In this document: piece after piece, positions 1 through 64,000 of the stretch
How positions within the stretch are numbered: position 1 is the first letter of the stretch
Layout of the letters: each line of letters starts with the position of its first letter
Origin: a virus
Lineage: Duplodnaviria > Heunggongvirae > Uroviricota > Caudoviricetes
DNA length: 64,000 bases
Direction: 5' to 3' (one strand)
IMG/VR virus record: IMGVR_UViG_3300035659_000002
Notes under the pieces: model-generated
Told to the model about the DNA's origin: nothing
The model's input: the letters and a program-made list of their open reading frames with translations, nothing else
Databases searched by the model: none
Translations under genes and position numbers: made by a program

Positions 1-37
1 GATATACTCAAGGAATATGAATGAGGTTTGATTAACC

Positions 38-787
38 ATGAAAATACATAGCCATTTAGGAACAATAATCAACAGGGTTAAACGATCTGCTCGATGCAAT
101 CGGAATGGCGACGATCATGCCAAGCTGTATGCGACGCTCCCGCATCTATTCAATCTGGCAGAATATCTATCCTATGATGGAAAAGATTATTCCCCCGCGG
201 AGGAAAAGGAAGCGAAACGATTGCTTGCCCTTGCCAATCTCCCGGAGCATGTTGACGAGAATCGGGGATTGGGTTATCACGAGATATGTGATAAACTCTT
301 GAATGACGGGAAGATCACGAAGATCCCGGCTCAACGATGCCGCAGATGTGGTCGAGACCTTTCCAACAAGGAAAGCGTGAAAAGGGGATTAGGACCGATC
401 TGTTGGGAGAAACAACGAGAAATGGAAATACGAGCCACGGCAGGATTAACAAAAGAAGATACCATCGCGGGCATTGATCGCATCTCCGCCGAACCCGAAT
501 CCGATGACGAGAAATATGATAATGATACCGGCGATTTGACGGATGCTAATGGCACGACCATTGAACGAAAAACCGTTCCTGATTTGCTCCGACCAGACGC
601 AAGCGTGAAATTCATCCCTCCATCCCCGATCATGGCCGAGGATAAAGAAATAAAAACGCGTTCCAATTTACCACCGGAGCAAGCCAAGGCAATTGAGGAT
701 GCGAAACGGATTGCCGAGGTTTTGCGATCAAATACCAAGCCCAAGAAGAAAACATATCTTGACGCGTTTTTAGAGGGAGGGCCATGA
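38..787 (+). CDS. DUF6011-type zinc-finger protein
   Basis: Motif RCRRCGRDLSNKESVKRGLGPICWEK matches the CxxCGRxLxxxxSxxxGxGPxC pattern of DUF6011. Confidence 0.75.
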   Translation: MKIHSHLGTIINRVKRSARCNRNGDDHAKLYATLPHLFNLAEYLSYDGKDYSPAEEKEAKRLLALANLPEHVDENRGLGYHEICDKLLNDGKITKIPAQRCRRCGRDLSNKESVKRGLGPICWEKQREMEIRATAGLTKEDTIAGIDRISAEPESDDEKYDNDTGDLTDANGTTIERKTVPDLLRPDASVKFIPPSPIMAEDKEIKTRSNLPPEQAKAIEDAKRIAEVLRSNTKPKKKTYLDAFLEGGP

Positions 788-1116
788 CAGCGATAGAGGT
801 CCATGCTTATTATTGCCGATTTTGTGGCAAGCAAGTCGAGCAACGAGCGCGGCACGAACCACGATGCAAAAAAAATCCCATGAACATAGCAAAAAAACAA
901 CGTCGAGAAAAGGAACGCCGAGAAGATGAAAAACATCCAACGAGCGTGAACATGCTCGAAAAGCATATCCGATTCATCAACAAACTAACATGCGATGGCC
1001 TATTTGATAGCCAATCCAGCTTCATTCGGGATTGCATCGAATATGTCCTCAAGCATCCTGACATGATCGAGGCGATACAACATGAGAAAAAGGAGAATAG
1101 CAAACAACAATCCTAA
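784..1116 (+). CDS. Zinc finger plus ribbon-helix-helix (RHH) regulator
   Basis: N-terminal CRFC...HEPRC; C-terminal TSVNMLEKHIRFINKLTCDGLFDSQSSFIRDCIEYVL (strand-helix-helix); ATGA overlap with the upstream gene. Confidence 0.65.
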   Translation: MTAIEVHAYYCRFCGKQVEQRARHEPRCKKNPMNIAKKQRREKERREDEKHPTSVNMLEKHIRFINKLTCDGLFDSQSSFIRDCIEYVLKHPDMIEAIQHEKKENSKQQS

Positions 1117-1384
1117 TCTACAAATTATCACGATTAATTTAACCCCTCCGGCTGTACGGGCATTACAGATTTTGCAAGACATGGGCTTATATCCATCAAG
1201 GTCCGAGGCCATCAGGTCGGCCTTGCATGATTTTCTCACGACCGAAATGGGGATCACGCCTACTTCACGAAAATCCAAGGTTGAATTGATAAAGATATCG
1301 ACTGACGCACGAGGAAAGGAAATCGCTGGATTATTAAAAAAATTACGAGATGAGAGTGAATCTGAATGCAAATCGTTACCGTGA
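1082..1384 (+). CDS. CopG/RHH family transcriptional regulator
   Basis: LQIITINLTPPAVRALQILQDMGLYPSRSEAIRSALHDFL is a typical archaeal RHH motif. Confidence 0.85.
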   Translation: MRKRRIANNNPNLQIITINLTPPAVRALQILQDMGLYPSRSEAIRSALHDFLTTEMGITPTSRKSKVELIKISTDARGKEIAGLLKKLRDESESECKSLP

Positions 1385-1632
1385 ATATTCCGAGAATCTA
1401 TGTTGATGTAATGACCAAGCTCACCACGCAAGGATTATATCCGTCCCGTTCCGAGCTAATGAGAATCGCAATCAGGGAATTCATCATTCGGGAATTGGAA
1501 CTCCTGGAAAATATATTAAATTATAAAGTTCCCGAGTGGAATTATGTTTCCGAATCCTCGCCGTCGGTTATAAAAAAGCCCGTGAAAATTGACATGCGAA
1601 CCATCAGGGCCGGATGGCCCAAGCAAAAATAA
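1366..1632 (+). CDS. CopG/RHH family transcriptional regulator
   Basis: MQIVTVNIPRIYVDVMTKLTTQGLYPSRSELMRIAIREFI; paralog of the preceding gene. Confidence 0.85.
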   Translation: MQIVTVNIPRIYVDVMTKLTTQGLYPSRSELMRIAIREFIIRELELLENILNYKVPEWNYVSESSPSVIKKPVKIDMRTIRAGWPKQK

Positions 1633-1976
1633 AAACGGATGAAATCAATACCATGAAAACCAAGGTAACACGACAAAAACTCGGAACGCTCGTTGGCAAG
1701 GGAACGGTTGCTTGCACGGCGACGATCACTGCCCGCGGAAAGGTAACCGGAATTAATTACGGCATCCAAGACTTCAAATCGGATGAACGATGTTTGCTCC
1801 ATGATTTAACCGTGGGAGGCATACATCTTTATTATACATGGGTTGATTGCCCTGAAATGTTACACTTGATTGGAAAACGTGTTACCTTCACGGCAACCGT
1901 GCATCATTATCAAAAACAGAATGGTGATGTTTCATTTGGCCTGCGGGACATGACTAACATCAAGGTGATCACATGA
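1614..1976 (+). CDS. Hypothetical beta-rich protein (possible OB fold)
   Basis: 120-aa ORF in an overlapping gene run; pattern LIGKRVTFTATVHHY...SFGLRDMTNIKVI resembles OB-fold strands. Confidence 0.55.
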   Translation: MAQAKIKTDEINTMKTKVTRQKLGTLVGKGTVACTATITARGKVTGINYGIQDFKSDERCLLHDLTVGGIHLYYTWVDCPEMLHLIGKRVTFTATVHHYQKQNGDVSFGLRDMTNIKVIT

Positions 1977-2212
1977 CTGAATCCGAAGCATCGGGATTTT
2001 ATTCCCTTTTCTTAAACAAGGTGAAGGACATCATTCTCCATGACAACACATCATTCTTCAACGTGCGTTATATCCGCAAGAAAATGGACATTACAAGTAA
2101 TAATCATTCCATGATCATATTCATTGGTCGTGCGCTGCACGACTTGGCCAATCAAGGTTTATTGATCGAGAAAAATGGCTCACGAGGACACGAATATCGG
2201 AAGGTGGCATGA
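1973..2212 (+). CDS. Small winged-helix-like protein
   Basis: FIGRALHDLANQGLLIEK helix-wing pattern; paralog of 3334-3573; ATGA overlaps at both ends. Confidence 0.6.
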   Translation: MTESEASGFYSLFLNKVKDIILHDNTSFFNVRYIRKKMDITSNNHSMIIFIGRALHDLANQGLLIEKNGSRGHEYRKVA

Positions 2213-2565
2213 TGGAAAGCAATGATGAATATCCCGACGGCGATATTCCCAAAAATCTCCCGGTTTATACATGCCCTCTTTGCGGGATGTCCATAGATTA
2301 TCTGGGTTTCTATTTGCGAAACAGGGAAACGTGGAAAGGCACGTTGAAGGAACTCGAAGCAGAGTGGTTGAAATATGATCACAATAATCCGAGAAATAAT
2401 TGCTCGGTCCAATTGGCGTGTTGCTCGTGTAATGACAAGCTCGATCTCGATGAAAAATCCGAATATCCATATCGAATTACCGTGGAGAACATGGTTATTC
2501 ATCAAGATTTTACACTTTATGGTGATCAAGAAAACGAGAATGATGATAATGACGAAAAAAATTGA
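2209..2565 (+). CDS. Cys-containing hypothetical protein (putative Zn-binding)
   Basis: YTCPLCG and CCSC motifs; acidic tail; ATGA overlap. Confidence 0.6.
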   Translation: MMESNDEYPDGDIPKNLPVYTCPLCGMSIDYLGFYLRNRETWKGTLKELEAEWLKYDHNNPRNNCSVQLACCSCNDKLDLDEKSEYPYRITVENMVIHQDFTLYGDQENENDDNDEKN

Positions 2566-2755
2566 ACCTATTATCGAACTTCAGAAAGAAAAGACACGAC
2601 TTCAGGCGGCATTCAATGGATTGCTTGGTAGATTAAAGAAAAATGAAATTTCGGTTTCCATGTTTCGACATCTTCAATTAGAAATATCAAACCAAATAAA
2701 AGGAATTATTGGAGAACTTGGTTATTATTATCGAAATGAAAATAAGAGTGAATAA
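2549..2755 (+). CDS. Small helical hypothetical protein
   Basis: 3-prime part of track ORF 2375-2755; start MTKKIEP chosen to avoid a full overlap with the upstream gene. Confidence 0.5.
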   Translation: MTKKIEPIIELQKEKTRLQAAFNGLLGRLKKNEISVSMFRHLQLEISNQIKGIIGELGYYYRNENKSE

Positions 2756-2757
2756 TC

Positions 2758-2874
2758 ATGGCAAAGAAAAAACAGCTCGAGGAACGGTTAAAACAGATTC
2801 ACGAAATTGCCATCAAAGCCGAAGCGGGAAACCGCCGAATATCTCTCGAAAAAATTGCACGTCTCTCGGAATGA
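2758..2874 (+). CDS. 38-aa microprotein MAKKKQLEERLKQIHEIAIK...
   Basis: Translated by hand; fills the gap between adjacent genes with 2-6 nt spacers. Confidence 0.45.
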   Translation: MAKKKQLEERLKQIHEIAIKAEAGNRRISLEKIARLSE

Positions 2875-2880
2875 ATAATT

Positions 2881-3141
2881 ATGGCAAAGAAAATCGACGT
2901 GAACGGAATAGAAACGATGCTTCCTGATTCCAAGCTCGATACATTACAAACCGCCGTTGGCGGATTGATCCAACCGATTCACCTTCCCGGTGGTGGTTAT
3001 GTATTCGTGAATGAAGAGGGCCTTTGTTTAAGATTGCCCATTAACGAGAAGGCCACGGCAATCGTGAAATGTTGTTATCCACGGTTCGATGGCCTGATTG
3101 TCGGGAATGTGGTTCTTTGTGACGAGAATGAAATTGAATGA
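2881..3141 (+). CDS. DUF3846 family protein
   Basis: LDTLQTAVGGLIQ...FVNEEGL...LPINEKAT...IVGNVVL is the DUF3846 signature. Confidence 0.85.
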   Translation: MAKKIDVNGIETMLPDSKLDTLQTAVGGLIQPIHLPGGGYVFVNEEGLCLRLPINEKATAIVKCCYPRFDGLIVGNVVLCDENEIE

Positions 3142-3150
3142 GGCAATTGC

Positions 3151-3324
3151 ATGATTAATGAAAAAATAAAAAACACGAAATGCGATAAATGTCGTGCTGA
3201 TTTACTCGTGCAATTTGCCAAGGCATCCAAGGATGATCTTATTATCCATCTTGCCAACGAGATAACCAGGATATACGACATTTTAATCGCGCAAGCTGAA
3301 CAAATCGAGAAGCTGATCAAATGA
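3151..3324 (+). CDS. 57-aa microprotein with CxxC and a coiled-coil tail
   Basis: Hand translation MINEKIKNTKCDKCRADLL...; fills the gap between neighbours. Confidence 0.45.
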   Translation: MINEKIKNTKCDKCRADLLVQFAKASKDDLIIHLANEITRIYDILIAQAEQIEKLIK

Positions 3325-3333
3325 GATGATAAC

Positions 3334-3573
3334 ATGGCCTCTCCGATAGCAGCCCAAGTCAAGAAACGTGCAAGGACCGCTATTATCTATAATGGTTGGC
3401 GATTTTTCACGTTCACCCAAATGAAATATGAGCTAGGCATTGATAAATCAGACAATTCGATGGTACATTATTTATCTCGTGCGCTCGACACGCTTGAACG
3501 TGAAGGCCATATTCAACGTGTCGAGGAGAAAAAAAGTCTCAAGCATTTCCGATATCAAGTGGTGAAAATATGA
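3334..3573 (+). CDS. Small winged-helix-like protein
   Basis: YLSRALDTLEREGHIQRV; aligns by eye with 1973-2212. Last plus-strand gene. Confidence 0.6.
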   Translation: MASPIAAQVKKRARTAIIYNGWRFFTFTQMKYELGIDKSDNSMVHYLSRALDTLEREGHIQRVEEKKSLKHFRYQVVKI

Positions 3574-3658
3574 AATGCGAAAAGAAAGATTGTATTTAAA
3601 TCATCATTCTGATGAGTTCTGGAGTGATAAGAAAAAATTTAGTAATTAAATAAAAATT

Positions 3659-5833
3659 TTATTTCTTTTTTGAACCGTGGCTTGCATTCTTCTTTTTACC
3701 AATGGCCTTGGCAATTATCATTTGATTGTTTATTTCAAACAATCTATCTCCTATTTGCGCCAACCTTGATGTTATGTCATTCGTTTCTTTATTTAATCGG
3801 CGGTATTGGGTTTCACGTTTCTTATATTCTTCCATATCATTTGCGGCAAAAGCTTCTTGTTGTATTTTTAATGTTGTCTGAATTTTAGAGGAGATTAATC
3901 CAAGATCCCTTTGAAGTCGTGCTATTTCGTTATTTAGTTCGTGCTGCTCTTCTCGTAATTCTCGTTCGGAGGTTGCTATGGATGTCGCTTTATTGATCTT
4001 CTTTTTACCAAGGGCCTTGATTTTTTTACCGAGCTTGGCAATCGCCACATAATCTATTGACCACACCCACCGGCGCGGATCATCAGGATCGGTATGAGTA
4101 GCATTTACCTCACCCAAGGTTTTCTTGATCTTGAAGTATTGGATACCGGGAGAAATCGTGTCCTCGGAGGAAACTTGCTTGTATTCGTTCCGATAACAAG
4201 TCCATTGACCAGGTGATTTTCTCTGTTCAGTGACAACCATTTGGCCTTCATATTCGGGACGTGTTTTCACGAATTTATCCAAAGCTTCCTTTGCTGATTT
4301 AGCAAGAACACTCCCGAGTTCTTCAGTGGAGAATGAAAAAAAGACATCCTCGTGGGTCATGCCAATCTCCTCGGTATCAATCTTGAGCTGCACATCCTCG
4401 GGGTTGCATGGAGAAATTAAAGACATGATAATCACGTTCATTTCATCCCCGTGTATTAAATCCTCGATATATCCCGAATTTACGAACTTGATGGCTTCTG
4501 CCTTGCTCGTGAACACCTGCACGTCATCGTTTTCGTTATTGAAGAATGCAATGCGGAGAGATGATATTTTTTTCTTTTTGGACGCATTTTCCTTTTTGCA
4601 TTTTGCAAGTGCCATATCAAATGCTACCCGGCAGATATTTACTACCTTGTAGCCACGAACGCTATCGTGTATGAATGGGGATTCTCGTGGGTTGCCTAGA
4701 TTCTTCGCTGCCTTGTTTAATTCATCAGCAAGACATTCGGCCATTTCTAAATCGACATCATCAATCATCGCGTCGATCTTGCGTGCTTCTTGAAGAGTCA
4801 TCCGAGTTCCCATGATCCAACACTTCAATTTTCCCTTCTTGGCAGTGGCCTTGTTTGCTTTGGGCTTGGGTTCTTCGGTTTTTTTCTTTTTCGCTTGATT
4901 TATGACCCTTATTTTTTTGAACCATCTCACCAGATATGATGCAGGAAGCACGTGTTGATATTTTAGGTTTTCTTCGGAAATGGAATGATGATAATCGCGT
5001 GCTTGTTTCTCGGTTGCCCAATTGCCACCTATTTCGCTTTTAATTAATTGTGCCGCAAAAATATCTGAAAACTCAACATCCTTAAATGGGATAAAAGCTA
5101 CCCAGGTCGCTTCTTTTTTATTTGGAACAGGCGAGCCATTGTCGTTATACATGAATCCTATGAATTCTTCGTTTTTGACGGTATGAGTAAAATCGTTCTT
5201 GGTTCTAATTTCTTCAAATGCCGTGCTTCCTGGTTCGGTTGAAATATACGATCCGGTTCTTGAAATGGTTGTGGTATGTGGTTCGGTTCTTGAACTTGTG
5301 GAAATGGTTCTTGGTCTTGGTTCTTCAAACAATGCTCCGACTGATCCGATTGCCGTACCTGCTTGAACTCCACGGGCAATTGCTCTCGTTACACCGGATG
5401 TTGATCTTGCAACCCTACCAGCAGCCATTGATGCAATGCCTAGCCCTAGTGCTTTGCCATATCTTGCACGGTTTCGACCATAATCATTGCTTGCATCGAG
5501 CTTCGCTGCCCTTAATCGTTTGATCGTGGCTTCGGTTGCTCCCTCAATCTTGAAATGAAAATTATTATTCAATTCCTTTCCGGCTACAAACGCGTATAAT
5601 CGGATTCCCTTCGGAGCTTTCGTTTTTCTAATCCCTGGATAATACATGACAGAAAATCCATCAACAAAATGCAAAGCTCCTGCAATTGGCAATCCGGTTT
5701 TACGTCCACCTTGTGGATTCACATCGCGTTCAAATTCGGCATAAGAAATGAAAATGAATTTGACTTTTTTCTTGTAAATACGTTCAAATTCTTTATTCAA
5801 TCGTGCTGTAGAAATTTTCGATTCGGATGACAT
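3659..5833 (-). CDS. Large basic mosaic protein with a glycine-zipper-like segment and a C-terminal coiled coil
   Basis: Track ORF 3659-5914; start at MSSESK (5833) avoids overlap with 5847-6131. LGIASMAAG...GTAIGSVGALF hydrophobic segment; long heptad-rich C-terminus. Confidence 0.75.
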   Translation of the reverse strand: MSSESKISTARLNKEFERIYKKKVKFIFISYAEFERDVNPQGGRKTGLPIAGALHFVDGFSVMYYPGIRKTKAPKGIRLYAFVAGKELNNNFHFKIEGATEATIKRLRAAKLDASNDYGRNRARYGKALGLGIASMAAGRVARSTSGVTRAIARGVQAGTAIGSVGALFEEPRPRTISTSSRTEPHTTTISRTGSYISTEPGSTAFEEIRTKNDFTHTVKNEEFIGFMYNDNGSPVPNKKEATWVAFIPFKDVEFSDIFAAQLIKSEIGGNWATEKQARDYHHSISEENLKYQHVLPASYLVRWFKKIRVINQAKKKKTEEPKPKANKATAKKGKLKCWIMGTRMTLQEARKIDAMIDDVDLEMAECLADELNKAAKNLGNPRESPFIHDSVRGYKVVNICRVAFDMALAKCKKENASKKKKISSLRIAFFNNENDDVQVFTSKAEAIKFVNSGYIEDLIHGDEMNVIIMSLISPCNPEDVQLKIDTEEIGMTHEDVFFSFSTEELGSVLAKSAKEALDKFVKTRPEYEGQMVVTEQRKSPGQWTCYRNEYKQVSSEDTISPGIQYFKIKKTLGEVNATHTDPDDPRRWVWSIDYVAIAKLGKKIKALGKKKINKATSIATSERELREEQHELNNEIARLQRDLGLISSKIQTTLKIQQEAFAANDMEEYKKRETQYRRLNKETNDITSRLAQIGDRLFEINNQMIIAKAIGKKKNASHGSKKK

Positions 5834-5846
5834 GATTATTTTTCCT

Positions 5847-6131
5847 CTAATATCCATACTTGATACGTGCAAATTCCTGGACATCACGTTGTTTGATGAT
5901 AACCCGGCCTTCAAAATTCATGAATTTCATGAGACTATTTAAATGCTCATTGAAAATCGTGTAACTTTGAACCCCCGGATTTCCACCGATACTCAACAGG
6001 ATTTGCTTCACGGTATTATCGGATGCACTATACCCGTTATCTGCAAGCCATTTCTTCACGCCGCCTTCTTTAACGCCGAGTTTCTTCTTGATCACGCTTA
6101 AAAGTGCTTTGATATTTGCTTGTGCTGCCAT
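5847..6131 (-). CDS. Putative histone-fold protein
   Basis: GVKEGGVKKWLADNGYSASD (alpha1-L1) and LMKFMNFEGRVIIKQRDVQEFAR (alpha2-L2-alpha3; compare HMf KHAGRKTIKAEDIELAR); R-x4-5-D spacing kept; GGNPG insertion in alpha2. Confidence 0.55.
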   Translation of the reverse strand: MAAQANIKALLSVIKKKLGVKEGGVKKWLADNGYSASDNTVKQILLSIGGNPGVQSYTIFNEHLNSLMKFMNFEGRVIIKQRDVQEFARIKYGY

Positions 6132-6146
6132 GTTTATTCACGACAA

Positions 6147-6194
6147 AAAATCTTTATTGAAAAATATCCCCGCACGGCGTGTAATAAAGATTTT
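6147..6194. promoter_or_regulatory. 12-bp inverted repeat (AAAATCTTTATT / AATAAAGATTTT, 24-nt spacer) overlapping the TATA-like promoter of the histone-like gene
   Basis: Arms at 6147-6158 and 6183-6194 read directly; the minus-strand AAAATCTTTATTA also occurs at 24410-24422 upstream of another gene. Confidence 0.55.
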
Positions 6195-6223
6195 GATCTT
6201 AAATGAGAAAAAAGAAAACAGGA

Positions 6224-6625
6224 TTACTTCGGTGTTATACCATCATCAGCGTCGTCGTCAGCATCGTCATCTTCGTCATCTTCATCGTCATCCTCGTCAT
6301 CTTCCAAATCATCAGCAGTGACTTGGGCAATATTCCTTGTTTGTGGAAGAGGCTGATACATGGTCTGTTGAGGATAATATCCAGGGCCAGCTTGCCGCAT
6401 GGGTTGTATAGGTCCACCACCTTGCAATTGGTTTGCCAAAGATGCCATCAAACCTCCGTCGCCCTCAATATAGAATTTCACCGTTTCAACATCAACCTCC
6501 CCGCCGAATGATTTTATCATGTCCTTGAATGCAGCGGGTTGAAAGGTTGCAGCAATGCACTTGCCATCCTTATTTTTCATAATACTGATGATAAGATGGC
6601 CATTGGCATCTATATAATCAACCAT
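6224..6625 (-). CDS. Hypothetical protein with a Q/P-rich linker and a long poly-acidic C-terminal tail
   Basis: Ends ADDLEDDEDDDEDDEDDDADDDADDGITPK. Confidence 0.8.
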   Translation of the reverse strand: MVDYIDANGHLIISIMKNKDGKCIAATFQPAAFKDMIKSFGGEVDVETVKFYIEGDGGLMASLANQLQGGGPIQPMRQAGPGYYPQQTMYQPLPQTRNIAQVTADDLEDDEDDDEDDEDDDADDDADDGITPK

Positions 6626-6627
6626 GG

Positions 6628-7065
6628 TTATTTCGACCTCATTATGTCACTTATTTCCGATTGTTTTATGGTGATTGATTGCTCCGTTTTTTCTATCACG
6701 AATTTTATCAATTCGTGTTTTTGGGCGAGTTCCTTCATTCGACCAATATCATAACATAGTGCTTCAAAATGACGTTCAGCATGAAAAAAAACAATTTCTA
6801 TTTCATTCTCTTTTTCATAAATTGCCTTGAAAAAACGATAACCAACGGCCAAGCTGATTGATACGGCAAAAGCCAAGAAAACATGAATCGGGAAAAAGGA
6901 CATTATTATCTCATAGGTTTGTCCGACGAATGGCATCATATAAAACGAGAGAGTAAGGAAAAAGACAAGGCCAACCATGACACTCACTAATCGACCTGTT
7001 TCAAATCTACTTTCTCTTTCCTCGATAGCTTTTCTTTTTTCATTATCAAGCAATTTCAAGCTCAT
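6628..7065 (-). CDS. Membrane protein, 2 TM segments
   Basis: Hydrophobic LVSVMVGLVFFLTLSFYMM and IHVFLAFAVSISLAVGY; ATGA overlap. Confidence 0.8.
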   Translation of the reverse strand: MSLKLLDNEKRKAIEERESRFETGRLVSVMVGLVFFLTLSFYMMPFVGQTYEIIMSFFPIHVFLAFAVSISLAVGYRFFKAIYEKENEIEIVFFHAERHFEALCYDIGRMKELAQKHELIKFVIEKTEQSITIKQSEISDIMRSK

Positions 7066-7529
7066 AATTGTTCAGGCCTCCGATCAAATCTATAAAAGAC
7101 TTCTTTAGCCCCGATTGCTTGTTTATGCCATTTCAACGATTGTTTGAATATCAAAAAGATGAATAACACGATGAATGTTCCAAACGATAATAAAGCAACC
7201 ATAAGCTGAATCCCAGGATTGCTTACGAAAAATGGCCCACCAACAATCAGTATGCCTACCACAGCAGCCAAGCCAAGTATCGTGTATAACATCATCCGGG
7301 AATCATACTTCTCATATTTAAAATATTCATCGAGTTCTTGCACCGTGACATCGATCCCGTCGATAACATGCTTTTCATCGGGATCTTTGGCCGTTTTAAC
7401 AAGTTCCTTGAGGGATTTCCAATCTACTTGCTTGCCATCAAGGACATGACTGCTCAATATCTTTTCTCGTCGCTCTTCTTCATCCTCGTGTGCTTTCAAG
7501 AACTGTCGTAGCTGTTTCATGTTTTTCAT
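7062..7529 (-). CDS. Membrane protein, 2 C-terminal TM segments
   Basis: Charged N-terminus, then MMLYTILGLAAVVGILIVGG and LMVALLSFGTFIVLFIFLIF. Confidence 0.8.
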   Translation of the reverse strand: MKNMKQLRQFLKAHEDEEERREKILSSHVLDGKQVDWKSLKELVKTAKDPDEKHVIDGIDVTVQELDEYFKYEKYDSRMMLYTILGLAAVVGILIVGGPFFVSNPGIQLMVALLSFGTFIVLFIFLIFKQSLKWHKQAIGAKEVFYRFDRRPEQL

Positions 7530-7645
7530 TTTCTATCAATACCTCTCTGTTTTTCTGATTTGACATATTCGATGTTCATGTCGAGTAACACCTTGTTCAG
7601 TTTGTAAATGATTACTTCAAGTGTTTTTCGTTTTCGCCATTTCAT
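7526..7645 (-). CDS. 39-aa basic microprotein MKWRKRKTLEVIIYKLNK...
   Basis: Hand translation; its stop overlaps the ATG of 7062-7529 (ATGA). Confidence 0.4.
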   Translation of the reverse strand: MKWRKRKTLEVIIYKLNKVLLDMNIEYVKSEKQRGIDRK

Positions 7646-7787
7646 TGTTTTTCACACCTTCCAAGATGCACGGTTCGTCGGGATGGATTATTCGTGCCTT
7701 GCCATTCTTCATGCAATATGCGATTGGTTTGTTTGTTGTTTTAATTGGCAAGGGTTGAAAATTGCCACATTTTGGAGAGCATTTCAT
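7617..7787 (-). CDS. 56-aa Cys-rich microprotein MKCSPKCGNF...
   Basis: Hand translation; four Cys; ATGA overlap with the ATPase stop. Confidence 0.45.
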   Translation of the reverse strand: MKCSPKCGNFQPLPIKTTNKPIAYCMKNGKARIIHPDEPCILEGVKNNEMAKTKNT

Positions 7788-9622
7788 TTAAAATCATCTT
7801 CTTTATACGTGAACGTTTTTTTATGCTTGTAGATATCAATAATTTCATCCTGGGTTTTATCGTGGTCCTTGACCCTGATATGAAGGATTAATTGGACTTT
7901 TTTGCCTTCGTTCTCCTTCATGATGCGAGCTTGTATTATCTCCGGTAAAATCTCTTTTTCCTCGATACTAAAGCTCGTCCTTGCATCGAACCTTGGATTG
8001 CGCCATTTCACGCTGATCACGTTAAACGAACCGTCATCCATTTCTTGAATGATATCCCATTCCGAGGGTTTGCCATTATGAATTACTCCTCCATCGGCCT
8101 TGTAGATTCCATCCTTTTTCACATGAGGTTGCGTGCGAAGCCACGCGGCATAAACAACCTCGTATCTTCGGCCCACGGATTGTTGTACCGTGAGATTCAC
8201 GCGGCCATACGCGGCGATCACGTCCGATTGCGATACGGAATAGGTAACAGCCACGTCCTCGGGTTTGTGGTCCAAGCAATCAATGAAATATCGTGCTGCT
8301 GTTGGGTTCTTGATGTCCGTTTTCACGATGTCCAATAGCATTTCCTTGGTAACATCGAATTTGAGCATATACGGGGTGGCAGGTGGTTGAGCGGCCCCCG
8401 ACGTGTTCGATTGATCCGCCGGTGCCGGGGTTACCGGGACAAGAACGGGATTTGGTGTAGATGCATTGGTACTTATATCACCGCTGCCACCACCCTGGAT
8501 AACCCGATATGCTCGTGCAATAACATCATCTTTGTCAATGCTTGATCTGATTCTATCAATTCGCATGGCAATGGAACGCACATAATCCTTGCTGATTTTT
8601 TCGATACCATCTTCATCCATTGCCGAATTGCAAGCATCAATGAGTTCACTGATCATTTCTTTCAATTCTTTTTCGCTTGGTTTGTAGGATGAATATCCTG
8701 ACGATTCTTGTAATTCCTTTTTCTTGGCTCTACTCACGCGTTCATAATATTCCGAGAGGCCAGGAATATCCACCGCTTGAAATTCAGCAACACCAACATA
8801 GCTATTTTTGGTTTGAAGGGAGATAACCGTGATTTTCTGCGCTCGGACATATCCGATGATACGGCAATAATAATGAACTGTTTCGATTGGAATATAGGTC
8901 GGTGATATGAATGCAAAACAAAGCCCAAGCGCACGACTAGGTACTTTAAGGATATTTTCAAGGTTATCAACCGACGTGCGGCTTCCCTTTCCATGTTGAA
9001 CCGGTGACTCGTCCTGGAAAATAACATCTCCCCGTTTGAGGATTTTGGTGGATCGGTTGGTTTGAGAATTGTCATAAGTTACACAAGCATCAAACGGAGG
9101 TTTCTCATCAAATTTCGGTATCTTGCTTATGTCAACATCGGGAAAATTGCTCATGACCTGCTTCATGTCAACGGGAAAATTATTCTCCATGCCATCAATA
9201 TCACAATGCACGAGGAAATTGCGGGCCGTGATAAATGCGTGCGTGGGAATGACGTACCCTCGAACCCATGTTGATTTACCTGATCCTGGGTCGCCAATAA
9301 TCTCGAAATTCCAAAATTCTTGATGATTGTTTGCGACCTTGATTTGATCGAGAATCCGTTTTTGATACTCTTGATGGCTCGCCGGGTCGAAATAGAATTT
9401 ATTGATCGACGTGCGAAAATCAATGTCATCCTGATAATCCTTCCACATGCAATCCCGACTCGATGGATTGATATAAATGATATTAGCATCGTCATCCGGG
9501 TTCTGTGGAAAAAATCGTTTCTCTTCCATGATGTCGGTAATGTCAGCCATTCTACCGCTATGCTGCAATGAATTAGCAATCTGCTTTTCATAGTTTCGAC
9601 GTAAAATGCTTCCAAATGACAT
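7784..9622 (-). CDS. P-loop ATPase (FtsK/HerA/Zot-like) with a C-terminal PD-(D/E)xK-like nuclease domain
   Basis: Walker A IIGDPGSGKST; Walker B VIFQDES; SRALGLCFAFISP (Arg plus strand); C-terminal GRRYE...EWDII...VISVKWR resembles a restriction-endonuclease fold. Confidence 0.75.
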   Translation of the reverse strand: MSFGSILRRNYEKQIANSLQHSGRMADITDIMEEKRFFPQNPDDDANIIYINPSSRDCMWKDYQDDIDFRTSINKFYFDPASHQEYQKRILDQIKVANNHQEFWNFEIIGDPGSGKSTWVRGYVIPTHAFITARNFLVHCDIDGMENNFPVDMKQVMSNFPDVDISKIPKFDEKPPFDACVTYDNSQTNRSTKILKRGDVIFQDESPVQHGKGSRTSVDNLENILKVPSRALGLCFAFISPTYIPIETVHYYCRIIGYVRAQKITVISLQTKNSYVGVAEFQAVDIPGLSEYYERVSRAKKKELQESSGYSSYKPSEKELKEMISELIDACNSAMDEDGIEKISKDYVRSIAMRIDRIRSSIDKDDVIARAYRVIQGGGSGDISTNASTPNPVLVPVTPAPADQSNTSGAAQPPATPYMLKFDVTKEMLLDIVKTDIKNPTAARYFIDCLDHKPEDVAVTYSVSQSDVIAAYGRVNLTVQQSVGRRYEVVYAAWLRTQPHVKKDGIYKADGGVIHNGKPSEWDIIQEMDDGSFNVISVKWRNPRFDARTSFSIEEKEILPEIIQARIMKENEGKKVQLILHIRVKDHDKTQDEIIDIYKHKKTFTYKEDDFK

Positions 9623-9638
9623 TTTTCATTCCTTATTT

Positions 9639-10235
9639 TCATGTTAAATTCGATAGACCAGACGGAGAAAGATTAAGACCTTGTTTCGACATCTTTTGTT
9701 CACGTTTGGTTTGGGCTTGCAAGGATTCTTTTACCTCATCGCTATCCACGATTGGCCGCATACCCAGGTCATAGATCCTTGCTGATTCCGTGGTCATGCG
9801 CTTGATTTGGAACACGATGGCATCGACAATCTCCGTCGTATTTTCGATGTGTTGATTGATGAGAATCGTGTACATGTTCCTGAATGATTGAAGCATGGAA
9901 AACGCGGCCTCGGGATCACGGTCAGCGGGTGGAAGGGATTTTAGTATTTCGATTTGTCCAATTAACCAAATGAGATTATCTCGGACCTTACCATATTGCG
10001 AACGTCTGGCCGCTCGTAGCGCGTTCAAGAACCATACATAATCAACCTCATCGAGGCCTTTATTATATTCGCTGTTTTTCAAGAACTTATCTATGTCCCC
10101 GAGTTTTTCCTCGACCTTGCGGGTCATCTCATCGGCCTTACCTTCTTCATCTTGAAAATAGGCAATTAGTTTTGCATTTTGGCCAAGAATCCGAACGGTT
10201 TGCTCGGCCATATCAGCATTGAGTCCGAATGGCAT
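9639..10235 (-). CDS. All-helical hypothetical protein
   Basis: 198-aa ORF directly upstream of the ATPase; amphipathic helices. Confidence 0.75.
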   Translation of the reverse strand: MPFGLNADMAEQTVRILGQNAKLIAYFQDEEGKADEMTRKVEEKLGDIDKFLKNSEYNKGLDEVDYVWFLNALRAARRSQYGKVRDNLIWLIGQIEILKSLPPADRDPEAAFSMLQSFRNMYTILINQHIENTTEIVDAIVFQIKRMTTESARIYDLGMRPIVDSDEVKESLQAQTKREQKMSKQGLNLSPSGLSNLT

Positions 10236-10333
10236 GTTAGGAGATCACCAAATTTGTTATTGTTTCGAATATTGTCGGTATTGACAAAATTACCATGATT
10301 TATGTTATGATATTCCTTTATTTGATTGATTAT

Positions 10334-10726
10334 TCATCGAGTTTTGTTATTGTGCATCGAAAAATGGCTGATATATTTCAATGCATTCTCCACGAAACTA
10401 GAATCTTCAATAACACTTATCTGCCGATTGCATTTTCTACACAAAATTCCTCTAATTTCTTTGGTAACATGATTATGATCTAATTCTGGTTTGTAAGATA
10501 TCCAATCGAAAAAATTATTACAGATCGCACATCTATTTCCTTGTTTGAGCAGAAGATCATTAAAATCTTTCAAGGTTATTCCATAGGCGTGCATTAAATT
10601 CTTGTTTCTAACACATTTCTTGCATATATGAGAAGTTCTTTGAAATTCTTCAATGGATTTAATTTCACCACATTTTGTACATTTCCCAAGTCCTTTTTCT
10701 TTCATTTCACGATAAAACTTAATCAT
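10334..10726 (-). CDS. Recombination endonuclease VII family (His-Me finger) nuclease
   Basis: YGIT...QGNRCAIC...LDHNHVTKEIRGILCRKCN is the Endonuclease_7 signature, with an N-terminal CTKC...CKKC Zn finger. Confidence 0.9.
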   Translation of the reverse strand: MIKFYREMKEKGLGKCTKCGEIKSIEEFQRTSHICKKCVRNKNLMHAYGITLKDFNDLLLKQGNRCAICNNFFDWISYKPELDHNHVTKEIRGILCRKCNRQISVIEDSSFVENALKYISHFSMHNNKTR

Positions 10727-10739
10727 TTTATTATCACGA

Positions 10740-12569
10740 TTAAATTATTAATTGTGTAATATTTTCGATTAAATTGCTGTAGCTAGGGGTTGGTGATATC
10801 ATGGACATGATCCACGGATACATCAGGAAACCGATGAAAATTCCAATCGTGATAGCTGCGACAAAAATCACGGCAATGATCACGTGAGTAAATACATTCA
10901 GGGGGTGAGGAGTAACCGTTAATTTCCTGGTGATAACATCCGGTGTCGTATCAGCCCATTTCTTCGCCCACATTTGTTTAAGTTCTTTATTTTTCTTTTG
11001 AACACGCTGCTTTTCAACCTCGAGCAATTTTTTCGTGTCCTCGGTCATCATGCGCTCATCTTCAACGAGCTGGATCATGGTTGCCATTTTGATATCGAAA
11101 ACTTCTTTATCTGCCCAATCGACCGTTACCGGAGCTTGATGATTAACCGTCCAATCACACGCCCGTATTTCAATAATGCACATGTCAGCAGTTACCATTC
11201 CACGATATCGCACGATCATGTCAGTTACCTGGCTACAATCAACACGATGACCATTAAAATCCTCAATTTCTCCGGGGGAGAAAGTACAGCAATCATTCAA
11301 GGACACCGGGGTTAAAAGTAACGTTGTCTTGACCGGGACAAAATTATTGGTTTCATCTATCTCCTCAATTTCCTGGACCTGTTCCTCGATTTCACGAGAT
11401 TTATAAAAATCGAGTTCCGGCATTGATGATGGAATTTCAAAGGGAGAATCCCATTGCACGATATAAGCGTGCTTGTCAGGAAACATCGCCTTGACTTTTT
11501 GCACTTTCACGTTGATAAATTTAATATATTCTTGTTTATCAATCTCCAGGCTAAAATGTTTTTCTTGTGCAATAAGATCCTCGACCATGTATCGCACGAT
11601 ATTTTTGAAATTAATATTATTGTTACTAATCATGTCTTGAAATACTTTCATAAACTTTTCGGTGAAACTCGTGGCCGGTTTGATGAATTTATCATTATAT
11701 CGTGCATTCAGGTTCTCCAGGTCTGCGTTGAGTAGATCCAGGAACGTGTTGATGTTCATGGCTTTCAAAAAATTGATCTGGTCAAGATTCAAATATCCCA
11801 GACACTTGCTCATGTACACTTTTACTTGAATTAAATCTCGATGCCGGTTGAGCTTGGTAAAATATTTTGATTTAAGAATGTCCAGCTCCGCCGTTGTTTT
11901 ATCCATGAACTCTTTTTCATTATTGATGCCTCCTATATCCTTGAGAAACTTTATTTCATCTTTATCAAAGAAATTAGCCAGGTCAGCACGATGCAAAATT
12001 TCGATAGGGAATGATTCAAAGTTCACGTCCTCTTTTTTCAGATCCTCGACTTCAAATGAAACCTTTTTATAGGTTTTCTTCTTATCCTTATCATCTTTGG
12101 GATTCTTGGGATTCAAATCTTCGGCAACACGTTTCCCACTGAATTTTTGGGTGACTTCAACCTTTATCTCTTCAAACACTTTCAATAGACCCGCTGAACG
12201 CAATGCATCCTCGATATCTATGCTTGAATTTTTCACCTCGAATGGCTTGCCAACAATTCCCATTCCAAGATGCATTTTATGGAATCGTGAGCTATAAACG
12301 AGCTTCACATTCACGCGGGGATACCGATTGGCGAGCTTCCAGGTTTGAAAATAACTGCCAAACCAGACCAAACACACGACGGCAAAATAAAGCCCAAAAC
12401 ATGCATAATAAGCGGTCTCGTAGTCACGCGCACGGGCAACTAGCACCGGATCTGGTGGAGTACCCGTTCGCAACCACGTTGTATAATTCGAGAATGGCCC
12501 CATTGAAAATGCAAATGCGTATAGACCTATGAAAAACATCCAAAATAATATATCGCCACGTTTTGCCAT
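10740..12569 (-). CDS. 609-aa membrane protein (2 N-terminal TMs, large soluble domain, C-terminal TM)
   Basis: Hydrophobic segments near aa 6-26, 53-72 and 570-590; two similar internal helical repeats. Confidence 0.8.
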   Translation of the reverse strand: MAKRGDILFWMFFIGLYAFAFSMGPFSNYTTWLRTGTPPDPVLVARARDYETAYYACFGLYFAVVCLVWFGSYFQTWKLANRYPRVNVKLVYSSRFHKMHLGMGIVGKPFEVKNSSIDIEDALRSAGLLKVFEEIKVEVTQKFSGKRVAEDLNPKNPKDDKDKKKTYKKVSFEVEDLKKEDVNFESFPIEILHRADLANFFDKDEIKFLKDIGGINNEKEFMDKTTAELDILKSKYFTKLNRHRDLIQVKVYMSKCLGYLNLDQINFLKAMNINTFLDLLNADLENLNARYNDKFIKPATSFTEKFMKVFQDMISNNNINFKNIVRYMVEDLIAQEKHFSLEIDKQEYIKFINVKVQKVKAMFPDKHAYIVQWDSPFEIPSSMPELDFYKSREIEEQVQEIEEIDETNNFVPVKTTLLLTPVSLNDCCTFSPGEIEDFNGHRVDCSQVTDMIVRYRGMVTADMCIIEIRACDWTVNHQAPVTVDWADKEVFDIKMATMIQLVEDERMMTEDTKKLLEVEKQRVQKKNKELKQMWAKKWADTTPDVITRKLTVTPHPLNVFTHVIIAVIFVAAITIGIFIGFLMYPWIMSMISPTPSYSNLIENITQLII

Positions 12570-12650
12570 GGATAAATTACATTATAAAAACATAGTTAAA
12601 CTTGTTGTATAGGCAATGATTTCCCATACAACAAAAAAAAATATCAAATT

Positions 12651-12688
12651 ATCAAGGATTGGTGTTCTTATCAAGGATTGGTGTTCTT
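12651..12688. repeat. Perfect 19-nt tandem duplication (ATCAAGGATTGGTGTTCTT x2)
   Basis: Read directly; it spans the stop codon of the endonuclease gene 12671-13453. Confidence 0.9.
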
Positions 12689-13453
12689 TTTTATCAATCG
12701 TTTGTATTCATTCTTGATGAAATTTTGCATCTCGGAAGGTTTTATCCAATATGGGACAACAATCAAGGTTACACCGTGTTCAATGCATCGTGTAGCCTTG
12801 ATTTCATCCCTAATTTGTTGATCTTTAAAAGATGAATTGAAATGTCCTGGTTCATAATGTTGCGGGCCATTATACTCGAATGCCAATTGTAATTCCTTGC
12901 AAAATCCATCAAGATGTAATTGATGACCCTTCTTGAGACATAACCAGTTCGGACGTGCAGATTGCTTGAATTTGGTATTGAAGATCGATTCAAAAATTTG
13001 ATGACATATTCGTTCATGTTTGTTAATCTTGCATTTTGGACATCCACTTCCTTTCTGAACATCATTAGGTACTTTCCACCAATCATAACCACATGTTTTG
13101 CATTTATAATGTGCTTTTGCATGTGCAGATATGGCATTAATTTCTAGATATTCCAAACCCACTTTATCAGCATCAGATTGTAAAGATTGTAAATTTTTTA
13201 AAGGATTAAGAACATACCGATGACACTTTGCACATCCTTGACCTTTTTGAACATTATTAGGTCTTTTCCATAATATATCATTACAATTTTTACATCTATA
13301 TCGCGTCTTGACAGATGTAAGAATAGGTATTGTTTCCAAATATTCCAATCCAGCTTTCACGGCATCAGATTGTAAATCTTTCAATTCTAGTTTATATTTC
13401 CTTCGATCCTTTCGTTTTTTATCATTGATAATTGATTTTCGTAAAATCATCAA
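12671..13453 (-). CDS. Zinc-ribbon repeat protein with a C-terminal PD-(D/E)xK/Vsr-like endonuclease domain (2 repeats)
   Basis: Repeats GLEYLE...YxCxxC..WW.....VQxGxGCxKC; nuclease motif LHLDGFCKELQLAFEYNGPQHY. Confidence 0.85.
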   Translation of the reverse strand: MMILRKSIINDKKRKDRRKYKLELKDLQSDAVKAGLEYLETIPILTSVKTRYRCKNCNDILWKRPNNVQKGQGCAKCHRYVLNPLKNLQSLQSDADKVGLEYLEINAISAHAKAHYKCKTCGYDWWKVPNDVQKGSGCPKCKINKHERICHQIFESIFNTKFKQSARPNWLCLKKGHQLHLDGFCKELQLAFEYNGPQHYEPGHFNSSFKDQQIRDEIKATRCIEHGVTLIVVPYWIKPSEMQNFIKNEYKRLIKKNTNP

Positions 13454-13465
13454 TTGATACCACGT

Positions 13466-13945
13466 TTATGTTTTAATAATAAACCTGGCCACGGCGGTCG
13501 AGATAAGCCATGTTGAGAACCACATGAATATAAAAATGCCCACTTTGGTTAGATAAATCGAAAGGATATACGTGTCAGGATTATATGATATCATGGGAAT
13601 ATCTCTACCATAAATAAAAACCGTGAGGATAGCAACAAAACTTAACGTGTAAATCAAGCTGCAGAATGTAATATAGATCAGCTTCGTTCCAATTTCTTTT
13701 TTGAATTTACCGCCGCGTAATGGCTCGAATTTAATCAATGAATAACCAAACATGACAAATGCAAATGAAACAAGCCAAATAATGAAAAATAGCTGCACTT
13801 TGTCCCTGATACTTTCATTGAGAATAAATATTAATAATGATTGAGCAAATGGTATCAAGATAACACGTATGAAAAACATCCAAGCTTCTTTAGGAGTTAA
13901 TTTAGGCCATCCGACCCATTTTTTCGATGTTTTAGCAATTGCCAT
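13466..13945 (-). CDS. Multi-pass membrane protein (about 4 TM)
   Basis: Mostly hydrophobic 159-aa ORF. Confidence 0.8.
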   Translation of the reverse strand: MAIAKTSKKWVGWPKLTPKEAWMFFIRVILIPFAQSLLIFILNESIRDKVQLFFIIWLVSFAFVMFGYSLIKFEPLRGGKFKKEIGTKLIYITFCSLIYTLSFVAILTVFIYGRDIPMISYNPDTYILSIYLTKVGIFIFMWFSTWLISTAVARFIIKT

Positions 13946-13950
13946 GGTTT

Positions 13951-14526
13951 TCAGCTCATTTCAAATTCTTCTTGTAATGATGTAATTTTTGGAAGTCGTG
14001 AATATGAACGTGATCGTGCATTGATTTTTTTATCAGTAAATGCTCCGCTTATCCCTAAATAGATTAATGCCTGCACGTAAATCAAGACAAACATTATAAT
14101 ATAATAGATATCAGCAGAATGGAGAATGTACACGATAAATAACATGTTATAATAATTTGGATAGACCAATGCTAATCCCATATTCATTGTGGAGAATTTG
14201 GTAGGATAATCAACGGTCAAAAAAGCCAATGATAGCAATGACACGATAAAAATGGACATGACACCTGCCAGGTATGCTGAAAAAATGCCTTGGGTTTTAT
14301 TCACATCGGAAAGCAAGATCGACAAGATCACGGCCATGATCAATCCAGCCGTGTAGATAAAGACGAGGGCAGATGCTAGCGAATTTATATCAATTGCATT
14401 TTCAATAGCTATTTGAACGTAGTCTGCAAGTATATCTTCTACTAATACCTTAAACAAAAAGAAAATAAAAATCGAAAACATCAATGCTAACCCGGTAAAT
14501 GATACAATCCGACTTCCTATACCCAT
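13951..14526 (-). CDS. Multi-pass membrane protein (about 4-5 TM)
   Basis: Mostly hydrophobic 191-aa ORF with a basic C-terminal tail. Confidence 0.8.
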   Translation of the reverse strand: MGIGSRIVSFTGLALMFSIFIFFLFKVLVEDILADYVQIAIENAIDINSLASALVFIYTAGLIMAVILSILLSDVNKTQGIFSAYLAGVMSIFIVSLLSLAFLTVDYPTKFSTMNMGLALVYPNYYNMLFIVYILHSADIYYIIMFVLIYVQALIYLGISGAFTDKKINARSRSYSRLPKITSLQEEFEMS

Positions 14527-15551
14527 AATTTTTCAACCCTGGTAATTTGATTTTGATGAATATCAAATGACTTCCAATCCACGCGTTCGCATTTGATGTC
14601 CTTGCCCGTCAATCGTTTATATTCAGTCATGATGAAATCTTGCATCTCGGATGGCTTGATCCAATACGGAACAATAATCAATATTATGTCGTGTTCAATA
14701 CACCGTTTGGCCTTGATTGCATCCCTGGCTTGTTGATTTTCAAAATCTTTCAATGACCTATTAAAACATTTTGTTACATAATGTTGTGGGCCATTATACT
14801 CGAAACCTAGTTGTAGTTCTCGGCAATATCCATCAAGATGTAACTGCCGTTGTTTTCCAAGATGCAGCCAGTTTGGACGAAAATCTTGTTTAAATCTATC
14901 ATTAAAAATTGCTTCAAAAAATTGATGACATGTTCGTTCATAACGGTTAATCTTACATTTAGGACATCCTTGGCCTTGTTGAACATTGGATGGTGCTTTC
15001 AAACAAGTATGATTGCATTTTTTACATTTATAATGAGCTAGTGAATTTTTAGTCATTGACTTTAATTCCAGATATTCTAGGCCTACCTTTTCAGCTTCTA
15101 TTTGTAGGTCTTTCAATGTTTTTGGAGCTGCATTATGACATTTCGCACAACCTTGACCCCTCTGGATAGTATTAGGTCTTTTCCACCAATCATAACCGCA
15201 TTTTTTACATTTATAATGTGCTTTCATATTGAAACGCAATGGAATTGTTTCCAAATATTCCAATCCTACTTTATCAGCATCTATTTGCATTTCCTCTAAC
15301 GTTTTCGGAGCATTTCCATAACATTTTGCACAACTATGACCTTGTTGTACATTACCAGGTTCTTTCCACCATTTATGTTGACAAGCGTTGCATCGGTAAA
15401 GAGCCTTTGTATGATTAGGCACGGGCTTTGTTCCCAGATATTCTAAACCTATTTTTTCGGCATCTGCCCTCAATTCTTTTATCGTTTTTGGAGTATTCCT
15501 ATGTGTTATTTTTTCCTTATCTTTATTTTTTATGATGATGTTTTTTTGCAA
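14517..15551 (-). CDS. Zinc-ribbon repeat protein with a C-terminal PD-(D/E)xK/Vsr-like endonuclease domain (3 repeats)
   Basis: Three ~61-aa repeats (KTxxxL..DAEKxGLEYL...CxxC...CxKC); LHLDGYCRELQLGFEYNGPQHY; paralog of 12671-13453; TTG start uncertain. Confidence 0.85.
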   Translation of the reverse strand: MQKNIIIKNKDKEKITHRNTPKTIKELRADAEKIGLEYLGTKPVPNHTKALYRCNACQHKWWKEPGNVQQGHSCAKCYGNAPKTLEEMQIDADKVGLEYLETIPLRFNMKAHYKCKKCGYDWWKRPNTIQRGQGCAKCHNAAPKTLKDLQIEAEKVGLEYLELKSMTKNSLAHYKCKKCNHTCLKAPSNVQQGQGCPKCKINRYERTCHQFFEAIFNDRFKQDFRPNWLHLGKQRQLHLDGYCRELQLGFEYNGPQHYVTKCFNRSLKDFENQQARDAIKAKRCIEHDIILIIVPYWIKPSEMQDFIMTEYKRLTGKDIKCERVDWKSFDIHQNQITRVEKLWV

Positions 15552-15565
15552 GAAATCATCAAGTG

Positions 15566-16771
15566 TTAGGACACTAATGGTTTTCGCCTTCTATAAATGT
15601 CGATTAATTTGATGCTCTCGATGATGATAATGATCGTGAATAATATACCAAAAACAACCATTATTAAAAAGATTGGGTCGAAGGATGGCAAATCTAATGA
15701 ATCAGGAACAGCAATCCATCCAGGTAATGTGAATATTGTAACCAGGGCCATTCCAATGACCAACAAAAGCCAAACCCACCATCGCGTGGATTTTTTAATG
15801 GAATCATGAGACAATCCTTCACATTCAGTCGTGCCATGAAATCCGCATGTTGTATTTTGACAATTTATTGATTTATCATGTTTTTTCACTATCACGCTAA
15901 AAATCATGAGAACTATGATTGTAATGCTCGCAATCAATAATTCACCATTTGTTGAAGCCATCCCTGAAGCAATCTGAAAACCTTTCGTGAATCCATTGAT
16001 TGACATGTGAAGTAAAATTGGAATAAATATGTTATTTGATATCAAATAGGTCATCCCAAATGCTAATCCAAGCCCAAATGTGCCGAATAACGATGAAAGG
16101 GTTGCTCCATAGACTCCAAGATGTGCAAGCATAAAAATAACTGATGCAATAAGCACGGCAAGAATACCGGGCAACCAATATTCGCCAATCCCGTTCTTTT
16201 TCTTAAAGCGTTTGCCTCCAACCATGGGAATAATAGAACCGAGCAACCCCGCAATGATATTTTGAATGAGAAATCTATAAAGTATTTCCTCCATTACGGC
16301 ACCGAAAACAAAGAAAAACACGAGTTCTGCACCGGAAACAATACCGAGGACCGGTCGTAGAATAACTCCGAATGTTACCTCCGCGGCGATACAAAGACCA
16401 AATCCAATAATGAATTGCTTGATCATGTTCCCGGCCCCGAAGTCAGCTATATTAACTATTTCGATTTTAGGAACGATGCCCAACGGGATCGGAATATCTT
16501 TCATGAATGGTAAGTATATCATGAACGCAAGGCCATGCCATAGATAATATAAATTGACACCGGCGAACCACAAACTATTTGTATCACCAATATCACCTTT
16601 TCGAGCAATCCATTCAACGAAATGAAATGCAGCGGCAGCAATAATTATTCCAATCGTGTACCAGAGTATCCCTTGCTTTCGTTGCATTTTTGGACCAACA
16701 ATCCAATCAGGTGTTGCTATGTTATTGGATCGCCGTCTATTGGAGGGTCTTTTTTTGGTCATGCTTATCAA
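15566..16771 (-). CDS. CPBP (type II CAAX/Abi) intramembrane metalloprotease
   Basis: EEILYR, FMLAH and HMSIN motifs within a polytopic membrane protein. Confidence 0.9.
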   Translation of the reverse strand: MISMTKKRPSNRRRSNNIATPDWIVGPKMQRKQGILWYTIGIIIAAAAFHFVEWIARKGDIGDTNSLWFAGVNLYYLWHGLAFMIYLPFMKDIPIPLGIVPKIEIVNIADFGAGNMIKQFIIGFGLCIAAEVTFGVILRPVLGIVSGAELVFFFVFGAVMEEILYRFLIQNIIAGLLGSIIPMVGGKRFKKKNGIGEYWLPGILAVLIASVIFMLAHLGVYGATLSSLFGTFGLGLAFGMTYLISNNIFIPILLHMSINGFTKGFQIASGMASTNGELLIASITIIVLMIFSVIVKKHDKSINCQNTTCGFHGTTECEGLSHDSIKKSTRWWVWLLLVIGMALVTIFTLPGWIAVPDSLDLPSFDPIFLIMVVFGILFTIIIIIESIKLIDIYRRRKPLVS

Positions 16772-16811
16772 CGGATTAGATAAGGTAGAAAAGAGATAAA
16801 AAAGGTTTCTG

Positions 16812-18278
16812 TTAAATGGTCTTGAATTTCTTGGCTTTGCCCGTTTGTCTGGGATGAGCTTTCACGTCGGTTTCCTTGCCGGTTCTACTCTTTCCCTTGT
16901 GAGCTTCAACACGGGTTATAATAGCCCTCGTTTTCGGTGAAATTCGTTTCTTTGCTTGGGGTTTCTTGCGTCCCGTGCGTCGTTCAGGATACGGGAGATT
17001 GAGTTCACCGGAGCGGCCAAAGACCGTGGTATCCCGCGGAGTAATCTTGCGCGTGACGCGCTTCGATCCTTTAACAGGGGCAAGAGATTCATTTGCCTTG
17101 CCGATCTTGATGCGTTGGAACACGCCCCATTGTATTGCCCGGACATTTGGCTTGCCCGCATATAACTGATCGATCACGTCCTTTGCTTCCTTTTCCGTGG
17201 AGAATGTGCCTGCCAGCTTCTTTTTGCTATCCGGGGTGATTTCAGCGACGATCCACCGCTTGAGGGGGTTGATCTGCGCTCCCATGATCATGGCTTGATT
17301 GCGGAGAATTTGCGTCGGAATGATGAACGTGTGCATTGCACTTGGATAATAAAATCCATGAACCCTTCCGGCGATTGTTCGGAAATAATGGCTTAATCGA
17401 CCTTCGATTTCAAGTTCTTTAAGACCCGCAATGATTTCTCCCTCGGTATATGATTGCCTTTTGAAAAAACTAAAAATGGCTGAATTTGCAACACCAATTG
17501 TAGTTCCTTGATTGAGCTGCTTGTTTGCGCGGGCATGAATGAATAGATAGAGCTTATTTTTTATCTCTTCCATCGCACTCATTTTATTCCTTTTACGGGC
17601 ATTGGGATACACGGTTTGCCATTCGACAAAACGAGCAAATTGTACCTTGCTTTTGCCGAATTTTTTATTAGCGGCCATTTCCCCGTGCGACCGAGCATAA
17701 TTGAGTATTGCATTGACTTCAGCCACGCTTGGTTTCGCCGCGTTCTTGGCCTTGCGATAATAGGTAACCGTGCCGCTCTTTTTGGGTTCGCGTTTCAACG
17801 TGAACTGATCGAGCAGCTTCAATCCCTCATATAGCCCGGCCCGCAATTGCGCGTTCATCAATGGTTTGAACGGATGTAACTTCTCGCCGTCAGGATCGCC
17901 AAACCAAACAGCAATTGGTTTTGCTCGCCCTTTCGTTTTCGACGTGAGCCATTTTGATGCCGATTTTACCGGGACTATAATTGTTTTGCTTGGTAACACG
18001 AACGTCAATTTCTTGATATCCGTGGTTAGCCCCGTAGCCTTCACGATGGCTCGTGGTATCCATGCCATGTACGCGCTGCGAATGTCTTGCACGGCGGTTT
18101 TATCCACGACTTGCTCGAGTTCTCGTAGGACCGTCGTATCATTATTTTTCACCGCGCGTTTCAATTTAGCCAATTGATGCTGTGTTAAAGCAACCTTTGG
18201 CTCATTCTTGCCCGTGAACCCGCCGACTTTCACCGGGTACAACGTGCTTCCGATTTTAAGCGGTAAATAACTTCCCAT
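16812..18278 (-). CDS. Large basic hypothetical protein (possible winged-helix segment, K/R-rich tail)
   Basis: 488-aa ORF; EIIAGLKELEIEGRL...FYY is wHTH-like; very basic C-terminus. Confidence 0.75.
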   Translation of the reverse strand: MGSYLPLKIGSTLYPVKVGGFTGKNEPKVALTQHQLAKLKRAVKNNDTTVLRELEQVVDKTAVQDIRSAYMAWIPRAIVKATGLTTDIKKLTFVLPSKTIIVPVKSASKWLTSKTKGRAKPIAVWFGDPDGEKLHPFKPLMNAQLRAGLYEGLKLLDQFTLKREPKKSGTVTYYRKAKNAAKPSVAEVNAILNYARSHGEMAANKKFGKSKVQFARFVEWQTVYPNARKRNKMSAMEEIKNKLYLFIHARANKQLNQGTTIGVANSAIFSFFKRQSYTEGEIIAGLKELEIEGRLSHYFRTIAGRVHGFYYPSAMHTFIIPTQILRNQAMIMGAQINPLKRWIVAEITPDSKKKLAGTFSTEKEAKDVIDQLYAGKPNVRAIQWGVFQRIKIGKANESLAPVKGSKRVTRKITPRDTTVFGRSGELNLPYPERRTGRKKPQAKKRISPKTRAIITRVEAHKGKSRTGKETDVKAHPRQTGKAKKFKTI

Positions 18279-18285
18279 GTTTTAT

Positions 18286-18690
18286 TCACTTGTTGATATT
18301 TGCGTATTTTTCAAAATCGTCATCGGACAAATACCCTTCAAGGTTTTCATCCAATTGATATACTTGTTCTCGTGAAAGCAGATCCTTGGCATTATCGAGA
18401 AGCATCTTTGCCAAGACATCCGCTCCCGCGTAAAATTTCTTGCCATCAATTTTATGCTCATCGCCGGTCTCTTGATTCCACATCAGCCCAGCCCCGTGCC
18501 AAAATGTATAAAGCAAATCAGAATGTTCACGCACGAAATTGGTTTCGGATTTTGCGGACCTGTTCGGGATTCTCACGTTTCCAACCATGTTATCCAATTT
18601 CAAGTGTTTTTCATAAATTTGATAAGGCATTCTGTGAATTGCCTGGCACTTGATACAGAAATAATGCCCTGAATGCTTTGCTTGTTTCAA
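18286..18690 (-). CDS. Hypothetical protein with an N-terminal C2H2-like Zn site
   Basis: HYFCIKCQAIH...YEKH. Confidence 0.7.
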   Translation of the reverse strand: MKQAKHSGHYFCIKCQAIHRMPYQIYEKHLKLDNMVGNVRIPNRSAKSETNFVREHSDLLYTFWHGAGLMWNQETGDEHKIDGKKFYAGADVLAKMLLDNAKDLLSREQVYQLDENLEGYLSDDDFEKYANINK

Positions 18691-18726
18691 GGCATCGGAT
18701 TGGGTAATAGATTTTGAAATGATAAA

Positions 18727-21189
18727 TCATTCCTCGGGTGGGCCTTCGGTATAATCATCGATCAGGAATGCAAGACCATCCTCGATGATAAATAATAACT
18801 CGTCGCCTGATCGGGATGCTTGCACGATGATGGATTTTGTGCCTTTTGCTTCGGTATGTGACGTGATATATCGGTCGATGCTTTTCTCGACACGTTTCAA
18901 TGCGACCGGATCAGCGGGTTTGACCTTTACCGATATTTCATAAATCCAATTCTTTTCGCCCAGCTTTTCATTATATTTCGTGATGAACAGCCCAGAGCGA
19001 GATAATCGTTTTCGCACGTCATCCATGCTAAAAATCAGGCCATTGGGTGAAAGCGAGAAATACATCCATTTCTTGGGTGAGGGACTAGATTTATTTTGCT
19101 TGGCAAGATGAACTTCCAATGCGGGCAACCCGGTTTTCAACCGGTAATACGTCCCAAATTCGGTTAAATGATCCATTGCGATGCGCCGGGCCTTCCGCGG
19201 GTCATCCGTATGTTCCATTTCGATCTTGATGCCGCGCTTGAGCTGGGATTTTCCATCGGTGATACCGTGGTCCTTCAAGAACCCGAGAAGCTGTTGCACC
19301 GTCCTGATCCGATGGCTCAATGACATGCTCGCCGCGTTGGTGTTCGCATACACCCGTGCTCCCGTTACCGCTTGGTAAAGCACGTCGGAAGTTACATTCG
19401 ATTCTCCCGTTTCTCGCATTCGGGCTTTTAAAATGCGTAATGTGAGTTCAGCTTCGGCCTTGGTAAGTTTGAGGTCAAAAAACTTTTTGGCGATATCCTT
19501 AACATCGCCCACGTCGCTGATCGCACCGTATTTCACGATCTGCTTGGTATATTGATGTCCACTAGGTGACCAACCAATAACTCGGTTTGATTTTGCCGCG
19601 GCATTGAAATTAAATGCGTTCTTGCTCAATCGGAATCGCTTGATTATCTTGGCACGTGCTGCCTTCCCGCTTGGTTCATATAAAAGTTCCTGGATGTTTT
19701 CAAGGCCATATTTCTCGGGAGGAAGGAGCAAATATAATTCATCTTCGAGTCGTTTGTATGGCAGGCCCTCTTCTATTGGTGTTTTTCGCAGATCCCTCAA
19801 AACCGTGGAAATACGGCGGGATACCGGCGTTGCTTTGGTCGTTTCGTTCTTTTTTGATGGAATATACCTCACCCGTACAGGAACAGAAAAATTAGATTTT
19901 TTCACCCAATTCTCTGCGTCTTGCTTGGCAGCTTCCAATGTATAAAGTTCACGATTATAAATCCTGTAACTCGTTGAAAAAACATTGCCGAATTGGTCCA
20001 AAAATTCGAGGGCAAATACATGACTATGTGGATTGCTTGCAAAAGGAGCGGCATTGGAACGAATACCAGCTACGATAGCATCAAAATTCTTGAGATTGAT
20101 CGCAAACCGAACATCCGGTTTAGTGGTCGTGGCATACCAGACTTCCATGTTAATTCCTTCCGATGCTAATTTTGCCTTGCATGTTGGAATTTTTGCATTG
20201 GCCGCTGCAATTTGATCGGGAGTCCATGTGAGGTCTTTTCCACAAACACATTTTCCTCGTTCTCGTGAAGTTTCTTCGACCTCTTCCGGTTCACCCTCTT
20301 CTTCCTCGTGAGATTTAGGTTTGACCTTGTATTGTATTTTACATTTCGTGCAATAGGTTTTATAAGTTTTCGGTATTCCTTTCATGTCCCGCACGTCAAC
20401 GACTTCACCCGTGGTCCGCATGACATAATGGGCATCACGTGACCATAAATTTAACGATGATGCATCGACTGATTCAACCCATGATTTGGAAAATTTCGTG
20501 ATCTTTTTTGGAGTACCTGCGGCAAATAGATGTGCCGTGCGGCCTGCCAAAGGTCCACCCTTTTGAAAAACTTCATCAACCTCGGCAAACGTTTTTGGCT
20601 TTTGAATGGAAGCAAAATCTTTCCCGAATGGTACACCAACGCGTTGGCCATCCTCGGCTGCTGGTTTCACGATTCTCGAAAGTTTTTTTGCCGATCCTTT
20701 CATTTGCTCGACCCAATCGGGGGCTTTTGGATTGAATTGCATCGAAACGATCATTTGAAAATGATATTGGTTTTGTAATTTTTTATATTCATCCATGTAT
20801 TCGTCCTGGAGATTTTGCGTGGCTTTGGCATTACCAATAACTTCCGGGATCGTTATGATCAGATTTCCAGGATGCTTCGATGCTTGCAAAAGCAATTTAT
20901 ATTGATCCGTGACGAACTTGAAATAATCCCGAGCTGATTTATCCGAAAAATATTCTTTTTCAGAGATTTTTTTACTTTTCTTAAAATCTCGCCATCGTTC
21001 AAAGCTACCGTTATCCATGAAGATTTTAAGTCCTAAATCTTCCAATCTGGCAAACGACGGAGCAATCACTTGATAACCCTGGTAAATATTTAAACATACC
21101 CCATCTTTCGGTGTTGGTGTTGATGCAATGATTCTATGGGTTTCGGCGGGTGATGTTCCGTGATAAACTTGTAGCTTCTTTTTTGCCAT
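18727..21189 (-). CDS. Mosaic protein: TGT/DpdA-like TIM-barrel domain, Zn ribbon and DUF5661
   Basis: YHGT, FMDNGSF, IPEVIGN, HLFAAG and SVDASS motifs of viral TGT-like enzymes; LKRGIKIEMEHTDDPRKARRIAMDHLTEFGTYY matches DUF5661. Confidence 0.75.
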   Translation of the reverse strand: MAKKKLQVYHGTSPAETHRIIASTPTPKDGVCLNIYQGYQVIAPSFARLEDLGLKIFMDNGSFERWRDFKKSKKISEKEYFSDKSARDYFKFVTDQYKLLLQASKHPGNLIITIPEVIGNAKATQNLQDEYMDEYKKLQNQYHFQMIVSMQFNPKAPDWVEQMKGSAKKLSRIVKPAAEDGQRVGVPFGKDFASIQKPKTFAEVDEVFQKGGPLAGRTAHLFAAGTPKKITKFSKSWVESVDASSLNLWSRDAHYVMRTTGEVVDVRDMKGIPKTYKTYCTKCKIQYKVKPKSHEEEEGEPEEVEETSRERGKCVCGKDLTWTPDQIAAANAKIPTCKAKLASEGINMEVWYATTTKPDVRFAINLKNFDAIVAGIRSNAAPFASNPHSHVFALEFLDQFGNVFSTSYRIYNRELYTLEAAKQDAENWVKKSNFSVPVRVRYIPSKKNETTKATPVSRRISTVLRDLRKTPIEEGLPYKRLEDELYLLLPPEKYGLENIQELLYEPSGKAARAKIIKRFRLSKNAFNFNAAAKSNRVIGWSPSGHQYTKQIVKYGAISDVGDVKDIAKKFFDLKLTKAEAELTLRILKARMRETGESNVTSDVLYQAVTGARVYANTNAASMSLSHRIRTVQQLLGFLKDHGITDGKSQLKRGIKIEMEHTDDPRKARRIAMDHLTEFGTYYRLKTGLPALEVHLAKQNKSSPSPKKWMYFSLSPNGLIFSMDDVRKRLSRSGLFITKYNEKLGEKNWIYEISVKVKPADPVALKRVEKSIDRYITSHTEAKGTKSIIVQASRSGDELLFIIEDGLAFLIDDYTEGPPEE

Positions 21190-21282
21190 GATTAGTGATT
21201 ATCCCGATTCAATACAAAAACTTTTTGTCTAATCCTGGTTGCCTGTGGTCAATGAATGATTTGGGCAATATTGAGCCAACGA

Positions 21283-21744
21283 TTATCTCTTTCGTTTGTT
21301 GCCATTCGGGGATACTGCCACACGATACCCGGCAACATATAATATTGCAACCAAGGTGATGGATGCCAGGATCGCTATTACTCCGATTCGATTGAATGGG
21401 TTTGAAATGTCAGGTTCTAATGTTCGATAAGTAAGAATGGCCCCCACGATCAAGAAAAAGATCAGCGTATAAATGATTGCCCTTGGAGATGCCTTTCCAC
21501 CTTTCCATAGAATCACGGCAATTATCAAAATAACCAAATAAAAAGTCGCTGATAGAAAATACCAATAAAACATGTTGAGTTCAGGAGGAATTGGTCCTTG
21601 CATGGATGCCATGAAATAAATAAAATCCGTGGGTTCGGGCATTAGTTCTCCAATACACATGCCAAGAATAAAAATTATGAAAACGTGCCATGATTCAATC
21701 TTTTTTCGATAAACCTTGACTGATTTATTACCTTTCGATGGCAT
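21283..21744 (-). CDS. Multi-pass membrane protein (about 4 TM)
   Basis: Start at MPSKGNK (1 nt after the upstream stop); four hydrophobic segments. Confidence 0.75.
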   Translation of the reverse strand: MPSKGNKSVKVYRKKIESWHVFIIFILGMCIGELMPEPTDFIYFMASMQGPIPPELNMFYWYFLSATFYLVILIIAVILWKGGKASPRAIIYTLIFFLIVGAILTYRTLEPDISNPFNRIGVIAILASITLVAILYVAGYRVAVSPNGNKRKR

Positions 21745-21745
21745 G

Positions 21746-24385
21746 TTATCCCCATGGTAATTTTTTTCCGGGTTTGCCTTGTTTTTTGAATGCCGATGCC
21801 AGCACGATGCCTGCACCGGTGATCCCGGCAATTGATATCACGGCGATGATGATATTAAGTTCAGTCGGGATGGGTTGGGCTTCAGGAATTGTTTTTTTAC
21901 CAAGCGTGATCGAGGGAATATCATTGCTCTTGAACTCGATATCTTTTTTCTCGATTTCCGTGCCGTTGAGGTCCATGACTATGTAGGTATATTTTCCCAG
22001 GGCAAGCCGCAAAATGATTTGTGTGTCCGGTGGAAGCTGATAGTAAATCGTTTTTTGATTCCTGGTCAAGAAAAAATCAACGGTAAAATCGTGCTGATTT
22101 GAAAGGATAATCGAAGCAATAGGCAATCCAATATTAATGTAATTTCCATCGATATATCTATTGATCGTCAAGTTCTTGATAACCGTATTGGAAAAATCCT
22201 TGACCACGATATTTGCATTAGGAGATAACACTCGTATGTTTTCAGTTGTAACTTGCGATCCGTTGATATAGGTCTGCACTAACTCCCATGGGAAACCAAG
22301 ATTGTCGAGCGTTGAATAATATCGTAGCCAAAATTCATATTTGGCTGCGATAGGCAGTTTAATTGGATCTGAAAACCACGTTCCTGCGTTATACAAAGTT
22401 TCATTCGTGAACTTATCAGTAACGAGAAGTGAAGCATTAGGAGCAGTGAACACGAGGTTATAAGCACTATATTCAATTCCATTATTAAAAACATGAAGCT
22501 CATCCAACATGTGCGAGTCCTGGATCGTGATCGCGGATTCTAATGCGAAACTATACATGAACAATGCCGATTTTGCTGTGAAAGTAGTTTTCAGCAATTT
22601 TTGAGTGTATGTGCCATTGTCATATTTTTCCCATGCTAAATAGTAAATATTCAAGGCAATATATTTCAATCCGAGATAATCTACACTCAAGGGGCAGTAA
22701 TCAGCGTCAAATCGAACTTGAAATTCTATAATGTTTGATCCTATTCCTCTAAAATTCTCGGATGGTTGTAAAATAATACCGCCATCAATATTATTATCGA
22801 AAGTATATAACGATGAAACTGAAAGCATTGTAGGATCGGGAAAGTTCGGATTCCCAGTTGGCTGCGCGTACAATGGAATTATTCCAATTTCACAAATATT
22901 CGTGCTGTTGCGCTCTAAATATCCCGATATAGTATATTGAAAATTACTTGTTCCTTGCGCGTGTGAAACGTGACATTGTTGTGAAACAATCTTGTTCACG
23001 CTTGAATTTCCATAATCGAGAATCCCGCTATCATTAGCATTGAAAGCAGCAAAGAATAATCCACGACTATCACCAAACCAAATTTCAAAAGCTTCACGAT
23101 TTGATACCTCTGCATACGTGATTAATTTATACGGAATATAAATATCGAAAAATAGGCCCGACCGCGATCCGGAACTAATAAACCACGTTTGCCATATCTT
23201 GAATCGCGTGTCTTGCCCAAACAATACCACTCCGTCGGAAAGATCGGTCATTATTTTGATAGTCACATCGGATTCTATTTGTTGTGGCAAAAAACCAATG
23301 TTTTGATCTTTTTCAATCGTGTAAAACACACCATAATCGGTTGAATAATTCACGAAAAGCCTATATGTGTTAAATGTGGTGGTCAAGTAATTCCAAATCA
23401 ATGTTTCATAAAAATACGTTACCGTTCCAGCAATGACCCAATTAAATGGCTTTGAAACGCGGAAATAGGCCGGGACGTATGATAAGGGAATTTGCTCGAT
23501 TGTGTTATTATACACGATTTTGCTGCTTCCGTCAACCATGAACACGTGCTTGTTCGTGAGTGAAAAACTATATATCACAATCGAACTAGGTTGTAAAGAT
23601 AATATAGCATCATCAAAGATTAAACAATCTGTAGTTGATATACTCACATTAGTAAAATCTTGAACGATAGAGAAAGAACCATCAAGAGAATAGCCGAACG
23701 GAATATTGGTCGTGCCGTCCCGGAACTTGCCAGCTATATATGAATACGGAGTTTGATATATAGCAGAATAAATTTTCATGTCATTGATCGATGTAAACAA
23801 ACCCGGATTAGGTATTGTCACGTTTGACATGTAATCAAAATGAGTACCGGTGAATTTAAGTTGAAATATACTAATTTCATCAGTTGTCGTGTTCTTTCCT
23901 AAACACACCAATTCGGTAGGAGTCGTGAATGCTTTTTGCAGCTCGAATTCATCCATATCAAGATTCCATTTCAAGAGATATGAAATATCAATTCCTTTTT
24001 CAAGACCGGTTTCATACCATGTGAACCCGTCATGAATATTAGTAACATTGAACACCAATATACTACCGTTTTTCAAGACAAGCGTTCGATAACTATTCTC
24101 CGAGCCGTTACCAGACAAGGTAGGCCTCAAAATGCTTATATCTATATAATCCACTGCACCATTGATTGTTGGACTGTTATCAGCACTATAACGATGAACC
24201 TCATCATAATTTACCATTCTGTAATGAATGTTATACTTTGTTGAAAAATCAGGAATGGGAATCGTTGATGTCGAGAGAGTTTCCACTTTATATATTTGTG
24301 TTGAATCTCCAACAGGGATGATAAAACAAGTCAGGACAGGAATGATGACCAATGCAATGATGATCAAAATTGACACGTGCTTCAT
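21746..24385 (-). CDS. 879-aa surface protein with an N-terminal signal/anchor and a C-terminal TM
   Basis: MKHVSILIIIALVII signal; beta-rich body with many NxS/T sequons; C-terminal IIIAVISIAGITGAGIVLA followed by a basic tail. Confidence 0.85.
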   Translation of the reverse strand: MKHVSILIIIALVIIPVLTCFIIPVGDSTQIYKVETLSTSTIPIPDFSTKYNIHYRMVNYDEVHRYSADNSPTINGAVDYIDISILRPTLSGNGSENSYRTLVLKNGSILVFNVTNIHDGFTWYETGLEKGIDISYLLKWNLDMDEFELQKAFTTPTELVCLGKNTTTDEISIFQLKFTGTHFDYMSNVTIPNPGLFTSINDMKIYSAIYQTPYSYIAGKFRDGTTNIPFGYSLDGSFSIVQDFTNVSISTTDCLIFDDAILSLQPSSIVIYSFSLTNKHVFMVDGSSKIVYNNTIEQIPLSYVPAYFRVSKPFNWVIAGTVTYFYETLIWNYLTTTFNTYRLFVNYSTDYGVFYTIEKDQNIGFLPQQIESDVTIKIMTDLSDGVVLFGQDTRFKIWQTWFISSGSRSGLFFDIYIPYKLITYAEVSNREAFEIWFGDSRGLFFAAFNANDSGILDYGNSSVNKIVSQQCHVSHAQGTSNFQYTISGYLERNSTNICEIGIIPLYAQPTGNPNFPDPTMLSVSSLYTFDNNIDGGIILQPSENFRGIGSNIIEFQVRFDADYCPLSVDYLGLKYIALNIYYLAWEKYDNGTYTQKLLKTTFTAKSALFMYSFALESAITIQDSHMLDELHVFNNGIEYSAYNLVFTAPNASLLVTDKFTNETLYNAGTWFSDPIKLPIAAKYEFWLRYYSTLDNLGFPWELVQTYINGSQVTTENIRVLSPNANIVVKDFSNTVIKNLTINRYIDGNYINIGLPIASIILSNQHDFTVDFFLTRNQKTIYYQLPPDTQIILRLALGKYTYIVMDLNGTEIEKKDIEFKSNDIPSITLGKKTIPEAQPIPTELNIIIAVISIAGITGAGIVLASAFKKQGKPGKKLPWG

Positions 24386-24409
24386 GTGTTGAGATAACCC
24401 ATCATGCTA

Positions 24410-24422
24410 TAATAAAGATTTT
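24410..24422 (-). promoter_or_regulatory. Putative BRE/TATA promoter (AAAATCTTTATTA)
   Basis: About 25 nt upstream of the ATG at 24385; identical 13-mer at 6182-6194. Confidence 0.55.
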
Positions 24423-24454
24423 GTATAGGCAAAAAATAGAAAAAAAATATAGAT

Positions 24455-25408
24455 TTAGTACATCCTGGAAGATCGACGACGAGCAGCATTAGGAGGGGCT
24501 TGGGGAAACACCACGCTCTCTAATTCCTCGGGTGAGGATGCGGGAATGGTCGTGGGCATTAATAATGCCGGGGGGATGACCACCTGGGGGACTTGGACGG
24601 GGGCAGCTGCCGCGGCAAGGGCTTTCTTTTGTGCCTTGCGTTGTGCTATAGCTGCCTTTTGTTCCTCGGTTTTAGGTTTGGCCTTTTTCTCTTTCTTTTC
24701 CTTCTTTTCCGGGGCTTTCGCTTCGGGTTTTTTTTTCCCAGCTGCATATCCTCGGATTGCCATCCGTTCAATATATTTCCTTGACTCTTCCGCTGACATC
24801 CCTCCGAGCTTTAAGGCTAATTCTTCTTTGGCTGTTTTGGGCTTTTTTTCAGCTTTGCCAGCTGCCTTTTTCTGCGCTCGTTTAGCCATGATCGCCGTGG
24901 CTTCTGCCTCGCTCTTGCCTGACGCAATGAGTTTTGCTTTGGCCGCTGCTCGTGCCTTGCGAGAACGTTTGGCCGCGAGATATTCTTCTCGTTCCTTTTT
25001 GCTCATGGATGCAAGCTTGGCTGCAGTCCGTTTCCTGGATGCACGTTTGATTGATTCTTCCTTTGCGGCTTCTTTTTCCGCTTTGGACATTCCCTTTTTC
25101 TTTTCGATGCGTGCCTTTTTCTTGGCAAGTTGCTTTTCGGTCAACGGCTTCTTCGCGGTTTTGAGTAATACCTCGTAGCCATCGACTTTCACGAATGCTT
25201 GGCCCTTGGTGAACGGACGTTCCTTGATGGTATGCGTGTAGTCAATGATACCGTCGTTTGGAATGCCTTTCTTTATCGGACCTGCGGGGGCAATACCGAC
25301 CTTCTTGCCCATTCGGGCTTGCGCTTTGGCAACCTTCGGGGTGACGAAAACTCGACCGGTTATAGGGGTGACAACCGACTTGTTTTTCTTGGATTTTTTC
25401 TTTGCCAT
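24455..25408 (-). CDS. Lys/Ala-rich basic protein (histone H1-like composition; putative DNA-condensing protein)
   Basis: Low-complexity K/A/E repeats (KAEKKPKTAKEE, KKEKKEKKAKPKTEEQKAA); P-rich C-terminus. Confidence 0.75.
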   Translation of the reverse strand: MAKKKSKKNKSVVTPITGRVFVTPKVAKAQARMGKKVGIAPAGPIKKGIPNDGIIDYTHTIKERPFTKGQAFVKVDGYEVLLKTAKKPLTEKQLAKKKARIEKKKGMSKAEKEAAKEESIKRASRKRTAAKLASMSKKEREEYLAAKRSRKARAAAKAKLIASGKSEAEATAIMAKRAQKKAAGKAEKKPKTAKEELALKLGGMSAEESRKYIERMAIRGYAAGKKKPEAKAPEKKEKKEKKAKPKTEEQKAAIAQRKAQKKALAAAAAPVQVPQVVIPPALLMPTTIPASSPEELESVVFPQAPPNAARRRSSRMY

Positions 25409-25444
25409 AATAATTTCCTCATTCTTTTGTTTTGATTAAAACTT

Positions 25445-25475
25445 GGAAAAAAGGTTAGAGGGGGCTGCCCTCACC
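25445..25475 (-). terminator. Putative terminator (short GAGGG/CCCTC hairpin plus T-tract)
   Basis: The minus strand reads GGTGAGGGCAGCCCCCTCTAACCTTTTTTCC immediately after the stop at 25476. Confidence 0.45.
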
Positions 25476-26399
25476 TTATGTCCTTATGGCAATCGTCGCG
25501 TCACTCCAGACGAGCTGGATCGAATTGATGAGAATATCTGCAGCATCGTTGTTGTTCCAGATCAGGTTGAACATCGAGGGGACGGGGCCGAGAACGCCGA
25601 ACGTGAACTTCAATGCCGTGTCATTAATGCGTGTTTTCACGGCACCGTTCATTGAGAGCCAGCTCATCGAAATCGTGGTATTCGCGGTTACGATCCACGC
25701 AGGAGTATCCGGTGTCTCGTTGGGATAATTCTCGCCGGAAACATACTTGGCGAAAGGTTGCGACATGTTCGTTCCTGCGAAGAGCGTCACGTTCCGTTGA
25801 GCCACGATCAAGTGCATGTTGGTAATTGCATCGAACGATTGGCTATCAACGACCTGGAAGTTTCCATCGCTGGGGGTTTCGTAGAACATAAGAGTGTTCT
25901 TCGACGTTGCAGACAAGACGAAGTACCGATCATAGTAGTAGTGATCGTAGGTCGTGTCGATTTCATCGATCACGGCTGCATCATCGGTGTCCCAATCACC
26001 TGCCACGACACAACCTGCCGCGCGCAAGACCCAATGATCATAATCCGTGTCCAGATCAGCAACCCGAAGATCGCCAAGCGAATCGCTTGCATCGAGTTCA
26101 TCAAAGTTCCCGAAATCCGTGAGATCGTTCCCGGTTACACCCCAGAGCGTGTAATTAAACGAGTCCTCGGGGAGTGCAAGGTTACGTGGAGCGTCCCAAG
26201 CCACTACGCTGAATTGACCGGTCGGAGGAGGGGGAGCGGTTGAACCACCGAACCAACCAATTACGGTGGAACTGATCGGTCCCCAAAAGCTGCCGACTAA
26301 AATACCGACGACCGCCAAGGGAACTAACCATTTCCAATTACCACCGAACCAATGACCGACCGAGCTTGTTGACTTGCCTTTTTTTCTGCTTAAACTCAT
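25476..26399 (-). CDS. Membrane-anchored beta-rich protein, candidate major virion/structural protein
   Basis: Start MSLSRKK; basic N-terminus, TM WLVPLAVVGILVGSFW, PPPP linker; own TATA box and terminator; GC-richer codons by eye. Confidence 0.7.
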   Translation of the reverse strand: MSLSRKKGKSTSSVGHWFGGNWKWLVPLAVVGILVGSFWGPISSTVIGWFGGSTAPPPPTGQFSVVAWDAPRNLALPEDSFNYTLWGVTGNDLTDFGNFDELDASDSLGDLRVADLDTDYDHWVLRAAGCVVAGDWDTDDAAVIDEIDTTYDHYYYDRYFVLSATSKNTLMFYETPSDGNFQVVDSQSFDAITNMHLIVAQRNVTLFAGTNMSQPFAKYVSGENYPNETPDTPAWIVTANTTISMSWLSMNGAVKTRINDTALKFTFGVLGPVPSMFNLIWNNNDAADILINSIQLVWSDATIAIRT

Positions 26400-26455
26400 G
26401 ATAAATATGCCTCGTGTGTGCATGTAAAGAGACAAGTGAATGAATCGGCACGGCA

Positions 26456-26464
26456 TTATATAAA
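26456..26464 (-). promoter_or_regulatory. TATA box (TTTATATAA)
   Basis: Consensus archaeal TATA upstream of 25476-26399. Confidence 0.55.
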
Positions 26465-26569
26465 CATGATGTGGGGCAAAACGGCGGGTTGCCTCCCATC
26501 AAATAAAAATACCCTTCAAGTCTTGTTAAACCAAAAAAATAAAGAATAAGCACGTCAAAAAAACATTCT

Positions 26570-26734
26570 TTATTTTCGACGCGGTATCTTGATTTTCCTT
26601 CGCTGCATGACAATCGCTATTATCGTTATTGCACCGATGGCAATAATAACGATTATCCATGATTCAGTGCCTGTCAATCCCGTGAATCCGGGTAATTCGC
26701 CTCCACCTGGTTGATTAACTTTTCGTTCAATCGA
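26570..26734 (-). pseudogene. Start-less 54-codon frame encoding a PGF-CTERM-like membrane anchor
   Basis: Hand translation SIERKVNQPGGGELPGFTGLTGTESWIIVIIAIGAITIIAIVMQRRKIKIPRRK*; no in-frame ATG before the TM; resembles the C-terminus of the upstream 2030-aa protein. Confidence 0.65.
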
Positions 26735-26751
26735 TCATTAAAAAAAGTAGT

Positions 26752-29700
26752 TTATTCCCATTTAGTATTTTTTTTGGGACGTTTCTTTTTCTTTCTGCGG
26801 CGAGTTACAATTACTGCCAAGATAAGTATTATACCTACCAAGGCAAATATCCAATATGCATTTCCGGTCAGTCCGGTGAAAAACAATCCAAACGGATTGT
26901 TTTCAGTAATCGTGATATATCGGGTTTCATTCATGATCAATTCTGTGTCAGGAATGATTATTTGTTGATTTACCGTGACTTTGTATTTATAAATTCCACG
27001 AATTAATTGTAGTAGCAGTAATTCTCCACCCTCAATTGTATGCAAACCATATAATCGTGTACCGATTGAAATTGTTAATTGTACCGCTCCTCCACGATTG
27101 TTTTTCACGTGAAGGTAAAACATGTCGCTTGGATATTGCATCCCCCCGCCACTCGGTTTTGCAACTAGTAAAATCGTGAACGTGCGTTGATATACACGTA
27201 TAGTTCCGTTGGTCACGGTCACGTTTAATGTCAATGATGAATATGGAGAATTGCTTGGCACGTAGAATGTGTATATCATGAAATGTTGGTCATTATAAGT
27301 CGTTGTTTGATTATATTCGTTCAGGATAATTGCCGTATCAGCGGCAAATGAAAAATCACCATAAATAATCACCGGATAGCCTTTGTAAGATATATACACG
27401 TATCCTATATTCACGATAAATCGTGGAATTGTAATATTAATAACAAAAACCACGAAATTCACGATTGAATAGATAGTGCTGTTCGGATAGAGAACTTTCA
27501 CGGCATAGGTTACGTTACCAGGAACATAACGCGGGACGAGAAACACGCTTGTCGTGTTGCCTGCATAGAACGTGCTGTTTTTGAACACCCCGTTTATCGT
27601 GATATTCAAATAATAACCCTTGGCCCGCGAGGTCGTGATCAAAATATAGGTCATGCTGCTCACGAAAATTGAACCTGGATAAACAATAGAATATGATGGT
27701 ATGAATATTGTCAAGTGAATCTTTGTCGTCACATTCACGAACTCCATGATGAATGACACGTTCTTGTAGAATGTCGAGTTCTCATAGGTTATCCGTGCTG
27801 TTATGTTATATTTGGATAAGATCGAGGACGTGATATTCAATCGCACGATTGAAGGGTTATTCGTGGTCGAATTTAATGTCCCGTTCACCCATACTTTTAA
27901 TTGACCAATATACTCACAAGTGAAATTCGCCCGTGCCGTGTTTCCAACTTGGGTTTGACTATTATAGGAAATCGTGATAAATGGATTCATGATATGTGTA
28001 TAATTGATGAATATGATACTGCCGCTAGCATTCTTGAAAAATGTGTCGTTCAAGTAAAAAGATTCAACCACGAAATTTAGCAATGTTGGCGTATTATAAA
28101 TAATACTGAAATTATATAAGACCGGGCTAATGATGGTTTGATTCAACGTGCCATTAATCCATAATTTTATTTTTCCAATCCTGTCACATGTCGTGTTGAT
28201 CCATGCCGTTTCTCCAATTGAACGATCCGCAGTATAACCAACAATTAAAGATGGATTTTGCACATATACATTCACGTAGGTATAGTTCTTGAATGCCATG
28301 ATAGCGGTGAAGTTCCTATAGGCCGAAAGATTGGCATAGAACACGACAACCGTGATATTATATGTTGTAACAATCAACGGTGCGCCTATGCTGAAATTTA
28401 TCGAGGTGGGCAAATTAAATGTCGAGTTATACGTGCCATTCACGAAAAATTTGATCCTTCCGATTCCTTGACATGTGATGTTAAGCCAAGCGTCCTGATC
28501 AAAATATTTCTCGGATGGATACACTAAATTAACCCAAACATTAGTAATATTATTTTGCACGAATGTTCCGTTAAAGAACGTGATCAACATCGTGTAATTT
28601 TTATACCAAGTCAGGTTCGTGTAAAACGATTGCACGGTAATATTAAACGTTTGAATGGTGGATGAATAAATACTATAATTCACCGATGTTGTTGCGGGAG
28701 AGTCATAGGTTGCATTGATCGTTCCATTCACGAAATATTTCAACCTTCCTATTTCTTGGGTCGTGATATTGATCCAGGCGTAATGTGATATATTTTGTGA
28801 TGCTTGATACAAGATATTGACCGACGGTTGCTTGATGTAATGGTCAACGTGAGTAGCATTGAAGAACTCAATCGGTATCGAGAAATTACGATAGAATGAT
28901 CCATTCGCGTGCTTTGAAACCATCACCACGTTGAAAAGGCATGGCGTGGATGAATACAAGCTGAAATTCACCGACGTTGGACTTCCCGAATAGGTAGCGT
29001 TGAGGGTATTATTAACGTAAAACTTGATCTGACTTATTTCTCGTATGGTGACATTGATCCAAGCGTTGTTCGTGATATTTTGCAAGCTTTGAGCAATTAT
29101 CTGAATGCACGGTTCACGATAATATGTCAATATTGTCCAATTATAAAATGAAACTGAAAAGGTAAAATTTTGATATTGCGTGAGGTTCGTGTAAAACGTT
29201 TGAATGACCACGCCAAAGGTTTGAACTATTGAACTATTCAAGCTATAATTCCAAGTCAAGGGTGAATCTTTCGTTGCATTGATTGTCCCGTTCAAGAATA
29301 TCTTGATCCTTCCGATATTTTGACACGTGATGTTGATCAAAGCAGGACGCGTGATATTTTGTATGGATTGATATGCGATATTGATAGAAGGTTGCGTGAT
29401 ATAAACTCGCGTGCCGTTGAAGAATTGGACAATTAATGTCGTGTTCTTGTAAAACGTGAGATTCTCGTAGAAGGATTCAATAGTCACGTTGAAGGTTTGA
29501 ACTATTGAACTATTCAAGCTATAATTCCAGGTCAAGGGTGAATCTTTCGTTGCATTGATTGTCCCGTTCAAGAATATCTTGATCCTTCCGATATTTTGAC
29601 ACGTGATGTTGATCAAAGCAGGACGCGTGATATTTTGTATGGATTGATATGCGATATTGATAGAAGGTTGCGTGATATAAACTCGCGTGCCGTTGAAGAA

Positions 29701-32700
29701 CGTGATTAATATCGTGAAGTTCTTATAGAATGTGCTATTTTCATAAAAACTCTGAATGGTCACGTTAAATGCTTGAACTGTACTCGAATTTAAACCGAAA
29801 GAAATCACCGATGGTAGAACATACGATGAATTATACGTGTTGTTGAGATAAAGATTGATTCTCCCGATTCTCGAGCACGAAATGTTTATCCAGGCTGTTT
29901 TCGTGATATTTTGAAGGCCATCATAACCTATCAGGACGGTTGGCTCATAAATATATTCGGTCAAGATCGTCCCGTTATAGAATTGGATGAGCAACGTGAA
30001 GCTTTTAAACCAGGTCAGGTTCGTGTAAAAGGATTGAATTGTCAAATTGAATGTTTGAACCGTGCTACTATTGAAACCAAAATTTATCTGCGACGGGGAG
30101 TTGAAGGTTGAATTTAGTGTCCCGTTGATGAAATACTTTAGCCTTCCCACGTTCTCGCACGTCACGTTCACCCATGCCGTCCTGGTAATGTTTTGTAAAT
30201 TATTATACAAGATCGAGATAAGCGGTTCGTGAATATACCTCGTCAAGATCGTTCCGTTGTAAAATTCAATGAGCATCGTGAAATTCTTGAACCAGGTTGC
30301 GTTCTCGTAGAATGTCTCGATGGTCAAGTTGAAGGTTTGAACCGTGCTACTATTGAATCCAAAGTTTATTTGTGATGGTGTTGGATACGTGGAGTTCAGC
30401 GTGCCATTCACGTAAAAGGAAACGCTACTCAAGTATTGACACGTCATGTTCACCCATGCCGTGCTCGTGATGTTACTACGAGCAATGTAATCAATCGTGA
30501 TGATAGGTTCGTTGATGTACTCGTGAACTATCGTCCAATCATCCCAACCCATTCCTATGCTGTAGATCGTGTATAATGAACCATTCGGATAATTGAAATA
30601 TAACGTGATGTTCCAAACATCTATCACGAATGATTTCAATGGGATGAGAAGCGATGTCGTGTTCGCGTAGTTCGTCAGCGTCGTTGTCATGTTTGTCCAC
30701 GAGTAGATCGTCATGTTCATGCCTCCTAAATGCTCCGTTGCTATCACCAGGTAATTGTAATCGGTGATGTTTGTCAATAACGTGGCTGCAATGGCAATAC
30801 AAGGCGCATGAAGGTAAATATACGTGTAATTGATGAAATAGATTACCACGCTGATGTTCTTGAAAAATGTGCCATTAGAATACGTGAACCGGAGCATGAT
30901 GTCCAATCGTGTCGTGTGGTGATACACGAAAGACGTGTTTACCGAAGCTGGATAGGAACTTGATGTGAAATTGAGCGTGCTATTCACGTAGCCTTTTATT
31001 TGCCAAACTCGGGCGCACGTGATGTTCACCCAGGCCGTTTCATTCACGTATTGATATTTTTGGCTCGAAATGGCGATCTCTGGATATTGCACGTAGATGT
31101 AGGTTGGATTGATGAACCGCATTGTCACCGTGATATTTTTATAGAATGTTCCGTTGGAATACGTGAAACGGAGCGTGATCAAGAGCGTTGCTTGGACGTG
31201 ATAAGTGAATGACCTGTTTACCGACGTTGGATTGGAACCGGAAGTATAATTGAGCGTGCCATTGACATAAACTTTTACCTGGTTCACGTATTTGCAAGTC
31301 GTGTTCACCCAACCCGTTTCATTAACATATTTTTGTTCTTGAGCCTTGATATCAATCGATGGATTGCTGATATAAACATAGGTCGGGAGAATGAACTGCA
31401 CGTTCACGGTAATGTTCTTGAAGAATGTCCCATTCGAGTATTCAAATCTCATTTTTACAACAAAGACCGTTGACGTGCGATAAAATAACGTGAAGTTCTT
31501 GAACGTGGGATTTAATCCGCTTGTATAATTCAACGTTCCATTAACATAAATCTTGAGCTGTTTCACGTAAAGCATGTTTATAACTACAGCTGCGGTATTA
31601 TTCACGAACTGCTTTTTATCGGCAGAAATATCAATGACCGGGTTCTGCACGTAGAGAACTTCTTGTTTATACGTTACCACGAATGACTTGTTTTTACTTT
31701 GAATGTTTCCCGCATTATCGGTTGCATAAATGTAGAAATTATAGGTTCTATTCGTGAAATATGCCGTGTAGTTAAATATCGTTGATGCAGCATTTGGAAT
31801 TTGAATCACGTTGTATCCATTCGAGTATTGGCCATAAGAATTGTTGAGATACGTGTCAGTAATCGTCGTGGTGATTGAAATGGGAATCGTGTTATTCAGG
31901 CCGCCCGTGGGATGTGAAACAACCGTGATCGTGCCGATCGTGGGATTGGTATTATCCACGACGATCCATTTCATGTCATTCCACCATGTACCTGCGAAAT
32001 CCTTGACCCTGGCAGTTAGATTATACACACCATCTGCCTTTGCCGAGGAATTGAAGGCATACGTGTCCACGAGCGTATAATCCCGGTCATTCGATAACAC
32101 TTGCGTTGACGTGTAGTAAATTCGGAGATAATCGACGTTGACCTGGATCTCGTCGTTAGCATCCGAATCACGGCAATAGACCCTCATCCAAAATGCCTTG
32201 TCAATCGAGCCTATATTTGACATGACCGCTAATGAAACGTTGCCGGTGTTCCATGCGTTTTCCGTGAGCGTCACAAATGTTTGCCAGGTCGAATCGCTCG
32301 TTCTCCAATATTGGAGAACCTTGTCGTTCAAGGAACTTTGCCGCGTTAATTGAATGCGATACTCGATCCATGTTGCGTTGATATAAGTCGTGTCCTTGTT
32401 TCCCGTTCCCCAACAAAATTGATTGTAGATGAATTCATCGTAATCAACCGGGATTCCCAATAACCATGCTACTGCCACGGTTTGACTTTGACAATAGAGA
32501 TAATTCGTGTCTTGTACATCACAATATCTCAAGTTTCCAGCTTGGTTCTCGCCTTGATTGAGTATTTCGGTATCCGTGTACCAGCGACCATTGATATATC
32601 GCTTGGGACTTGCTTTCGAGTTAAGCAACGTGCCGTTTAATCGAAGCTCATAATTCTGAACTGTTTTGTTGGTATAGACGTTGATGTTTTTCACGCCAGC

Positions 32701-32844
32701 TACATACGTGGGGCAATCCACCACCACTCCATTGTGAAAGCTGGTGTCTATGAATTTTCCCGATGCCTTGAGCGGTCCTATCGTCGTGATAAGCGTTGAC
32801 ATGAAAATTAACGATATCAATGCAATTCCAATCGTTTTTCTCAT
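26752..32844 (-). CDS. Giant (2030-aa) repeat glycoprotein / adhesin-like surface protein
   Basis: Signal peptide; N-terminal globular domain; many tandem ~90-aa beta-sandwich-like repeats; very dense NxS/T sequons; C-terminal TM plus RRRKKKK. Confidence 0.9.
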   Translation of the reverse strand: MRKTIGIALISLIFMSTLITTIGPLKASGKFIDTSFHNGVVVDCPTYVAGVKNINVYTNKTVQNYELRLNGTLLNSKASPKRYINGRWYTDTEILNQGENQAGNLRYCDVQDTNYLYCQSQTVAVAWLLGIPVDYDEFIYNQFCWGTGNKDTTYINATWIEYRIQLTRQSSLNDKVLQYWRTSDSTWQTFVTLTENAWNTGNVSLAVMSNIGSIDKAFWMRVYCRDSDANDEIQVNVDYLRIYYTSTQVLSNDRDYTLVDTYAFNSSAKADGVYNLTARVKDFAGTWWNDMKWIVVDNTNPTIGTITVVSHPTGGLNNTIPISITTTITDTYLNNSYGQYSNGYNVIQIPNAASTIFNYTAYFTNRTYNFYIYATDNAGNIQSKNKSFVVTYKQEVLYVQNPVIDISADKKQFVNNTAAVVINMLYVKQLKIYVNGTLNYTSGLNPTFKNFTLFYRTSTVFVVKMRFEYSNGTFFKNITVNVQFILPTYVYISNPSIDIKAQEQKYVNETGWVNTTCKYVNQVKVYVNGTLNYTSGSNPTSVNRSFTYHVQATLLITLRFTYSNGTFYKNITVTMRFINPTYIYVQYPEIAISSQKYQYVNETAWVNITCARVWQIKGYVNSTLNFTSSSYPASVNTSFVYHHTTRLDIMLRFTYSNGTFFKNISVVIYFINYTYIYLHAPCIAIAATLLTNITDYNYLVIATEHLGGMNMTIYSWTNMTTTLTNYANTTSLLIPLKSFVIDVWNITLYFNYPNGSLYTIYSIGMGWDDWTIVHEYINEPIITIDYIARSNITSTAWVNMTCQYLSSVSFYVNGTLNSTYPTPSQINFGFNSSTVQTFNLTIETFYENATWFKNFTMLIEFYNGTILTRYIHEPLISILYNNLQNITRTAWVNVTCENVGRLKYFINGTLNSTFNSPSQINFGFNSSTVQTFNLTIQSFYTNLTWFKSFTLLIQFYNGTILTEYIYEPTVLIGYDGLQNITKTAWINISCSRIGRINLYLNNTYNSSYVLPSVISFGLNSSTVQAFNVTIQSFYENSTFYKNFTILITFFNGTRVYITQPSINIAYQSIQNITRPALINITCQNIGRIKIFLNGTINATKDSPLTWNYSLNSSIVQTFNVTIESFYENLTFYKNTTLIVQFFNGTRVYITQPSINIAYQSIQNITRPALINITCQNIGRIKIFLNGTINATKDSPLTWNYSLNSSIVQTFGVVIQTFYTNLTQYQNFTFSVSFYNWTILTYYREPCIQIIAQSLQNITNNAWINVTIREISQIKFYVNNTLNATYSGSPTSVNFSLYSSTPCLFNVVMVSKHANGSFYRNFSIPIEFFNATHVDHYIKQPSVNILYQASQNISHYAWINITTQEIGRLKYFVNGTINATYDSPATTSVNYSIYSSTIQTFNITVQSFYTNLTWYKNYTMLITFFNGTFVQNNITNVWVNLVYPSEKYFDQDAWLNITCQGIGRIKFFVNGTYNSTFNLPTSINFSIGAPLIVTTYNITVVVFYANLSAYRNFTAIMAFKNYTYVNVYVQNPSLIVGYTADRSIGETAWINTTCDRIGKIKLWINGTLNQTIISPVLYNFSIIYNTPTLLNFVVESFYLNDTFFKNASGSIIFINYTHIMNPFITISYNSQTQVGNTARANFTCEYIGQLKVWVNGTLNSTTNNPSIVRLNITSSILSKYNITARITYENSTFYKNVSFIMEFVNVTTKIHLTIFIPSYSIVYPGSIFVSSMTYILITTSRAKGYYLNITINGVFKNSTFYAGNTTSVFLVPRYVPGNVTYAVKVLYPNSTIYSIVNFVVFVINITIPRFIVNIGYVYISYKGYPVIIYGDFSFAADTAIILNEYNQTTTYNDQHFMIYTFYVPSNSPYSSLTLNVTVTNGTIRVYQRTFTILLVAKPSGGGMQYPSDMFYLHVKNNRGGAVQLTISIGTRLYGLHTIEGGELLLLQLIRGIYKYKVTVNQQIIIPDTELIMNETRYITITENNPFGLFFTGLTGNAYWIFALVGIILILAVIVTRRRKKKKRPKKNTKWE
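29216..29700. repeat. Near-identical 209-nt direct repeat (29216-29424 and 29492-29700; period 276 nt = 92 aa)
   Basis: Copies match except CCAAGT versus CCAGGT; both encode RVYITQPSINIAYQSIQNITRPALINITCQNIGRIKIFLNGTINATKDSPLTWNYSLNSSIVQTF. Confidence 0.9.
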
Positions 32845-33200
32845 GAGACATTCGTTCCCCTTTTCACATGTCGTTCGATAAGACCAAGTAAATATTTAGA
32901 AACAGATTTGCCTTTCCTTTTTGCTTTTTTCTCGATTATTTTATATGATGGTAGAGTTAATCGAATCATTATTCTTTTTGTTGTTTTATCTCGTTTTATC
33001 GAGTTTTTAAGTCGTATGCGTGATTGCCTCATGGCCGAACATTGTGGTGAACATGTCTTAAATGATGATTTGCCTGGTCCTGTTTTCACGTAAAATTCTT
33101 GATTACATTCACTACAATTACGTTTTTCAAAACCGTGCTTTTTTCCCGTGAATCGTTGCCGGTTATATCGGCCGCGTCCGAGTTCATGGGAGGTTTCCAC
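32841..33200 (-). CDS. Zinc finger plus RHH regulator
   Basis: CSECNQEF...CSPQC; RIMIRLTLPSYKIIEKKAKRKGKSVSKYLLGLIE. Confidence 0.8.
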   Translation of the reverse strand: METSHELGRGRYNRQRFTGKKHGFEKRNCSECNQEFYVKTGPGKSSFKTCSPQCSAMRQSRIRLKNSIKRDKTTKRIMIRLTLPSYKIIEKKAKRKGKSVSKYLLGLIERHVKRGTNVS

Positions 33201-33293
33201 GATTTAATCATCAGCATGACGATACTTGAAATAATGAGCGATTAACGGTTAGTTAAATGTTCCTATATACTACAAGAAAAAAAGGAATAAAAA

Positions 33294-35063
33294 TCACTTT
33301 CGAGGCCTTCGGTTGCCACCCCGCCGAGCATTGTTACCAAAATGAAAAAGGGAAAATTTTACTGTTGTCGTGCGTGGCCCACCCGATGTACTACTTCGTG
33401 GACGGAATAAAATAACGAGAACCGTGATCACGATGGCAGCCATGATACAAACAACGAGAATGATGATGCTGTTCGTATCCCAAACGAAAAATGGTTGATG
33501 CTCGACAAAATCATCAATCGTGGGATTAAGGCCATAGGATGTCATTTCAAAATCCGAAATTTTACTTGGATCAATTGGTTTTCCTGATACATAGACCGTC
33601 GGATTATTTTCAGAAATGATGACCACACGGAATACGATCCTGCTGATTGCATAAACATTTTGAACTGATAACTTGTAAGGATATTTGATCGTGGTTGTCC
33701 CGCTAGCCGCCGTAATTTTATTAACGGTTGCGGGTAGAGTCCCACCGTACCACCAAAGCGTGTTATACGTGACATCGGTTTTGGCAATGTTCAAGGTCGA
33801 AAGTTCTTGAAGCTTAAATTCAGCCCGAGGGCTAATTTTCGTCGGCAAGCTAAATTTATCGAGCGTATTAAGATTGATCGTGATATCCTTGCCTTCAAGA
33901 CCGTTGCCCAACATTGCACCGTAAATATTGGCAGCTGCGCCAAGCGTTGTAATTTCATCCTGGCCTTGTTGATATTTAACCGAACCTGTCAAATCCATAT
34001 CATACATGAGAAGTGGAGCTGTCATTTCCGGTTGTGTCACACCACCTTTATCTTCCGTCGGATCATCCGTTGCCAAGGGAACTTTAATTCTCAAATACGG
34101 GTCAAGATAATTAGGAATCACACCTTTGCTTTCGATGGATGATTTATAACATTCAGCAAATCCAACCATTGCACTTGTGGTATCTACTTGTACCGTGGCC
34201 CTCGTACCGTTAGGCAAAATAATTTGGCGATCATAGGAATACCTGATATAATCATTGTATCCCTTGATCGTGAGATTCGGTTGTATCACAATTGCTCTAG
34301 TTCCCCAATAGTTACTGATATATTGAATAGCATCGGTAAGCTGATGCCCTGCACTTGGAACGGGGTTAAATGTCGAAACTTGAAAATCCATGGGAAATAA
34401 CGAGGTCGTGATCTTTGCCGTGGTCGTGCTATGCGTGCTAACACAAGGCCCAAAAACACCAATACCATCATATATATTACAATCTCCATTTATAGCCATG
34501 ATCAAGTTTCCGTCTGGATTATCAGTCGGTCCGGGGTCAGTCCAATAAAATTGATGATATATAGGCGTATAAGAAAATTGGGCACCACGCAAAGGACTCA
34601 ATATAATTTCAGGAGCTATCTGCCAATTCACCGTGTTCGCATACGTTCTAGCCCCGACATCAACAGCAAAATAATATTGATCCGACAAGAAATATAATTT
34701 TCCGTCCACATAAATTGATTTGCTGGTGGTATGTTCAATCTGGCTCGTAGAGGTCAAATATGTGCCATCCGATTCACACGGGAACGGTGACGAGAACATG
34801 ATATCAACATCAGGATATCGACCAAGCGAATCATGATAATGTGACATGGGAGATGCTGTCGAAATTTCACCGAGAAAAGTTCCGTCAGGGTCTCGAACGG
34901 TAAATTTGGCAGAATCGACATATACAGGATTGAAGGTTTCCGGTGTCAATGAAATTTCGGTTGCCGTCGATCCTAAAATCCCAGAAGATCCCAAAGCAAA
35001 AATGCCTCCACTGACCAAACCGATGATGAGAACAGCCCATAATATTTTTTTTCCTTTACTCAT
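33294..35063 (-). CDS. 589-aa surface protein with N- and C-terminal TM segments
   Basis: ILWAVLIIGLVSGGIFAL; beta-rich body; IIILVVCIMAAIVITVLVILF plus a basic tail. Confidence 0.85.
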   Translation of the reverse strand: MSKGKKILWAVLIIGLVSGGIFALGSSGILGSTATEISLTPETFNPVYVDSAKFTVRDPDGTFLGEISTASPMSHYHDSLGRYPDVDIMFSSPFPCESDGTYLTSTSQIEHTTSKSIYVDGKLYFLSDQYYFAVDVGARTYANTVNWQIAPEIILSPLRGAQFSYTPIYHQFYWTDPGPTDNPDGNLIMAINGDCNIYDGIGVFGPCVSTHSTTTAKITTSLFPMDFQVSTFNPVPSAGHQLTDAIQYISNYWGTRAIVIQPNLTIKGYNDYIRYSYDRQIILPNGTRATVQVDTTSAMVGFAECYKSSIESKGVIPNYLDPYLRIKVPLATDDPTEDKGGVTQPEMTAPLLMYDMDLTGSVKYQQGQDEITTLGAAANIYGAMLGNGLEGKDITINLNTLDKFSLPTKISPRAEFKLQELSTLNIAKTDVTYNTLWWYGGTLPATVNKITAASGTTTIKYPYKLSVQNVYAISRIVFRVVIISENNPTVYVSGKPIDPSKISDFEMTSYGLNPTIDDFVEHQPFFVWDTNSIIILVVCIMAAIVITVLVILFRPRSSTSGGPRTTTVKFSLFHFGNNARRGGNRRPRK

Positions 35064-35086
35064 GTTTACATTCCTTTTTTATTTTA

Positions 35087-37243
35087 TTAAATCATGACGG
35101 GTCGAATTGGATTGCCCTGGGAGGTCATTTGTATCCAATCTCCAGCTTGATTAGGATGTTGAGCGTATGCTATGGCCCATAATGCATATTCTACCGTATA
35201 AATATTCGGAAGCCCCTTTTTCGTTTCTGATGCCGATGGAATAACAATTGCCCAAGCAGATGAGCGTGTATATTCACCGGTACTATAATAATATTTCATG
35301 ATAAACAAATATTGGCTCGTGCCAGCAACTATACCATAAAAGACGATTGATTTTCCAGCACTATTATACAAAAACGAAACCCCAAGCCACGTTTTTAGTT
35401 GTTCCTCGGTAAAGGTGGTCAAGTAAAGCGTGAGATAGGTCAAATCAGTTGGAACGGCATCTTGTCGATTAGATGTTTGTGTCGAATAGCCGTATGAAGT
35501 AGTTAATCCAATATATACCGGAGAACCAAGTTTTCCTTGGCTTTGTGTGCTGGAATAATAACCATAGCCAACCGAACCAATACTTTCATCAAGACGAATA
35601 TATTGTGCTGTTGGAGCCACGGGCATTTGCATGACAACAGGACCAATCACGTTTGATAGCACGCTACTTAAACCATTCGTCCCGACCACGATGATGCCAT
35701 AATAATATGGACCATTCACAGCAATAGTATCGGCATAAGTCGTGCTGGTTGGTTCGGTAGCAAGTTTCGTTGCACTTGCTGTACTCGTGAAAAACCCGGT
35801 TGCCCGATAGATCAAGTATTTTGCCGCACCGGTCACGCTTGTCCACGTTAAAACGAAATTACCATTCGTGGATGTTTGTGGAGTTACAGATACTAGCGTG
35901 GTCGATGCGGGAACGGTAGGTTGAGTAACAATCGTCACGGAGATATAGACCTTGTTTGATAACTCGCTTTCAGCTTCCGTCGCGGTCACGGCAGTCACAG
36001 CATAATAATAAATCCCGTTAGTAACGGTATCTGTATATATTCGTGCCGATCCCGTGCCTTGTGGAGTCGCAATGACCGTCGCTCCAGCTTTGGTTGAAAA
36101 ATCACTTGATGCACGATAGATTCTGCATTTCGGGATGGTCGGGTCCACTTGCCAGGTAAGAGTAATAATGCCGGTGCTTGAACTCGTGGGAATATTATCC
36201 ACGGTTGGAGGTGTAGCCCCTGCCCCAGAGATTTGCACGGAAACAGAAACGACATTCGATATTACACTTTCCACGCTGCCCGTGTTAACAGCGGTCACGG
36301 CATAATAATAAATTCCGTTCACCGTGATCGTGTCTTGGCCCGAACGGGACGTGCCACTTCCTGTCACGGTATTAATCAACACGGCTCCTGCCTTCGACGT
36401 GAATGAATTGGATGCCCGATATATTTTACACATGGGAATAGCAATATCGACCTGCCAGGTAAGACTAATAATGCCGGTGGTCGAGGGTGATGCAATACTC
36501 GACAAGATAGGAGCAGCCGGGGCATTTGGTTGCGTGTTCAAGATGACGGCGGTGACGGAAACCACGTTTGATAACTCCGTTTCCGCGCCATTCGTGTCCA
36601 CCGCTATCATAGCATAATAATACGTGCCATCCGTTACCGTGTCGGTATAACTCCTGGGAAAATTACGCAAAAGTGTCTTGATCAACGTGGCATCCGTTAT
36701 TGTTTCAAAATCGGACGTGCTTCGATAAATCTTGAGTTTGACGGAGGATGGATCAACCTGCCAAGTCAGTTTGATGCTACCGTTTTCTGATAACGGTAAT
36801 AAATTATCCAAGGTTGGAGCGGTTATCGTGCTAGCATGATCAGGCCCTTCTCCTTGCCCGGAAATTAATGACGGTAAAAATATTGCAAGAGGAATACCTA
36901 CACCAACAACGATAATAATGATAACAATGGCTTTGCCCAATGTAGTGAGCATGGCTTTGTTTGATCGCTTGGCCTTGTTTATTGGAATTACTTTTTCACG
37001 TTGCTTTGTGACATATAATATGATCAGGGGTGTAACGATGAATCCGATCAAGTAAGTGATCATCACGTTGATATTGAAATACAGCGTGTCAGTAACGGCC
37101 ATGTCTCCTCCGAGATAATGTGTCAAGTTCACGGTAACAAATGTTAGGACAGCTGCAATTATCCCAAGCACGGAAAATAGAATAATATATTTTCCGATGC
37201 GATCAAAAAAGCTTTGCTTGATCCTGATATTTTGCATGATCAT
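35087..37243 (-). CDS. Membrane protein with four fibronectin type III-like domains
   Basis: Three N-terminal TMs; four repeats of G.I.LTW...KIYR...YTDT...G.YYY.V.AV...ES..SN. Confidence 0.85.
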   Translation of the reverse strand: MIMQNIRIKQSFFDRIGKYIILFSVLGIIAAVLTFVTVNLTHYLGGDMAVTDTLYFNINVMITYLIGFIVTPLIILYVTKQREKVIPINKAKRSNKAMLTTLGKAIVIIIIVVGVGIPLAIFLPSLISGQGEGPDHASTITAPTLDNLLPLSENGSIKLTWQVDPSSVKLKIYRSTSDFETITDATLIKTLLRNFPRSYTDTVTDGTYYYAMIAVDTNGAETELSNVVSVTAVILNTQPNAPAAPILSSIASPSTTGIISLTWQVDIAIPMCKIYRASNSFTSKAGAVLINTVTGSGTSRSGQDTITVNGIYYYAVTAVNTGSVESVISNVVSVSVQISGAGATPPTVDNIPTSSSTGIITLTWQVDPTIPKCRIYRASSDFSTKAGATVIATPQGTGSARIYTDTVTNGIYYYAVTAVTATEAESELSNKVYISVTIVTQPTVPASTTLVSVTPQTSTNGNFVLTWTSVTGAAKYLIYRATGFFTSTASATKLATEPTSTTYADTIAVNGPYYYGIIVVGTNGLSSVLSNVIGPVVMQMPVAPTAQYIRLDESIGSVGYGYYSSTQSQGKLGSPVYIGLTTSYGYSTQTSNRQDAVPTDLTYLTLYLTTFTEEQLKTWLGVSFLYNSAGKSIVFYGIVAGTSQYLFIMKYYYSTGEYTRSSAWAIVIPSASETKKGLPNIYTVEYALWAIAYAQHPNQAGDWIQMTSQGNPIRPVMI

Positions 37244-38931
37244 TCTTTCCGTATCAATCGAATTGTAAAATCAACCGCGCGGCCCTTGGCCTTCGGGTTG
37301 ATATCAAAATCTGCTCGTGATATTACTTCTTTAGCTATTGAAAGCCCGGCATCTCGCAATAGGGCCTTGATAATATCTTGACCATACCATGTCTTGATCA
37401 AGCTTTCCGTAGTTTCCGCGCTGAGCTTGTCATGCCATCCGATTACACGCTGTTCGATAATAAATTTTTGGATCTTCATTTCACGAGCATGGACCGGCGA
37501 ATCCTTGAACTTTGCATAAAGATCACGGGGAAAACCCTTATAGACCGCTATGCCTTGCACGCCTGGCTCTTCAAGGTCGCCAATATCGAGCGTGCTGAAT
37601 TGCCGCGTGCCAGGTTGCTTGGTCAAATAAATCTTATACAATCCTGATTTTAACCGCTTGAAATAAAGCCATTTATCACCGGGAGGGCGAACGCGGAGAT
37701 GCAAGAACTTGGCTCTACTCGCCGGTGTCGTTAAATTTTTTCGTCGTTTTTCAAGCTTGGCCTTGCCCGGACAGCTCTTGCAATCCCCCGAGCATTTATT
37801 TTTCGCTAGAAACTTCCGTTTTCGTTCCGCTCGAAGCTTGTATTTTTTCTTGGTCATGTATTCTTCCATCGTGGGTTGAGACTTGAGGGCCGCTATTTTT
37901 TCTCGTGTTAATTGTTTATTTTTCTCTAAACTGCCCAATTCATCAAGTAACTTCAACACGTCACAATCGAGAGAACGCAAACACCATGCATCAATCATTT
38001 CCGCAGCACGCTCATCCGGTTCTATCACCGAGCATCGAGGTGGTGTTTCTGCGAGCATTTCATCGTGCCGCTTCTTGGCTTGCTCGTATGTCAAATAACA
38101 CGTCATTTCCGGTCCCGGTTCTTCCGTGGGCATGTATATTTTAGTCACGGCAAAATTATATCGTGGGAGAGTAATTGCTTTTTGATAGCCCTGCACGATT
38201 TTTGACATGACGATCTTTCGTCGTTTCCTGACCTTGAGGTTCTCGATGATTTTGGAATAATATCGCGGGACAGGGCCTTTAACGACATAATAGGTAACCG
38301 TGAACTCCCCGTTAATTGAAAATTGACCAACGGGAGCAATGATCATGACTTCGTGCCTTCCCGGTTTCTCGGGACGAACCAAGGTATAGACCATGGGAAA
38401 TTGCCCTTGTTGGTTACGCATGATCCATGTATTGAATGCCAGGGTTGCGGCATTCCCATATCGTGTCTTGTAAAACTTTGCATTCAATTCAGCACGTTCC
38501 TTGATTTCTTTATCCGCGATCACTTTAGCTGCGGTCCAAACCTTATCGGCAGTCATCTCTATCGCCTTCTTGTCCAATTTAGTATCAGGAAAAGTTTCTT
38601 TATGGATACGCTTGAGGTCACGGATCAAGTCATTCCTAATGTCATCTCTATTCTTGAAATGAGATGATGTCAATTGGTGTGCAATACCTTCAACAATCCA
38701 TTTTTGATAATTGATGATATATTTCGAGAAACCCAGGGAATATTCATCGGGATCTGCCATGGCTGCGTTCATCAAGGTGAATTTCTTCAAGTATGCATCA
38801 AGCCCTGCCTTGCTCGTAAAGGTTTTGCTTTCGATATTACCATCCTCGTAAAAATAAACGTCGGCATTGAATTTATCCCCTTGCTGTTCCCACGTAATGA
38901 ATGCTTGTTGGGAATGCACTTCATGTTTCAT
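37240..38931 (-). CDS. Large basic hypothetical mosaic protein with a Cys cluster
   Basis: 563-aa ORF; CSGDCKSC motif; ATGA overlap with the downstream gene. Confidence 0.75.
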   Translation of the reverse strand: MKHEVHSQQAFITWEQQGDKFNADVYFYEDGNIESKTFTSKAGLDAYLKKFTLMNAAMADPDEYSLGFSKYIINYQKWIVEGIAHQLTSSHFKNRDDIRNDLIRDLKRIHKETFPDTKLDKKAIEMTADKVWTAAKVIADKEIKERAELNAKFYKTRYGNAATLAFNTWIMRNQQGQFPMVYTLVRPEKPGRHEVMIIAPVGQFSINGEFTVTYYVVKGPVPRYYSKIIENLKVRKRRKIVMSKIVQGYQKAITLPRYNFAVTKIYMPTEEPGPEMTCYLTYEQAKKRHDEMLAETPPRCSVIEPDERAAEMIDAWCLRSLDCDVLKLLDELGSLEKNKQLTREKIAALKSQPTMEEYMTKKKYKLRAERKRKFLAKNKCSGDCKSCPGKAKLEKRRKNLTTPASRAKFLHLRVRPPGDKWLYFKRLKSGLYKIYLTKQPGTRQFSTLDIGDLEEPGVQGIAVYKGFPRDLYAKFKDSPVHAREMKIQKFIIEQRVIGWHDKLSAETTESLIKTWYGQDIIKALLRDAGLSIAKEVISRADFDINPKAKGRAVDFTIRLIRKE

Positions 38932-39761
38932 GATTAATAGCAGCCCTTTGTCGATTGACTTAAATGGCGACTAACAATGTAATAAATCTTTTTGATCTTT
39001 TTGAATGAATTTTTTTGTCGGGATTCAATTGGCAAAACAAGGAATAACATCCCCTTTCACACCTTCAAGAACTGATTTTTTTGAATATATTTCATGTAAA
39101 AACTATATAGGCCGGTCATGAACTTCATCATGCCTGCACTTGTTAGAAGCCAAAATGCCCATGTTGGCAAATGTTGGGAAATGTTGGTTTTTTATTGGGA
39201 TTTTGTTAGCAAAAAAAATGCATTATAATGCATCATGAAGTCATATATATAATATATTATTATTATTATTATTATAATAACATCATAACATGGTTTTTCT
39301 TCCCTTACACGGGCAGGTATTTAATAATTTTATATGTATGTATATATGTGTGAAAAAAATTTTATTTAATAAATCTTTCCCCCTTGTTTTTGTGTGTTGC
39401 ATGTTGTGCTGTTGGCGAAAAGTTCAAGCGGTAAATTTCGGGAAGCTATCGGCCATGGAGGTCAAACTCTGCCAACATGAACTTGATCATTTTGCCAACA
39501 CCGGTAACATCCGATATCAAAATATTGACAAAAAATATTCATCGTTTTCTTTTGCCCGAAGCGCGTGTAGTTAAAATCGTCGTGATAATATAACAAATTC
39601 ATTGCACGAGTTTTTCAAATTTAACAATTCCAGGGCCTGGTATCGGCGTATAGAGATATAAAGAAACCGGCGATAAAAAAATCATGTTGCTTTTCCTGAC
39701 ATGAAAAGAAAATTTAATGCATTAGCATGAGGATTTAGACCACCCATTCTGATACCATTGG
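38932..39761. other. ~830-bp non-coding region, candidate replication origin or control region
   Basis: ATGTTGG x3 at 10-bp spacing (39161, 39171, 39181); TGTTGGC at 39410; inverted GCCAACA at 39471 and 39494; perfect palindrome ATGCATTATAATGCAT at 39218-39233; (TAT)7 at 39255-39275. Confidence 0.55.
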
Positions 39762-40058
39762 TCATTGTTTTTCAAAAGGAATGAAAATTGAATATTTATC
39801 ATCGTGAACGCCTAAATGCATATTCTGGAAAGTCGGTTTTATATATTCGTATAATTTTTTTAACGATTTCACATGAACACTCGATTTCACGTTTCGCAAA
39901 TCATGTAAATTGATTGTCGTGTATAAAACACCCCAGGACATTTTATAATTGCATCGTTTAACGAGATGTTTGATCCATCCCTTTCGGTGCTGTCCGATAA
40001 CTCGTTGTCCTTGTTCGATTTGCTCGTTGAAAAGCATTTCGATAGTTTTTGTTTCCAT
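39762..40058 (-). CDS. Hypothetical protein
   Basis: 98-aa ORF co-oriented with the RHH gene upstream. Confidence 0.65.
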   Translation of the reverse strand: METKTIEMLFNEQIEQGQRVIGQHRKGWIKHLVKRCNYKMSWGVLYTTINLHDLRNVKSSVHVKSLKKLYEYIKPTFQNMHLGVHDDKYSIFIPFEKQ

Positions 40059-40069
40059 TTGAGTCTCCT

Positions 40070-40318
40070 TTATTTTCTATCTGACGAAATTTGCTCGTTG
40101 TCGGGTTTATTATAATCCTTTTCAGGAATTTCAACACGTGTTACACCATATTCATCCGTGTGTTGATTTTTGATTTCCTCAACGGTTTCGGCCAGGTAAT
40201 GTTCGATAGATTCCCGGATTATACACGAACGAGATTTCTCTAATTTTTTCATTGCTGCCTCGATCCTCTGAATCAAGGTGATCGGGCATTCAAAACTGAT
40301 GATTTCGCGTTGTCTCAT
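40070..40318 (-). CDS. CopG/RHH family regulator
   Basis: IISFECPITLIQRIEAAMKKLEKSRSCIIRESIEHYL; AT-rich TATA-like region upstream. Confidence 0.85.
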   Translation of the reverse strand: MRQREIISFECPITLIQRIEAAMKKLEKSRSCIIRESIEHYLAETVEEIKNQHTDEYGVTRVEIPEKDYNKPDNEQISSDRK

Positions 40319-40389
40319 GATGTATCAAATATTTAATAAATTTAGTATTAAATAAATCTGCTGAATCATCAATTTCGTGCATAAAAAAA

Positions 40390-42078
40390 TTAGAAAGGAG
40401 TAGGACCGCCCTTTACATACCCCGCACGTTCCATTGCACGCGAGACTTTTTTAAATTGCGTCCATCGTTTTGCAAGGTATCCACTTTCACCAGGTTGTTT
40501 ATGGATACCGGTTTCGGAAGCCATATCTCGGATTTGGCACGCACGAGCATAGATTTTCGGATAGGATAATTTCAATTGGTGATAGTATTGCCATGAAGCG
40601 AATGGACAAAGCATACAGCCGTGCCTACCGAAAAACTCGGAGTTAGGATTCCGTTTGATGTCATGTCGAGCAAGCATCGCCAGGTCATCCTCATGGGAGA
40701 GTTTGAACACCGGGAGCATGTCAAACACGCGCATGACTGAACGATTAGTTATTGTCCCGTTTTGCATGAGTCGTTGCCATTGATTCATGTCGGTTGATGG
40801 CCAATTAGCAAGCCATTCTTTACCACCACGCATGACCCGTTCTCCCAATGCTTGATTTTGCTTGGCTTTGGCCTTTTCTTCTTTTTCCCGTTTTTTTCGT
40901 TCCTTTTCCTCGGGTGTCTCTTCATACGGCGGAGGCAAGGATAAGAAACTCGGGGTTGCATAGGGGTTCAATGATGCCCGACCCTCCGACTGAAATGCTT
41001 GCATTCCCAAGAATTGAAGGATGTCCACGTAGTCGCCCGGTTCGAGTTTTTCATAGAAAATCTCCTTGAGAAGCTTCTTATACGGGTTCAATTTCATTTT
41101 AAGGGTACACCAACGCTTATCCTCACGAGGATACATGGCTGAACGCTCGTAATATGTCTCCGCGTCATCTTGCGGGACAACAACGACCAAGGGAATTTTC
41201 ACCTTGAAAATATTAGCCAATGCTTGCACGTAATATTTCACGTAGTCATATTCGTCCATTTGTTCGGTGGGCAATTCGGTGTAATAACAAAAGTCAAACG
41301 GGATGTGTAATTCGAGTAACATGATTAACATAGCAACGGAATGTTCGGCCCCGTGAATCGACACGATCCTGGCCAATCGTTTGGTCCTGATGACATCATT
41401 CGCAATGTTATCCAGGCCTGCACGGTCGATGCCAAATAGTTCCACGAGATGAGGTTTCCATTTATAAAAATAATCCTCGGTTTCTTCGGTCTTGCCTTCA
41501 ACGGCCCATGGTATTTTAAAGCTATCATCAGGTTGAATATTCAATCCTCTTATATAATTTCTATTTGCCTCGATGCGTGCAACGTTCGCCGGATCAAGAA
41601 CGGGAACTTTATAATGCTCGCCCCGTTGGGACATCACACCCAATGAATCATTATGTAAATCAAATTCCCGCGTGGTTTCAAAATGGGTTACCATGTCATG
41701 AAATTCTTTCGGCCATCTTGCAACCTGGTCTGGAGTGAAGATCGCCGTAATCTTTTCCTTTTCTCCTTCTATTTCATCGAGATGCATATCAACGATGGCA
41801 TCCGCTTGATCCCCTCCAATAATCTTGAATCCTTTTTCTGTTAACATGTCAGGGTGTGTTTTTTGAATTATCATATCGTGTATTTTAACTATTTGATTCG
41901 TGAATTTATTGACAAAAAACCCGGTGATGATTCCCTTCTTGACCGGTGATAATTTCACGAATACCTCGGACCTTGAATATTTTTTTGACATCCTGGCCTT
42001 GTGGATTGTTGCTTTGGTAGTTTCGGACGCGGCCGCTCGGTTCTTTCGACCGTGTTTTCTTTTGAGATATTCCGACAT
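40390..42078 (-). CDS. PAPS-reductase-like (HUP fold) protein with a degenerate PP-loop and an N-terminal extension
   Basis: RWCTLKMKLNP, LGMQAFQSEGRA, PVFKLSHED and RHGCMLCPF motifs; SGGKDS replaced by IHGAEHS. Confidence 0.75.
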   Translation of the reverse strand: MSEYLKRKHGRKNRAAASETTKATIHKARMSKKYSRSEVFVKLSPVKKGIITGFFVNKFTNQIVKIHDMIIQKTHPDMLTEKGFKIIGGDQADAIVDMHLDEIEGEKEKITAIFTPDQVARWPKEFHDMVTHFETTREFDLHNDSLGVMSQRGEHYKVPVLDPANVARIEANRNYIRGLNIQPDDSFKIPWAVEGKTEETEDYFYKWKPHLVELFGIDRAGLDNIANDVIRTKRLARIVSIHGAEHSVAMLIMLLELHIPFDFCYYTELPTEQMDEYDYVKYYVQALANIFKVKIPLVVVVPQDDAETYYERSAMYPREDKRWCTLKMKLNPYKKLLKEIFYEKLEPGDYVDILQFLGMQAFQSEGRASLNPYATPSFLSLPPPYEETPEEKERKKREKEEKAKAKQNQALGERVMRGGKEWLANWPSTDMNQWQRLMQNGTITNRSVMRVFDMLPVFKLSHEDDLAMLARHDIKRNPNSEFFGRHGCMLCPFASWQYYHQLKLSYPKIYARACQIRDMASETGIHKQPGESGYLAKRWTQFKKVSRAMERAGYVKGGPTPF

Positions 42079-42260
42079 TATTATTCATCTATTTCGATTT
42101 TTTGCCGTGGCATGATCATGTTCTTCGATCATCGAATATATTAACATGCAGGGTTGATTAAGGGAAGCCAGCATGACGAGGCCAATATTCTCATTCAAGC
42201 CCTCCCGTCATGTCGAGGCATAGCAGAGGCATAGCAGGGATGAAAAAAGATCAAATGATG

Positions 42261-42626
42261 TCAGTCAAACGCCATGCGAAGCAAATCGGCCACTTCCTTG
42301 CTTCCAACCGCGTAATTTATGTAATTCTTCAATGCTGCCTTCGCCAGCATTTTGGTCGGGAATTTTCCGAGCGGATTCGTGTCCACGTTGTAATCAGCAT
42401 ATATCTCGGATATGTTCACTTCAAACCCGACCCCGGCCCCGCTCGTATTCATTTCCATCTGCAGGTATGCGCCGATTGCTTCGGTAGCGACGTTCTTCGG
42501 CGTTACCTTGAACTTGAAGGCATGGATGGTGTTTTTTTCGCCAAACCGGTCGATGAAGGTGAGTTTTGTCCACGTGCTTGTTTTGGGAATAGATTTCAAT
42601 GCTTCATCGTATGATATATTTGCCAT
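42261..42626 (-). CDS. Hypothetical protein
   Basis: 121-aa ORF with protein-like composition, followed by a T-tract. Confidence 0.7.
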   Translation of the reverse strand: MANISYDEALKSIPKTSTWTKLTFIDRFGEKNTIHAFKFKVTPKNVATEAIGAYLQMEMNTSGAGVGFEVNISEIYADYNVDTNPLGKFPTKMLAKAALKNYINYAVGSKEVADLLRMAFD

Positions 42627-42863
42627 ATAATTACCTTATTTGAATGGGGTTAATAAATGTTGCTCCGGGGAGAATGGCGACTACGTTGGAAATCCACCAC
42701 GACAACGAATAGCAACCGATACGGATGTTCCATTCCTGGCCTTTCCGGGTTTTCGGTTTTTCCCGTTACCATTTTCCTTCAAAAATGGCTCGTGAAACTA
42801 CTTGCTACGCGGGATCAACCTCATCGCCAAATAACTATACGATCAAGTCGGTTATAAAAATAT

Positions 42864-43037
42864 CTAACAAATGTGGTCGCATCGTGGATAGTCGCAAAGT
42901 TTAATAGAGCCTTTGAAATTCATCCGGTCGATGCAAATATCCCAAATTCCATCCGTGATACATTTCGAGCAACATGCAGTTTCAATATGAATTTTCCCGT
43001 GTATATCAGTTAACAGATATTGAAATTCTCGTGTCAT
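42864..43037 (-). CDS. 57-aa Cys-rich microprotein
   Basis: Hand translation MTREFQYLL...CCSKC...CDYPRCDHIC*; begins 2 nt after the stop of 43040-43645. Confidence 0.5.
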   Translation of the reverse strand: MTREFQYLLTDIHGKIHIETACCSKCITDGIWDICIDRMNFKGSIKLCDYPRCDHIC

Positions 43038-43039
43038 GA

Positions 43040-43645
43040 TTAGCTTCCCATGTCGAGATGCAAGATGCCTGATTGCACGTCGAAGGTCAAATGCTCGATG
43101 AATAATTGATTGATATAATGTCCCCAGATCCCGTATTTACCATCGGAACGCGGCCGATTATCAATCGGATAACCTTCGGGCCTGGGTTCTATTTTTCCTG
43201 TTTTCTCCTCGTCGTCATATATCTTGGAATATCCATCGTGGATGCATTCGAGGATCTTTCGACGGGAAAATCCTTGTGGTGATTCATAATCAAATGCTAC
43301 CGGATTCTTTAATGGATAAATGAATTGTATGGTGATCTTGGGCTTTTCAATGACGATCTTCTTTGCATCTATCAGGTCATCTATTTCTTTTGAAAGACAA
43401 CCGACCACGCGAGCAGAATCCATTTCATTAGGAGCATCCTTGATCCATGTCATGATATTGAACTCGACTTTTAACAAATGAGCATTATCATCCTTGGTTT
43501 CACTAATGAACGTGGCAGCCCGCCAATTTATCAAATAATCCACGGCTTCACTAAAATCAATGCCAAGCTCTTGAGAAATTGTTTTCAACCGAGAGTATGC
43601 CCAATGATGCATTCTAATTTTTATTTCTTTGACTTTATTTGCCAT
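43040..43645 (-). CDS. N-terminal RHH domain fused to an uncharacterised domain (GKYGIWGH motif)
   Basis: IKIRMHHWAYSRLKTISQELGIDFSEAVDYLI is an RHH pattern. Confidence 0.75.
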   Translation of the reverse strand: MANKVKEIKIRMHHWAYSRLKTISQELGIDFSEAVDYLINWRAATFISETKDDNAHLLKVEFNIMTWIKDAPNEMDSARVVGCLSKEIDDLIDAKKIVIEKPKITIQFIYPLKNPVAFDYESPQGFSRRKILECIHDGYSKIYDDEEKTGKIEPRPEGYPIDNRPRSDGKYGIWGHYINQLFIEHLTFDVQSGILHLDMGS

Positions 43646-43680
43646 GATTAACTATTTGATTTTTCATCAATATAAAACTT

Positions 43681-43705
43681 GTGGCACGGGTGGTACAAGT
43701 GCCAC
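43681..43705. promoter_or_regulatory. Inverted repeat GTGGCAC-N11-GTGCCAC directly upstream of a TATA-like box (AAGTTTTATATTG, minus strand)
   Basis: Read directly; could be an operator for the adjacent RHH fusion or a terminator hairpin. Confidence 0.45.
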
Positions 43706-43779
43706 GAAAAAAGATGCCAGGCAAAAATTCGATGAAAAATTGCAAGGCAATATTCCATTATTATATTATTAACTCATTA

Positions 43780-44817
43780 TTAACTCGGTCCTGTTTCTTG
43801 ATCGGCAAATGCCCCTGACGGATATTCCCAATGTTTCACGAACACGGGCTGATAGTAATTCTCGGAATTGACTTGCTGAATGTCCTCGGGATTCATGTGG
43901 AATGGCGTGCCTTTCATTGCGTAGTCAAGAATTGATTGATTGATATAACTCTTAACACCGTTTATCGTTTTAGTTTTATACTTGATTGATCTATCAAATT
44001 CACTTTCATGATTGAACATTTGCCAAAAACAATTCGGGTCAACATGCATCAGGGATGCGAATTGATCGGGCTTGCCGAATATACAACCGGCGCATGAGCA
44101 TCGACCCCATCCCATTTTATAACAGGGGTGAGGATTGATATTCCATCGTTCAATGATTTTCCATACTTCCGTGATGTCCCAATTGAACACCGGTCGCCAC
44201 GCGTCAACATATCGGTTCGATTTTTCTCTTTTCGATTCATTAACTTTCATTTTAGATCGGGCGGTATCGCAATGATCCATGATTTCAAATTGTTTATATT
44301 TAGAACGTGCCACGGATTCTTGCGCGCGTTCGCCGGTGATCATGAGAGTCTTTTTGTTATTGAATCGTGCTTGATTATTCATTGCCGCACGACCAGCTTC
44401 GATCTTGAGATAGGCACTACACCATCTATATCTTAATTTACTCGTGACCATGGGAAACAATCGACGTGTTGATTTTTTGCCGCCTTTGCCGCCTGATTCT
44501 TTAATCTGGCCACCCGGCACTTCAAATCGGATAGGTAATGTTTTCCTGTTTTCTCGAAGCATCTCGCCACGAAACCCGCCGGTTCGCCACGAGTAATAAA
44601 TCGGCAACCCGAGGGCATTGGCCACGGCACGACAATAACCCGGAGTTACCGTCCAATCCATAAAATGCCCGGATTCCCGGCCATCGACTTCATGATGCCA
44701 TAGCTCGATCTTCTCTTTCGGGACACCGAGTTCGAGGAGATGCAAGATACATGCCAGGGAATCCTTGCCGCCGGAGAAGGCAACGATAATATAATCATAT
44801 TGATCGGGATTTACCAT
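43780..44817 (-). CDS. PAPS-reductase family protein with an intact PP-loop
   Basis: FSGGKDS, RWCSAYLKI, TGERAQES, RPV..W and RCSCAGCIFG motifs. Confidence 0.9.
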   Translation of the reverse strand: MVNPDQYDYIIVAFSGGKDSLACILHLLELGVPKEKIELWHHEVDGRESGHFMDWTVTPGYCRAVANALGLPIYYSWRTGGFRGEMLRENRKTLPIRFEVPGGQIKESGGKGGKKSTRRLFPMVTSKLRYRWCSAYLKIEAGRAAMNNQARFNNKKTLMITGERAQESVARSKYKQFEIMDHCDTARSKMKVNESKREKSNRYVDAWRPVFNWDITEVWKIIERWNINPHPCYKMGWGRCSCAGCIFGKPDQFASLMHVDPNCFWQMFNHESEFDRSIKYKTKTINGVKSYINQSILDYAMKGTPFHMNPEDIQQVNSENYYQPVFVKHWEYPSGAFADQETGPS

Positions 44818-44819
44818 GA

Positions 44820-45086
44820 TTATCCTCTAATTCGTCCCATGTATAAATTATATCTATCTAAAGGAAGTCTTTTGTTCAATGCTTTGACCCTGAACATGAT
44901 CTGAACGGTTCTAAAATAATATTTGAACTTGTAATGTGTTTCTTCATCAATTTCTTTCATCAATTTCAAGGCATTTGCCTTTTCTTTAGCAATCTCCTCC
45001 TTTTTTAATGGATACTCATTAACTTTTGAAAAGGACAGCGATTCTCCTTTTATTTTATAATTTCTATATGCAGCTGCTTTAGGCAC
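44820..45086 (-). CDS. Small basic hypothetical protein
   Basis: 88-aa ORF in a tightly packed run. Confidence 0.65.
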   Translation of the reverse strand: MPKAAAYRNYKIKGESLSFSKVNEYPLKKEEIAKEKANALKLMKEIDEETHYKFKYYFRTVQIMFRVKALNKRLPLDRYNLYMGRIRG

Positions 45087-45092
45087 GTGCTA

Positions 45093-45614
45093 TCATCTCC
45101 GCTTTTTCTTGGGTTGTAATGATCGAATGATGCCTGCAATGATGAATACCGAGGTGAAATAAAATACCATCGGGCCAGGAGTAAATACTTGTTGGTAAAA
45201 AGCATAATCCGCCGGTGACCAGATCACATGTTGCCAAATCATTAACCCATAGAATAAATAAAATAACGACGTTATAATGATTAACCAGGGGATGCTATTT
45301 TTACCGTTCCTGAATAGAATGATGGTAACAAGTATTCCGAGAAATATATGAAAAAATGATGGCTGTAACGGTATCACGATGATGAATATAGGCACGGCGG
45401 CAATGGCCATGCTATTCATTGCTCGATTGTCAATGATCAGCGTGATAATGCTCACGATAAGAATTACCGTGCATAGATATAATATTTCGGGCCGCATCGT
45501 GAACAAGCCAATGATCGCGGCAGCGAGGCCGGAAATTATTATTACAGCAATCAGGTTCTTGGAGATGATGCGTTTGCCTTCGTGATAATAGGTTTCAATG
45601 GTTTTCTTGTCCAT
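45093..45614 (-). CDS. Multi-pass membrane protein (about 5 TM)
   Basis: Strongly hydrophobic 173-aa ORF. Confidence 0.8.
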   Translation of the reverse strand: MDKKTIETYYHEGKRIISKNLIAVIIISGLAAAIIGLFTMRPEILYLCTVILIVSIITLIIDNRAMNSMAIAAVPIFIIVIPLQPSFFHIFLGILVTIILFRNGKNSIPWLIIITSLFYLFYGLMIWQHVIWSPADYAFYQQVFTPGPMVFYFTSVFIIAGIIRSLQPKKKRR

Positions 45615-45893
45615 TTATTTCACCGGCACCCAATTATAAGTGATATGGTCATAATGCATACCCGCATGTAAATTGACAAGAATCTCTTGAAATTTTGATT
45701 TTTTAGAATTACATGCTATTAATTTTTTTTCAGCCAATTCTAATGCTGCTTTCCATAGGTCTTTATCATCAGCTTCGTTCTCGATTAAATAATTAAACAT
45801 TTCCGTACATTCTTTGATACATTTATCGAGAAACTTGATGCATCGTTGAATCTTGAAAACATGATACCATCGTCGCAATAACCACATTATCAT
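45615..45893 (-). CDS. Small helical hypothetical protein
   Basis: 92-aa ORF; overlaps its neighbours by 0-4 nt. Confidence 0.65.
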   Translation of the reverse strand: MIMWLLRRWYHVFKIQRCIKFLDKCIKECTEMFNYLIENEADDKDLWKAALELAEKKLIACNSKKSKFQEILVNLHAGMHYDHITYNWVPVK

Positions 45894-46861
45894 TCATCCT
45901 CGTGCTTGATAAAATCAAAGTGATACATTTTCAACCCGGCGGAAACGGTTGCATCGGATATAGGTAACTTGTCTTGTAATTTGGCCTTGGCATTCAATCC
46001 CCATGATATTTTTCTCCATTTCGATAATGGTCGAAAATTGCCTCCGATCAAATCTATATCCCGCACGTCTAAATCGCCACGTTGCTCGGCCTCGTATGCC
46101 ACGATTGGCGATTCATTCTGCTCGTATCCCATTTTCAATGCAATGTATTTATCAATGTAAAATGGATCGATTCCTGCCACGAGCATGTGGGACGGGTAAT
46201 ATTTGAATGCGGTGATCGGTTGCTTGAATAGTGAAACCTCGTCACCATCAATTCCTTCAACAAAATCCACGAGGTTGAAATTAGGTGGAGTTTTTGCATT
46301 AACCAAGTGTGTTACTTCGGCAATGCTTAATCCCGATTCTTTTTTATGAAACAATCGCCATTTATTCGGATCGGGAATAGACCCGTACATGTTTTTCAAG
46401 CAGCATGTCATCAACATTAAATCATGGTTCTTGGCCTTCGGAAAATTGATGATAAAATCGGCATCGAGCATTATTCTCGATAGTTTAACCGGATGGTTCT
46501 TGAAAAACACGGTCTTGGTCGCCGTGGTCGTGAGGTCGGTAACGGGGTTTTCATACCCGAGTCGAGGAGCAATCCGATCAGGCGTGAGTTCAGGATATGC
46601 CATGGCGAAATTGGTTTCCGCTTCGACAATCTGCAAATTGTTGAATCCCCGTGACCGCAGCATGTAACATAATGCATTCACGAGCGCGGGATCGGTATAA
46701 TAACGATAGGCCACTTGTGATGCCGGGGCGAGATTGACCTTGATCACGATGGACATCGAACGGGACCACAACAATGGGAACAGCCTTGCTCGGTTAAGCA
46801 AGACGCGGAGCTTGGTTCTTTTATTATCCCGCGTGACACCGGTTTCAACGTAGATGCTCAT
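45890..46861 (-). CDS. DUF362 family protein
   Basis: IVIKVNL, TDPALV, IVEAE, DFIINFPKAKNH and TCCLKNMYG motifs; start placed at MSIYVE to limit overlap with the upstream gene. Confidence 0.85.
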   Translation of the reverse strand: MSIYVETGVTRDNKRTKLRVLLNRARLFPLLWSRSMSIVIKVNLAPASQVAYRYYTDPALVNALCYMLRSRGFNNLQIVEAETNFAMAYPELTPDRIAPRLGYENPVTDLTTTATKTVFFKNHPVKLSRIMLDADFIINFPKAKNHDLMLMTCCLKNMYGSIPDPNKWRLFHKKESGLSIAEVTHLVNAKTPPNFNLVDFVEGIDGDEVSLFKQPITAFKYYPSHMLVAGIDPFYIDKYIALKMGYEQNESPIVAYEAEQRGDLDVRDIDLIGGNFRPLSKWRKISWGLNAKAKLQDKLPISDATVSAGLKMYHFDFIKHEDE

Positions 46862-49109
46862 GTTTTTTCGACCAGATATATGCTTTGCGATTCGTTCGAT
46901 TCCATTCTTGCACGAAGGCCCTGAACGATTGAAATTTGATATGTCCATTATCAATAATTGATAGATCGTTTTTCAGGTTGATGCCATTGATAACAACCGT
47001 GTGTCGTTCCTTGCCATTTCCCCATTTGACATTCGCATTAGGAATGATACTTGCAATAACCGGATAATTCCGACGGAGTGATGCGCGGACCTGGGCAATG
47101 GTCGTATTTTTCACGAGTTTATAATGAAGGTCCATGACTAGCGAAAAGCATTTCTTGATGTTAGGAAAACTATCGCATCCCATGTCATGTAAATAATCCG
47201 GCGTGACTTTCCTTAATCCTGGATTGAAATGTCGCAAGACCGTGGCTAACGAGTTCTCCGAGCAATAATAATCCTTGTCCTCGGCAATCGGAGTAATATT
47301 TAAAATTATTTCCAATCTTTTATTGTTGGTAAGATTCATGACCATGGACGCGGGCATTTCCGACCCACCGACTTGTTGGCCTTCAGCAACATAAAGCATT
47401 CGTTTCCGTTTTTCTTTATCCACCGGTAAAAATTGCTTGCCGCTCCTGAATCCCGTTTCTTCTTCAATCGTGATGGTTGCCCGGCTCGTGAGGTCAACAG
47501 GACCAAGGGCTTTCACGATTTTTTTCAACCATGCTTCCTTGGTCTTGGTTGTAACATCCTTGATCTTGCCTAGTCCTAGTTTCTTAACCCATGCTTTGAC
47601 TTCGGTGAGCGTGATGGCCTTCGACGTGCCGCGTGCCGGTTTCTCGGCATACTCGAATCCGGCGGGTAGCCGCATTGCCTTGTTCATCGGGCTTGCATTC
47701 GCCCACGCCTCTGCCTTGTATTCCTTGAGCTTGTCAAGTACCCACGCCGGGTCATCGGCAAAATAAAAATTCTCTATTAAATTGCCCAAATTGTCATCAT
47801 TTTCTATCGTTTTATAATTGAACCCTTCCTCGTCTTTTAATCGGTTAAACAAATCTTCGTCGGTAACACCGGAAGGTAAATTCTCCGTTCCTTCGGCCAA
47901 TGCGCCCTGTGAATCCCATGAATTTTCACCATCATAAAGAATAAAATGCGGGCATGAATGATACGGATATTCCCGGTTAATCGTGAGCCAATACCAATCC
48001 GGTGTCCCGTCCGCGTGATACCCGGTCACGTTCCTTTCTCTATAATCAATACAGACCACTTCATGACAATACGGGCATTCATATTTTACCGTGCCTTCTA
48101 GATCGTCATACGGTTCGATGCCCTTCAATTCTGGATTGGCAAGTAAAGATTTTGCAAGCAATTCCCAAATGATCCGTGCCGTTAGATCACGACCGGCCGC
48201 GTGTTGATGATGCATGAACTCTCTCTCCGTGCCGTGATCGTTCTCGTGAGTTTCCAATTCGAGATGAGAAATGGAATTTAATGCAACCTCGTGGCATGTT
48301 GCATCTTGATGCCATTTCGGGAGTTTCTCGATAATTTTATGCACGATGTTTTTTTGCCTTTTTTCTTGTTGAGCGGTTGCAATAGCACGCATAAGATACT
48401 CGACGTGCTGATTATACAAGGGTAGTAATGCCTCGCGTTGATAGGAGCGGAGCTTGCGGAGCGACGGGGTTGATACTAGCTCGTTGATGGTGTACAATTC
48501 CGATGGTGTCGCTTCATTTGGTTTCATTTTGCTCATTGCCTTGTTATATTGATCAATAAATTTATCTCGATCCAGGTGTTCCTTGTAAATTATTTTATCG
48601 AATAGCCATCCGGCATTATTGATCGAACCGTCAGGGTTGAGATATACTTTCACCCGTTCATTTAATTGGTCACGGGTTAACGGTAACAGGAGATATATTT
48701 CTCGTCGTTCGTCGTTCAGTCGCTTGAGATATGCTTCGACATCCGTTTTGCCAAGTTTATCCAATTCTTTCTCCCGCACGTGTCGTTCCCGCTTGATCTG
48801 ATTCGGGTCAGAAATTTCTCCAATCTTGATATATGACAAGATGCCATCGAATGCTTTGGGAGGATAGGAGATAAACGTGTCGCCGTCTTGCGTGTTTGAT
48901 ATCTCCCCGCCCCATTTCTTGATATCATCCCATAAATCTTCACTCACGTAAATTTCAGCAATTAGTTCATCACCGGAAGCGGTGATATACCACTTGTTGA
49001 ACGCACGAAGCCAAAGTGCATTATGTCCTGGCGAAATATATCTATGGCTTGCATCGGCAATGATGGCACGCTTGTTCTGCGGAACATCCCGGCCAAATAT
49101 AATGTACAT
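46845..49109 (-). CDS. Mosaic protein with a Zn ribbon, a short helical module and a C-terminal C39-like cysteine peptidase
   Basis: DYYCSENSLATVL (catalytic Cys) ... RHTVVINGI...IIDN (His/Asp); CPYC...HSCPH. Confidence 0.7.
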   Translation of the reverse strand: MYIIFGRDVPQNKRAIIADASHRYISPGHNALWLRAFNKWYITASGDELIAEIYVSEDLWDDIKKWGGEISNTQDGDTFISYPPKAFDGILSYIKIGEISDPNQIKRERHVREKELDKLGKTDVEAYLKRLNDERREIYLLLPLTRDQLNERVKVYLNPDGSINNAGWLFDKIIYKEHLDRDKFIDQYNKAMSKMKPNEATPSELYTINELVSTPSLRKLRSYQREALLPLYNQHVEYLMRAIATAQQEKRQKNIVHKIIEKLPKWHQDATCHEVALNSISHLELETHENDHGTEREFMHHQHAAGRDLTARIIWELLAKSLLANPELKGIEPYDDLEGTVKYECPYCHEVVCIDYRERNVTGYHADGTPDWYWLTINREYPYHSCPHFILYDGENSWDSQGALAEGTENLPSGVTDEDLFNRLKDEEGFNYKTIENDDNLGNLIENFYFADDPAWVLDKLKEYKAEAWANASPMNKAMRLPAGFEYAEKPARGTSKAITLTEVKAWVKKLGLGKIKDVTTKTKEAWLKKIVKALGPVDLTSRATITIEEETGFRSGKQFLPVDKEKRKRMLYVAEGQQVGGSEMPASMVMNLTNNKRLEIILNITPIAEDKDYYCSENSLATVLRHFNPGLRKVTPDYLHDMGCDSFPNIKKCFSLVMDLHYKLVKNTTIAQVRASLRRNYPVIASIIPNANVKWGNGKERHTVVINGINLKNDLSIIDNGHIKFQSFRAFVQEWNRTNRKAYIWSKKHEHLR

Positions 49110-49112
49110 GAT

Positions 49113-49265
49113 TCACATCTTCTTGGTAAAGACATCTGGTTTTTGCACGCCAAGCATTTCACGTGAGCATTTCTGACATATTAACTCCGATTTGCCGTCG
49201 ATGATCACTAACCTGACATCCCGAGGTCGAAACCCGGTGGTCTTGCATTTCGAGCATTGAACCAT
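49113..49265 (-). CDS. 50-aa Zn-finger microprotein
   Basis: Hand translation MVQCSKCK...LICQKCSREM...; TAATG overlap with the upstream gene. Confidence 0.55.
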   Translation of the reverse strand: MVQCSKCKTTGFRPRDVRLVIIDGKSELICQKCSREMLGVQKPDVFTKKM

Positions 49266-50989
49266 TACCAATCACCTGGAAAATCTCGTTTGCCCGGATG
49301 TGCATCGAACCATTTTTTCTTAACTTCCGACTGACGTTTCCAATGTTCCGATTCCGATTCCAATCCCCACCGATCCTTTTGAAAAGTACAAAGCACCGGG
49401 AATTGAAAATCCTTGGGCAAATTCCCGGCCTTGATCAAGTTCCTGATTGCTTGCAACCGGTGATGGCCTCCCATTTGAAAGAAACTTGCCGGGTCTTTGC
49501 CCCCTTGTGGAAAGCATTCGATCATGAGCGGCTGCGCAGGGTCGTACCCGCGTTCCTTGATCATTTTTTCGATCTGGATGATCTTGTTGTAATGCCTGGG
49601 CATGGCTTCCATTGCGTCTTGATTGGCAAAAAACTTTTTGCCACTACCAATATATTTATCAACAAAATCTCTTGCTCGTTCTTCCCAATATGATCCTGCC
49701 AGTTCAGCTTCCGTGAACATGCCAAATCCATAGACATCTTTATCCACCATCAATGCCACGCCTTCACCTTCGCTTTTCAATTGATTCATGATGATAGCTT
49801 GAACTTCCGGCGGCCATTGATCGTAGGGACGGGCTTGCGTGAATATCTCCGATATTTTCGGGGTATAGGTGGTTGATAATCGACGTGCTGCCCAGGCAAA
49901 ATGGTTCTTGATTTTCCTGGCGATTTTTCGTTTATATTCGAGCGTGTACTTCTGCGATAGCTCGGTGAGCGAGGTTTGGCCTTTCGGGATTTTCTTGGTC
50001 GGGTGTTTTTCTTCGATATTGGCAAGGATATCGAATTGTTGGACCGCGCGGTTCGAGTAACGCCATTTGCCCGACATCGGCCATACCTTGATCGCATTCG
50101 TTCGTGCTTTTTTTAATTCTTGTCTACGCAAGGTTTGTTCTTTTCTCCTTATCCTTGCCCGCAATACCGGGTCATCAAATATCACCATGACCGGGATCTT
50201 GAAATCAGGTGGTAATCTTCCTATTGCCATCAAGTTCCGCACGGCCTGGATTCTATGATTGCCATAGGCAATAGAAATCAAGTGTGCATTATCATTCTCG
50301 TGCCAGGAATACCCCACGGTGATTGGATAATCATCGTTATAGCCATCCTTGATTATCGAGTTCTCGATCTTGGTTTGTCTCTCGAAATGTTTCTCTATAT
50401 CTTCTGCATCGGATGAACCAGGTTCTATATATTCCCATGCTGACATCGGTAATTTTTCAGGGGCGATCTTGATGAATTGGTATCGCAATCCCTCGTAGTA
50501 TTCCCTCACGGTTCCGTAGATATCATCATCAAACATGTATTCATTGGTTAATTCCCGAATGATGATATCACGTTGTCTTTGTGTTAAATCCTTGAAGAAG
50601 ATACCTTCAGATTTCTTGAATTGTTTTGCAGCACGTTTTGAATATGTTTCCCTGATTGTCGCTTTTGCATTTCGTGAATTGAATTGATCGACCAAGAACT
50701 GTTGATTAACGGGAAATACATGAGCAATGCTACTAGTCGCATTATGTCGATTGATTTTTTTAACTTGCCAAGAATCGCACGTTTCTATTTGCGTGACTTC
50801 AGCATGATATAAGCCACAATACCCACCGACATGATCGCTGTATTTACAATTGATACATGCATGAAACCCTTTGGGATTGAGCTTCGGGGCTGCTGTTCCG
50901 AGAAACCATGCAACAAAACCGCTTGCACGTCGCAGGCCAGGAATCTGATCACGATTCACGATTCCAATTTCCACGGATTTATTTTTCAT
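49265..50989 (-). CDS. Protein with an N-terminal Cys cluster and two ParB/Srx-like domains
   Basis: IENSIIKDGY..YPITV...GNHRIQAVRNL and IEKMIKERGY..QPLMI...GGHHRLQAIRNL. Confidence 0.8.
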   Translation of the reverse strand: MKNKSVEIGIVNRDQIPGLRRASGFVAWFLGTAAPKLNPKGFHACINCKYSDHVGGYCGLYHAEVTQIETCDSWQVKKINRHNATSSIAHVFPVNQQFLVDQFNSRNAKATIRETYSKRAAKQFKKSEGIFFKDLTQRQRDIIIRELTNEYMFDDDIYGTVREYYEGLRYQFIKIAPEKLPMSAWEYIEPGSSDAEDIEKHFERQTKIENSIIKDGYNDDYPITVGYSWHENDNAHLISIAYGNHRIQAVRNLMAIGRLPPDFKIPVMVIFDDPVLRARIRRKEQTLRRQELKKARTNAIKVWPMSGKWRYSNRAVQQFDILANIEEKHPTKKIPKGQTSLTELSQKYTLEYKRKIARKIKNHFAWAARRLSTTYTPKISEIFTQARPYDQWPPEVQAIIMNQLKSEGEGVALMVDKDVYGFGMFTEAELAGSYWEERARDFVDKYIGSGKKFFANQDAMEAMPRHYNKIIQIEKMIKERGYDPAQPLMIECFPQGGKDPASFFQMGGHHRLQAIRNLIKAGNLPKDFQFPVLCTFQKDRWGLESESEHWKRQSEVKKKWFDAHPGKRDFPGDW

Positions 50990-52621
50990 TTATCGAGACC
51001 TCTTATTCCCTTGGAGAAATGCAAGAACCTTGTCCTCGTTCAAGTCAGCCCGCATAAATATATCCTTCGTGCGAAGCACGTTCTCGCCCATCTTCAATGC
51101 AGGCACGGAAAATATATTATATATCAATGCTTCGGTTTCCGTGTCCGGATCCTCGTCAACCATACGTTTTACATGCTTGATCCCGTGCTTGTCCAGGAAC
51201 GCGATCAATGTCGGACATTTATGGCAATCCTTCGTGGTGAACACTTCAACGATGCCAATGGTAGTTTTGTTTTCTTTTCTCTCTTCCTTTGCCCATTCCT
51301 TTTCTTGTAGCATCATGGCATATCGTGGATAACTCGGCAAATGCCAAATTTGATAGGGCTTGATCGTGCCATCCTGGATATCAGTCTTGAAATTTCTGAT
51401 ACTCGTATAGATGAGACCAGATTCTCGGCTTGACATAAATTCCCGCATCAATTGTTTATAGATAACACTTTCTTTTTGCTTGTCAGTAAGAACCGTCTCC
51501 GGTTCAGTTCCTTTGATAGCAAATTGTCCTTCGATTCTATATCCCGCATTGATAAATGATCGTTTTACTTGCTCGGAGTATTCTTTTTGTCCACTTTCCA
51601 TTCGTTGCCCCGCCAAGAGCTGCTGCTTGATGTAATTATTCCATCTATCTCGTGCAATGTCCACCCAATTGATTTTCTCGTATTCGGTTTTGTTCGTGCG
51701 AGGGAATGCCTTGTCGAACTCGTCACGCAAGGCCACGTAACCAATATATTTATCTCCAAGTTTATAAGTGTATTCAGGATGCGAAAACACATGAATGTCA
51801 TTGATGATGCTCGTGTCCACGAATCGCTTATCTTCTAATACATTGATGGCATTGATGAATGTTACCCAATCAATACCCTGGTTTTGCATATCATTCCAGA
51901 TCGCATAAAATGGAACGGCACCACCATAACGGTTACCGGCATTGGCCTTCTCGATGGCATTCCGCAATATCAAGGCAAATTTCTCGTCGGAGATGGATGC
52001 TTTGTTTTTCCGTTTCTCGGGATGCGTGTCCCGTGGAAACCATGCCCAGGTCTCGCCGGGCTTTATCTCCCGAAAATCCAATCCCGCACGATTCAACGTG
52101 GCTCGCCATTCTTTTTTAAATGCTTGGCTCGTGTTATTGCCAGCAGCGTTCTTCCGTGCCTTGTTATAGGCCGCTTCCATGGATTGTGAAGTTACAAATT
52201 CCTCGTGGGCCGAAAGCAATAGAATCCATCGCACTTTTCCATTCGGCCCTTCCCAGAGAATCACGCCGGGATAAAACAATGACACGTTGCCCATGTCAGC
52301 AGGGGATGGATGACACGATGCAATGTTCATGTCTTTTCGATACGCAACGTGGGTGTGAAATTGCATCTCGTAATCATGTTCGTGAAAAAACGGGGAAGCC
52401 ATGCTCGTGCCTTTGACTTGCTCGTACCCCGTGATACCGGATTGACCTTCTTCAAAATCCAATCCTCCCGATATCTCGATCTTGTTGGTCCTGGCTATTT
52501 TTTCGAGGTCTTTCAAGAATTTAGTACCGAATTTCTTTCGCATGAGTTTATTTTTATTTTTTTGAACAGCTTTGTCATATTCAACCTCGAACCACGCGAG
52601 ACTTGCTTTTTGATAGGGCAT
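50990..52621 (-). CDS. JAB/MPN metalloprotease domain, wHTH-like middle region and C-terminal glutaredoxin domain
   Basis: E(ISGGL)...FHTH...PSPAD JAB motif; VEVFTTKDCHKC...SVPAL glutaredoxin motif. Confidence 0.75.
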   Translation of the reverse strand: MPYQKASLAWFEVEYDKAVQKNKNKLMRKKFGTKFLKDLEKIARTNKIEISGGLDFEEGQSGITGYEQVKGTSMASPFFHEHDYEMQFHTHVAYRKDMNIASCHPSPADMGNVSLFYPGVILWEGPNGKVRWILLLSAHEEFVTSQSMEAAYNKARKNAAGNNTSQAFKKEWRATLNRAGLDFREIKPGETWAWFPRDTHPEKRKNKASISDEKFALILRNAIEKANAGNRYGGAVPFYAIWNDMQNQGIDWVTFINAINVLEDKRFVDTSIINDIHVFSHPEYTYKLGDKYIGYVALRDEFDKAFPRTNKTEYEKINWVDIARDRWNNYIKQQLLAGQRMESGQKEYSEQVKRSFINAGYRIEGQFAIKGTEPETVLTDKQKESVIYKQLMREFMSSRESGLIYTSIRNFKTDIQDGTIKPYQIWHLPSYPRYAMMLQEKEWAKEERKENKTTIGIVEVFTTKDCHKCPTLIAFLDKHGIKHVKRMVDEDPDTETEALIYNIFSVPALKMGENVLRTKDIFMRADLNEDKVLAFLQGNKRSR

Positions 52622-52656
52622 GATGCTATAACCGTTAAATCACTATATCAATTTTT

Positions 52657-53742
52657 TCATAAAGTAGTGAAATGTTCAAGGGTTATATTCCGCTTGAGCA
52701 TTTGGTCTTTTTCGATCTGTTTCAATAATCGTTCTGCCGCTTGTGAATAATACGTCGATCCGGTTTTCAACCATTCAATATAAACAGGTAATTGCACGTT
52801 CTTATTGGCCGCTTCCAAAATTTCGATGCGATCTTTTCCACCGATTAAATAAACCTTTTTATGGCCTTCATCTTTTAATTTGTGCAAGAACCGAGATAAT
52901 CGTTCAATGAATATCTCCCGTTGCCCTGGTCTTTTTTTCAACAATTTTGGTGGGTATTCATAATCAGGCATCTGGTCCTCGATTCTATATGGAATGACGG
53001 TCAGGGGTTCGGACATGATGATTTTTTCAATATACGGGTTTCTCGTTATTGCTGACATCATTTGATGGCTCATACTTTGCGATATCTTCTTTTTTCCATA
53101 TTTCTCCCGTGTTTTCCCGGCTAATGCACAAGGCAAGAAAACGATTGGTTTTTTCGTGTCGAATTTTTCATTCATGACGCGTTCAAACCATGCCACGTTC
53201 GGCGGGTTGTTAAAGTCATCATTGAACGGCACCGTTTTTTGTGGGACGGGCATTGTACGGTTTTCAATCACCATTTTTTTCCATTCCGCACGAGCAAGAT
53301 TCTCCAGATCACTTATTCTATATCCCTTTCCCGTTGCCATGGATAATTTCCTGATGCGGGTATTCCAATTCTTTTTGAGTAGCCAGCTCAATCCTAATGT
53401 GCCTTGAATGTAATTGATTGCTTCGTCAATTTTGAGATATTCGGGTTTCATTTTTTCCCGTGTTTTAGCATCGACATGATGACCTACACGTTCAAGTACA
53501 TGTATATAAGTTTCAAGTTTATCATTCAGATATTTTCTCCCTTTGATGATGCGTTCTTCAATCATGTATGGCCTTGCCAGGTCACCACTGATCACCAGGA
53601 TTTGTTTTGTGGCCAACAGCTCCACGCTTGTCGTTTGTAACAAGACACCCTTGACCGGGACGGGTTGTCCGGTTTCCATGGTGATAAAGAATCCCGTGAT
53701 ATTTCTCGTGCCGGTGTTGGTTTGCACGAAGGCATAGGTCAT
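52657..53742 (-). CDS. Shared N-terminal tag domain plus DUF5591/ArcS-like domain
   Basis: Start MTYAFVQT; cargo FLPC...SQSMSH...SEPLTVIP...YEYPP matches the DUF5591 domain of archaeosine-synthase-type proteins. Confidence 0.8.
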   Translation of the reverse strand: MTYAFVQTNTGTRNITGFFITMETGQPVPVKGVLLQTTSVELLATKQILVISGDLARPYMIEERIIKGRKYLNDKLETYIHVLERVGHHVDAKTREKMKPEYLKIDEAINYIQGTLGLSWLLKKNWNTRIRKLSMATGKGYRISDLENLARAEWKKMVIENRTMPVPQKTVPFNDDFNNPPNVAWFERVMNEKFDTKKPIVFLPCALAGKTREKYGKKKISQSMSHQMMSAITRNPYIEKIIMSEPLTVIPYRIEDQMPDYEYPPKLLKKRPGQREIFIERLSRFLHKLKDEGHKKVYLIGGKDRIEILEAANKNVQLPVYIEWLKTGSTYYSQAAERLLKQIEKDQMLKRNITLEHFTTL

Positions 53743-53746
53743 GCTT

Positions 53747-54574
53747 TTACCACCGTTTCGGCACCGGATACTCCTTGGCTTGTTTCTCGTTGACCACGAT
53801 GAATTTTGCATTAATGTCTAATGCTCTTCCCCCGATTTCCGCTTCCTTCATGCTTGGATAAGGTTGAGGTGATAGAAATTTGTCATTAGAAGGATAATAG
53901 TGGAATCCACCATCATCAAGCCATCGAATAACATAATAGCCCGTGGGAAACTTGTTTAAAAAATAAGCATTCCCTTTATCTGTTTCCCCGGTTATCTTGA
54001 TAGTTTCATCCGGTTTTAGTTCCACGAGAGGTTCGGGTTTATATTCCAAATACCAGGTGTCATCCCAAGCAATATACCAAACCGTCGCCCCGTACCTCCC
54101 CACTTCTGCGATTGCCTTTTCTCGATCATGTATTCTTTTATAAAAAGATAATTCGGCACTCGATGATTGCTTGTCAACGCCGGTGACCGTGTAGATCGCG
54201 TGGTCCTGTTCAGCCGTATGTTTTTCCTGGATGAATACGGAATCACCGGGCTTGGGCATTTCAGATGTATGCCGTTCCAACGTGATTTTCACTCGAATGT
54301 CTTTTCCCGGATATGTAATGATTGCCAGGGACGGTTTCTCGATCACGGTTTGCCCCGGTGTTTTCACGGATGGAGTTATAGCGGCGATGTATGGTTCGGC
54401 ATCTTGGCCGCTAATAACTAAAATTCCCTTGGTTGCCAATAGCTCCGCACTTGTTGTTTGTAACAAGACACCCTTGATCGGGACAGGTCGCCCGGTTGTT
54501 TGATCGACAAAGAACCCCGTGAGTATTTTTCCTTTCTTGTTGGTTTGCACGAATGTAAATAACATGTAATTCAT
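53747..54574 (-). CDS. Shared N-terminal tag domain plus unknown beta-rich cargo
   Basis: LFTFVQTNKKGKILTGFFVDQTTGRPVPIKGVLLQTTSAELLATKGILVISG. Confidence 0.8.
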   Translation of the reverse strand: MNYMLFTFVQTNKKGKILTGFFVDQTTGRPVPIKGVLLQTTSAELLATKGILVISGQDAEPYIAAITPSVKTPGQTVIEKPSLAIITYPGKDIRVKITLERHTSEMPKPGDSVFIQEKHTAEQDHAIYTVTGVDKQSSSAELSFYKRIHDREKAIAEVGRYGATVWYIAWDDTWYLEYKPEPLVELKPDETIKITGETDKGNAYFLNKFPTGYYVIRWLDDGGFHYYPSNDKFLSPQPYPSMKEAEIGGRALDINAKFIVVNEKQAKEYPVPKRW

Positions 54575-56004
54575 CTCGATTCTTCCACTACGCGGAACTC
54601 GAACTCTTTAATCTTTTGTTCAGGAATGGGATAATTGGTTCGGATGCGAAATTGTGTCCATACATCATAACCCGTTGGATTTTCTATTTCAACCAAATAA
54701 TGCTCTATCTCGGATCGTTCGATGCCAGGGTTTCCTTCCAAGATGGCATCTTCAATATATTTGATCGGGACACCGGCAAGACCAATTGGCCGATGCGTGC
54801 CATAGAGATATTTTCCTGGCTTGGGCTTGGTTTTTTTCTTCGGTGGTTCTTTGCCAAGTTTTCGCATCAGGTCATCTCTTTTCTTTTCCAATTCCTCGAT
54901 ACGTTCCTTTTTCTTTTTCCGTTCATACGATCCGCCGCCACGCATTCCACCAAAAGAACGAACACGGGTTTTCCGGGAACGTTCCGATTTTAATTCTTGC
55001 TCGGTTTGTTTCAATTCCAATTCGAGCAAATGAGTTTCCCATGGTTTTCCCGGCGAGACCACTTCCAACAGGGCTTTTGCCCGTTTCTCGAACCGTGCAT
55101 ATTTTTCTCTTCCAATATATTGATGCAATTCCCTTTCGATGATTGGCAATTGCTGTGTTGCTTGGTACTTGGTCATTTTTACAACCGGATAGTGGAGATT
55201 GAAAATAGCGTTATAATCAGCAATCGTCATTAGATGATATTCTTTAAGAATTTTTTTAGGCAATTCCACGTTGATAGCAAATATATCCGCACCTCCACGC
55301 GTGAACTCCTTTGACATTCCATGTCCGGTTGGAAAATACGTGCCGCTCGTTACTAGAACCGTTTCCACTTCCAAGCTTTCAACGCCTAGCTCCTTGGCAA
55401 TGGCATCTGAAAAACCAGGTTTCTCATAAGTTTCATACAAGGTCAAATAAGGGTCTGCAACATAGAGCCATATTTTTTGCACGCCAGGGACAGGCTCGAT
55501 AAACCAACGTCCAATTGCTGATAATTGTTTAGGATCAATATAGCTGGGCATCAAACGAAATGTTTTTTTAACCTTCTCGTAATAATCCATCACGCAATCG
55601 AACGTGGGGCAATTCACCACCTCCATGGAGAGCTTGCTATGTTCGCTATTATCAATTGCGATAAAATTAGTTTTTCCCTGGAGAACGATGAACACACGAG
55701 AATCGGAATCAGTTTGATATTTTGCGAACCCAAGCCCGATATAATCTTCGAGCTTGGTCACCCCCTTCGATGGCTCGACACGCGTGATTGGTTTGTCGGG
55801 TTGTTTCAGCTTGATAACCATGTCGATATATGGCCTTGCTTGCTCGCCGCTAATTACCGGGATTTGCTTGGTTGCAAGTAGTTCCGCATTTGTCGTTTGA
55901 AACAAGTTTCCTTTGACCGGGACGAGCTTCCCGTTTTCAGCGTTGATGAAGAATCCGGTGATCGTGGTTTCTTTTATCCCTGTTTGAACGAATGCGAATG
56001 TCAT
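54571..56004 (-). CDS. Shared N-terminal tag domain plus unknown multi-domain cargo with a coiled coil
   Basis: MTFAFVQTGIKETTITGFFINAENGKLVPVKGNLFQTTNAELLATKQIPVISG. Confidence 0.8.
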   Translation of the reverse strand: MTFAFVQTGIKETTITGFFINAENGKLVPVKGNLFQTTNAELLATKQIPVISGEQARPYIDMVIKLKQPDKPITRVEPSKGVTKLEDYIGLGFAKYQTDSDSRVFIVLQGKTNFIAIDNSEHSKLSMEVVNCPTFDCVMDYYEKVKKTFRLMPSYIDPKQLSAIGRWFIEPVPGVQKIWLYVADPYLTLYETYEKPGFSDAIAKELGVESLEVETVLVTSGTYFPTGHGMSKEFTRGGADIFAINVELPKKILKEYHLMTIADYNAIFNLHYPVVKMTKYQATQQLPIIERELHQYIGREKYARFEKRAKALLEVVSPGKPWETHLLELELKQTEQELKSERSRKTRVRSFGGMRGGGSYERKKKKERIEELEKKRDDLMRKLGKEPPKKKTKPKPGKYLYGTHRPIGLAGVPIKYIEDAILEGNPGIERSEIEHYLVEIENPTGYDVWTQFRIRTNYPIPEQKIKEFEFRVVEESR

Positions 56005-56027
56005 GGATCATCACCATGAAAAAATGA

Positions 56028-57542
56028 TTAAAGATATTGCATGAACTCGGCCAAGGGCATCCATGGAATATCGTGCTGTTTGGCCGCGTCTATCCTGGTT
56101 TGTCCGTAACCTTCACCTATCACGAGAAGCTTGGTTTTACCACTCGGGGCTTTGAAAATTCCACCCTTGGCCACGACCATGGCTTCCAATTGATCCTTGG
56201 TGTAATCAGGATGCGATCCGGTAATGTACAAGGTGAGGCCTTGCAAGGTCGGGATATTCCCGGTGAATCGTCGTAGATCCTCAAGCCGCGCTCCCGTGAC
56301 CGCCGCTTTTTTCGTCGTGGTCACGGGCTTGGCTACTAGCGTGGTTGTCGATACCTTTTCTTTTTTAGGCTTGCCTTCAGCCCTGATAGGAATACCAACG
56401 CCTGGAATTTCAGCTCCCTCGAACCCCGTGAATCCGGGAGGAGCGATTGTCACACCGGTGGTTGCCAATTTAACTCCCGTCGGTTTTTTGATTTTCATTT
56501 CTTGTGCCTCGTATTCCTTGTTTTTTGCATCATTATAATTGATTATTTCTTCAATGGTTTTTCTCAATTCTTCCACGGTTGTATCAGGAGGAAGAAGAAG
56601 ATGAGTGCTTTTAAAAAAAGTCAATTGCTCGGAAAGATCATGTTTATGGTGGAGATACCATGGATCTTTATGGCTGATCGAAAAACCTTGATAAGACCCT
56701 ACAATTTTAATATCCTTATATTTGCCCCTGGAATGAAAATGATCTCCATTTCCATCAGATTTAGTGCATCTGAATCCCAACGCTTCCAGGATGTCATAAC
56801 CCTTTGGTTCTTCCAATTGCTCGGCCAATTTCTCGGCCTCGGCCTCGCCGGGTAGCTCGGCAATCTCCAAGGGTTCTTTGATTATTTGTTCACCCTGGGC
56901 GAAGGTTTGTTCGATTTGTTTTTCCATAGCTGCCCTGCCGGTAAATGCTGCAAGAATGGCCCGAGCAGCAACACGATCTTTTTCCTTTTCCTCTTCAGGA
57001 AGATTCTTGTACGGGGTATTGGCCAGGGCAAGACGTGTTTCTCGTTTTTGTGGTTTTTCCTTGTACACGGGATCATCATAGGTTTTAGCCACGCGCCCCC
57101 ATCCTATATGGCTTGCAGCTGCCAGCTTCTCGATATCAGTAATGCCATTCATGATTTTTGATAAGATGGCTTTTGCACTCGATTGCCCGGCTGCAGCTCC
57201 GAATGTCCCTGGTTGTGATATGCCATAATGATAAGCGGCATCGAGGGCTTGGCTTTGAACTGCTGCGTATTGCTCGATCATTGCCTTGGCGATTTTGATT
57301 TTTTCTACTTTGGGTTGCTTGACCGCTTTCTTCATGGGCTTCAAGGGCATCCCCTGGGCCTTGAGATATGGCCGCGCCTCCTCGCTGCGGAGGATCTTGA
57401 TCTTCTTGGTGTTTAACAATGCTTTGGTCGTCGTTTGTAGCACGGTCCCTTTCACGGGAACAACGCGGCCGGTTTCGACCTCGATAAAGAATCCGGTGAT
57501 TGTCTCACCTTGCTTTCCTGTTTTCACGAATGCGAACGTCAT
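56028..57542 (-). CDS. Shared N-terminal tag domain plus RyR-like domain and C-terminal BRCT domain
   Basis: Tag MTFAFVKT...; ASHIGW...PYKNLPEEEKEKDRVAARAIL (RyR domain); LQGLTLYITG...LEAMVVAKGG...TKLLVIG...AAKQHDIPWM (BRCT). Confidence 0.8.
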   Translation of the reverse strand: MTFAFVKTGKQGETITGFFIEVETGRVVPVKGTVLQTTTKALLNTKKIKILRSEEARPYLKAQGMPLKPMKKAVKQPKVEKIKIAKAMIEQYAAVQSQALDAAYHYGISQPGTFGAAAGQSSAKAILSKIMNGITDIEKLAAASHIGWGRVAKTYDDPVYKEKPQKRETRLALANTPYKNLPEEEKEKDRVAARAILAAFTGRAAMEKQIEQTFAQGEQIIKEPLEIAELPGEAEAEKLAEQLEEPKGYDILEALGFRCTKSDGNGDHFHSRGKYKDIKIVGSYQGFSISHKDPWYLHHKHDLSEQLTFFKSTHLLLPPDTTVEELRKTIEEIINYNDAKNKEYEAQEMKIKKPTGVKLATTGVTIAPPGFTGFEGAEIPGVGIPIRAEGKPKKEKVSTTTLVAKPVTTTKKAAVTGARLEDLRRFTGNIPTLQGLTLYITGSHPDYTKDQLEAMVVAKGGIFKAPSGKTKLLVIGEGYGQTRIDAAKQHDIPWMPLAEFMQYL

Positions 57543-57548
57543 GATCAA

Positions 57549-58088
57549 TCATCTGCTTTTTTGCCAATTTTCATAATCAGATATAGTATATTCCAATTCT
57601 TTAGTTTTCGAGAATTTTTCAAAATCTCTTTTGATACGACCAATTTCATAATTAATATTGATGATTTCATTTCGATTATCAATGTCTTTAAAATTAGGAT
57701 CTTCAAAAATTGATCCGTCTATTGAATCAGGTATATATCCCCATGAATATAGCATCAAAGAAACACGATATTCCAATTGAAAGCCTCCTCCACCATGAGA
57801 AATGTCCCCTATCCAATCTTGCCCTGGAAATTCTTGTTTGACCGCTTCTGGATAAGATAATCCAAGTATTCTATCAAATAATGGATTGCTCGCATGAAGC
57901 ATCCTCCATAGAAATGCCCGTAGAGGAATTGCATCTATAATGGCAATGTTTTTGGTTGATAACAAAGGTTCTGTTGTCGTTTGAAATAGGATACCCTTTA
58001 CAGGAATTTTGCGATTGGTTTCTACTTCGATAAAGAAACCGGTGAGTATTTCATCCTGTTTCTTGACTTGCACGAATGCATAGGTCAT
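57549..58088 (-). CDS. Shared N-terminal tag domain plus short unknown cargo
   Basis: MTYAFVQVKKQDEILTGFFIEVETNRKIPVKGILFQTTTEPLLSTKNIAII. Confidence 0.8.
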   Translation of the reverse strand: MTYAFVQVKKQDEILTGFFIEVETNRKIPVKGILFQTTTEPLLSTKNIAIIDAIPLRAFLWRMLHASNPLFDRILGLSYPEAVKQEFPGQDWIGDISHGGGGFQLEYRVSLMLYSWGYIPDSIDGSIFEDPNFKDIDNRNEIININYEIGRIKRDFEKFSKTKELEYTISDYENWQKSR

Positions 58089-58098
58089 GATCAATCAT

Positions 58099-59697
58099 CT
58101 ATGATGCTTTGAGTTTTTCTAATTTCTTTAAAGCATGATCCCGTTTATCCATGAGTGCGCCAATTTGCCTTGCACGTATATTACCTTCAAAGGTCATATC
58201 CCCGACCGTGCCGTAGCTTTCTATCTCCTTTATTCGTTGGTCTATCCCTTTGATATCATCTTCAAGTTCTTTTATTTCAGATTCGACATTCTCGGCAGGC
58301 GGCTCCGGTTCCGGTTCTTTCATGAATTTCATCCAAGATAACGATTGCACGGCGGCCTTGGTTAATTGCCTTTGCCATGCCCCTTCCGTAGGCGACCAAT
58401 GATAACCGTTATGTTTGAGTTCATCCCGGATGTTCTCCGGTGGTTTGCCATCAAAAAATAATTGTAACCGATTGGCCTCCACGTTCTCGACCACGCGGAC
58501 CCCGGCCTTCGTATATTCCTTGCTGCCACCGGCATAGGTGGACACTCGTGCTTGCTCTTCGGCAATACGATCCTTCACGCGCTGCATTTCTTGGAGTTGG
58601 CTTTGCAATCGAAAATGTGGATACCCTAATCGGCCCGACATGTCAGGTTTGAGTAGCTTGGTTGCTGTATCTTGCGAATAACCAAGTTTCACGAGTTCTT
58701 TCAAGGTATCTATGCCTTTTTTCTTGAGAACCCTATTCGTTGCTTTCATGAGTTCTTGATCGTGTTCCAATTTGACAAGCTTGGCCTTTAATTGCTCGAC
58801 TGCCTCCGGTGTCCCACCCCGTATCGGCCCGCTCGGGAGAACCTTGCTGATTGCCGTTTTCTCGGACATCTTTTTGAGCTTCAGTTCTTCACGCTTTTTT
58901 TCGATCAAGTCGATTTCGGCCTTGGCATCTTGAACGGTTGCATAAGGTGACCAATCAAGTACATTGCCCTCGATTTTATGGCCAGCTTTCACGCTACCAT
59001 CAACAGATATCATGATCACCCAATCCTTATAATTAATGGTCTCGGGTTGAACGCTAAATTGTTTCTCATGTTCTCGTTTTTCTCGATATAATCGTTCAAT
59101 AACCATGCGATCAATCAGATCGAGGTCAGGATATTTCACGAGCTTGCCCGCATCGAGCTGCAAAGCCCATGCTTCCAATGCCTCGCCCTGGGCTTTTCGT
59201 GCGGCCAAACTTATAGGGTCGATTTGGCCTTTGCCAGGTCTCTTTGCACGGTATTCAACATCGAAAAGATAATCCTTTGCTTTTTGGTGAGCATCACGCG
59301 CGGCCTCCCGAATAATTCCCTTTTCCCATTTCTCCGCATTCTCTAGTTCAAAACCCAGATCGGTCGTGGTTTGTAACCGTTGGATTTCATCCCTCGCATG
59401 TTTTTCATGCTGCGTTCCATCCAGGATCTTGGCAATAGTTTCCAACCGTGCTATCATTTCCGCAACACGTTCTGGCAACCCGAATGATCGTTCGGGAATG
59501 TTCGGTGGAAGGGCAGCTATGTAAGGCATGGAAGCTTCACCCGTGATGATCGGGATCTGCTTGGTTGCTAACATCTCCGCGCTCGTGTATTGAAAGAACT
59601 TTCCTTTAACTAGAACGTATTTTCCCGTTTGCGCGTTCACGAAAAATCCGGCAAGTGCTTTATCTTTTGTTCCTGTTTGCACGAACATGAATGTCAT
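58099..59697 (-). CDS. Shared N-terminal tag domain plus a DUF3560/polyvalent-protein-type C-terminal domain
   Basis: Tag MTFMFVQT...; NRLQLFFDGKPPENIRDELKHNGYHWSPTEGAWQRQLT is typical of the C-terminus of DUF3560-type proteins. Confidence 0.75.
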   Translation of the reverse strand: MTFMFVQTGTKDKALAGFFVNAQTGKYVLVKGKFFQYTSAEMLATKQIPIITGEASMPYIAALPPNIPERSFGLPERVAEMIARLETIAKILDGTQHEKHARDEIQRLQTTTDLGFELENAEKWEKGIIREAARDAHQKAKDYLFDVEYRAKRPGKGQIDPISLAARKAQGEALEAWALQLDAGKLVKYPDLDLIDRMVIERLYREKREHEKQFSVQPETINYKDWVIMISVDGSVKAGHKIEGNVLDWSPYATVQDAKAEIDLIEKKREELKLKKMSEKTAISKVLPSGPIRGGTPEAVEQLKAKLVKLEHDQELMKATNRVLKKKGIDTLKELVKLGYSQDTATKLLKPDMSGRLGYPHFRLQSQLQEMQRVKDRIAEEQARVSTYAGGSKEYTKAGVRVVENVEANRLQLFFDGKPPENIRDELKHNGYHWSPTEGAWQRQLTKAAVQSLSWMKFMKEPEPEPPAENVESEIKELEDDIKGIDQRIKEIESYGTVGDMTFEGNIRARQIGALMDKRDHALKKLEKLKAS

Positions 59698-59709
59698 TTT
59701 TAATAAACC

Positions 59710-60720
59710 TCAATTCATACTATAAACACGAATTACCTTGGCCTCCATTGCCTCGCTACCAGAGATTCTTGCGTCCTGAACTATTTTCACGAATGCCTTG
59801 TAGCATTCTACCTCCATCTTGCTTGGGATATTAATAAAATGACCCTCTCTAGTGATCTTCTCGACGCGGGAATCCCTGGAAAAATTAATATCAATGTATG
59901 TCTGATATTGATACCGGTCTTTTTTTGTATAATTCACGAGGTCAGGATGTCGTGACTGAAATAATCTCATTTCCTGACCCAATTTACTTCGAGCATCGAA
60001 CGTGATACCAACAACCACGGTTTCATAAAAACCGTGACCCTCGTATCCGGGCTGTCCATGCATCGGCCATAATTCAATTAACTTGTTTATGCTAGCTTCG
60101 AGCGCGCGGTCAAGCACGTCTTGATATGAAGATGCACGTTCGCTCGGTAAGTCATGCATTTTAAAAGCGGCACGACGTAATTCATAACCTCCGCTGATCG
60201 GTTTTCCCAAGGTGAGTTCAGGACCAGGAGCGGCCTTGCCCTCTCGAATAGCAGCAAGCCTGGCCTTCGCAGCTGCGATCCGCTGTTCATACGGGTCGAT
60301 TAGTTTCTCCGGTGTTTCCGTGAAATATTCCTTTTCATAGATTGGCTCTTCGGTGAGCAAGGGTTGTGGCTTTGCCTTCACGGTCTCTTTTTCGACATGC
60401 TTCCTGGATTCTTCTTCCAATCCCTTCTTGTATGCTGCTTTCGACATAATGACATCGGTTTGCTTGTCAGGATCATGCAACAATATTTTACCAAATTTAC
60501 CAAGGAACTTGTTTGCACTATCCGCAGCGAGAATTTCAACCCCTCTACTTTGTAGCATATCATGCGTGCTAATATTCAATTCATTATTTCCGACCGGGAC
60601 TATTTTTCCGGTGTCGATGTCGAAAAACGAACCTTGGAGTCGGCCCAGGTATAATCCTTCCGCAGGCATCGTGCCAGGCCGGTCTAGTAGTTTGAGTATC
60701 ACGAATGCGTATCGTGCCAT
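59710..60720 (-). CDS. Divergent N-terminal tag domain plus unknown cargo
   Basis: Start MARYAFV; GSFFDIDTGKIVPV...DMLQSRGVEIL aligns with the tag. Confidence 0.75.
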   Translation of the reverse strand: MARYAFVILKLLDRPGTMPAEGLYLGRLQGSFFDIDTGKIVPVGNNELNISTHDMLQSRGVEILAADSANKFLGKFGKILLHDPDKQTDVIMSKAAYKKGLEEESRKHVEKETVKAKPQPLLTEEPIYEKEYFTETPEKLIDPYEQRIAAAKARLAAIREGKAAPGPELTLGKPISGGYELRRAAFKMHDLPSERASSYQDVLDRALEASINKLIELWPMHGQPGYEGHGFYETVVVGITFDARSKLGQEMRLFQSRHPDLVNYTKKDRYQYQTYIDINFSRDSRVEKITREGHFINIPSKMEVECYKAFVKIVQDARISGSEAMEAKVIRVYSMN

Positions 60721-60754
60721 GAGATTTTCACCTGGAAAATAAAAATTATATTTA

Positions 60755-62500
60755 TTATGCTTCAAGTTCCTTCTCTTCAAGTTCCTCCGGTATTTCCTTC
60801 TCTTCAATTTCCGGTTCGCCGCCTACACGGGGAGCGAGCATGTATGTTATGGTTGACCGATTATTCGGGTTTCCATAATCTTTCACGCTTACAAGCATGA
60901 CGTTATCTCGAATCAAGGCGACCTCGACACGCGGGGCATCCATTGGCTGAATGATGGATTTACTTTCGCCAAAAACCAGGTTCTTGAACATACGCGCAAA
61001 AAGCACGGCATTGAAATGACTACCTACCGGTTTGTGAGGTGATTTCAATACCTGTTCCGGTATTATTGCCGCACGAAGTTCGCTCCGGTTTTCGGTGAAT
61101 TTCTCGTCTTTATAAACGCTCAAGTAGGTTATTTGCAAGGTTCTCTCGCCAAGCATTGCTTCGATCTGTTTCACCCACGCATCCCTAGTTGCCTTGGTAA
61201 CATTCGATTTTTTTCCGATGCCTAATTCATTGACCTTATCTTTAATTTCTTGCAAGGTCATGGCTTGTTTTACCGTCACCTGGGTAGGGTCATATTCGAC
61301 AAACAAGATCCTGTCCACCGTTTCTTCTGTTTCCCTTTTCTTTCCCATCCTTTCATTTTCACATGCTCGGTTGCCGATCAACAATGCCCCGGTGAGCGCG
61401 TTACCAATATTGTCTTTGCCACTGCCTAATGGAAACACGAGGATCGCATTGGCCTTTTCTATCATCGTGGTTTGAAGGTCATCGAATGCCTTTGCTTCTT
61501 TCATGTAATTTGCTTGAATGGTACTCATGTCATGAAGTTTGACCGTGAATATTTTTTTATACGTTTGGCCTCCTTTTTGGATCGGTTCAAACCCCATATA
61601 GTTATGAGCAAGATCAATGGAGAACCTGATTTCCTCGATAATCAATTCTTTTCGCATTTCTTTGGCCGCTTCGCTTCCCGAACCATGCGTTCCCGCAGCT
61701 GCTGTTAATCGAAAACGATTGGTTACCTTGATCATGTCTACAATATTAACAGCAAATTGAACGGGGGATTGAGGTGGATTGAACTCGGAACATGATAAAG
61801 GTGATATGATCAATTTAGCTCCGATGTTATGACCATTATCAAACACGGTTGTTGTAATCCCTGATGCATCCCAGGTGAAAATCGTTTGGTCATCAATGCG
61901 GCCCAATGCAACAAGTGCAGCTTTGAAAACTTTGGTGTCAATTATCATTGATGCCGTCGTAACGAATCGTTTTTGAGATGCAAATATCCATGATTCCTTT
62001 CGAGCCAATGCTTGTTCCATTGACATCGAACCGGCTTGAGCTTTTGCACGTTGGGCTAACAATTCTTGATATTCCTCTTTCTCTTCAGAAGCGCGCTTGG
62101 CCTCGACTTTTCGTTCGCTCAATGTTTTTTGTGTTTGAGCCTCTGCTATTAAACCCTTTTGGGCTTCAGTTATCATTTGTTCTTTTTGCTTTTTCCATTC
62201 TTCCATGGTGAGAAGCTTGAACGGATAAGGTGATGGTGGCCCTGAAAGTGCAAGTACCCATCCTAACTTTTCCAGGAACTTATCCGTGGCTTCCGAGTCT
62301 GATATATCACCAAACCCTTCGCCCATTCCTTTGCTGGCTACAAGAACGCCGCTGTTTTTCAACACTTGTGGATTGGCATAATTGATATCTCGCCCGTGAA
62401 CCGGAATGAGCTTGCCGCTATCCATGTCTATGAACGAACCCGTAATGGTTTGATAGTCATCTGATCTGCTTAATACCACGAACACGTATTTTGCCATCAT
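60755..62500 (-). CDS. Divergent N-terminal tag domain, coiled linker and PCNA-like sliding-clamp domain
   Basis: FKAALVALGRIDDQTIFTWDASGITTTVFDNGHNIGAKLII...VQFAVNIVDMIKV and C-terminal HFNAVLF...ITYMLAPRV match PCNA N- and C-terminal motifs. Confidence 0.75.
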   Translation of the reverse strand: MMAKYVFVVLSRSDDYQTITGSFIDMDSGKLIPVHGRDINYANPQVLKNSGVLVASKGMGEGFGDISDSEATDKFLEKLGWVLALSGPPSPYPFKLLTMEEWKKQKEQMITEAQKGLIAEAQTQKTLSERKVEAKRASEEKEEYQELLAQRAKAQAGSMSMEQALARKESWIFASQKRFVTTASMIIDTKVFKAALVALGRIDDQTIFTWDASGITTTVFDNGHNIGAKLIISPLSCSEFNPPQSPVQFAVNIVDMIKVTNRFRLTAAAGTHGSGSEAAKEMRKELIIEEIRFSIDLAHNYMGFEPIQKGGQTYKKIFTVKLHDMSTIQANYMKEAKAFDDLQTTMIEKANAILVFPLGSGKDNIGNALTGALLIGNRACENERMGKKRETEETVDRILFVEYDPTQVTVKQAMTLQEIKDKVNELGIGKKSNVTKATRDAWVKQIEAMLGERTLQITYLSVYKDEKFTENRSELRAAIIPEQVLKSPHKPVGSHFNAVLFARMFKNLVFGESKSIIQPMDAPRVEVALIRDNVMLVSVKDYGNPNNRSTITYMLAPRVGGEPEIEEKEIPEELEEKELEA

Positions 62501-64000
62501 GCTTCGACCTGTGCTTCTTTTTTCTTTTTAGATTCTTCTTTCTTTTGTCTTTTTTTCTCCCGTCGATCCAAAGCATCCTCCTTTTGTTCAATCATTTCTT
62601 GGGTAATGCTCCATCCGACGGGTTTGTGATAAATATGGATAAGATCCGATTTACCGGCGTTGTCATACGTGATAACAGCGCGATCAATTAGTTCAAGTTT
62701 ATAGAATTGTAAATTAGGATCAAAATAACTTTTGACATAGATATGTCCATCCATGGCAACACGATTGACAATTCGAGCCATTTGGTTTGATGGTCTTTCA
62801 TTCCCTTCTTCTTCCTCTTCTTCTTCGGAGGTTTCTTGCATTATTTTCAAGTATTCAGGGGATAGATAGTTTTTCCATTCCAAACCACCAATCACCCGTT
62901 CTTTTAAAATGTTGGTTTTGACCGTGCTAGAACCTAACCCCTCGCATCCATTAATAATAATGACATCATGAATACTATCGCCCATTGCATTGAATTGATC
63001 CATGGTCACCGGGACACAATTTCCAAACCGCTCGGCAGGTTTATCCGTGATCACGATGCCGTTGCTCGTTCTATTCATGTTGAAATATTTTTCGATCATG
63101 GCATGTTCTTGGATTGATATACCACCCGTCCCAACGAACCATGGCACGAGTTTGAGATTATCCCCTCTTGGTTTCAACCACGTGTTTTCATAGAACTCCA
63201 GGGAATATTGCATCGGTTTCATGGGCTTGTATTGCCATGCCTCGAACATGGTAAATCGACGGTAACCACCGAATAAGGTCGCCTCACCCGCAATGAATTG
63301 AAGTTTGGGATGCCTGATGCTTCGCCAATTTTTCGATAGTATTATCCCATTTTGATTAAGGAGAGGCAAGCATTCATTCACGAGCCATCGGATAAATTTA
63401 TCCTCGATGCCCGTTTCTATGTTCCATTTAGCCGTGCCATATTTATAATCGAATTCATCCGAATATGGTGGATCAAACAAGATTAAATCGAATTTATAAT
63501 TATCAGCTTTGCACGCAGCAATATATTTTTGTACCGTTGTTAGGACATTCGCATGAGTCGGGACAGCCACTTTTTTTTGAATTTCAGAAATGGTTTTCAT
63601 TTTGGGCTGTCCGGTTTCTCGGGATATTACCGGTTTCCCGGTTTTCTTGTTGAGTACCATTTCCTCGCCAATGATCACCCGTAGCTTGGGAATAATGGTT
63701 GTTTCATTAACATCAACGCGAGTCGTGCAATAATCTGAACTACCACAGAATAAATGCACGTCTTTACCACTAGCTAATCTCATGCAAGAATCAGGAAACG
63801 GCATGGCCCGTCCAGCAGCGGTTTCTTGATTTTTTAGATAAATAATGCTTTCAACAAAATGCTCTTCATCCGGGACAAACCCACCAAGATATTTGGCTTT
63901 TTTCATGCCACTCCCAAGGATGAATAATCCTTCAGTAGCATTGAGATAAGATGAGGGCACGGGTTCACCAATTCCTCTACTTCCAATTGCCGCTGCTTTG
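62497..64000 (-). CDS. Amino-methyltransferase-like protein (DPPY), probably 5-prime truncated by the window edge
   Basis: HLFCGS (motif I-like), FDLILFDPPY (motif IV), CLPLLNQNGIIL; the frame stays open to position 64000 (KAAAIGSRGIGEPV...). Confidence 0.75.
   Translation of the reverse strand, partial: KAAAIGSRGIGEPVPSSYLNATEGLFILGSGMKKAKYLGGFVPDEEHFVESIIYLKNQETAAGRAMPFPDSCMRLASGKDVHLFCGSSDYCTTRVDVNETTIIPKLRVIIGEEMVLNKKTGKPVISRETGQPKMKTISEIQKKVAVPTHANVLTTVQKYIAACKADNYKFDLILFDPPYSDEFDYKYGTAKWNIETGIEDKFIRWLVNECLPLLNQNGIILSKNWRSIRHPKLQFIAGEATLFGGYRRFTMFEAWQYKPMKPMQYSLEFYENTWLKPRGDNLKLVPWFVGTGGISIQEHAMIEKYFNMNRTSNGIVITDKPAERFGNCVPVTMDQFNAMGDSIHDVIIINGCEGLGSSTVKTNILKERVIGGLEWKNYLSPEYLKIMQETSEEEEEEEGNERPSNQMARIVNRVAMDGHIYVKSYFDPNLQFYKLELIDRAVITYDNAGKSDLIHIYHKPVGWSITQEMIEQKEDALDRREKKRQKKEESKKKKEAQVEA

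Follow-up and report, generated by a model that had tools for sequence, protein, structure and literature searches.

A small N-terminal domain with a confidently predicted fold fronts at least 14 otherwise unrelated proteins of a large uncultivated sediment virus-like element

Why would a run of neighbouring viral genes all begin with the same domain and then continue into unrelated proteins? We addressed this question in a 64,000-nucleotide stretch (the window) of the virus record IMGVR_UViG_3300035659_000002, which belongs to an element with a ~137-kb genome. An earlier note, made from the letters of this DNA, had described eight consecutive genes sharing an N-terminal domain. ORF reading and alignment bore this out: all eight ORFs, at 52657-62500, lie on the minus strand, and their N-termini align over ~62 residues (Table 1). 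Positions F5, V6, G17, F19 and L43 of this domain, hereafter the tag, are invariant in the alignment of the eight copies. The division into six close and two divergent copies also holds, because the copies at 59710 and 60755 are only 24 and 31% identical to the tag of g3 (the gene at 54571), against 62, 55, 54, 43 and 58% for the close copies. The tag places likely gene starts at 53742 (not 53811), 54565, 57542, 58088 and 60720 (not 60807), in agreement with the gene calls behind the proteins P0001-P0003 and P0016. An HMM of the eight copies found a ninth, in g9, in the six-frame translation of the window (E 4e-11). With the eight in the array, g9, and five more just past the window end, this genome has at least 14 tagged genes. 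Both the g9 copy at 40390 and the continuation of the array past the window end had been overlooked in the first reading.

Table 1. Tagged genes of the window and two untagged genes adjoining them
Gene	Coordinates	Strand	Tag	Other features
g9	40390..41991 (also given as 40390-42078)	-	about 41779-41970	outside the array; PAPS-reductase-like domain
JAB-like/glutaredoxin gene	50990..52621	-	untagged	36 nt downstream of the array; possible JAB/MPN-like N-terminal domain and glutaredoxin domain
g1	52657..53742	-	53557-53742	DUF5591/ArcS-like domain
g2	53747..54565	-	54380-54565	unlabelled cargo; corresponds to P0002
g3	54571..56004	-	55819-56004	unlabelled cargo
g4	56028..57542	-	57357-57542	Pro/Lys linker; weak RyR-like region; C-terminal BRCT
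g5	57549..58088	-	57903-58088	115-aa cargo
g6	58099..59697	-	59512-59697	coiled region; PHROG 19458/6744 domain
g7	59710..60720	-	about 60496-60720	divergent tag with 13-aa insertion; unlabelled cargo
g8	60755..62500	-	about 62303-62500	~100-aa charged helical linker; PCNA-like two-domain clamp, aa ~180-565; acidic tail
DPPY-motif methyltransferase-like gene	62497..64000, to about 64014	-	untagged	embedded in the array; starts ~14 nt past the window end

The cargoes were described in the earlier note as unrelated, and an all-versus-all BLASTP of the post-tag parts of the nine window proteins gave no pair at E≤1e-3. Its labels for individual cargoes fared unevenly. The g1 product matches Pfam DUF5591 (2e-6) and NCBIfam ArcS alpha (2.8e-6), as labelled, and its orthologue on contigs L004/L005 is tagged too (the L004 copy being 35% identical over 341 aa). 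The PCNA-like label of g8 agrees with a PDB-profile match to PCNA over the N-domain (E 3e-4) and with an Atlas structure in which 245 residues align to sliding clamps of archaea at TM 0.88 (by target). Pfam gave no PCNA match in g8 at E≤0.1; judged by the structural comparison, the g8 cargo has a two-domain PCNA fold over ~250 residues. For g4 the BRCT half of the label stood (PHROG 3869 NAD-ligase C-terminus, 5.7e-9; NCBIfam LigA C-terminus, 6.6e-7; Pfam BRCT_2, 0.017), while the RyR half appeared only weakly (E 0.008, below the Pfam cut-off). The label "DUF3560-type" was not reproduced under that name; residues 285-454 of g6 instead match PHROG 19458 ("primase" by annotation) at 3.4e-39, and PHROG 6744 too.

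The g9 cargo matches PHROG 424 (4.6e-15) and NCBIfam PRK08557 (4.5e-7). That of g5 had no family match in Pfam, PHROG or NCBIfam. An Atlas search with the g3 cargo returned only rows of TM <0.3; the last ~80 aa of g3 have a counterpart in the tagged protein P0029 (52% identity, 82 aa). The g7 orthologue, P0016, is likewise tagged, with a cargo identity of 58%. PrimPol and Zn-finger proteins are further identified tagged cargoes, and tagged relatives include an LPD1 protein (P0008, 8.8e-17), an LPD29 protein (P0029, 2.7e-12) and a lysine-rich basic protein (P0018); a methyltransferase-like tail among the relatives' cargoes is a by-eye reading. No LPD domain was found in g1-g9, which as a rule consist of the tag and one recognisable cargo. 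Where they could be identified, the tagged clients all act on DNA.

Tagged proteins on other contigs were retrieved with a nine-sequence profile (the eight array tags and that of g9). Among 1.84 billion representative proteins it gave 32 matches, about 28 of them genuine and all from a few related sediment contigs; P0017, P0021, P0023 and P0030 were rejected as repeat or beta-propeller proteins matching the hairpin motif only. Pattern scans, whose reach is close relatives only, found nothing in IMG/VR viral contigs or JGI metagenome contigs. The same kind of scan of GTDB genome contigs gave a single match, rejected as a 2989-aa bacterial repeat protein that has the hairpin motif G-x-F-x-D-x-x-T-G-x-P-V in common with the tag. 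A word-index search with residues 1-65 of g3 found nothing, the profile limited to short proteins found only P0026, and megablast of the array against GenBank phages gave no match. In 29 of 30 full-length proteins the tag starts within residues 1-13. The tag is almost always N-terminal, and its known range is a small clade of uncultivated viruses from sediments, probably archaeal.

No family had been recognised for the tag, and none emerged here: no Pfam-A or PHROG hit was common among 33 tags, and the best lone matches (E 0.068 in Pfam, 0.0036 in PHROG) each occurred in a single member. AlphaFold2 prediction of the tag alone, one of the checks proposed in the earlier note, gave a confident fold (pLDDT 89.1 with nine sequences and 87.8 with 33) of identical topology, namely a beta-hairpin, a third strand, a short helix and a C-terminal helix. 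The best match was at E 0.26 in the PDB (Foldseek), at E 0.036 in AFDB clusters (to an uncharacterised protein) and at E 0.014 in BFVD, and Atlas gave partial alignments with TM ≤0.58; none of these four collections yielded a convincing structural relative. The tag is a domain not described before and constitutes a new protein family whose fold is predicted with confidence.

Every identified client acts on DNA, and the element encodes ArcS-like and PAPS-reductase-like enzymes, as would suit a tag that reads viral DNA or chromatin. Its target would be the DNA of the element itself, possibly 7-deazaguanine-modified, or else a protein that coats DNA, and the enzymes would in this way be confined to viral DNA. 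We consider this unlikely, as structural comparison of the tag gave no significant match to a fold that binds nucleic acids and its alignment contains no conserved basic patch. Its net charge averages +1.3 (range -7 to +6), so it is probably not a generic DNA binder.

The tag copies differ strongly at the DNA level (nucleotide identity 49-66%; dN 0.28-0.63; dS >1 or saturated). Given this identity and the saturated synonymous sites, we rejected recent gene conversion, or a repeat in the DNA itself, as the source of their similarity; on these substitution patterns they are old paralogues under protein-level purifying selection. The tag is also, by comparison of orthologues, portable between cargoes: P0018 is tagged and its window orthologue at 24455-25408 is not. 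The modules that g3 and g6 hold as separate genes are combined in P0029.

Despite cargo that is orthologous elsewhere, the tags of one genome partly cluster together, as with the PCNA-like tag of L003 (weak tree, 60 columns), as one would expect were the tags to co-evolve with a partner specific to each genome. The clustering would also suit self-association, in which tags bind each other, homo- or heterotypically, and clients oligomerise or co-polymerise into a scaffold with no separate receptor. A stand-alone 60-aa tag gene in L003, the tandem of one degenerate and one complete tag in P0020, and the three tags that a tagged trimer-forming clamp would display could all be in keeping with it. 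However, tags have diverged to 20-30% identity inside one genome, so a common homotypic interface would be harder to keep, and self-association strikes us as improbable. Complex prediction for two tag copies (33-row alignment) scored 0.01 and weighs neither way.

No gap in the array exceeds 40 nt; from the methyltransferase-like gene via g1 as far as 49265, neighbouring genes either overlap or lie 4-36 nt apart. The methyltransferase-like gene (PHROG DNA methyltransferase, 1.8e-4) had been guessed to carry a tag, which the full N-terminus on the near-identical contig L001 refuted. In this genome the array extends upstream to an untagged SF2 helicase gene, and the gene order on a Logan contig is P0011(tag)-helicase-252-522-376-514-132-144-505-g8... 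A small protein consisting of the tag and a short C-terminal motif is encoded immediately upstream of the helicase gene in two genomes (P0011; L003). There was no enrichment of the TTTATATNGG box, with 17 occurrences where 26 would be expected, nor does it mark the array. Among public runs, no RNA run containing this sequence was listed.

Three roles had been suggested for the tag: a signal for loading into or ejection from the virion, a label for a membrane ATPase translocon, and a scaffold for a replication/modification factory. The architecture behind these suggestions (no known family, N-terminal position, variable cargo, restricted distribution) survives. For the translocon we found nothing in support, and the identifiable cargoes are cytoplasmic DNA enzymes. 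The factory fits best of the three, because the array without gaps over 40 nt continues upstream to the helicase gene.

We tentatively propose, as a plausible reading that could well prove wrong, that the tag is an autonomously folding, lineage-specific docking (adaptor) domain of ~62 residues that brings its clients together at one viral hub on the viral DNA. Stretches rich in Pro, Lys and Glu often follow the tag, and through such linkers it would be attached at the N-terminal end of 14 or more different proteins, all from a single large virus-like element. The tag would serve as one address for all clients, binding a shared viral receptor, or other tags, on replicating viral DNA. A replication/modification factory would result, in which the clamp, PrimPol, BRCT protein, DNA-modification enzymes and accessory proteins work jointly. 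The tag and short-motif protein encoded upstream of the helicase gene is a candidate for bridging this set and the helicase. PCNA would not simply be the hub, because the clamp is itself tagged. No repeated receptor of the cohesin kind emerged. A single repeat protein was examined, the product of 35087-37243; it has TM helices and four FN3-like repeats (read by eye) and was rejected as scaffold or hub, since a membrane-anchored protein with such repeats is probably a surface protein.

Dockerins are folded modules of ~60-70 aa that, through flexible linkers, give many enzymes with unrelated catalytic domains a common scaffold address. The tag resembles them as a small folded module linked to many unrelated proteins, although its binding is here a proposal. 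Unlike dockerins, it is N-terminal, sits on DNA-replication and DNA-modification proteins, and is beta-rich without a Ca-binding repeat; Pfam gave no match to the Dockerin family, whose duplicated Ca-binding F-hand motif (Dockerin_1) is absent. At replisome hubs (PIP boxes on PCNA, the SSB C-terminal tail, Ctf4 CIP boxes) it is through short linear motifs that the clients attach. The proposed hub would similarly bring many DNA enzymes to a single point at the fork, but each client here bears a folded domain and the clamp is itself a client.

The tag could also be a handle for processing or turnover, recognised by a viral or host peptidase or unfoldase so that the whole set is activated or removed jointly. 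One candidate is the JAB/MPN-like protein encoded directly after the array, which is the best-conserved neighbour across otherwise divergent relatives (75% identity over 205 aa to L003), and a C39-like peptidase domain lies at 46845-49109. We regard such a handle as very improbable, since the alignment shows no conserved cleavage motif at the tag-linker boundary. The 50990-52621 product has a glutaredoxin match (1.9e-6). Moreover, its JAB assignment is only a lead: the JAB-like domain gave Prok-JAB and MuF-like leads in Atlas at TM ~0.45-0.6 and no Pfam match. Its standing as a tag-specific partner is further weakened because the Atlas look-alikes span many other viruses and the domain is also present on L009, where no tag was seen.

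The main rival to docking on replicating DNA is co-delivery, which we consider possible but doubtful. The tag would dock clients to the assembling particle or the condensed genome, so that a starter kit for replication, DNA modification and anti-defence enters the next host with the DNA, as a non-covalent equivalent of polyvalent proteins and of T4/P1 capsid targeting signals. Against this, the array is contiguous with genes for helicase, PrimPol and clamp, which are normally produced for replication rather than assembly, and the tagged proteins include a sliding clamp, for which we know of no packaged precedent. The window yielded no recognisable capsid, portal or protease gene. The relatives are in keeping with loading: the LPD1 and LPD29 domains found on tagged relatives are polyvalent-protein domains, P0029 is a tagged multi-module protein, and P0018 lies near putative structural genes. 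The latter is flanked by orthologues of two window genes, namely 25476-26456, whose product is a predicted TM protein rich in N-x-S/T sites, and 21746-24385; a very large adhesin-like gene adjoins. The tag on P0018, in this probable structural module, and the LPD domains count against the docking reading.

Precedents for N-terminal capsid addressing exist in T4 IPIII and P1 DarB, where an N-terminal element directs diverse cargo into the particle, DarB being a DNA-modifying anti-restriction enzyme (PMC9024508). The tag shares the N-terminal position and the diversity of cargo. However, those signals are short peptides of about 10-30 residues with no conserved fold, and the P1 Dar proteins have no consensus (PMC9024508), whereas the tag is a 62-residue domain, predicted to be folded, on 14 proteins. 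Polyvalent proteins fuse 2-15 domains per polypeptide, including PrimPol, methylase, ParB and peptidase domains, and are predicted to be packaged or co-transferred, with an inferred role in aiding the incoming DNA's replication and restriction escape (Iyer et al. 2017; PMC5512222). The repertoire here overlaps with theirs (LPD1, LPD29, PrimPol, methylase, a zincin-type HExxH peptidase motif, ParB-like neighbours), but the modules are mostly separate genes with only the tag in common, P0029 alone being multi-module. Two or more conflict domains including an LPD, which define a polyvalent protein, occur in the relatives P0008 and P0029 only and in none of g1-g9. The MuF polymorphic toxins of temperate phages also combine a constant N-terminal virus-associated domain with variable C-terminal cargo (PMC5576092). 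The tagged set differs from these in comprising DNA enzymes and scaffolds rather than toxins, with many tagged genes per genome rather than one, and no tagged protein matched MuF (PF04233).

In its fullest form, which we think rather unlikely, the docking reading would make the tag and a candidate receptor a virus-encoded hub-and-spoke system, a cytoplasmic analogue of cohesin-dockerin. On the viral genome it would gather ~14 separately encoded proteins for replication, repair, DNA hypermodification and anti-defence, possibly carrying them into the particle too, and a shared non-covalent address would replace the covalent linkage of polyvalent proteins.

The tag is a new protein family, the same small folded domain fronting at least 14 otherwise unrelated proteins of a large uncultivated sediment virus-like element. 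If it is a docking address, it would represent an undescribed way to organise a viral replication and DNA-modification machine, in which a portable folded domain connects about a tenth of the element's genes to a single hub. The tag could then be used as bait for that hub, would supply tool builders with a compact targeting module of natural origin, and would provide a test of whether the functions of polyvalent proteins can be assembled non-covalently.

As the earlier note had described, eight back-to-back ORFs at 52657-62500 began with a common domain, the tag. All were on the minus strand, and their first ~62 residues aligned with few gaps. Six copies were close (43-62% identity) and the 59710 and 60755 copies were divergent (24-31%), the former with a 13-residue insertion; F5, V6, G17, F19 and L43 were invariant in the eight-copy alignment. 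The tag position set the gene starts at 53742, 54565, 57542, 58088 and 60720, and tag-based starts matched the independent gene calls behind the profile matches P0001-P0003 and the orthologue P0016. Searching an eight-copy HMM against the six-frame translation of the window identified a ninth independent copy (E 4e-11) at about 41779-41970, in the gene 40390-42078, for which 41991 is the likely start (g9). After the tag, the nine window proteins shared no pairwise similarity at E<=1e-3. Thus, the tag alignment, the ninth copy and the unrelated cargoes confirm the observation, and the tagged set extends past 52657-62500.

Tagged genes and their neighbours (window positions unless a contig is named; upstream genes and g8-g1 in transcription direction)
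Gene	Location (strand)	Length	Tag	Cargo or other content
P0011	Logan contig 513-932	139 aa	tagged	tag + linker + C-terminal motif
Second gene		774 aa	no profile match	SF2 helicase
Third gene		252 aa	untagged	
Fourth gene	L001 3-662 (C-terminal part)	522 aa	C-terminal half only, internal, about 300 residues in (by eye)	
Fifth gene		376 aa	tagged	
Sixth gene, P0007	L001 1819-3363	514 aa	tagged	LigD-type PrimPol
Seventh gene		132 aa	untagged	
Eighth gene		144 aa	tagged	CxxCxGxG-type Zn finger
Ninth gene		505 aa	untagged (N-terminus read directly)	methyltransferase-like, DPPY motif
g8	60755-62500 (-)		tagged	PCNA-like clamp behind ~100-aa charged helix
g7	59710-60720 (-)		tagged	
g6	58099-59697 (-)		tagged	domain of PHROG 19458/6744
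g5	57549-58088 (-)		tagged	
g4	56028-57542 (-)		tagged	C-terminal BRCT, LigA type; weak RyR-like stretch
g3	54571-56004 (-)		tagged	
g2	53747-54565 (-)		tagged	
g1	52657-53742 (-)		tagged	DUF5591/ArcS-like
Glutaredoxin gene	50990-52621 (-)		untagged	C-terminal glutaredoxin; directly downstream of array
Repeat-motif gene	49265-50989 (-)	574 aa		G-x-H-R-[IL]-Q-A-[VI]-R-N-L, twice
g9	40390-41991		tagged	PAPS-reductase-like
FN3-like gene	35087-37243 (-)	718 aa		N-terminal TM helices; four ~100-aa FN3-like repeats
P0018 orthologue	24455-25408 (-)	317 aa	untagged	very basic, Lys/Ala-rich
P0018 (relative)	L006 5439-6623; L007		tagged	lysine-rich basic protein
P0008 (relative)			tagged	LPD1 protein, HExxH motif
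P0029 (relative)	L004 and L005		tagged	LPD29 protein; C-terminal modules of g3 and g6
P0028 (relative)	L002		tagged	C-terminus methyltransferase-like by eye only; no Pfam family
Small tag + motif gene (relative)	L003 4199-4582		tagged	upstream of untagged SF2 helicase
Stand-alone tag (relative)	L003 8376-8558	60 aa	tag only	distant relative

The labels first given to the clamp of g8 and the cargo of g1 were borne out, while for g4 the BRCT held and the RyR assignment was only weakly matched. Family searches, with the Atlas also tried, assigned no function to the cargoes of g2, g3, g5 and g7. Between its tag and PrimPol, P0007 had a region with an H-F-D-F motif, similar to the phosphoesterase domain of LigD, and this same region was fused to the JAB-like domain on contig L009.

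The array continued beyond the window. L001 (JGI sample 3300035701), a contig ~99% identical to the window end, ran 4.1 kb further, and the gene order upstream was read from a Logan contig. Counting this continuation and g9, 14 genes in this genome were tagged. Array junctions were 4-36 nt or overlapping ATGA, with no gap >40 nt down to 49265, and because of this tight spacing the array and the helicase gene probably form one transcription unit.

Other genes of the window had features of their own. The N-terminal 205 aa of the glutaredoxin protein were 75% identical to the product of L003 11331-, against 20-35% for neighbouring genes, and contained the pattern H-T-H ... S-P-A-D, which recalls JAB/MPN metallopeptidases; structural matches in the Atlas to Prok-JAB and MuF-like proteins (TM ~0.45-0.6) are no more than leads. 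The motif of the adjacent 574-aa protein resembles, by eye only, that of ParB/sulfiredoxin, and the protein had no Pfam match at E<=0.01. The FN3-like protein, with recurring L-T-W-Q-V-D ... Y-Y-Y-A, had a counterpart in L003 (43% identity) and probably lies at the surface.

The earlier note had asked whether the tag is restricted to one element family and always N-terminal. Among 1.84 billion representative proteins, the tag profile matched only 32 at E<=1e-3, 28 of which were this virus's proteins or came from a few related contigs. The remaining four, dropped, were repeat proteins matching the hairpin motif G-x-F-x-D-x-x-T-G-x-P-V only. The tag's first hairpin (G-x-F-x-D-x-x-T-G-x-P-V-P-V) resembles a motif repeated in bacterial adhesins and in beta-propellers of the lactonase type, and this mimicry led both profile and pattern searches to spurious matches (P0023, P0030, L008 1199-10165). 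Scanning IMG/VR, JGI contigs and GTDB genomes by pattern added no genuine tags. Public runs containing the array were metagenomes of sediment, and at least three studies had produced them. Of 30 full-length proteins, 29 had the tag beginning at residue 1-13; the exception, P0020 (243 aa), had a degenerate partial N-terminal tag followed by a complete one at 75-140. Many tags were followed by Pro/Lys/Glu-rich stretches.

L003 contained five tagged genes, including those for a Zn-finger protein, a PCNA-like protein and the stand-alone tag, which lay between untagged genes and the tagged Zn-finger gene; L004 and L005 also had a tagged orthologue of g1. Since the P0018 orthologue in the window is untagged, and P0029 joins the tag to modules of g3 and g6, the tag is portable, gained and lost on orthologues and combined with shuffled modules.

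AlphaFold2 predicted the same confident fold for the tag alone from 9 aligned sequences (pLDDT 89.1) and from 33 (87.8; all five models at >=86): strands 3-11 and 14-21 forming a hairpin, strand 36-39, and helices 40-45 and 53-64. No Pfam or PHROG family matched the tags consistently, in keeping with the first reading, and neither Foldseek (PDB, AFDB clusters, BFVD) nor the ESM Atlas gave structural relatives above background. Weak look-alikes of the model, generic beta-beta-beta-alpha units of RNase H/ASKHA proteins and small chromo or Sm-like domains, are leads rather than family membership. The six close copies had dS >1 or undefined (saturated), dN 0.28-0.63 and 49-66% nucleotide identity; with synonymous sites saturated at such dN, the copies are old, and it is the protein rather than a repeated DNA sequence that is conserved. 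This speaks against shuffling of cassettes at the DNA level, at least in recent time. We consider it established, on the predicted structure, that the tag is a folded domain without recognised relative, and that selection maintains it throughout a small clade of viruses. Comparison of the two ~99% identical strains showed four amino-acid differences over the roughly 65 residues of the g8 tag (window 62303-62500, L001 5668-5870) and one in the adjacent 505-aa protein, so this tag may be evolving faster than its neighbour. Net charge averaged +1.3 with a range of -7 to +6, which makes a DNA-clamping domain of uniformly basic character less likely. That the tag reads DNA or modified DNA has a low probability.

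It is established that many unrelated proteins bear the tag N-terminally on linkers and that the identifiable ones act on DNA. We infer that the tag would be a docking module, a common address for its clients. The leading candidate for that address, held tentatively, is a replication/modification factory on viral DNA, because the tight array continues up to the helicase gene, because the clients include the clamp, PrimPol and DNA-modification enzymes, and because in two genomes a conserved small protein is encoded directly upstream of the helicase gene. Such proteins (P0011, P0015, P0024 and P0025) are made up of tag, Pro-rich linker and, at the C-terminus, a conserved motif of ~20 aa, and may be adaptors; the helicase was untagged in L003 too.

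The main rival, which we regard as rather unlikely, is that the tag is a virion packaging or co-delivery signal. It is favoured by the LPD1 and LPD29 cargoes of relatives: both domains take their definition from polyvalent proteins, for which entry together with invading DNA is predicted (PMC5512222). Also in its favour are the signals that target T4 proteins and P1 DarB to the capsid from the N-terminus (PMC9024508), and the tagged basic protein within a structural-looking module. The window orthologue of that protein, histone-H1-like in composition, has a probable envelope glycoprotein gene on one side and a conserved gene of 879 aa on the other. Within the 64-kb window, no gene was recognised as capsid, portal or terminase.

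For the docking module, a 60-column tree of tags gave a mixed pattern. Some tags from different genomes grouped according to cargo (the Zn-finger trio, g7 with P0016, g8 with P0031) and others by genome (the L003 tags; the window's close copies), a pattern compatible with, and weakly suggestive of, co-evolution with a genome-specific partner. That the tag instead associates with itself, or is a handle for processing or turnover, seems improbable in either case.

The nearest functional analogue is the dockerin module. The tag is not a dockerin, since it lacks a Ca-binding repeat, matches no Pfam family and was seen with no receptor resembling cohesin; unlike the T4 and P1 capsid signals it is not a short peptide; and it is not a MuF domain. 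Nor do the window genes encode polyvalent proteins, although relatives do carry polyvalent marker domains. Because of these differences we regard the tag as founding a new domain family and as a new form of a known principle, in which a constant address module is joined to variable cargo. It stands out for its 14 clients in a single genome and for the presence of a sliding clamp among them.

Follow-up and report, generated by a model that had tools for sequence, protein, structure and literature searches.

Sliding clamps are universal hubs of DNA replication, and to our knowledge their clients reach them through short peptide motifs in all well-studied systems. The window analyzed here, a 64,000-nt stretch of viral DNA, carries a gene (P0005) whose product appeared to combine a PCNA-like clamp with an N-terminal tag, which raises the question of whether such a clamp serves the virus itself or is aimed at the replication machinery of the host. 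The first-pass annotation had described a tag, a coiled linker and internal inserts, and had suggested a delivered or tethered clamp that hijacks or blocks host replication. Our analysis favors the former possibility: with a probability of roughly 0.55, the product is a DNA clamp or platform of the PCNA family that the virus makes for its own use and that its tag tethers to other tagged enzymes.

On the predicted structure, residues 183–559 are a genuine, highly diverged two-domain PCNA fold. The underlying AF2 model was built from an input alignment of four sequences and is of moderate quality (pLDDT 58); a full-length single-sequence AF2 model reached a pLDDT of 38 and was useless. Comparison of the model with the PDB by Foldseek returned at least 500 matches (E about 1e-11), and all 50 listed were PCNA or 9-1-1 chains. 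In VIA-align, model residues 11–386 covered PCNA chains 1–253 end to end (Z 19–20, rmsd 2.4–2.9 Å), one comparison with PCNA giving Z 20.3 and an rmsd of 2.5 Å over 236 of 248 residues, and identity to cellular PCNAs in the structural alignments was 8–16%. The ESM Atlas model matched archaeal PCNA clusters over residues 182–562 with a TM of 0.88 by target. A profile of the clamp part, built from the four family members, had 14 matches in the PDB, all of them PCNA (best E 1.2e-4): positions 18–95 align to residues 7–83 of 1ud9 (domain 1), and domain 2 aligns to residues 168–261 of 6aig, including the YxLAPR end. Thus, the PCNA-like clamp ending in YMLAPRV that had been noticed at this locus stands, in both structure and sequence.

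Several features of the family point in the same direction. The C-terminal motif (Y/F)xLAP(K/R) of PCNA contributes to the partner-binding pocket; YMLAPRV aligns with YLLAPK and YLLAPS of archaeal PCNAs, and Y553 is invariant across the four homologues. Lys/Arg residues are found on all four predicted inner helices (A1, B1, A2 and B2), about ten in total (K190, K193, K258, R262, R264, K334, K337, K348, R503, K506), as would be expected of basic helices lining a channel, and K193 is invariant in the family. Strands I1 and D2, which form the interface of the head-to-tail homotrimeric ring in PCNA, are both present in the model. Pfam gave no match for the clamp to PCNA_N (PF00705) or PCNA_C (PF02747) even at E values up to 10, NCBIfam and PHROGs gave none for the protein or its segments, and no annotated PCNA for mapping was found in the first 50 kb of HCTV-1. 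Such divergent clamps escape these three libraries, and it takes structure or small family profiles to recover them, which matters for statements that archaeal viruses lack replication genes.

Table 1. Features of the tagged clamp gene and its flanking genes, in window positions.
Feature	Position	Strand	Basis or remark
Whole clamp gene P0005 (581 aa)	60755..62500	-	ORF listing; tag, linker, PCNA-type clamp and acidic tail
N-terminal tag module, divergent subtype, residues 1–58	62327..62500	-	profile of non-clamp tags
Post-tag segment, residues 59–98	62207..62326	-	good conservation only with P0002 (54%)
Charged helical spacer, variable length, residues 99–175	61976..62206	-	predicted helix and composition
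Predicted clamp domain 1, residues 183–322 (strands A1–I1, helices A1 and B1)	61535..61954	-	AF2 elements, PDB profile, VIA-align, Foldseek
Insert 1, residues 261–289, helix B1 to strand G1	61634..61720	-	low-pLDDT loop in AF2 model
Interdomain connection, residues 323–330, apparently very short	61511..61534	-	model secondary-structure map
Predicted clamp domain 2, residues 331–559, YMLAPRV at end	60824..61510	-	model, VIA-align, Foldseek, profile to 6aig
Insert 2, residues 358–397, B2–C2 hairpin	61310..61429	-	lowest-pLDDT region of model
Insert 3, residues 405–455, C2–D2 turn, two-helix module	61136..61288	-	AF2 model; homologue alignment
YMLAPRV, residues 553–559 (strand I2 and start of C-tail)	60824..60844	-	alignment to archaeal PCNAs
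Acidic tail, residues 560–581	60758..60823	-	net charge about -9
Seven downstream co-oriented tagged genes	52657..60720	-	tag profile; cargo domains by family libraries
Upstream untagged gene, DPPY methyltransferase motif	62497..63960	-	motif in translation; ATGA coupling to clamp gene

The N-terminal tag was likewise borne out. A profile built only from tags of non-clamp proteins recognized the first 58 residues with 34.6 bits (E 1.4e-9), compared to at most 8.9 bits in 2000 shuffles; judged by sequence, the N-terminus of the clamp is a copy of a module common to at least eight other genes of the window. This module, 55–65 aa long, sits at the extreme N-terminus and, with a flexible linker behind it, heads a variety of unrelated cargoes, and F7, G21, F23 and L47 are near-invariant in its alignment. 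The clamp tag shares 48% identity with the tag of the orthologue P0002 and 19–33% with six close copies in the window. It belongs to a divergent subtype and so may have a different binding partner from the other tags. In contig L001, the tag of the clamp is closest to tags of its own genome (36–43%, compared to 25% for other clamp tags), a pattern that would fit co-evolution of the tags of one genome. DNA binding by the clamp's own tag is unlikely, since residues 1–98 have a pI of 5.1. The tag had no match in Pfam. Two candidates for its identity were not accepted: eS25, a single marginal PDB match (E 0.0019; all remaining matches E ≥0.3), and an RNase H-like fold of residues 1–100 in the ESM Atlas model, where TM values of 0.46–0.48 are weak and serve as a lead only. 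Small proteins made of a tag and a short tail also occur (P0011, L001 4199–4582 and window 57549–58094).

Between tag and clamp, the proposed coiled linker of ~90 aa held up in part. A charged helical spacer is present, with a helix predicted at residues 99–153 at low to moderate confidence (pLDDT 51–65) and 64% E/K/R/Q/A over residues 99–175, so that its length is about 55–77 aa. A coiled coil was rejected, as the best heptad register had an a/d hydrophobic occupancy of just 36%. The spacer varies among relatives: P0002 matches only 31 of its 77 positions, and in P0003 the stretch from tag to clamp is longer by about 50 residues.

Internal inserts interrupt the clamp, as the first annotation had it; there are three, of 29, 40 and 51 aa, and their positions were mapped from the secondary structure of the model and HMMER alignments. 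Canonical PCNA has about seven residues at the site of insert 1. This insert differs in length among the four homologues, is longest and Lys/Arg-rich in P0002, and would lie on the back face if canonical PCNA topology applies. Insert 2, found in three of the four homologues with at most 12% identity and absent from P0002, occupies what we take to be the site of the K164 loop in human PCNA, and any assignment of it to a face would again follow from canonical topology. Insert 3 is absent from P0002, P0003 and P0004 and is thus unique to the clamp of the window. It has a pI of 9.6, and the model places helices at 416–425 and 436–449 with a 10-residue loop between them (pLDDT 54–67). The suggestion of a HeH-like module in this region was not sustained: no HeH, SAP, LEM or Rho_N match appeared in Pfam at E values up to 10, and the sole PDB match, to the C-terminus of RNA polymerase alpha, was non-significant (E 3.1); the HeH identity of insert 3 was accordingly rejected as unproven. 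The probable location of insert 3 is the front face, beside interface strand D2, and there it could obstruct an incoming loader or polymerase.

In canonical PCNA, the interdomain connecting loop (IDCL) of about 17 residues forms the platform for PIP boxes, and IDCL and strand A2 together span about 23 residues. The viral clamps are predicted to have about 8–11 residues from strand I1 to helix A2 in all four homologues (model pLDDT about 70 in this region), and VIA-align leaves about 12–16 residues of the PCNA chains unaligned. The interdomain loop thus appears to be very short and the PIP platform reduced, which the model suggests rather than proves. The charge is equally unusual. The core has a pI of 8.5–9.2 in the three members with an acidic tail, i.e., the window clamp, P0002 and P0004, and of 6.45 in P0003, which has no such tail. 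For a ring clamp, the basic core, the acidic tail and the apparently very short interdomain loop are all unusual. Direct DNA binding has been linked to a raised pI in viral clamp homologues that have no loader (Kazlauskas & Venclovas 2011, PMC3201878); by that criterion, which is a coarse one for telling ring from non-ring clamps, a core that is basic and not acidic is more typical of non-ring clamps.

Homologue searches recovered few relatives of the clamp. An exhaustive HMMER search of 1.84 billion representative proteins recovered only three homologues, all of them full-length fusions of tag and clamp in conserved synteny, and the four proteins share just 25–35% identity with each other. 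At this distance, retention of the PCNA-type C-terminus and of basic residues on the helices is indicative of purifying selection on clamp features. Word-indexed searches with the single clamp protein or the alignment, an IMG/VR scan with the clamp alignment, and a metagenome scan yielded no homologue, in the last case none beyond the known L003 contig; phage records searched by megablast with the 52–64 kb region and by tblastn with the clamp held nothing useful, and viral_contigs did not contain an exact 40-mer. The shared gene order consists of a helicase followed at some distance by a tagged DnaJ-type zinc-finger protein, a methyltransferase-like gene or its C-terminal part, the tagged clamp, and a next gene that lacks the tag in L001 and bears it in L003 and the window. 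In the window, the upstream gene has weak PHROG matches to DNA methyltransferases (E 1.7e-4), its stop overlaps the clamp start in an ATGA, and the downstream tagged cargoes include DUF5591/ArcS-like, BRCT-containing and DUF3560/phrog “primase”-like proteins as well as unknowns. The clamp gene is translationally coupled, lies in a co-oriented block of DNA enzymes and is not among structural genes. That tag, clamp fusion and synteny are all kept in three distant relatives is as expected of a core function in replication or DNA processing.

In line with the first-pass annotation, no polymerase was detected in the 64-kb window by Pfam or PHROGs, nor by NCBIfam among the clamp and nine neighboring genes. 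The family libraries detected no RFC-like clamp loader in the window, and the Pfam matches for roughly 10 kb upstream include neither a polymerase nor a loader. As Pfam missed the clamp too, divergent enzymes of both kinds may be hidden. A search for PIP motifs in the element's proteins, which had been proposed along with the clamp, gave a count not above chance: one canonical PIP box was found in 42 window proteins compared to 3.5 ± 1.8 expected, none of it in a tagged protein, a result that counts as weak negative evidence.

Together, these observations argue for a clamp that belongs to the virus, for which “tethered clamp” is a fair description: a PCNA clamp with the element's shared tag and a spacer. 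The clamp part would bind or encircle viral DNA, and the tag, on its long flexible arm, would join it to a partner that the remaining tagged enzymes also bind, be it a shared hub or, by mutual contact, each other's tags. In this way it would stand in for the PIP boxes of cells, and tagged BRCT, DUF3560, ArcS-like and PAPS-reductase-like enzymes would be brought to replicating DNA. The acidic tail and the short interdomain loop, together with the basic core and the basic, disordered loops, suggest that the clamp may bind DNA more directly than cellular PCNA does, perhaps loader-free and tail-gated, and that partner recruitment may lean less on the classical PIP pocket. The short loop and the insert placement rest on the moderate four-sequence model (pLDDT 58, n=4). 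A more specific version can be put forward tentatively, as a possibility that we would not rate as probable: the tag could be a self-associating or hub-binding, virus-specific substitute for PIP boxes, so that a DNA-bound and possibly loader-independent clamp nucleates a replication/modification factory, with the acidic tail as a DNA-mimicking gate.

The same charge pattern could also reflect a non-ring, loader-independent processivity or scaffold factor similar to UL42/UL44, which, as a monomer or dimer, would use a basic face to bind DNA and interact with partners through tag and inserts. The basic core of three of the four members fits the loader-less criterion of PMC3201878, the clamp has disordered loops rich in Lys/Arg, the window yielded no RFC-like gene, and herpesvirus processivity factors are among the structural matches in BFVD. 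However, ring-forming PCNAs lead the matches in both structure and sequence, both interface strands are there, a host clamp loader could serve, and pI is a coarse guide, the core of P0003 being near-neutral; we therefore regard this explanation as possible but rather doubtful. Degeneration is another way to account for extreme sequence divergence and for inserts that interrupt the clamp, and Rad1, Rad9 and Hus1 are among the structural matches. Nevertheless, a 9-1-1-like checkpoint or repair clamp, or a relic devoid of clamp activity, is most improbable, as the sequence profile matches PCNAs only and the PCNA C-terminal motif and basic helix residues are kept in four homologues that are 25–35% identical.

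The tag itself could instead be a packaging or localization signal, with cargoes that enter the virion or one compartment and then act independently. One N-terminal module on many unrelated cargoes with flexible linkers resembles capsid-targeting sequences, and the small tag-plus-short-tail proteins would suit such a role, but the tags are folded modules of 55–65 aa and no short peptides, the cargoes include large DNA enzymes and are numerous for packaging, and a link to structural genes is missing. This reading, which we consider quite unlikely, and that of a tethered viral clamp are not mutually exclusive. Even less probable is a decoy or poison clamp acting on the host replisome through mixed rings with host PCNA or by sequestering host PIP-box proteins. 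The retained YMLAPRV end, typical of archaeal PCNAs, and the lack of a detected viral polymerase in the window would be in keeping with it, whereas the low identity to cellular PCNAs (8–16%) would make co-assembly with host PCNA less likely. The mixed-ring idea has no support. Moreover, the main PIP platform seems truncated in the model, the gene is translationally coupled within a conserved replication/DNA-modification block, the same tag is found on enzymes with no obvious anti-host role, and there is no sign of virion packaging. Delivery to the host and a hijack or block of its replication, as initially envisaged, thus find no support in a gene that lies in a co-oriented DNA-enzyme block and whose fusion is conserved.

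The viral clamp resembles archaeal and eukaryotic PCNA (1ud9 of S. tokodaii, the 2ix2 heterotrimer of S. solfataricus and human PCNA) in its fold, YxLAPR end and basic inner helices. In contrast to these, it carries about 180 aa of tag and spacer, three inserts, a basic instead of an acidic core, a long acidic tail and an apparently very short interdomain loop. PCNA genes have also been described in viruses and elements of Asgard archaea (Opia, Nidhogg, Skoll, 10H_0 and 7H_42-like; PMC11529989; bioRxiv 10.1101/2021.07.29.453957). Those PCNAs are similarly virus-encoded and belong to large elements of uncultivated archaea, but were found by ordinary sequence comparison and modeled close to P. 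abyssi PCNA, and the portions consulted of these two sources mention neither a tag nor a linker or inserts. Herpesvirus UL42, UL44, BMRF1 and PF-8 share the PCNA fold and elevated positive charge with the clamp and have no dedicated loader (PMC3201878), but rank below PCNAs structurally and have neither profile similarity nor the PCNA C-terminal motif.

With regard to the tag, the PIP-box tool belt and the cohesin-dockerin system offer a functional analogy, as one recognition element would serve many enzymes through flexible linkers; in the window, at least nine genes have the tag. Unlike a PIP box, the tag is a folded N-terminal module of about 60 aa, and the clamp itself is among its bearers. 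The clamp is permanently fused, via a long spacer, to a module that heads at least eight neighboring DNA-enzyme genes as well. If the tag mediates assembly, this would represent a different solution to the tool-belt problem and a new way of organizing a replisome.

The initial premise of PCNA as a normally bare ring overstates the case. E301R of ASFV (AsfvPCNA) has an N-terminal extension, atypical loops and an atypical IDCL, and binds dsDNA directly (PMC10506467, PMC10653895). Like the window clamp, it is a viral PCNA without clear sequence similarity to cellular PCNAs, and it is among the structural matches in BFVD. Its extension, however, spans about 35 residues and is no module common to other genes of the virus, its IDCL of 25 aa exceeds the canonical length where that of the window clamp appears shorter, and the host of ASFV is eukaryotic. 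Further viral proteins with a PCNA fold in BFVD have lengths of 431, 508 and 804 aa.

P0005, the product of the window ORF 60755-62500 (minus strand, 581 aa in the ORF listing), is a PCNA by fold and by distant sequence homology, as the first-pass annotation had proposed. It has no significant family in Pfam, PHROGs or NCBIfam, a word-indexed protein search gave no match, and HMMER, run exhaustively on 1.84 billion representatives, matched only four proteins. Three are true homologues with 25-35% identity (P0002, 454 aa; P0003, 558 aa; P0004, 478 aa), and the fourth, P0001, is a 133-aa fragment 99% identical to residues 449-581. A profile built from the clamp regions of P0005 and the three homologues matched 14 distinct PDB sequences, all of them PCNA or archaeal sliding clamps (best E 1.2e-4, 1ud9), with alignments running from helix A1 to B1 and, in the C-terminal half, down to the YxLAPR end. 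The ESM Atlas contains the exact P0005 sequence, and its model resembles archaeal PCNA clusters over residues 182-562 (TM 0.88, target-normalised). An AF2 model from the four-sequence alignment is of moderate quality (pLDDT 58, pTM 0.54) and shows the two-domain PCNA fold in residues 183-559. Foldseek returned at least 500 PDB matches for it, all among the matches listed being PCNA or 9-1-1 (E ~1e-11), and VIA-align (Z 20.3, rmsd 2.5 Å, 236/248 residues) showed that model residues 11-386 span whole PCNA chains, e.g., human 1..253. Viral and cellular PCNA, Rad1 and Rad9 were among the matches of shape searches in BFVD and the Atlas. P0001, which comes from a second sample, is a natural variant with Ala to Asp in the LAPR motif (YMLDPRV), at a position that lines the partner-binding region in PCNA.

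Elements of the clamp protein P0005, with boundaries from AF2 secondary structure and homologue alignments, and domains of nearby window genes
Feature	Position (residues of P0005, or window gene)	Context
Tag	1-58	
Post-tag segment	59-98	
Charged spacer	99-175	
Clamp domain 1	183-322	
Strand A1	183-188	domain 1
Helix A1	189-200	domain 1
Strands B1 to F1	205-252	domain 1
Helix B1	253-260	domain 1
Insert 1	261-289	domain 1
Strands G1, H1, I1	290-322	domain 1
Interdomain connection	323-330/333	~8-11 residues in the model
Clamp domain 2	331-559	
Helix A2	331-349	domain 2
Strand B2	352-357	domain 2
Insert 2	358-397	B2-C2 hairpin
Strand C2	398-404	domain 2
Insert 3	405-455	C2-D2 turn
Strand D2	456-464	domain 2
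Strand F2	491-497	domain 2
Helix B2	498-510	domain 2
Strands G2, H2, I2	524-555	domain 2
YMLAPRV motif	553-559	domain 2 end
Acidic tail	560-581	net charge ~-9
BRCT domain, LigA type	56028	tagged
DUF3560/phrog 'primase'-like domain	58099	tagged
DUF5591/ArcS-like domain	52657-53811(-)	tagged
PAPS-reductase-like domain	40390-42078(-)	tagged
PAPS-reductase family	43780-44817(-)	untagged

Canonical PCNA has an interdomain connecting loop (IDCL) of ~17 residues followed by strand A2. Its front face carries the centre loop C1-D1, the IDCL and the C-tail, and its back face the K164 loop (B2-C2) and the D2-E2 loop. By this topology, inserts 1 and 2 of P0005 should project from the back face and insert 3 from the front face, beside interface strand D2. 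The presence of internal inserts had been predicted, and model and alignments together place three of them. Insert 1 varies in length between family members and is Lys/Arg-rich in P0002, insert 2 occurs in three of the four members at no more than 12% identity, and insert 3 is confined to P0005. The label HeH-like, earlier given to insert 3, found no support: the insert matches nothing in Pfam up to E 10, has no significant match among PDB sequences, and is modelled simply as two helices joined by a 10-residue loop (pLDDT 54-67).

The N-terminal tag is shared beyond the clamp, with residues 1-58 aligning to the N-termini of genes 59710, 58099, 57549, 56028, 54571, 53747, 52657 and 40390. An HMM trained on non-clamp tags alone (from the window and the related contigs L001 and L003) scored 34.6 bits against P0005 (E 1.4e-9; best of 2000 shuffles, 8.9 bits) and 24.8-39.6 bits against the other clamp homologues. 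The P0005 tag is 48% identical to that of the orthologous clamp P0002, 37% to that of the next gene 59710, its closest relative in the window, and 19-33% to six close window copies that share 40-67% among themselves. The clamp tag of L001 (P0003) is nearest to the tags on other genes of that genome (36-43%), a pattern in few sequences that would fit tags co-evolving within a genome. The copy in gene 59710 has an extra insertion of ~14 residues. A search of 5.8 billion clusters with the tag profile found only nine proteins, all of this virus group. There was no Pfam match and only one marginal PDB match, to eS25. The Atlas model of residues 1-100 (window 62201-62500) weakly resembles RNase H-like folds (TM 0.46-0.48), which serves as a lead only; the nearest shapes are MutS domain II, RuvX, the IS110 N-terminal domain and terminase nuclease, and the tag alignment shows no conserved catalytic acidic residues. 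Some small proteins consist of the tag, a short tail and little else (57549-58094(-), L001 4199-4582(+), and P0011 at 5875-6366 of contig L006), the tail being basic in the latter two; in L001 one such protein directly precedes a DEAD/ResIII helicase gene. If the tags build an assembly, these proteins could serve in it as adaptors or competitors.

The linker had been described as coiled and charged. It is charged (64% E/K/R/Q/A, two Pro/Gly in residues 99-175), with a helix predicted at 99-153 (pLDDT 51-65), whereas hydrophobic occupancy of heptad a/d positions reaches 36% at best and argues against a structural coiled coil. We read it as a flexible or single-helix spacer. Only 31 of its 77 positions can be aligned to P0002, and in P0003 the stretch from tag to clamp is ~50 residues longer. 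By eye, this linker in P0003 (~80-185) appears to contain two copies of a ~45-aa module (...GY.I...G..I.V....V.tlEEAKKFI.), which also follows the tag of the 473-aa L001 protein 2760-4181(+).

We consider P0005 to be the virus's own PCNA-family clamp or platform, tethered through the shared tag to the partner or assembly that the other tagged DNA enzymes use (probability roughly 0.55). The tag would then take over the role of PIP-box recruitment; canonical PIP boxes, for which a search had been suggested, are not enriched in 42 proteins of the window (one observed, 3.5 ± 1.8 in shuffles) and are absent from the tagged ones. The tagged ArcS-like/DUF5591 and PAPS-reductase-like genes, with the untagged PAPS-reductase-family gene near them, hint at DNA base modification of the 7-deazaguanine type, by a route in which enzymes bear the tag that the clamp carries. 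Gene order is kept in relatives: DEAD/ResIII helicase, then a tagged DnaJ-type zinc-finger protein, the methyltransferase-like gene or its C-terminal piece, the tagged clamp and the next gene, which is tagged in the window and in L003 and in L001 is untagged, resembling window gene 50990-52621. The zinc-finger protein (CXXCXGXG; L001 8559-9041(+), P0012) lies one to two genes upstream of the clamp in every contig reaching that far, including L001, L002 and that of P0002, and is a candidate fixed partner.

A clamp that binds DNA directly instead of closing a ring is a less probable alternative, to which charge is relevant. The core of P0005 has a pI of 8.5 without tail and inserts and 9.05 with inserts, and those of P0002 and P0004 reach 9.2 and 9.1; P0003 departs from this with 6.45 and is the sole member lacking the acidic tail. 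Kazlauskas & Venclovas (PMC3201878) found a raised positive charge in viral clamp homologues that lack loaders, as in UL42 and UL44, which form no ring, and ASFV PCNA, which has a unique N-terminal extension, binds dsDNA directly (PMC10506467, PMC10653895). Across the four sequences a basic core goes together with an acidic tail, which suggests an intramolecular electrostatic gate. In line with the first-pass statement on polymerase, the ORFs of at least 500 aa in the window, other than the 2030-aa ORF 26752-32844, gave no match to a DNA polymerase or RFC family, and neither did precomputed Pfam hits in the 10 kb upstream; Pfam also misses the clamp itself. The source contig, as the tag profile search shows, measures 137,329 bp. 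That the tag is a packaging or localisation signal seems unlikely, and so does the first-pass reading of a delivered or tethered clamp that hijacks or blocks host replication, possibly through mixed rings; its tethering part agrees with the reading preferred here, but nothing speaks positively for hijacking and several observations speak against it. Its premise that PCNA is normally a bare ring is not universal, since BFVD lists enlarged viral PCNA-fold proteins of 431, 508 and 804 aa. PCNA genes are also known from Asgard viruses and elements, where the available portions of the reports describe no such tag, linker or inserts. Overall, P0005 joins a PCNA clamp to a virus-specific module that other genes also carry; its core is basic, its tail acidic and its interdomain loop apparently shortened.

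The clamp gene sits within a long co-oriented run. Its ATG start codon shares an ATGA with the TGA stop of the gene upstream. Beyond its 3′ end, after 34 nt, comes the ATG at 60720, preceded by AGGTGA; this ATG is probably the true start of the next gene (MARYAF..., the opening of the tag), since from the listed TTG (60807) gene 59710-60807(-) would overlap with the clamp gene. The upstream gene, 62497-63960(-), encodes an untagged DPPY methyltransferase-like protein of 487 aa. Its C-terminal ~170 aa correspond to an independent gene of 172 aa that immediately precedes the clamp in L001 (9042-9560(+)), indicating gene fusion or fission between relatives.
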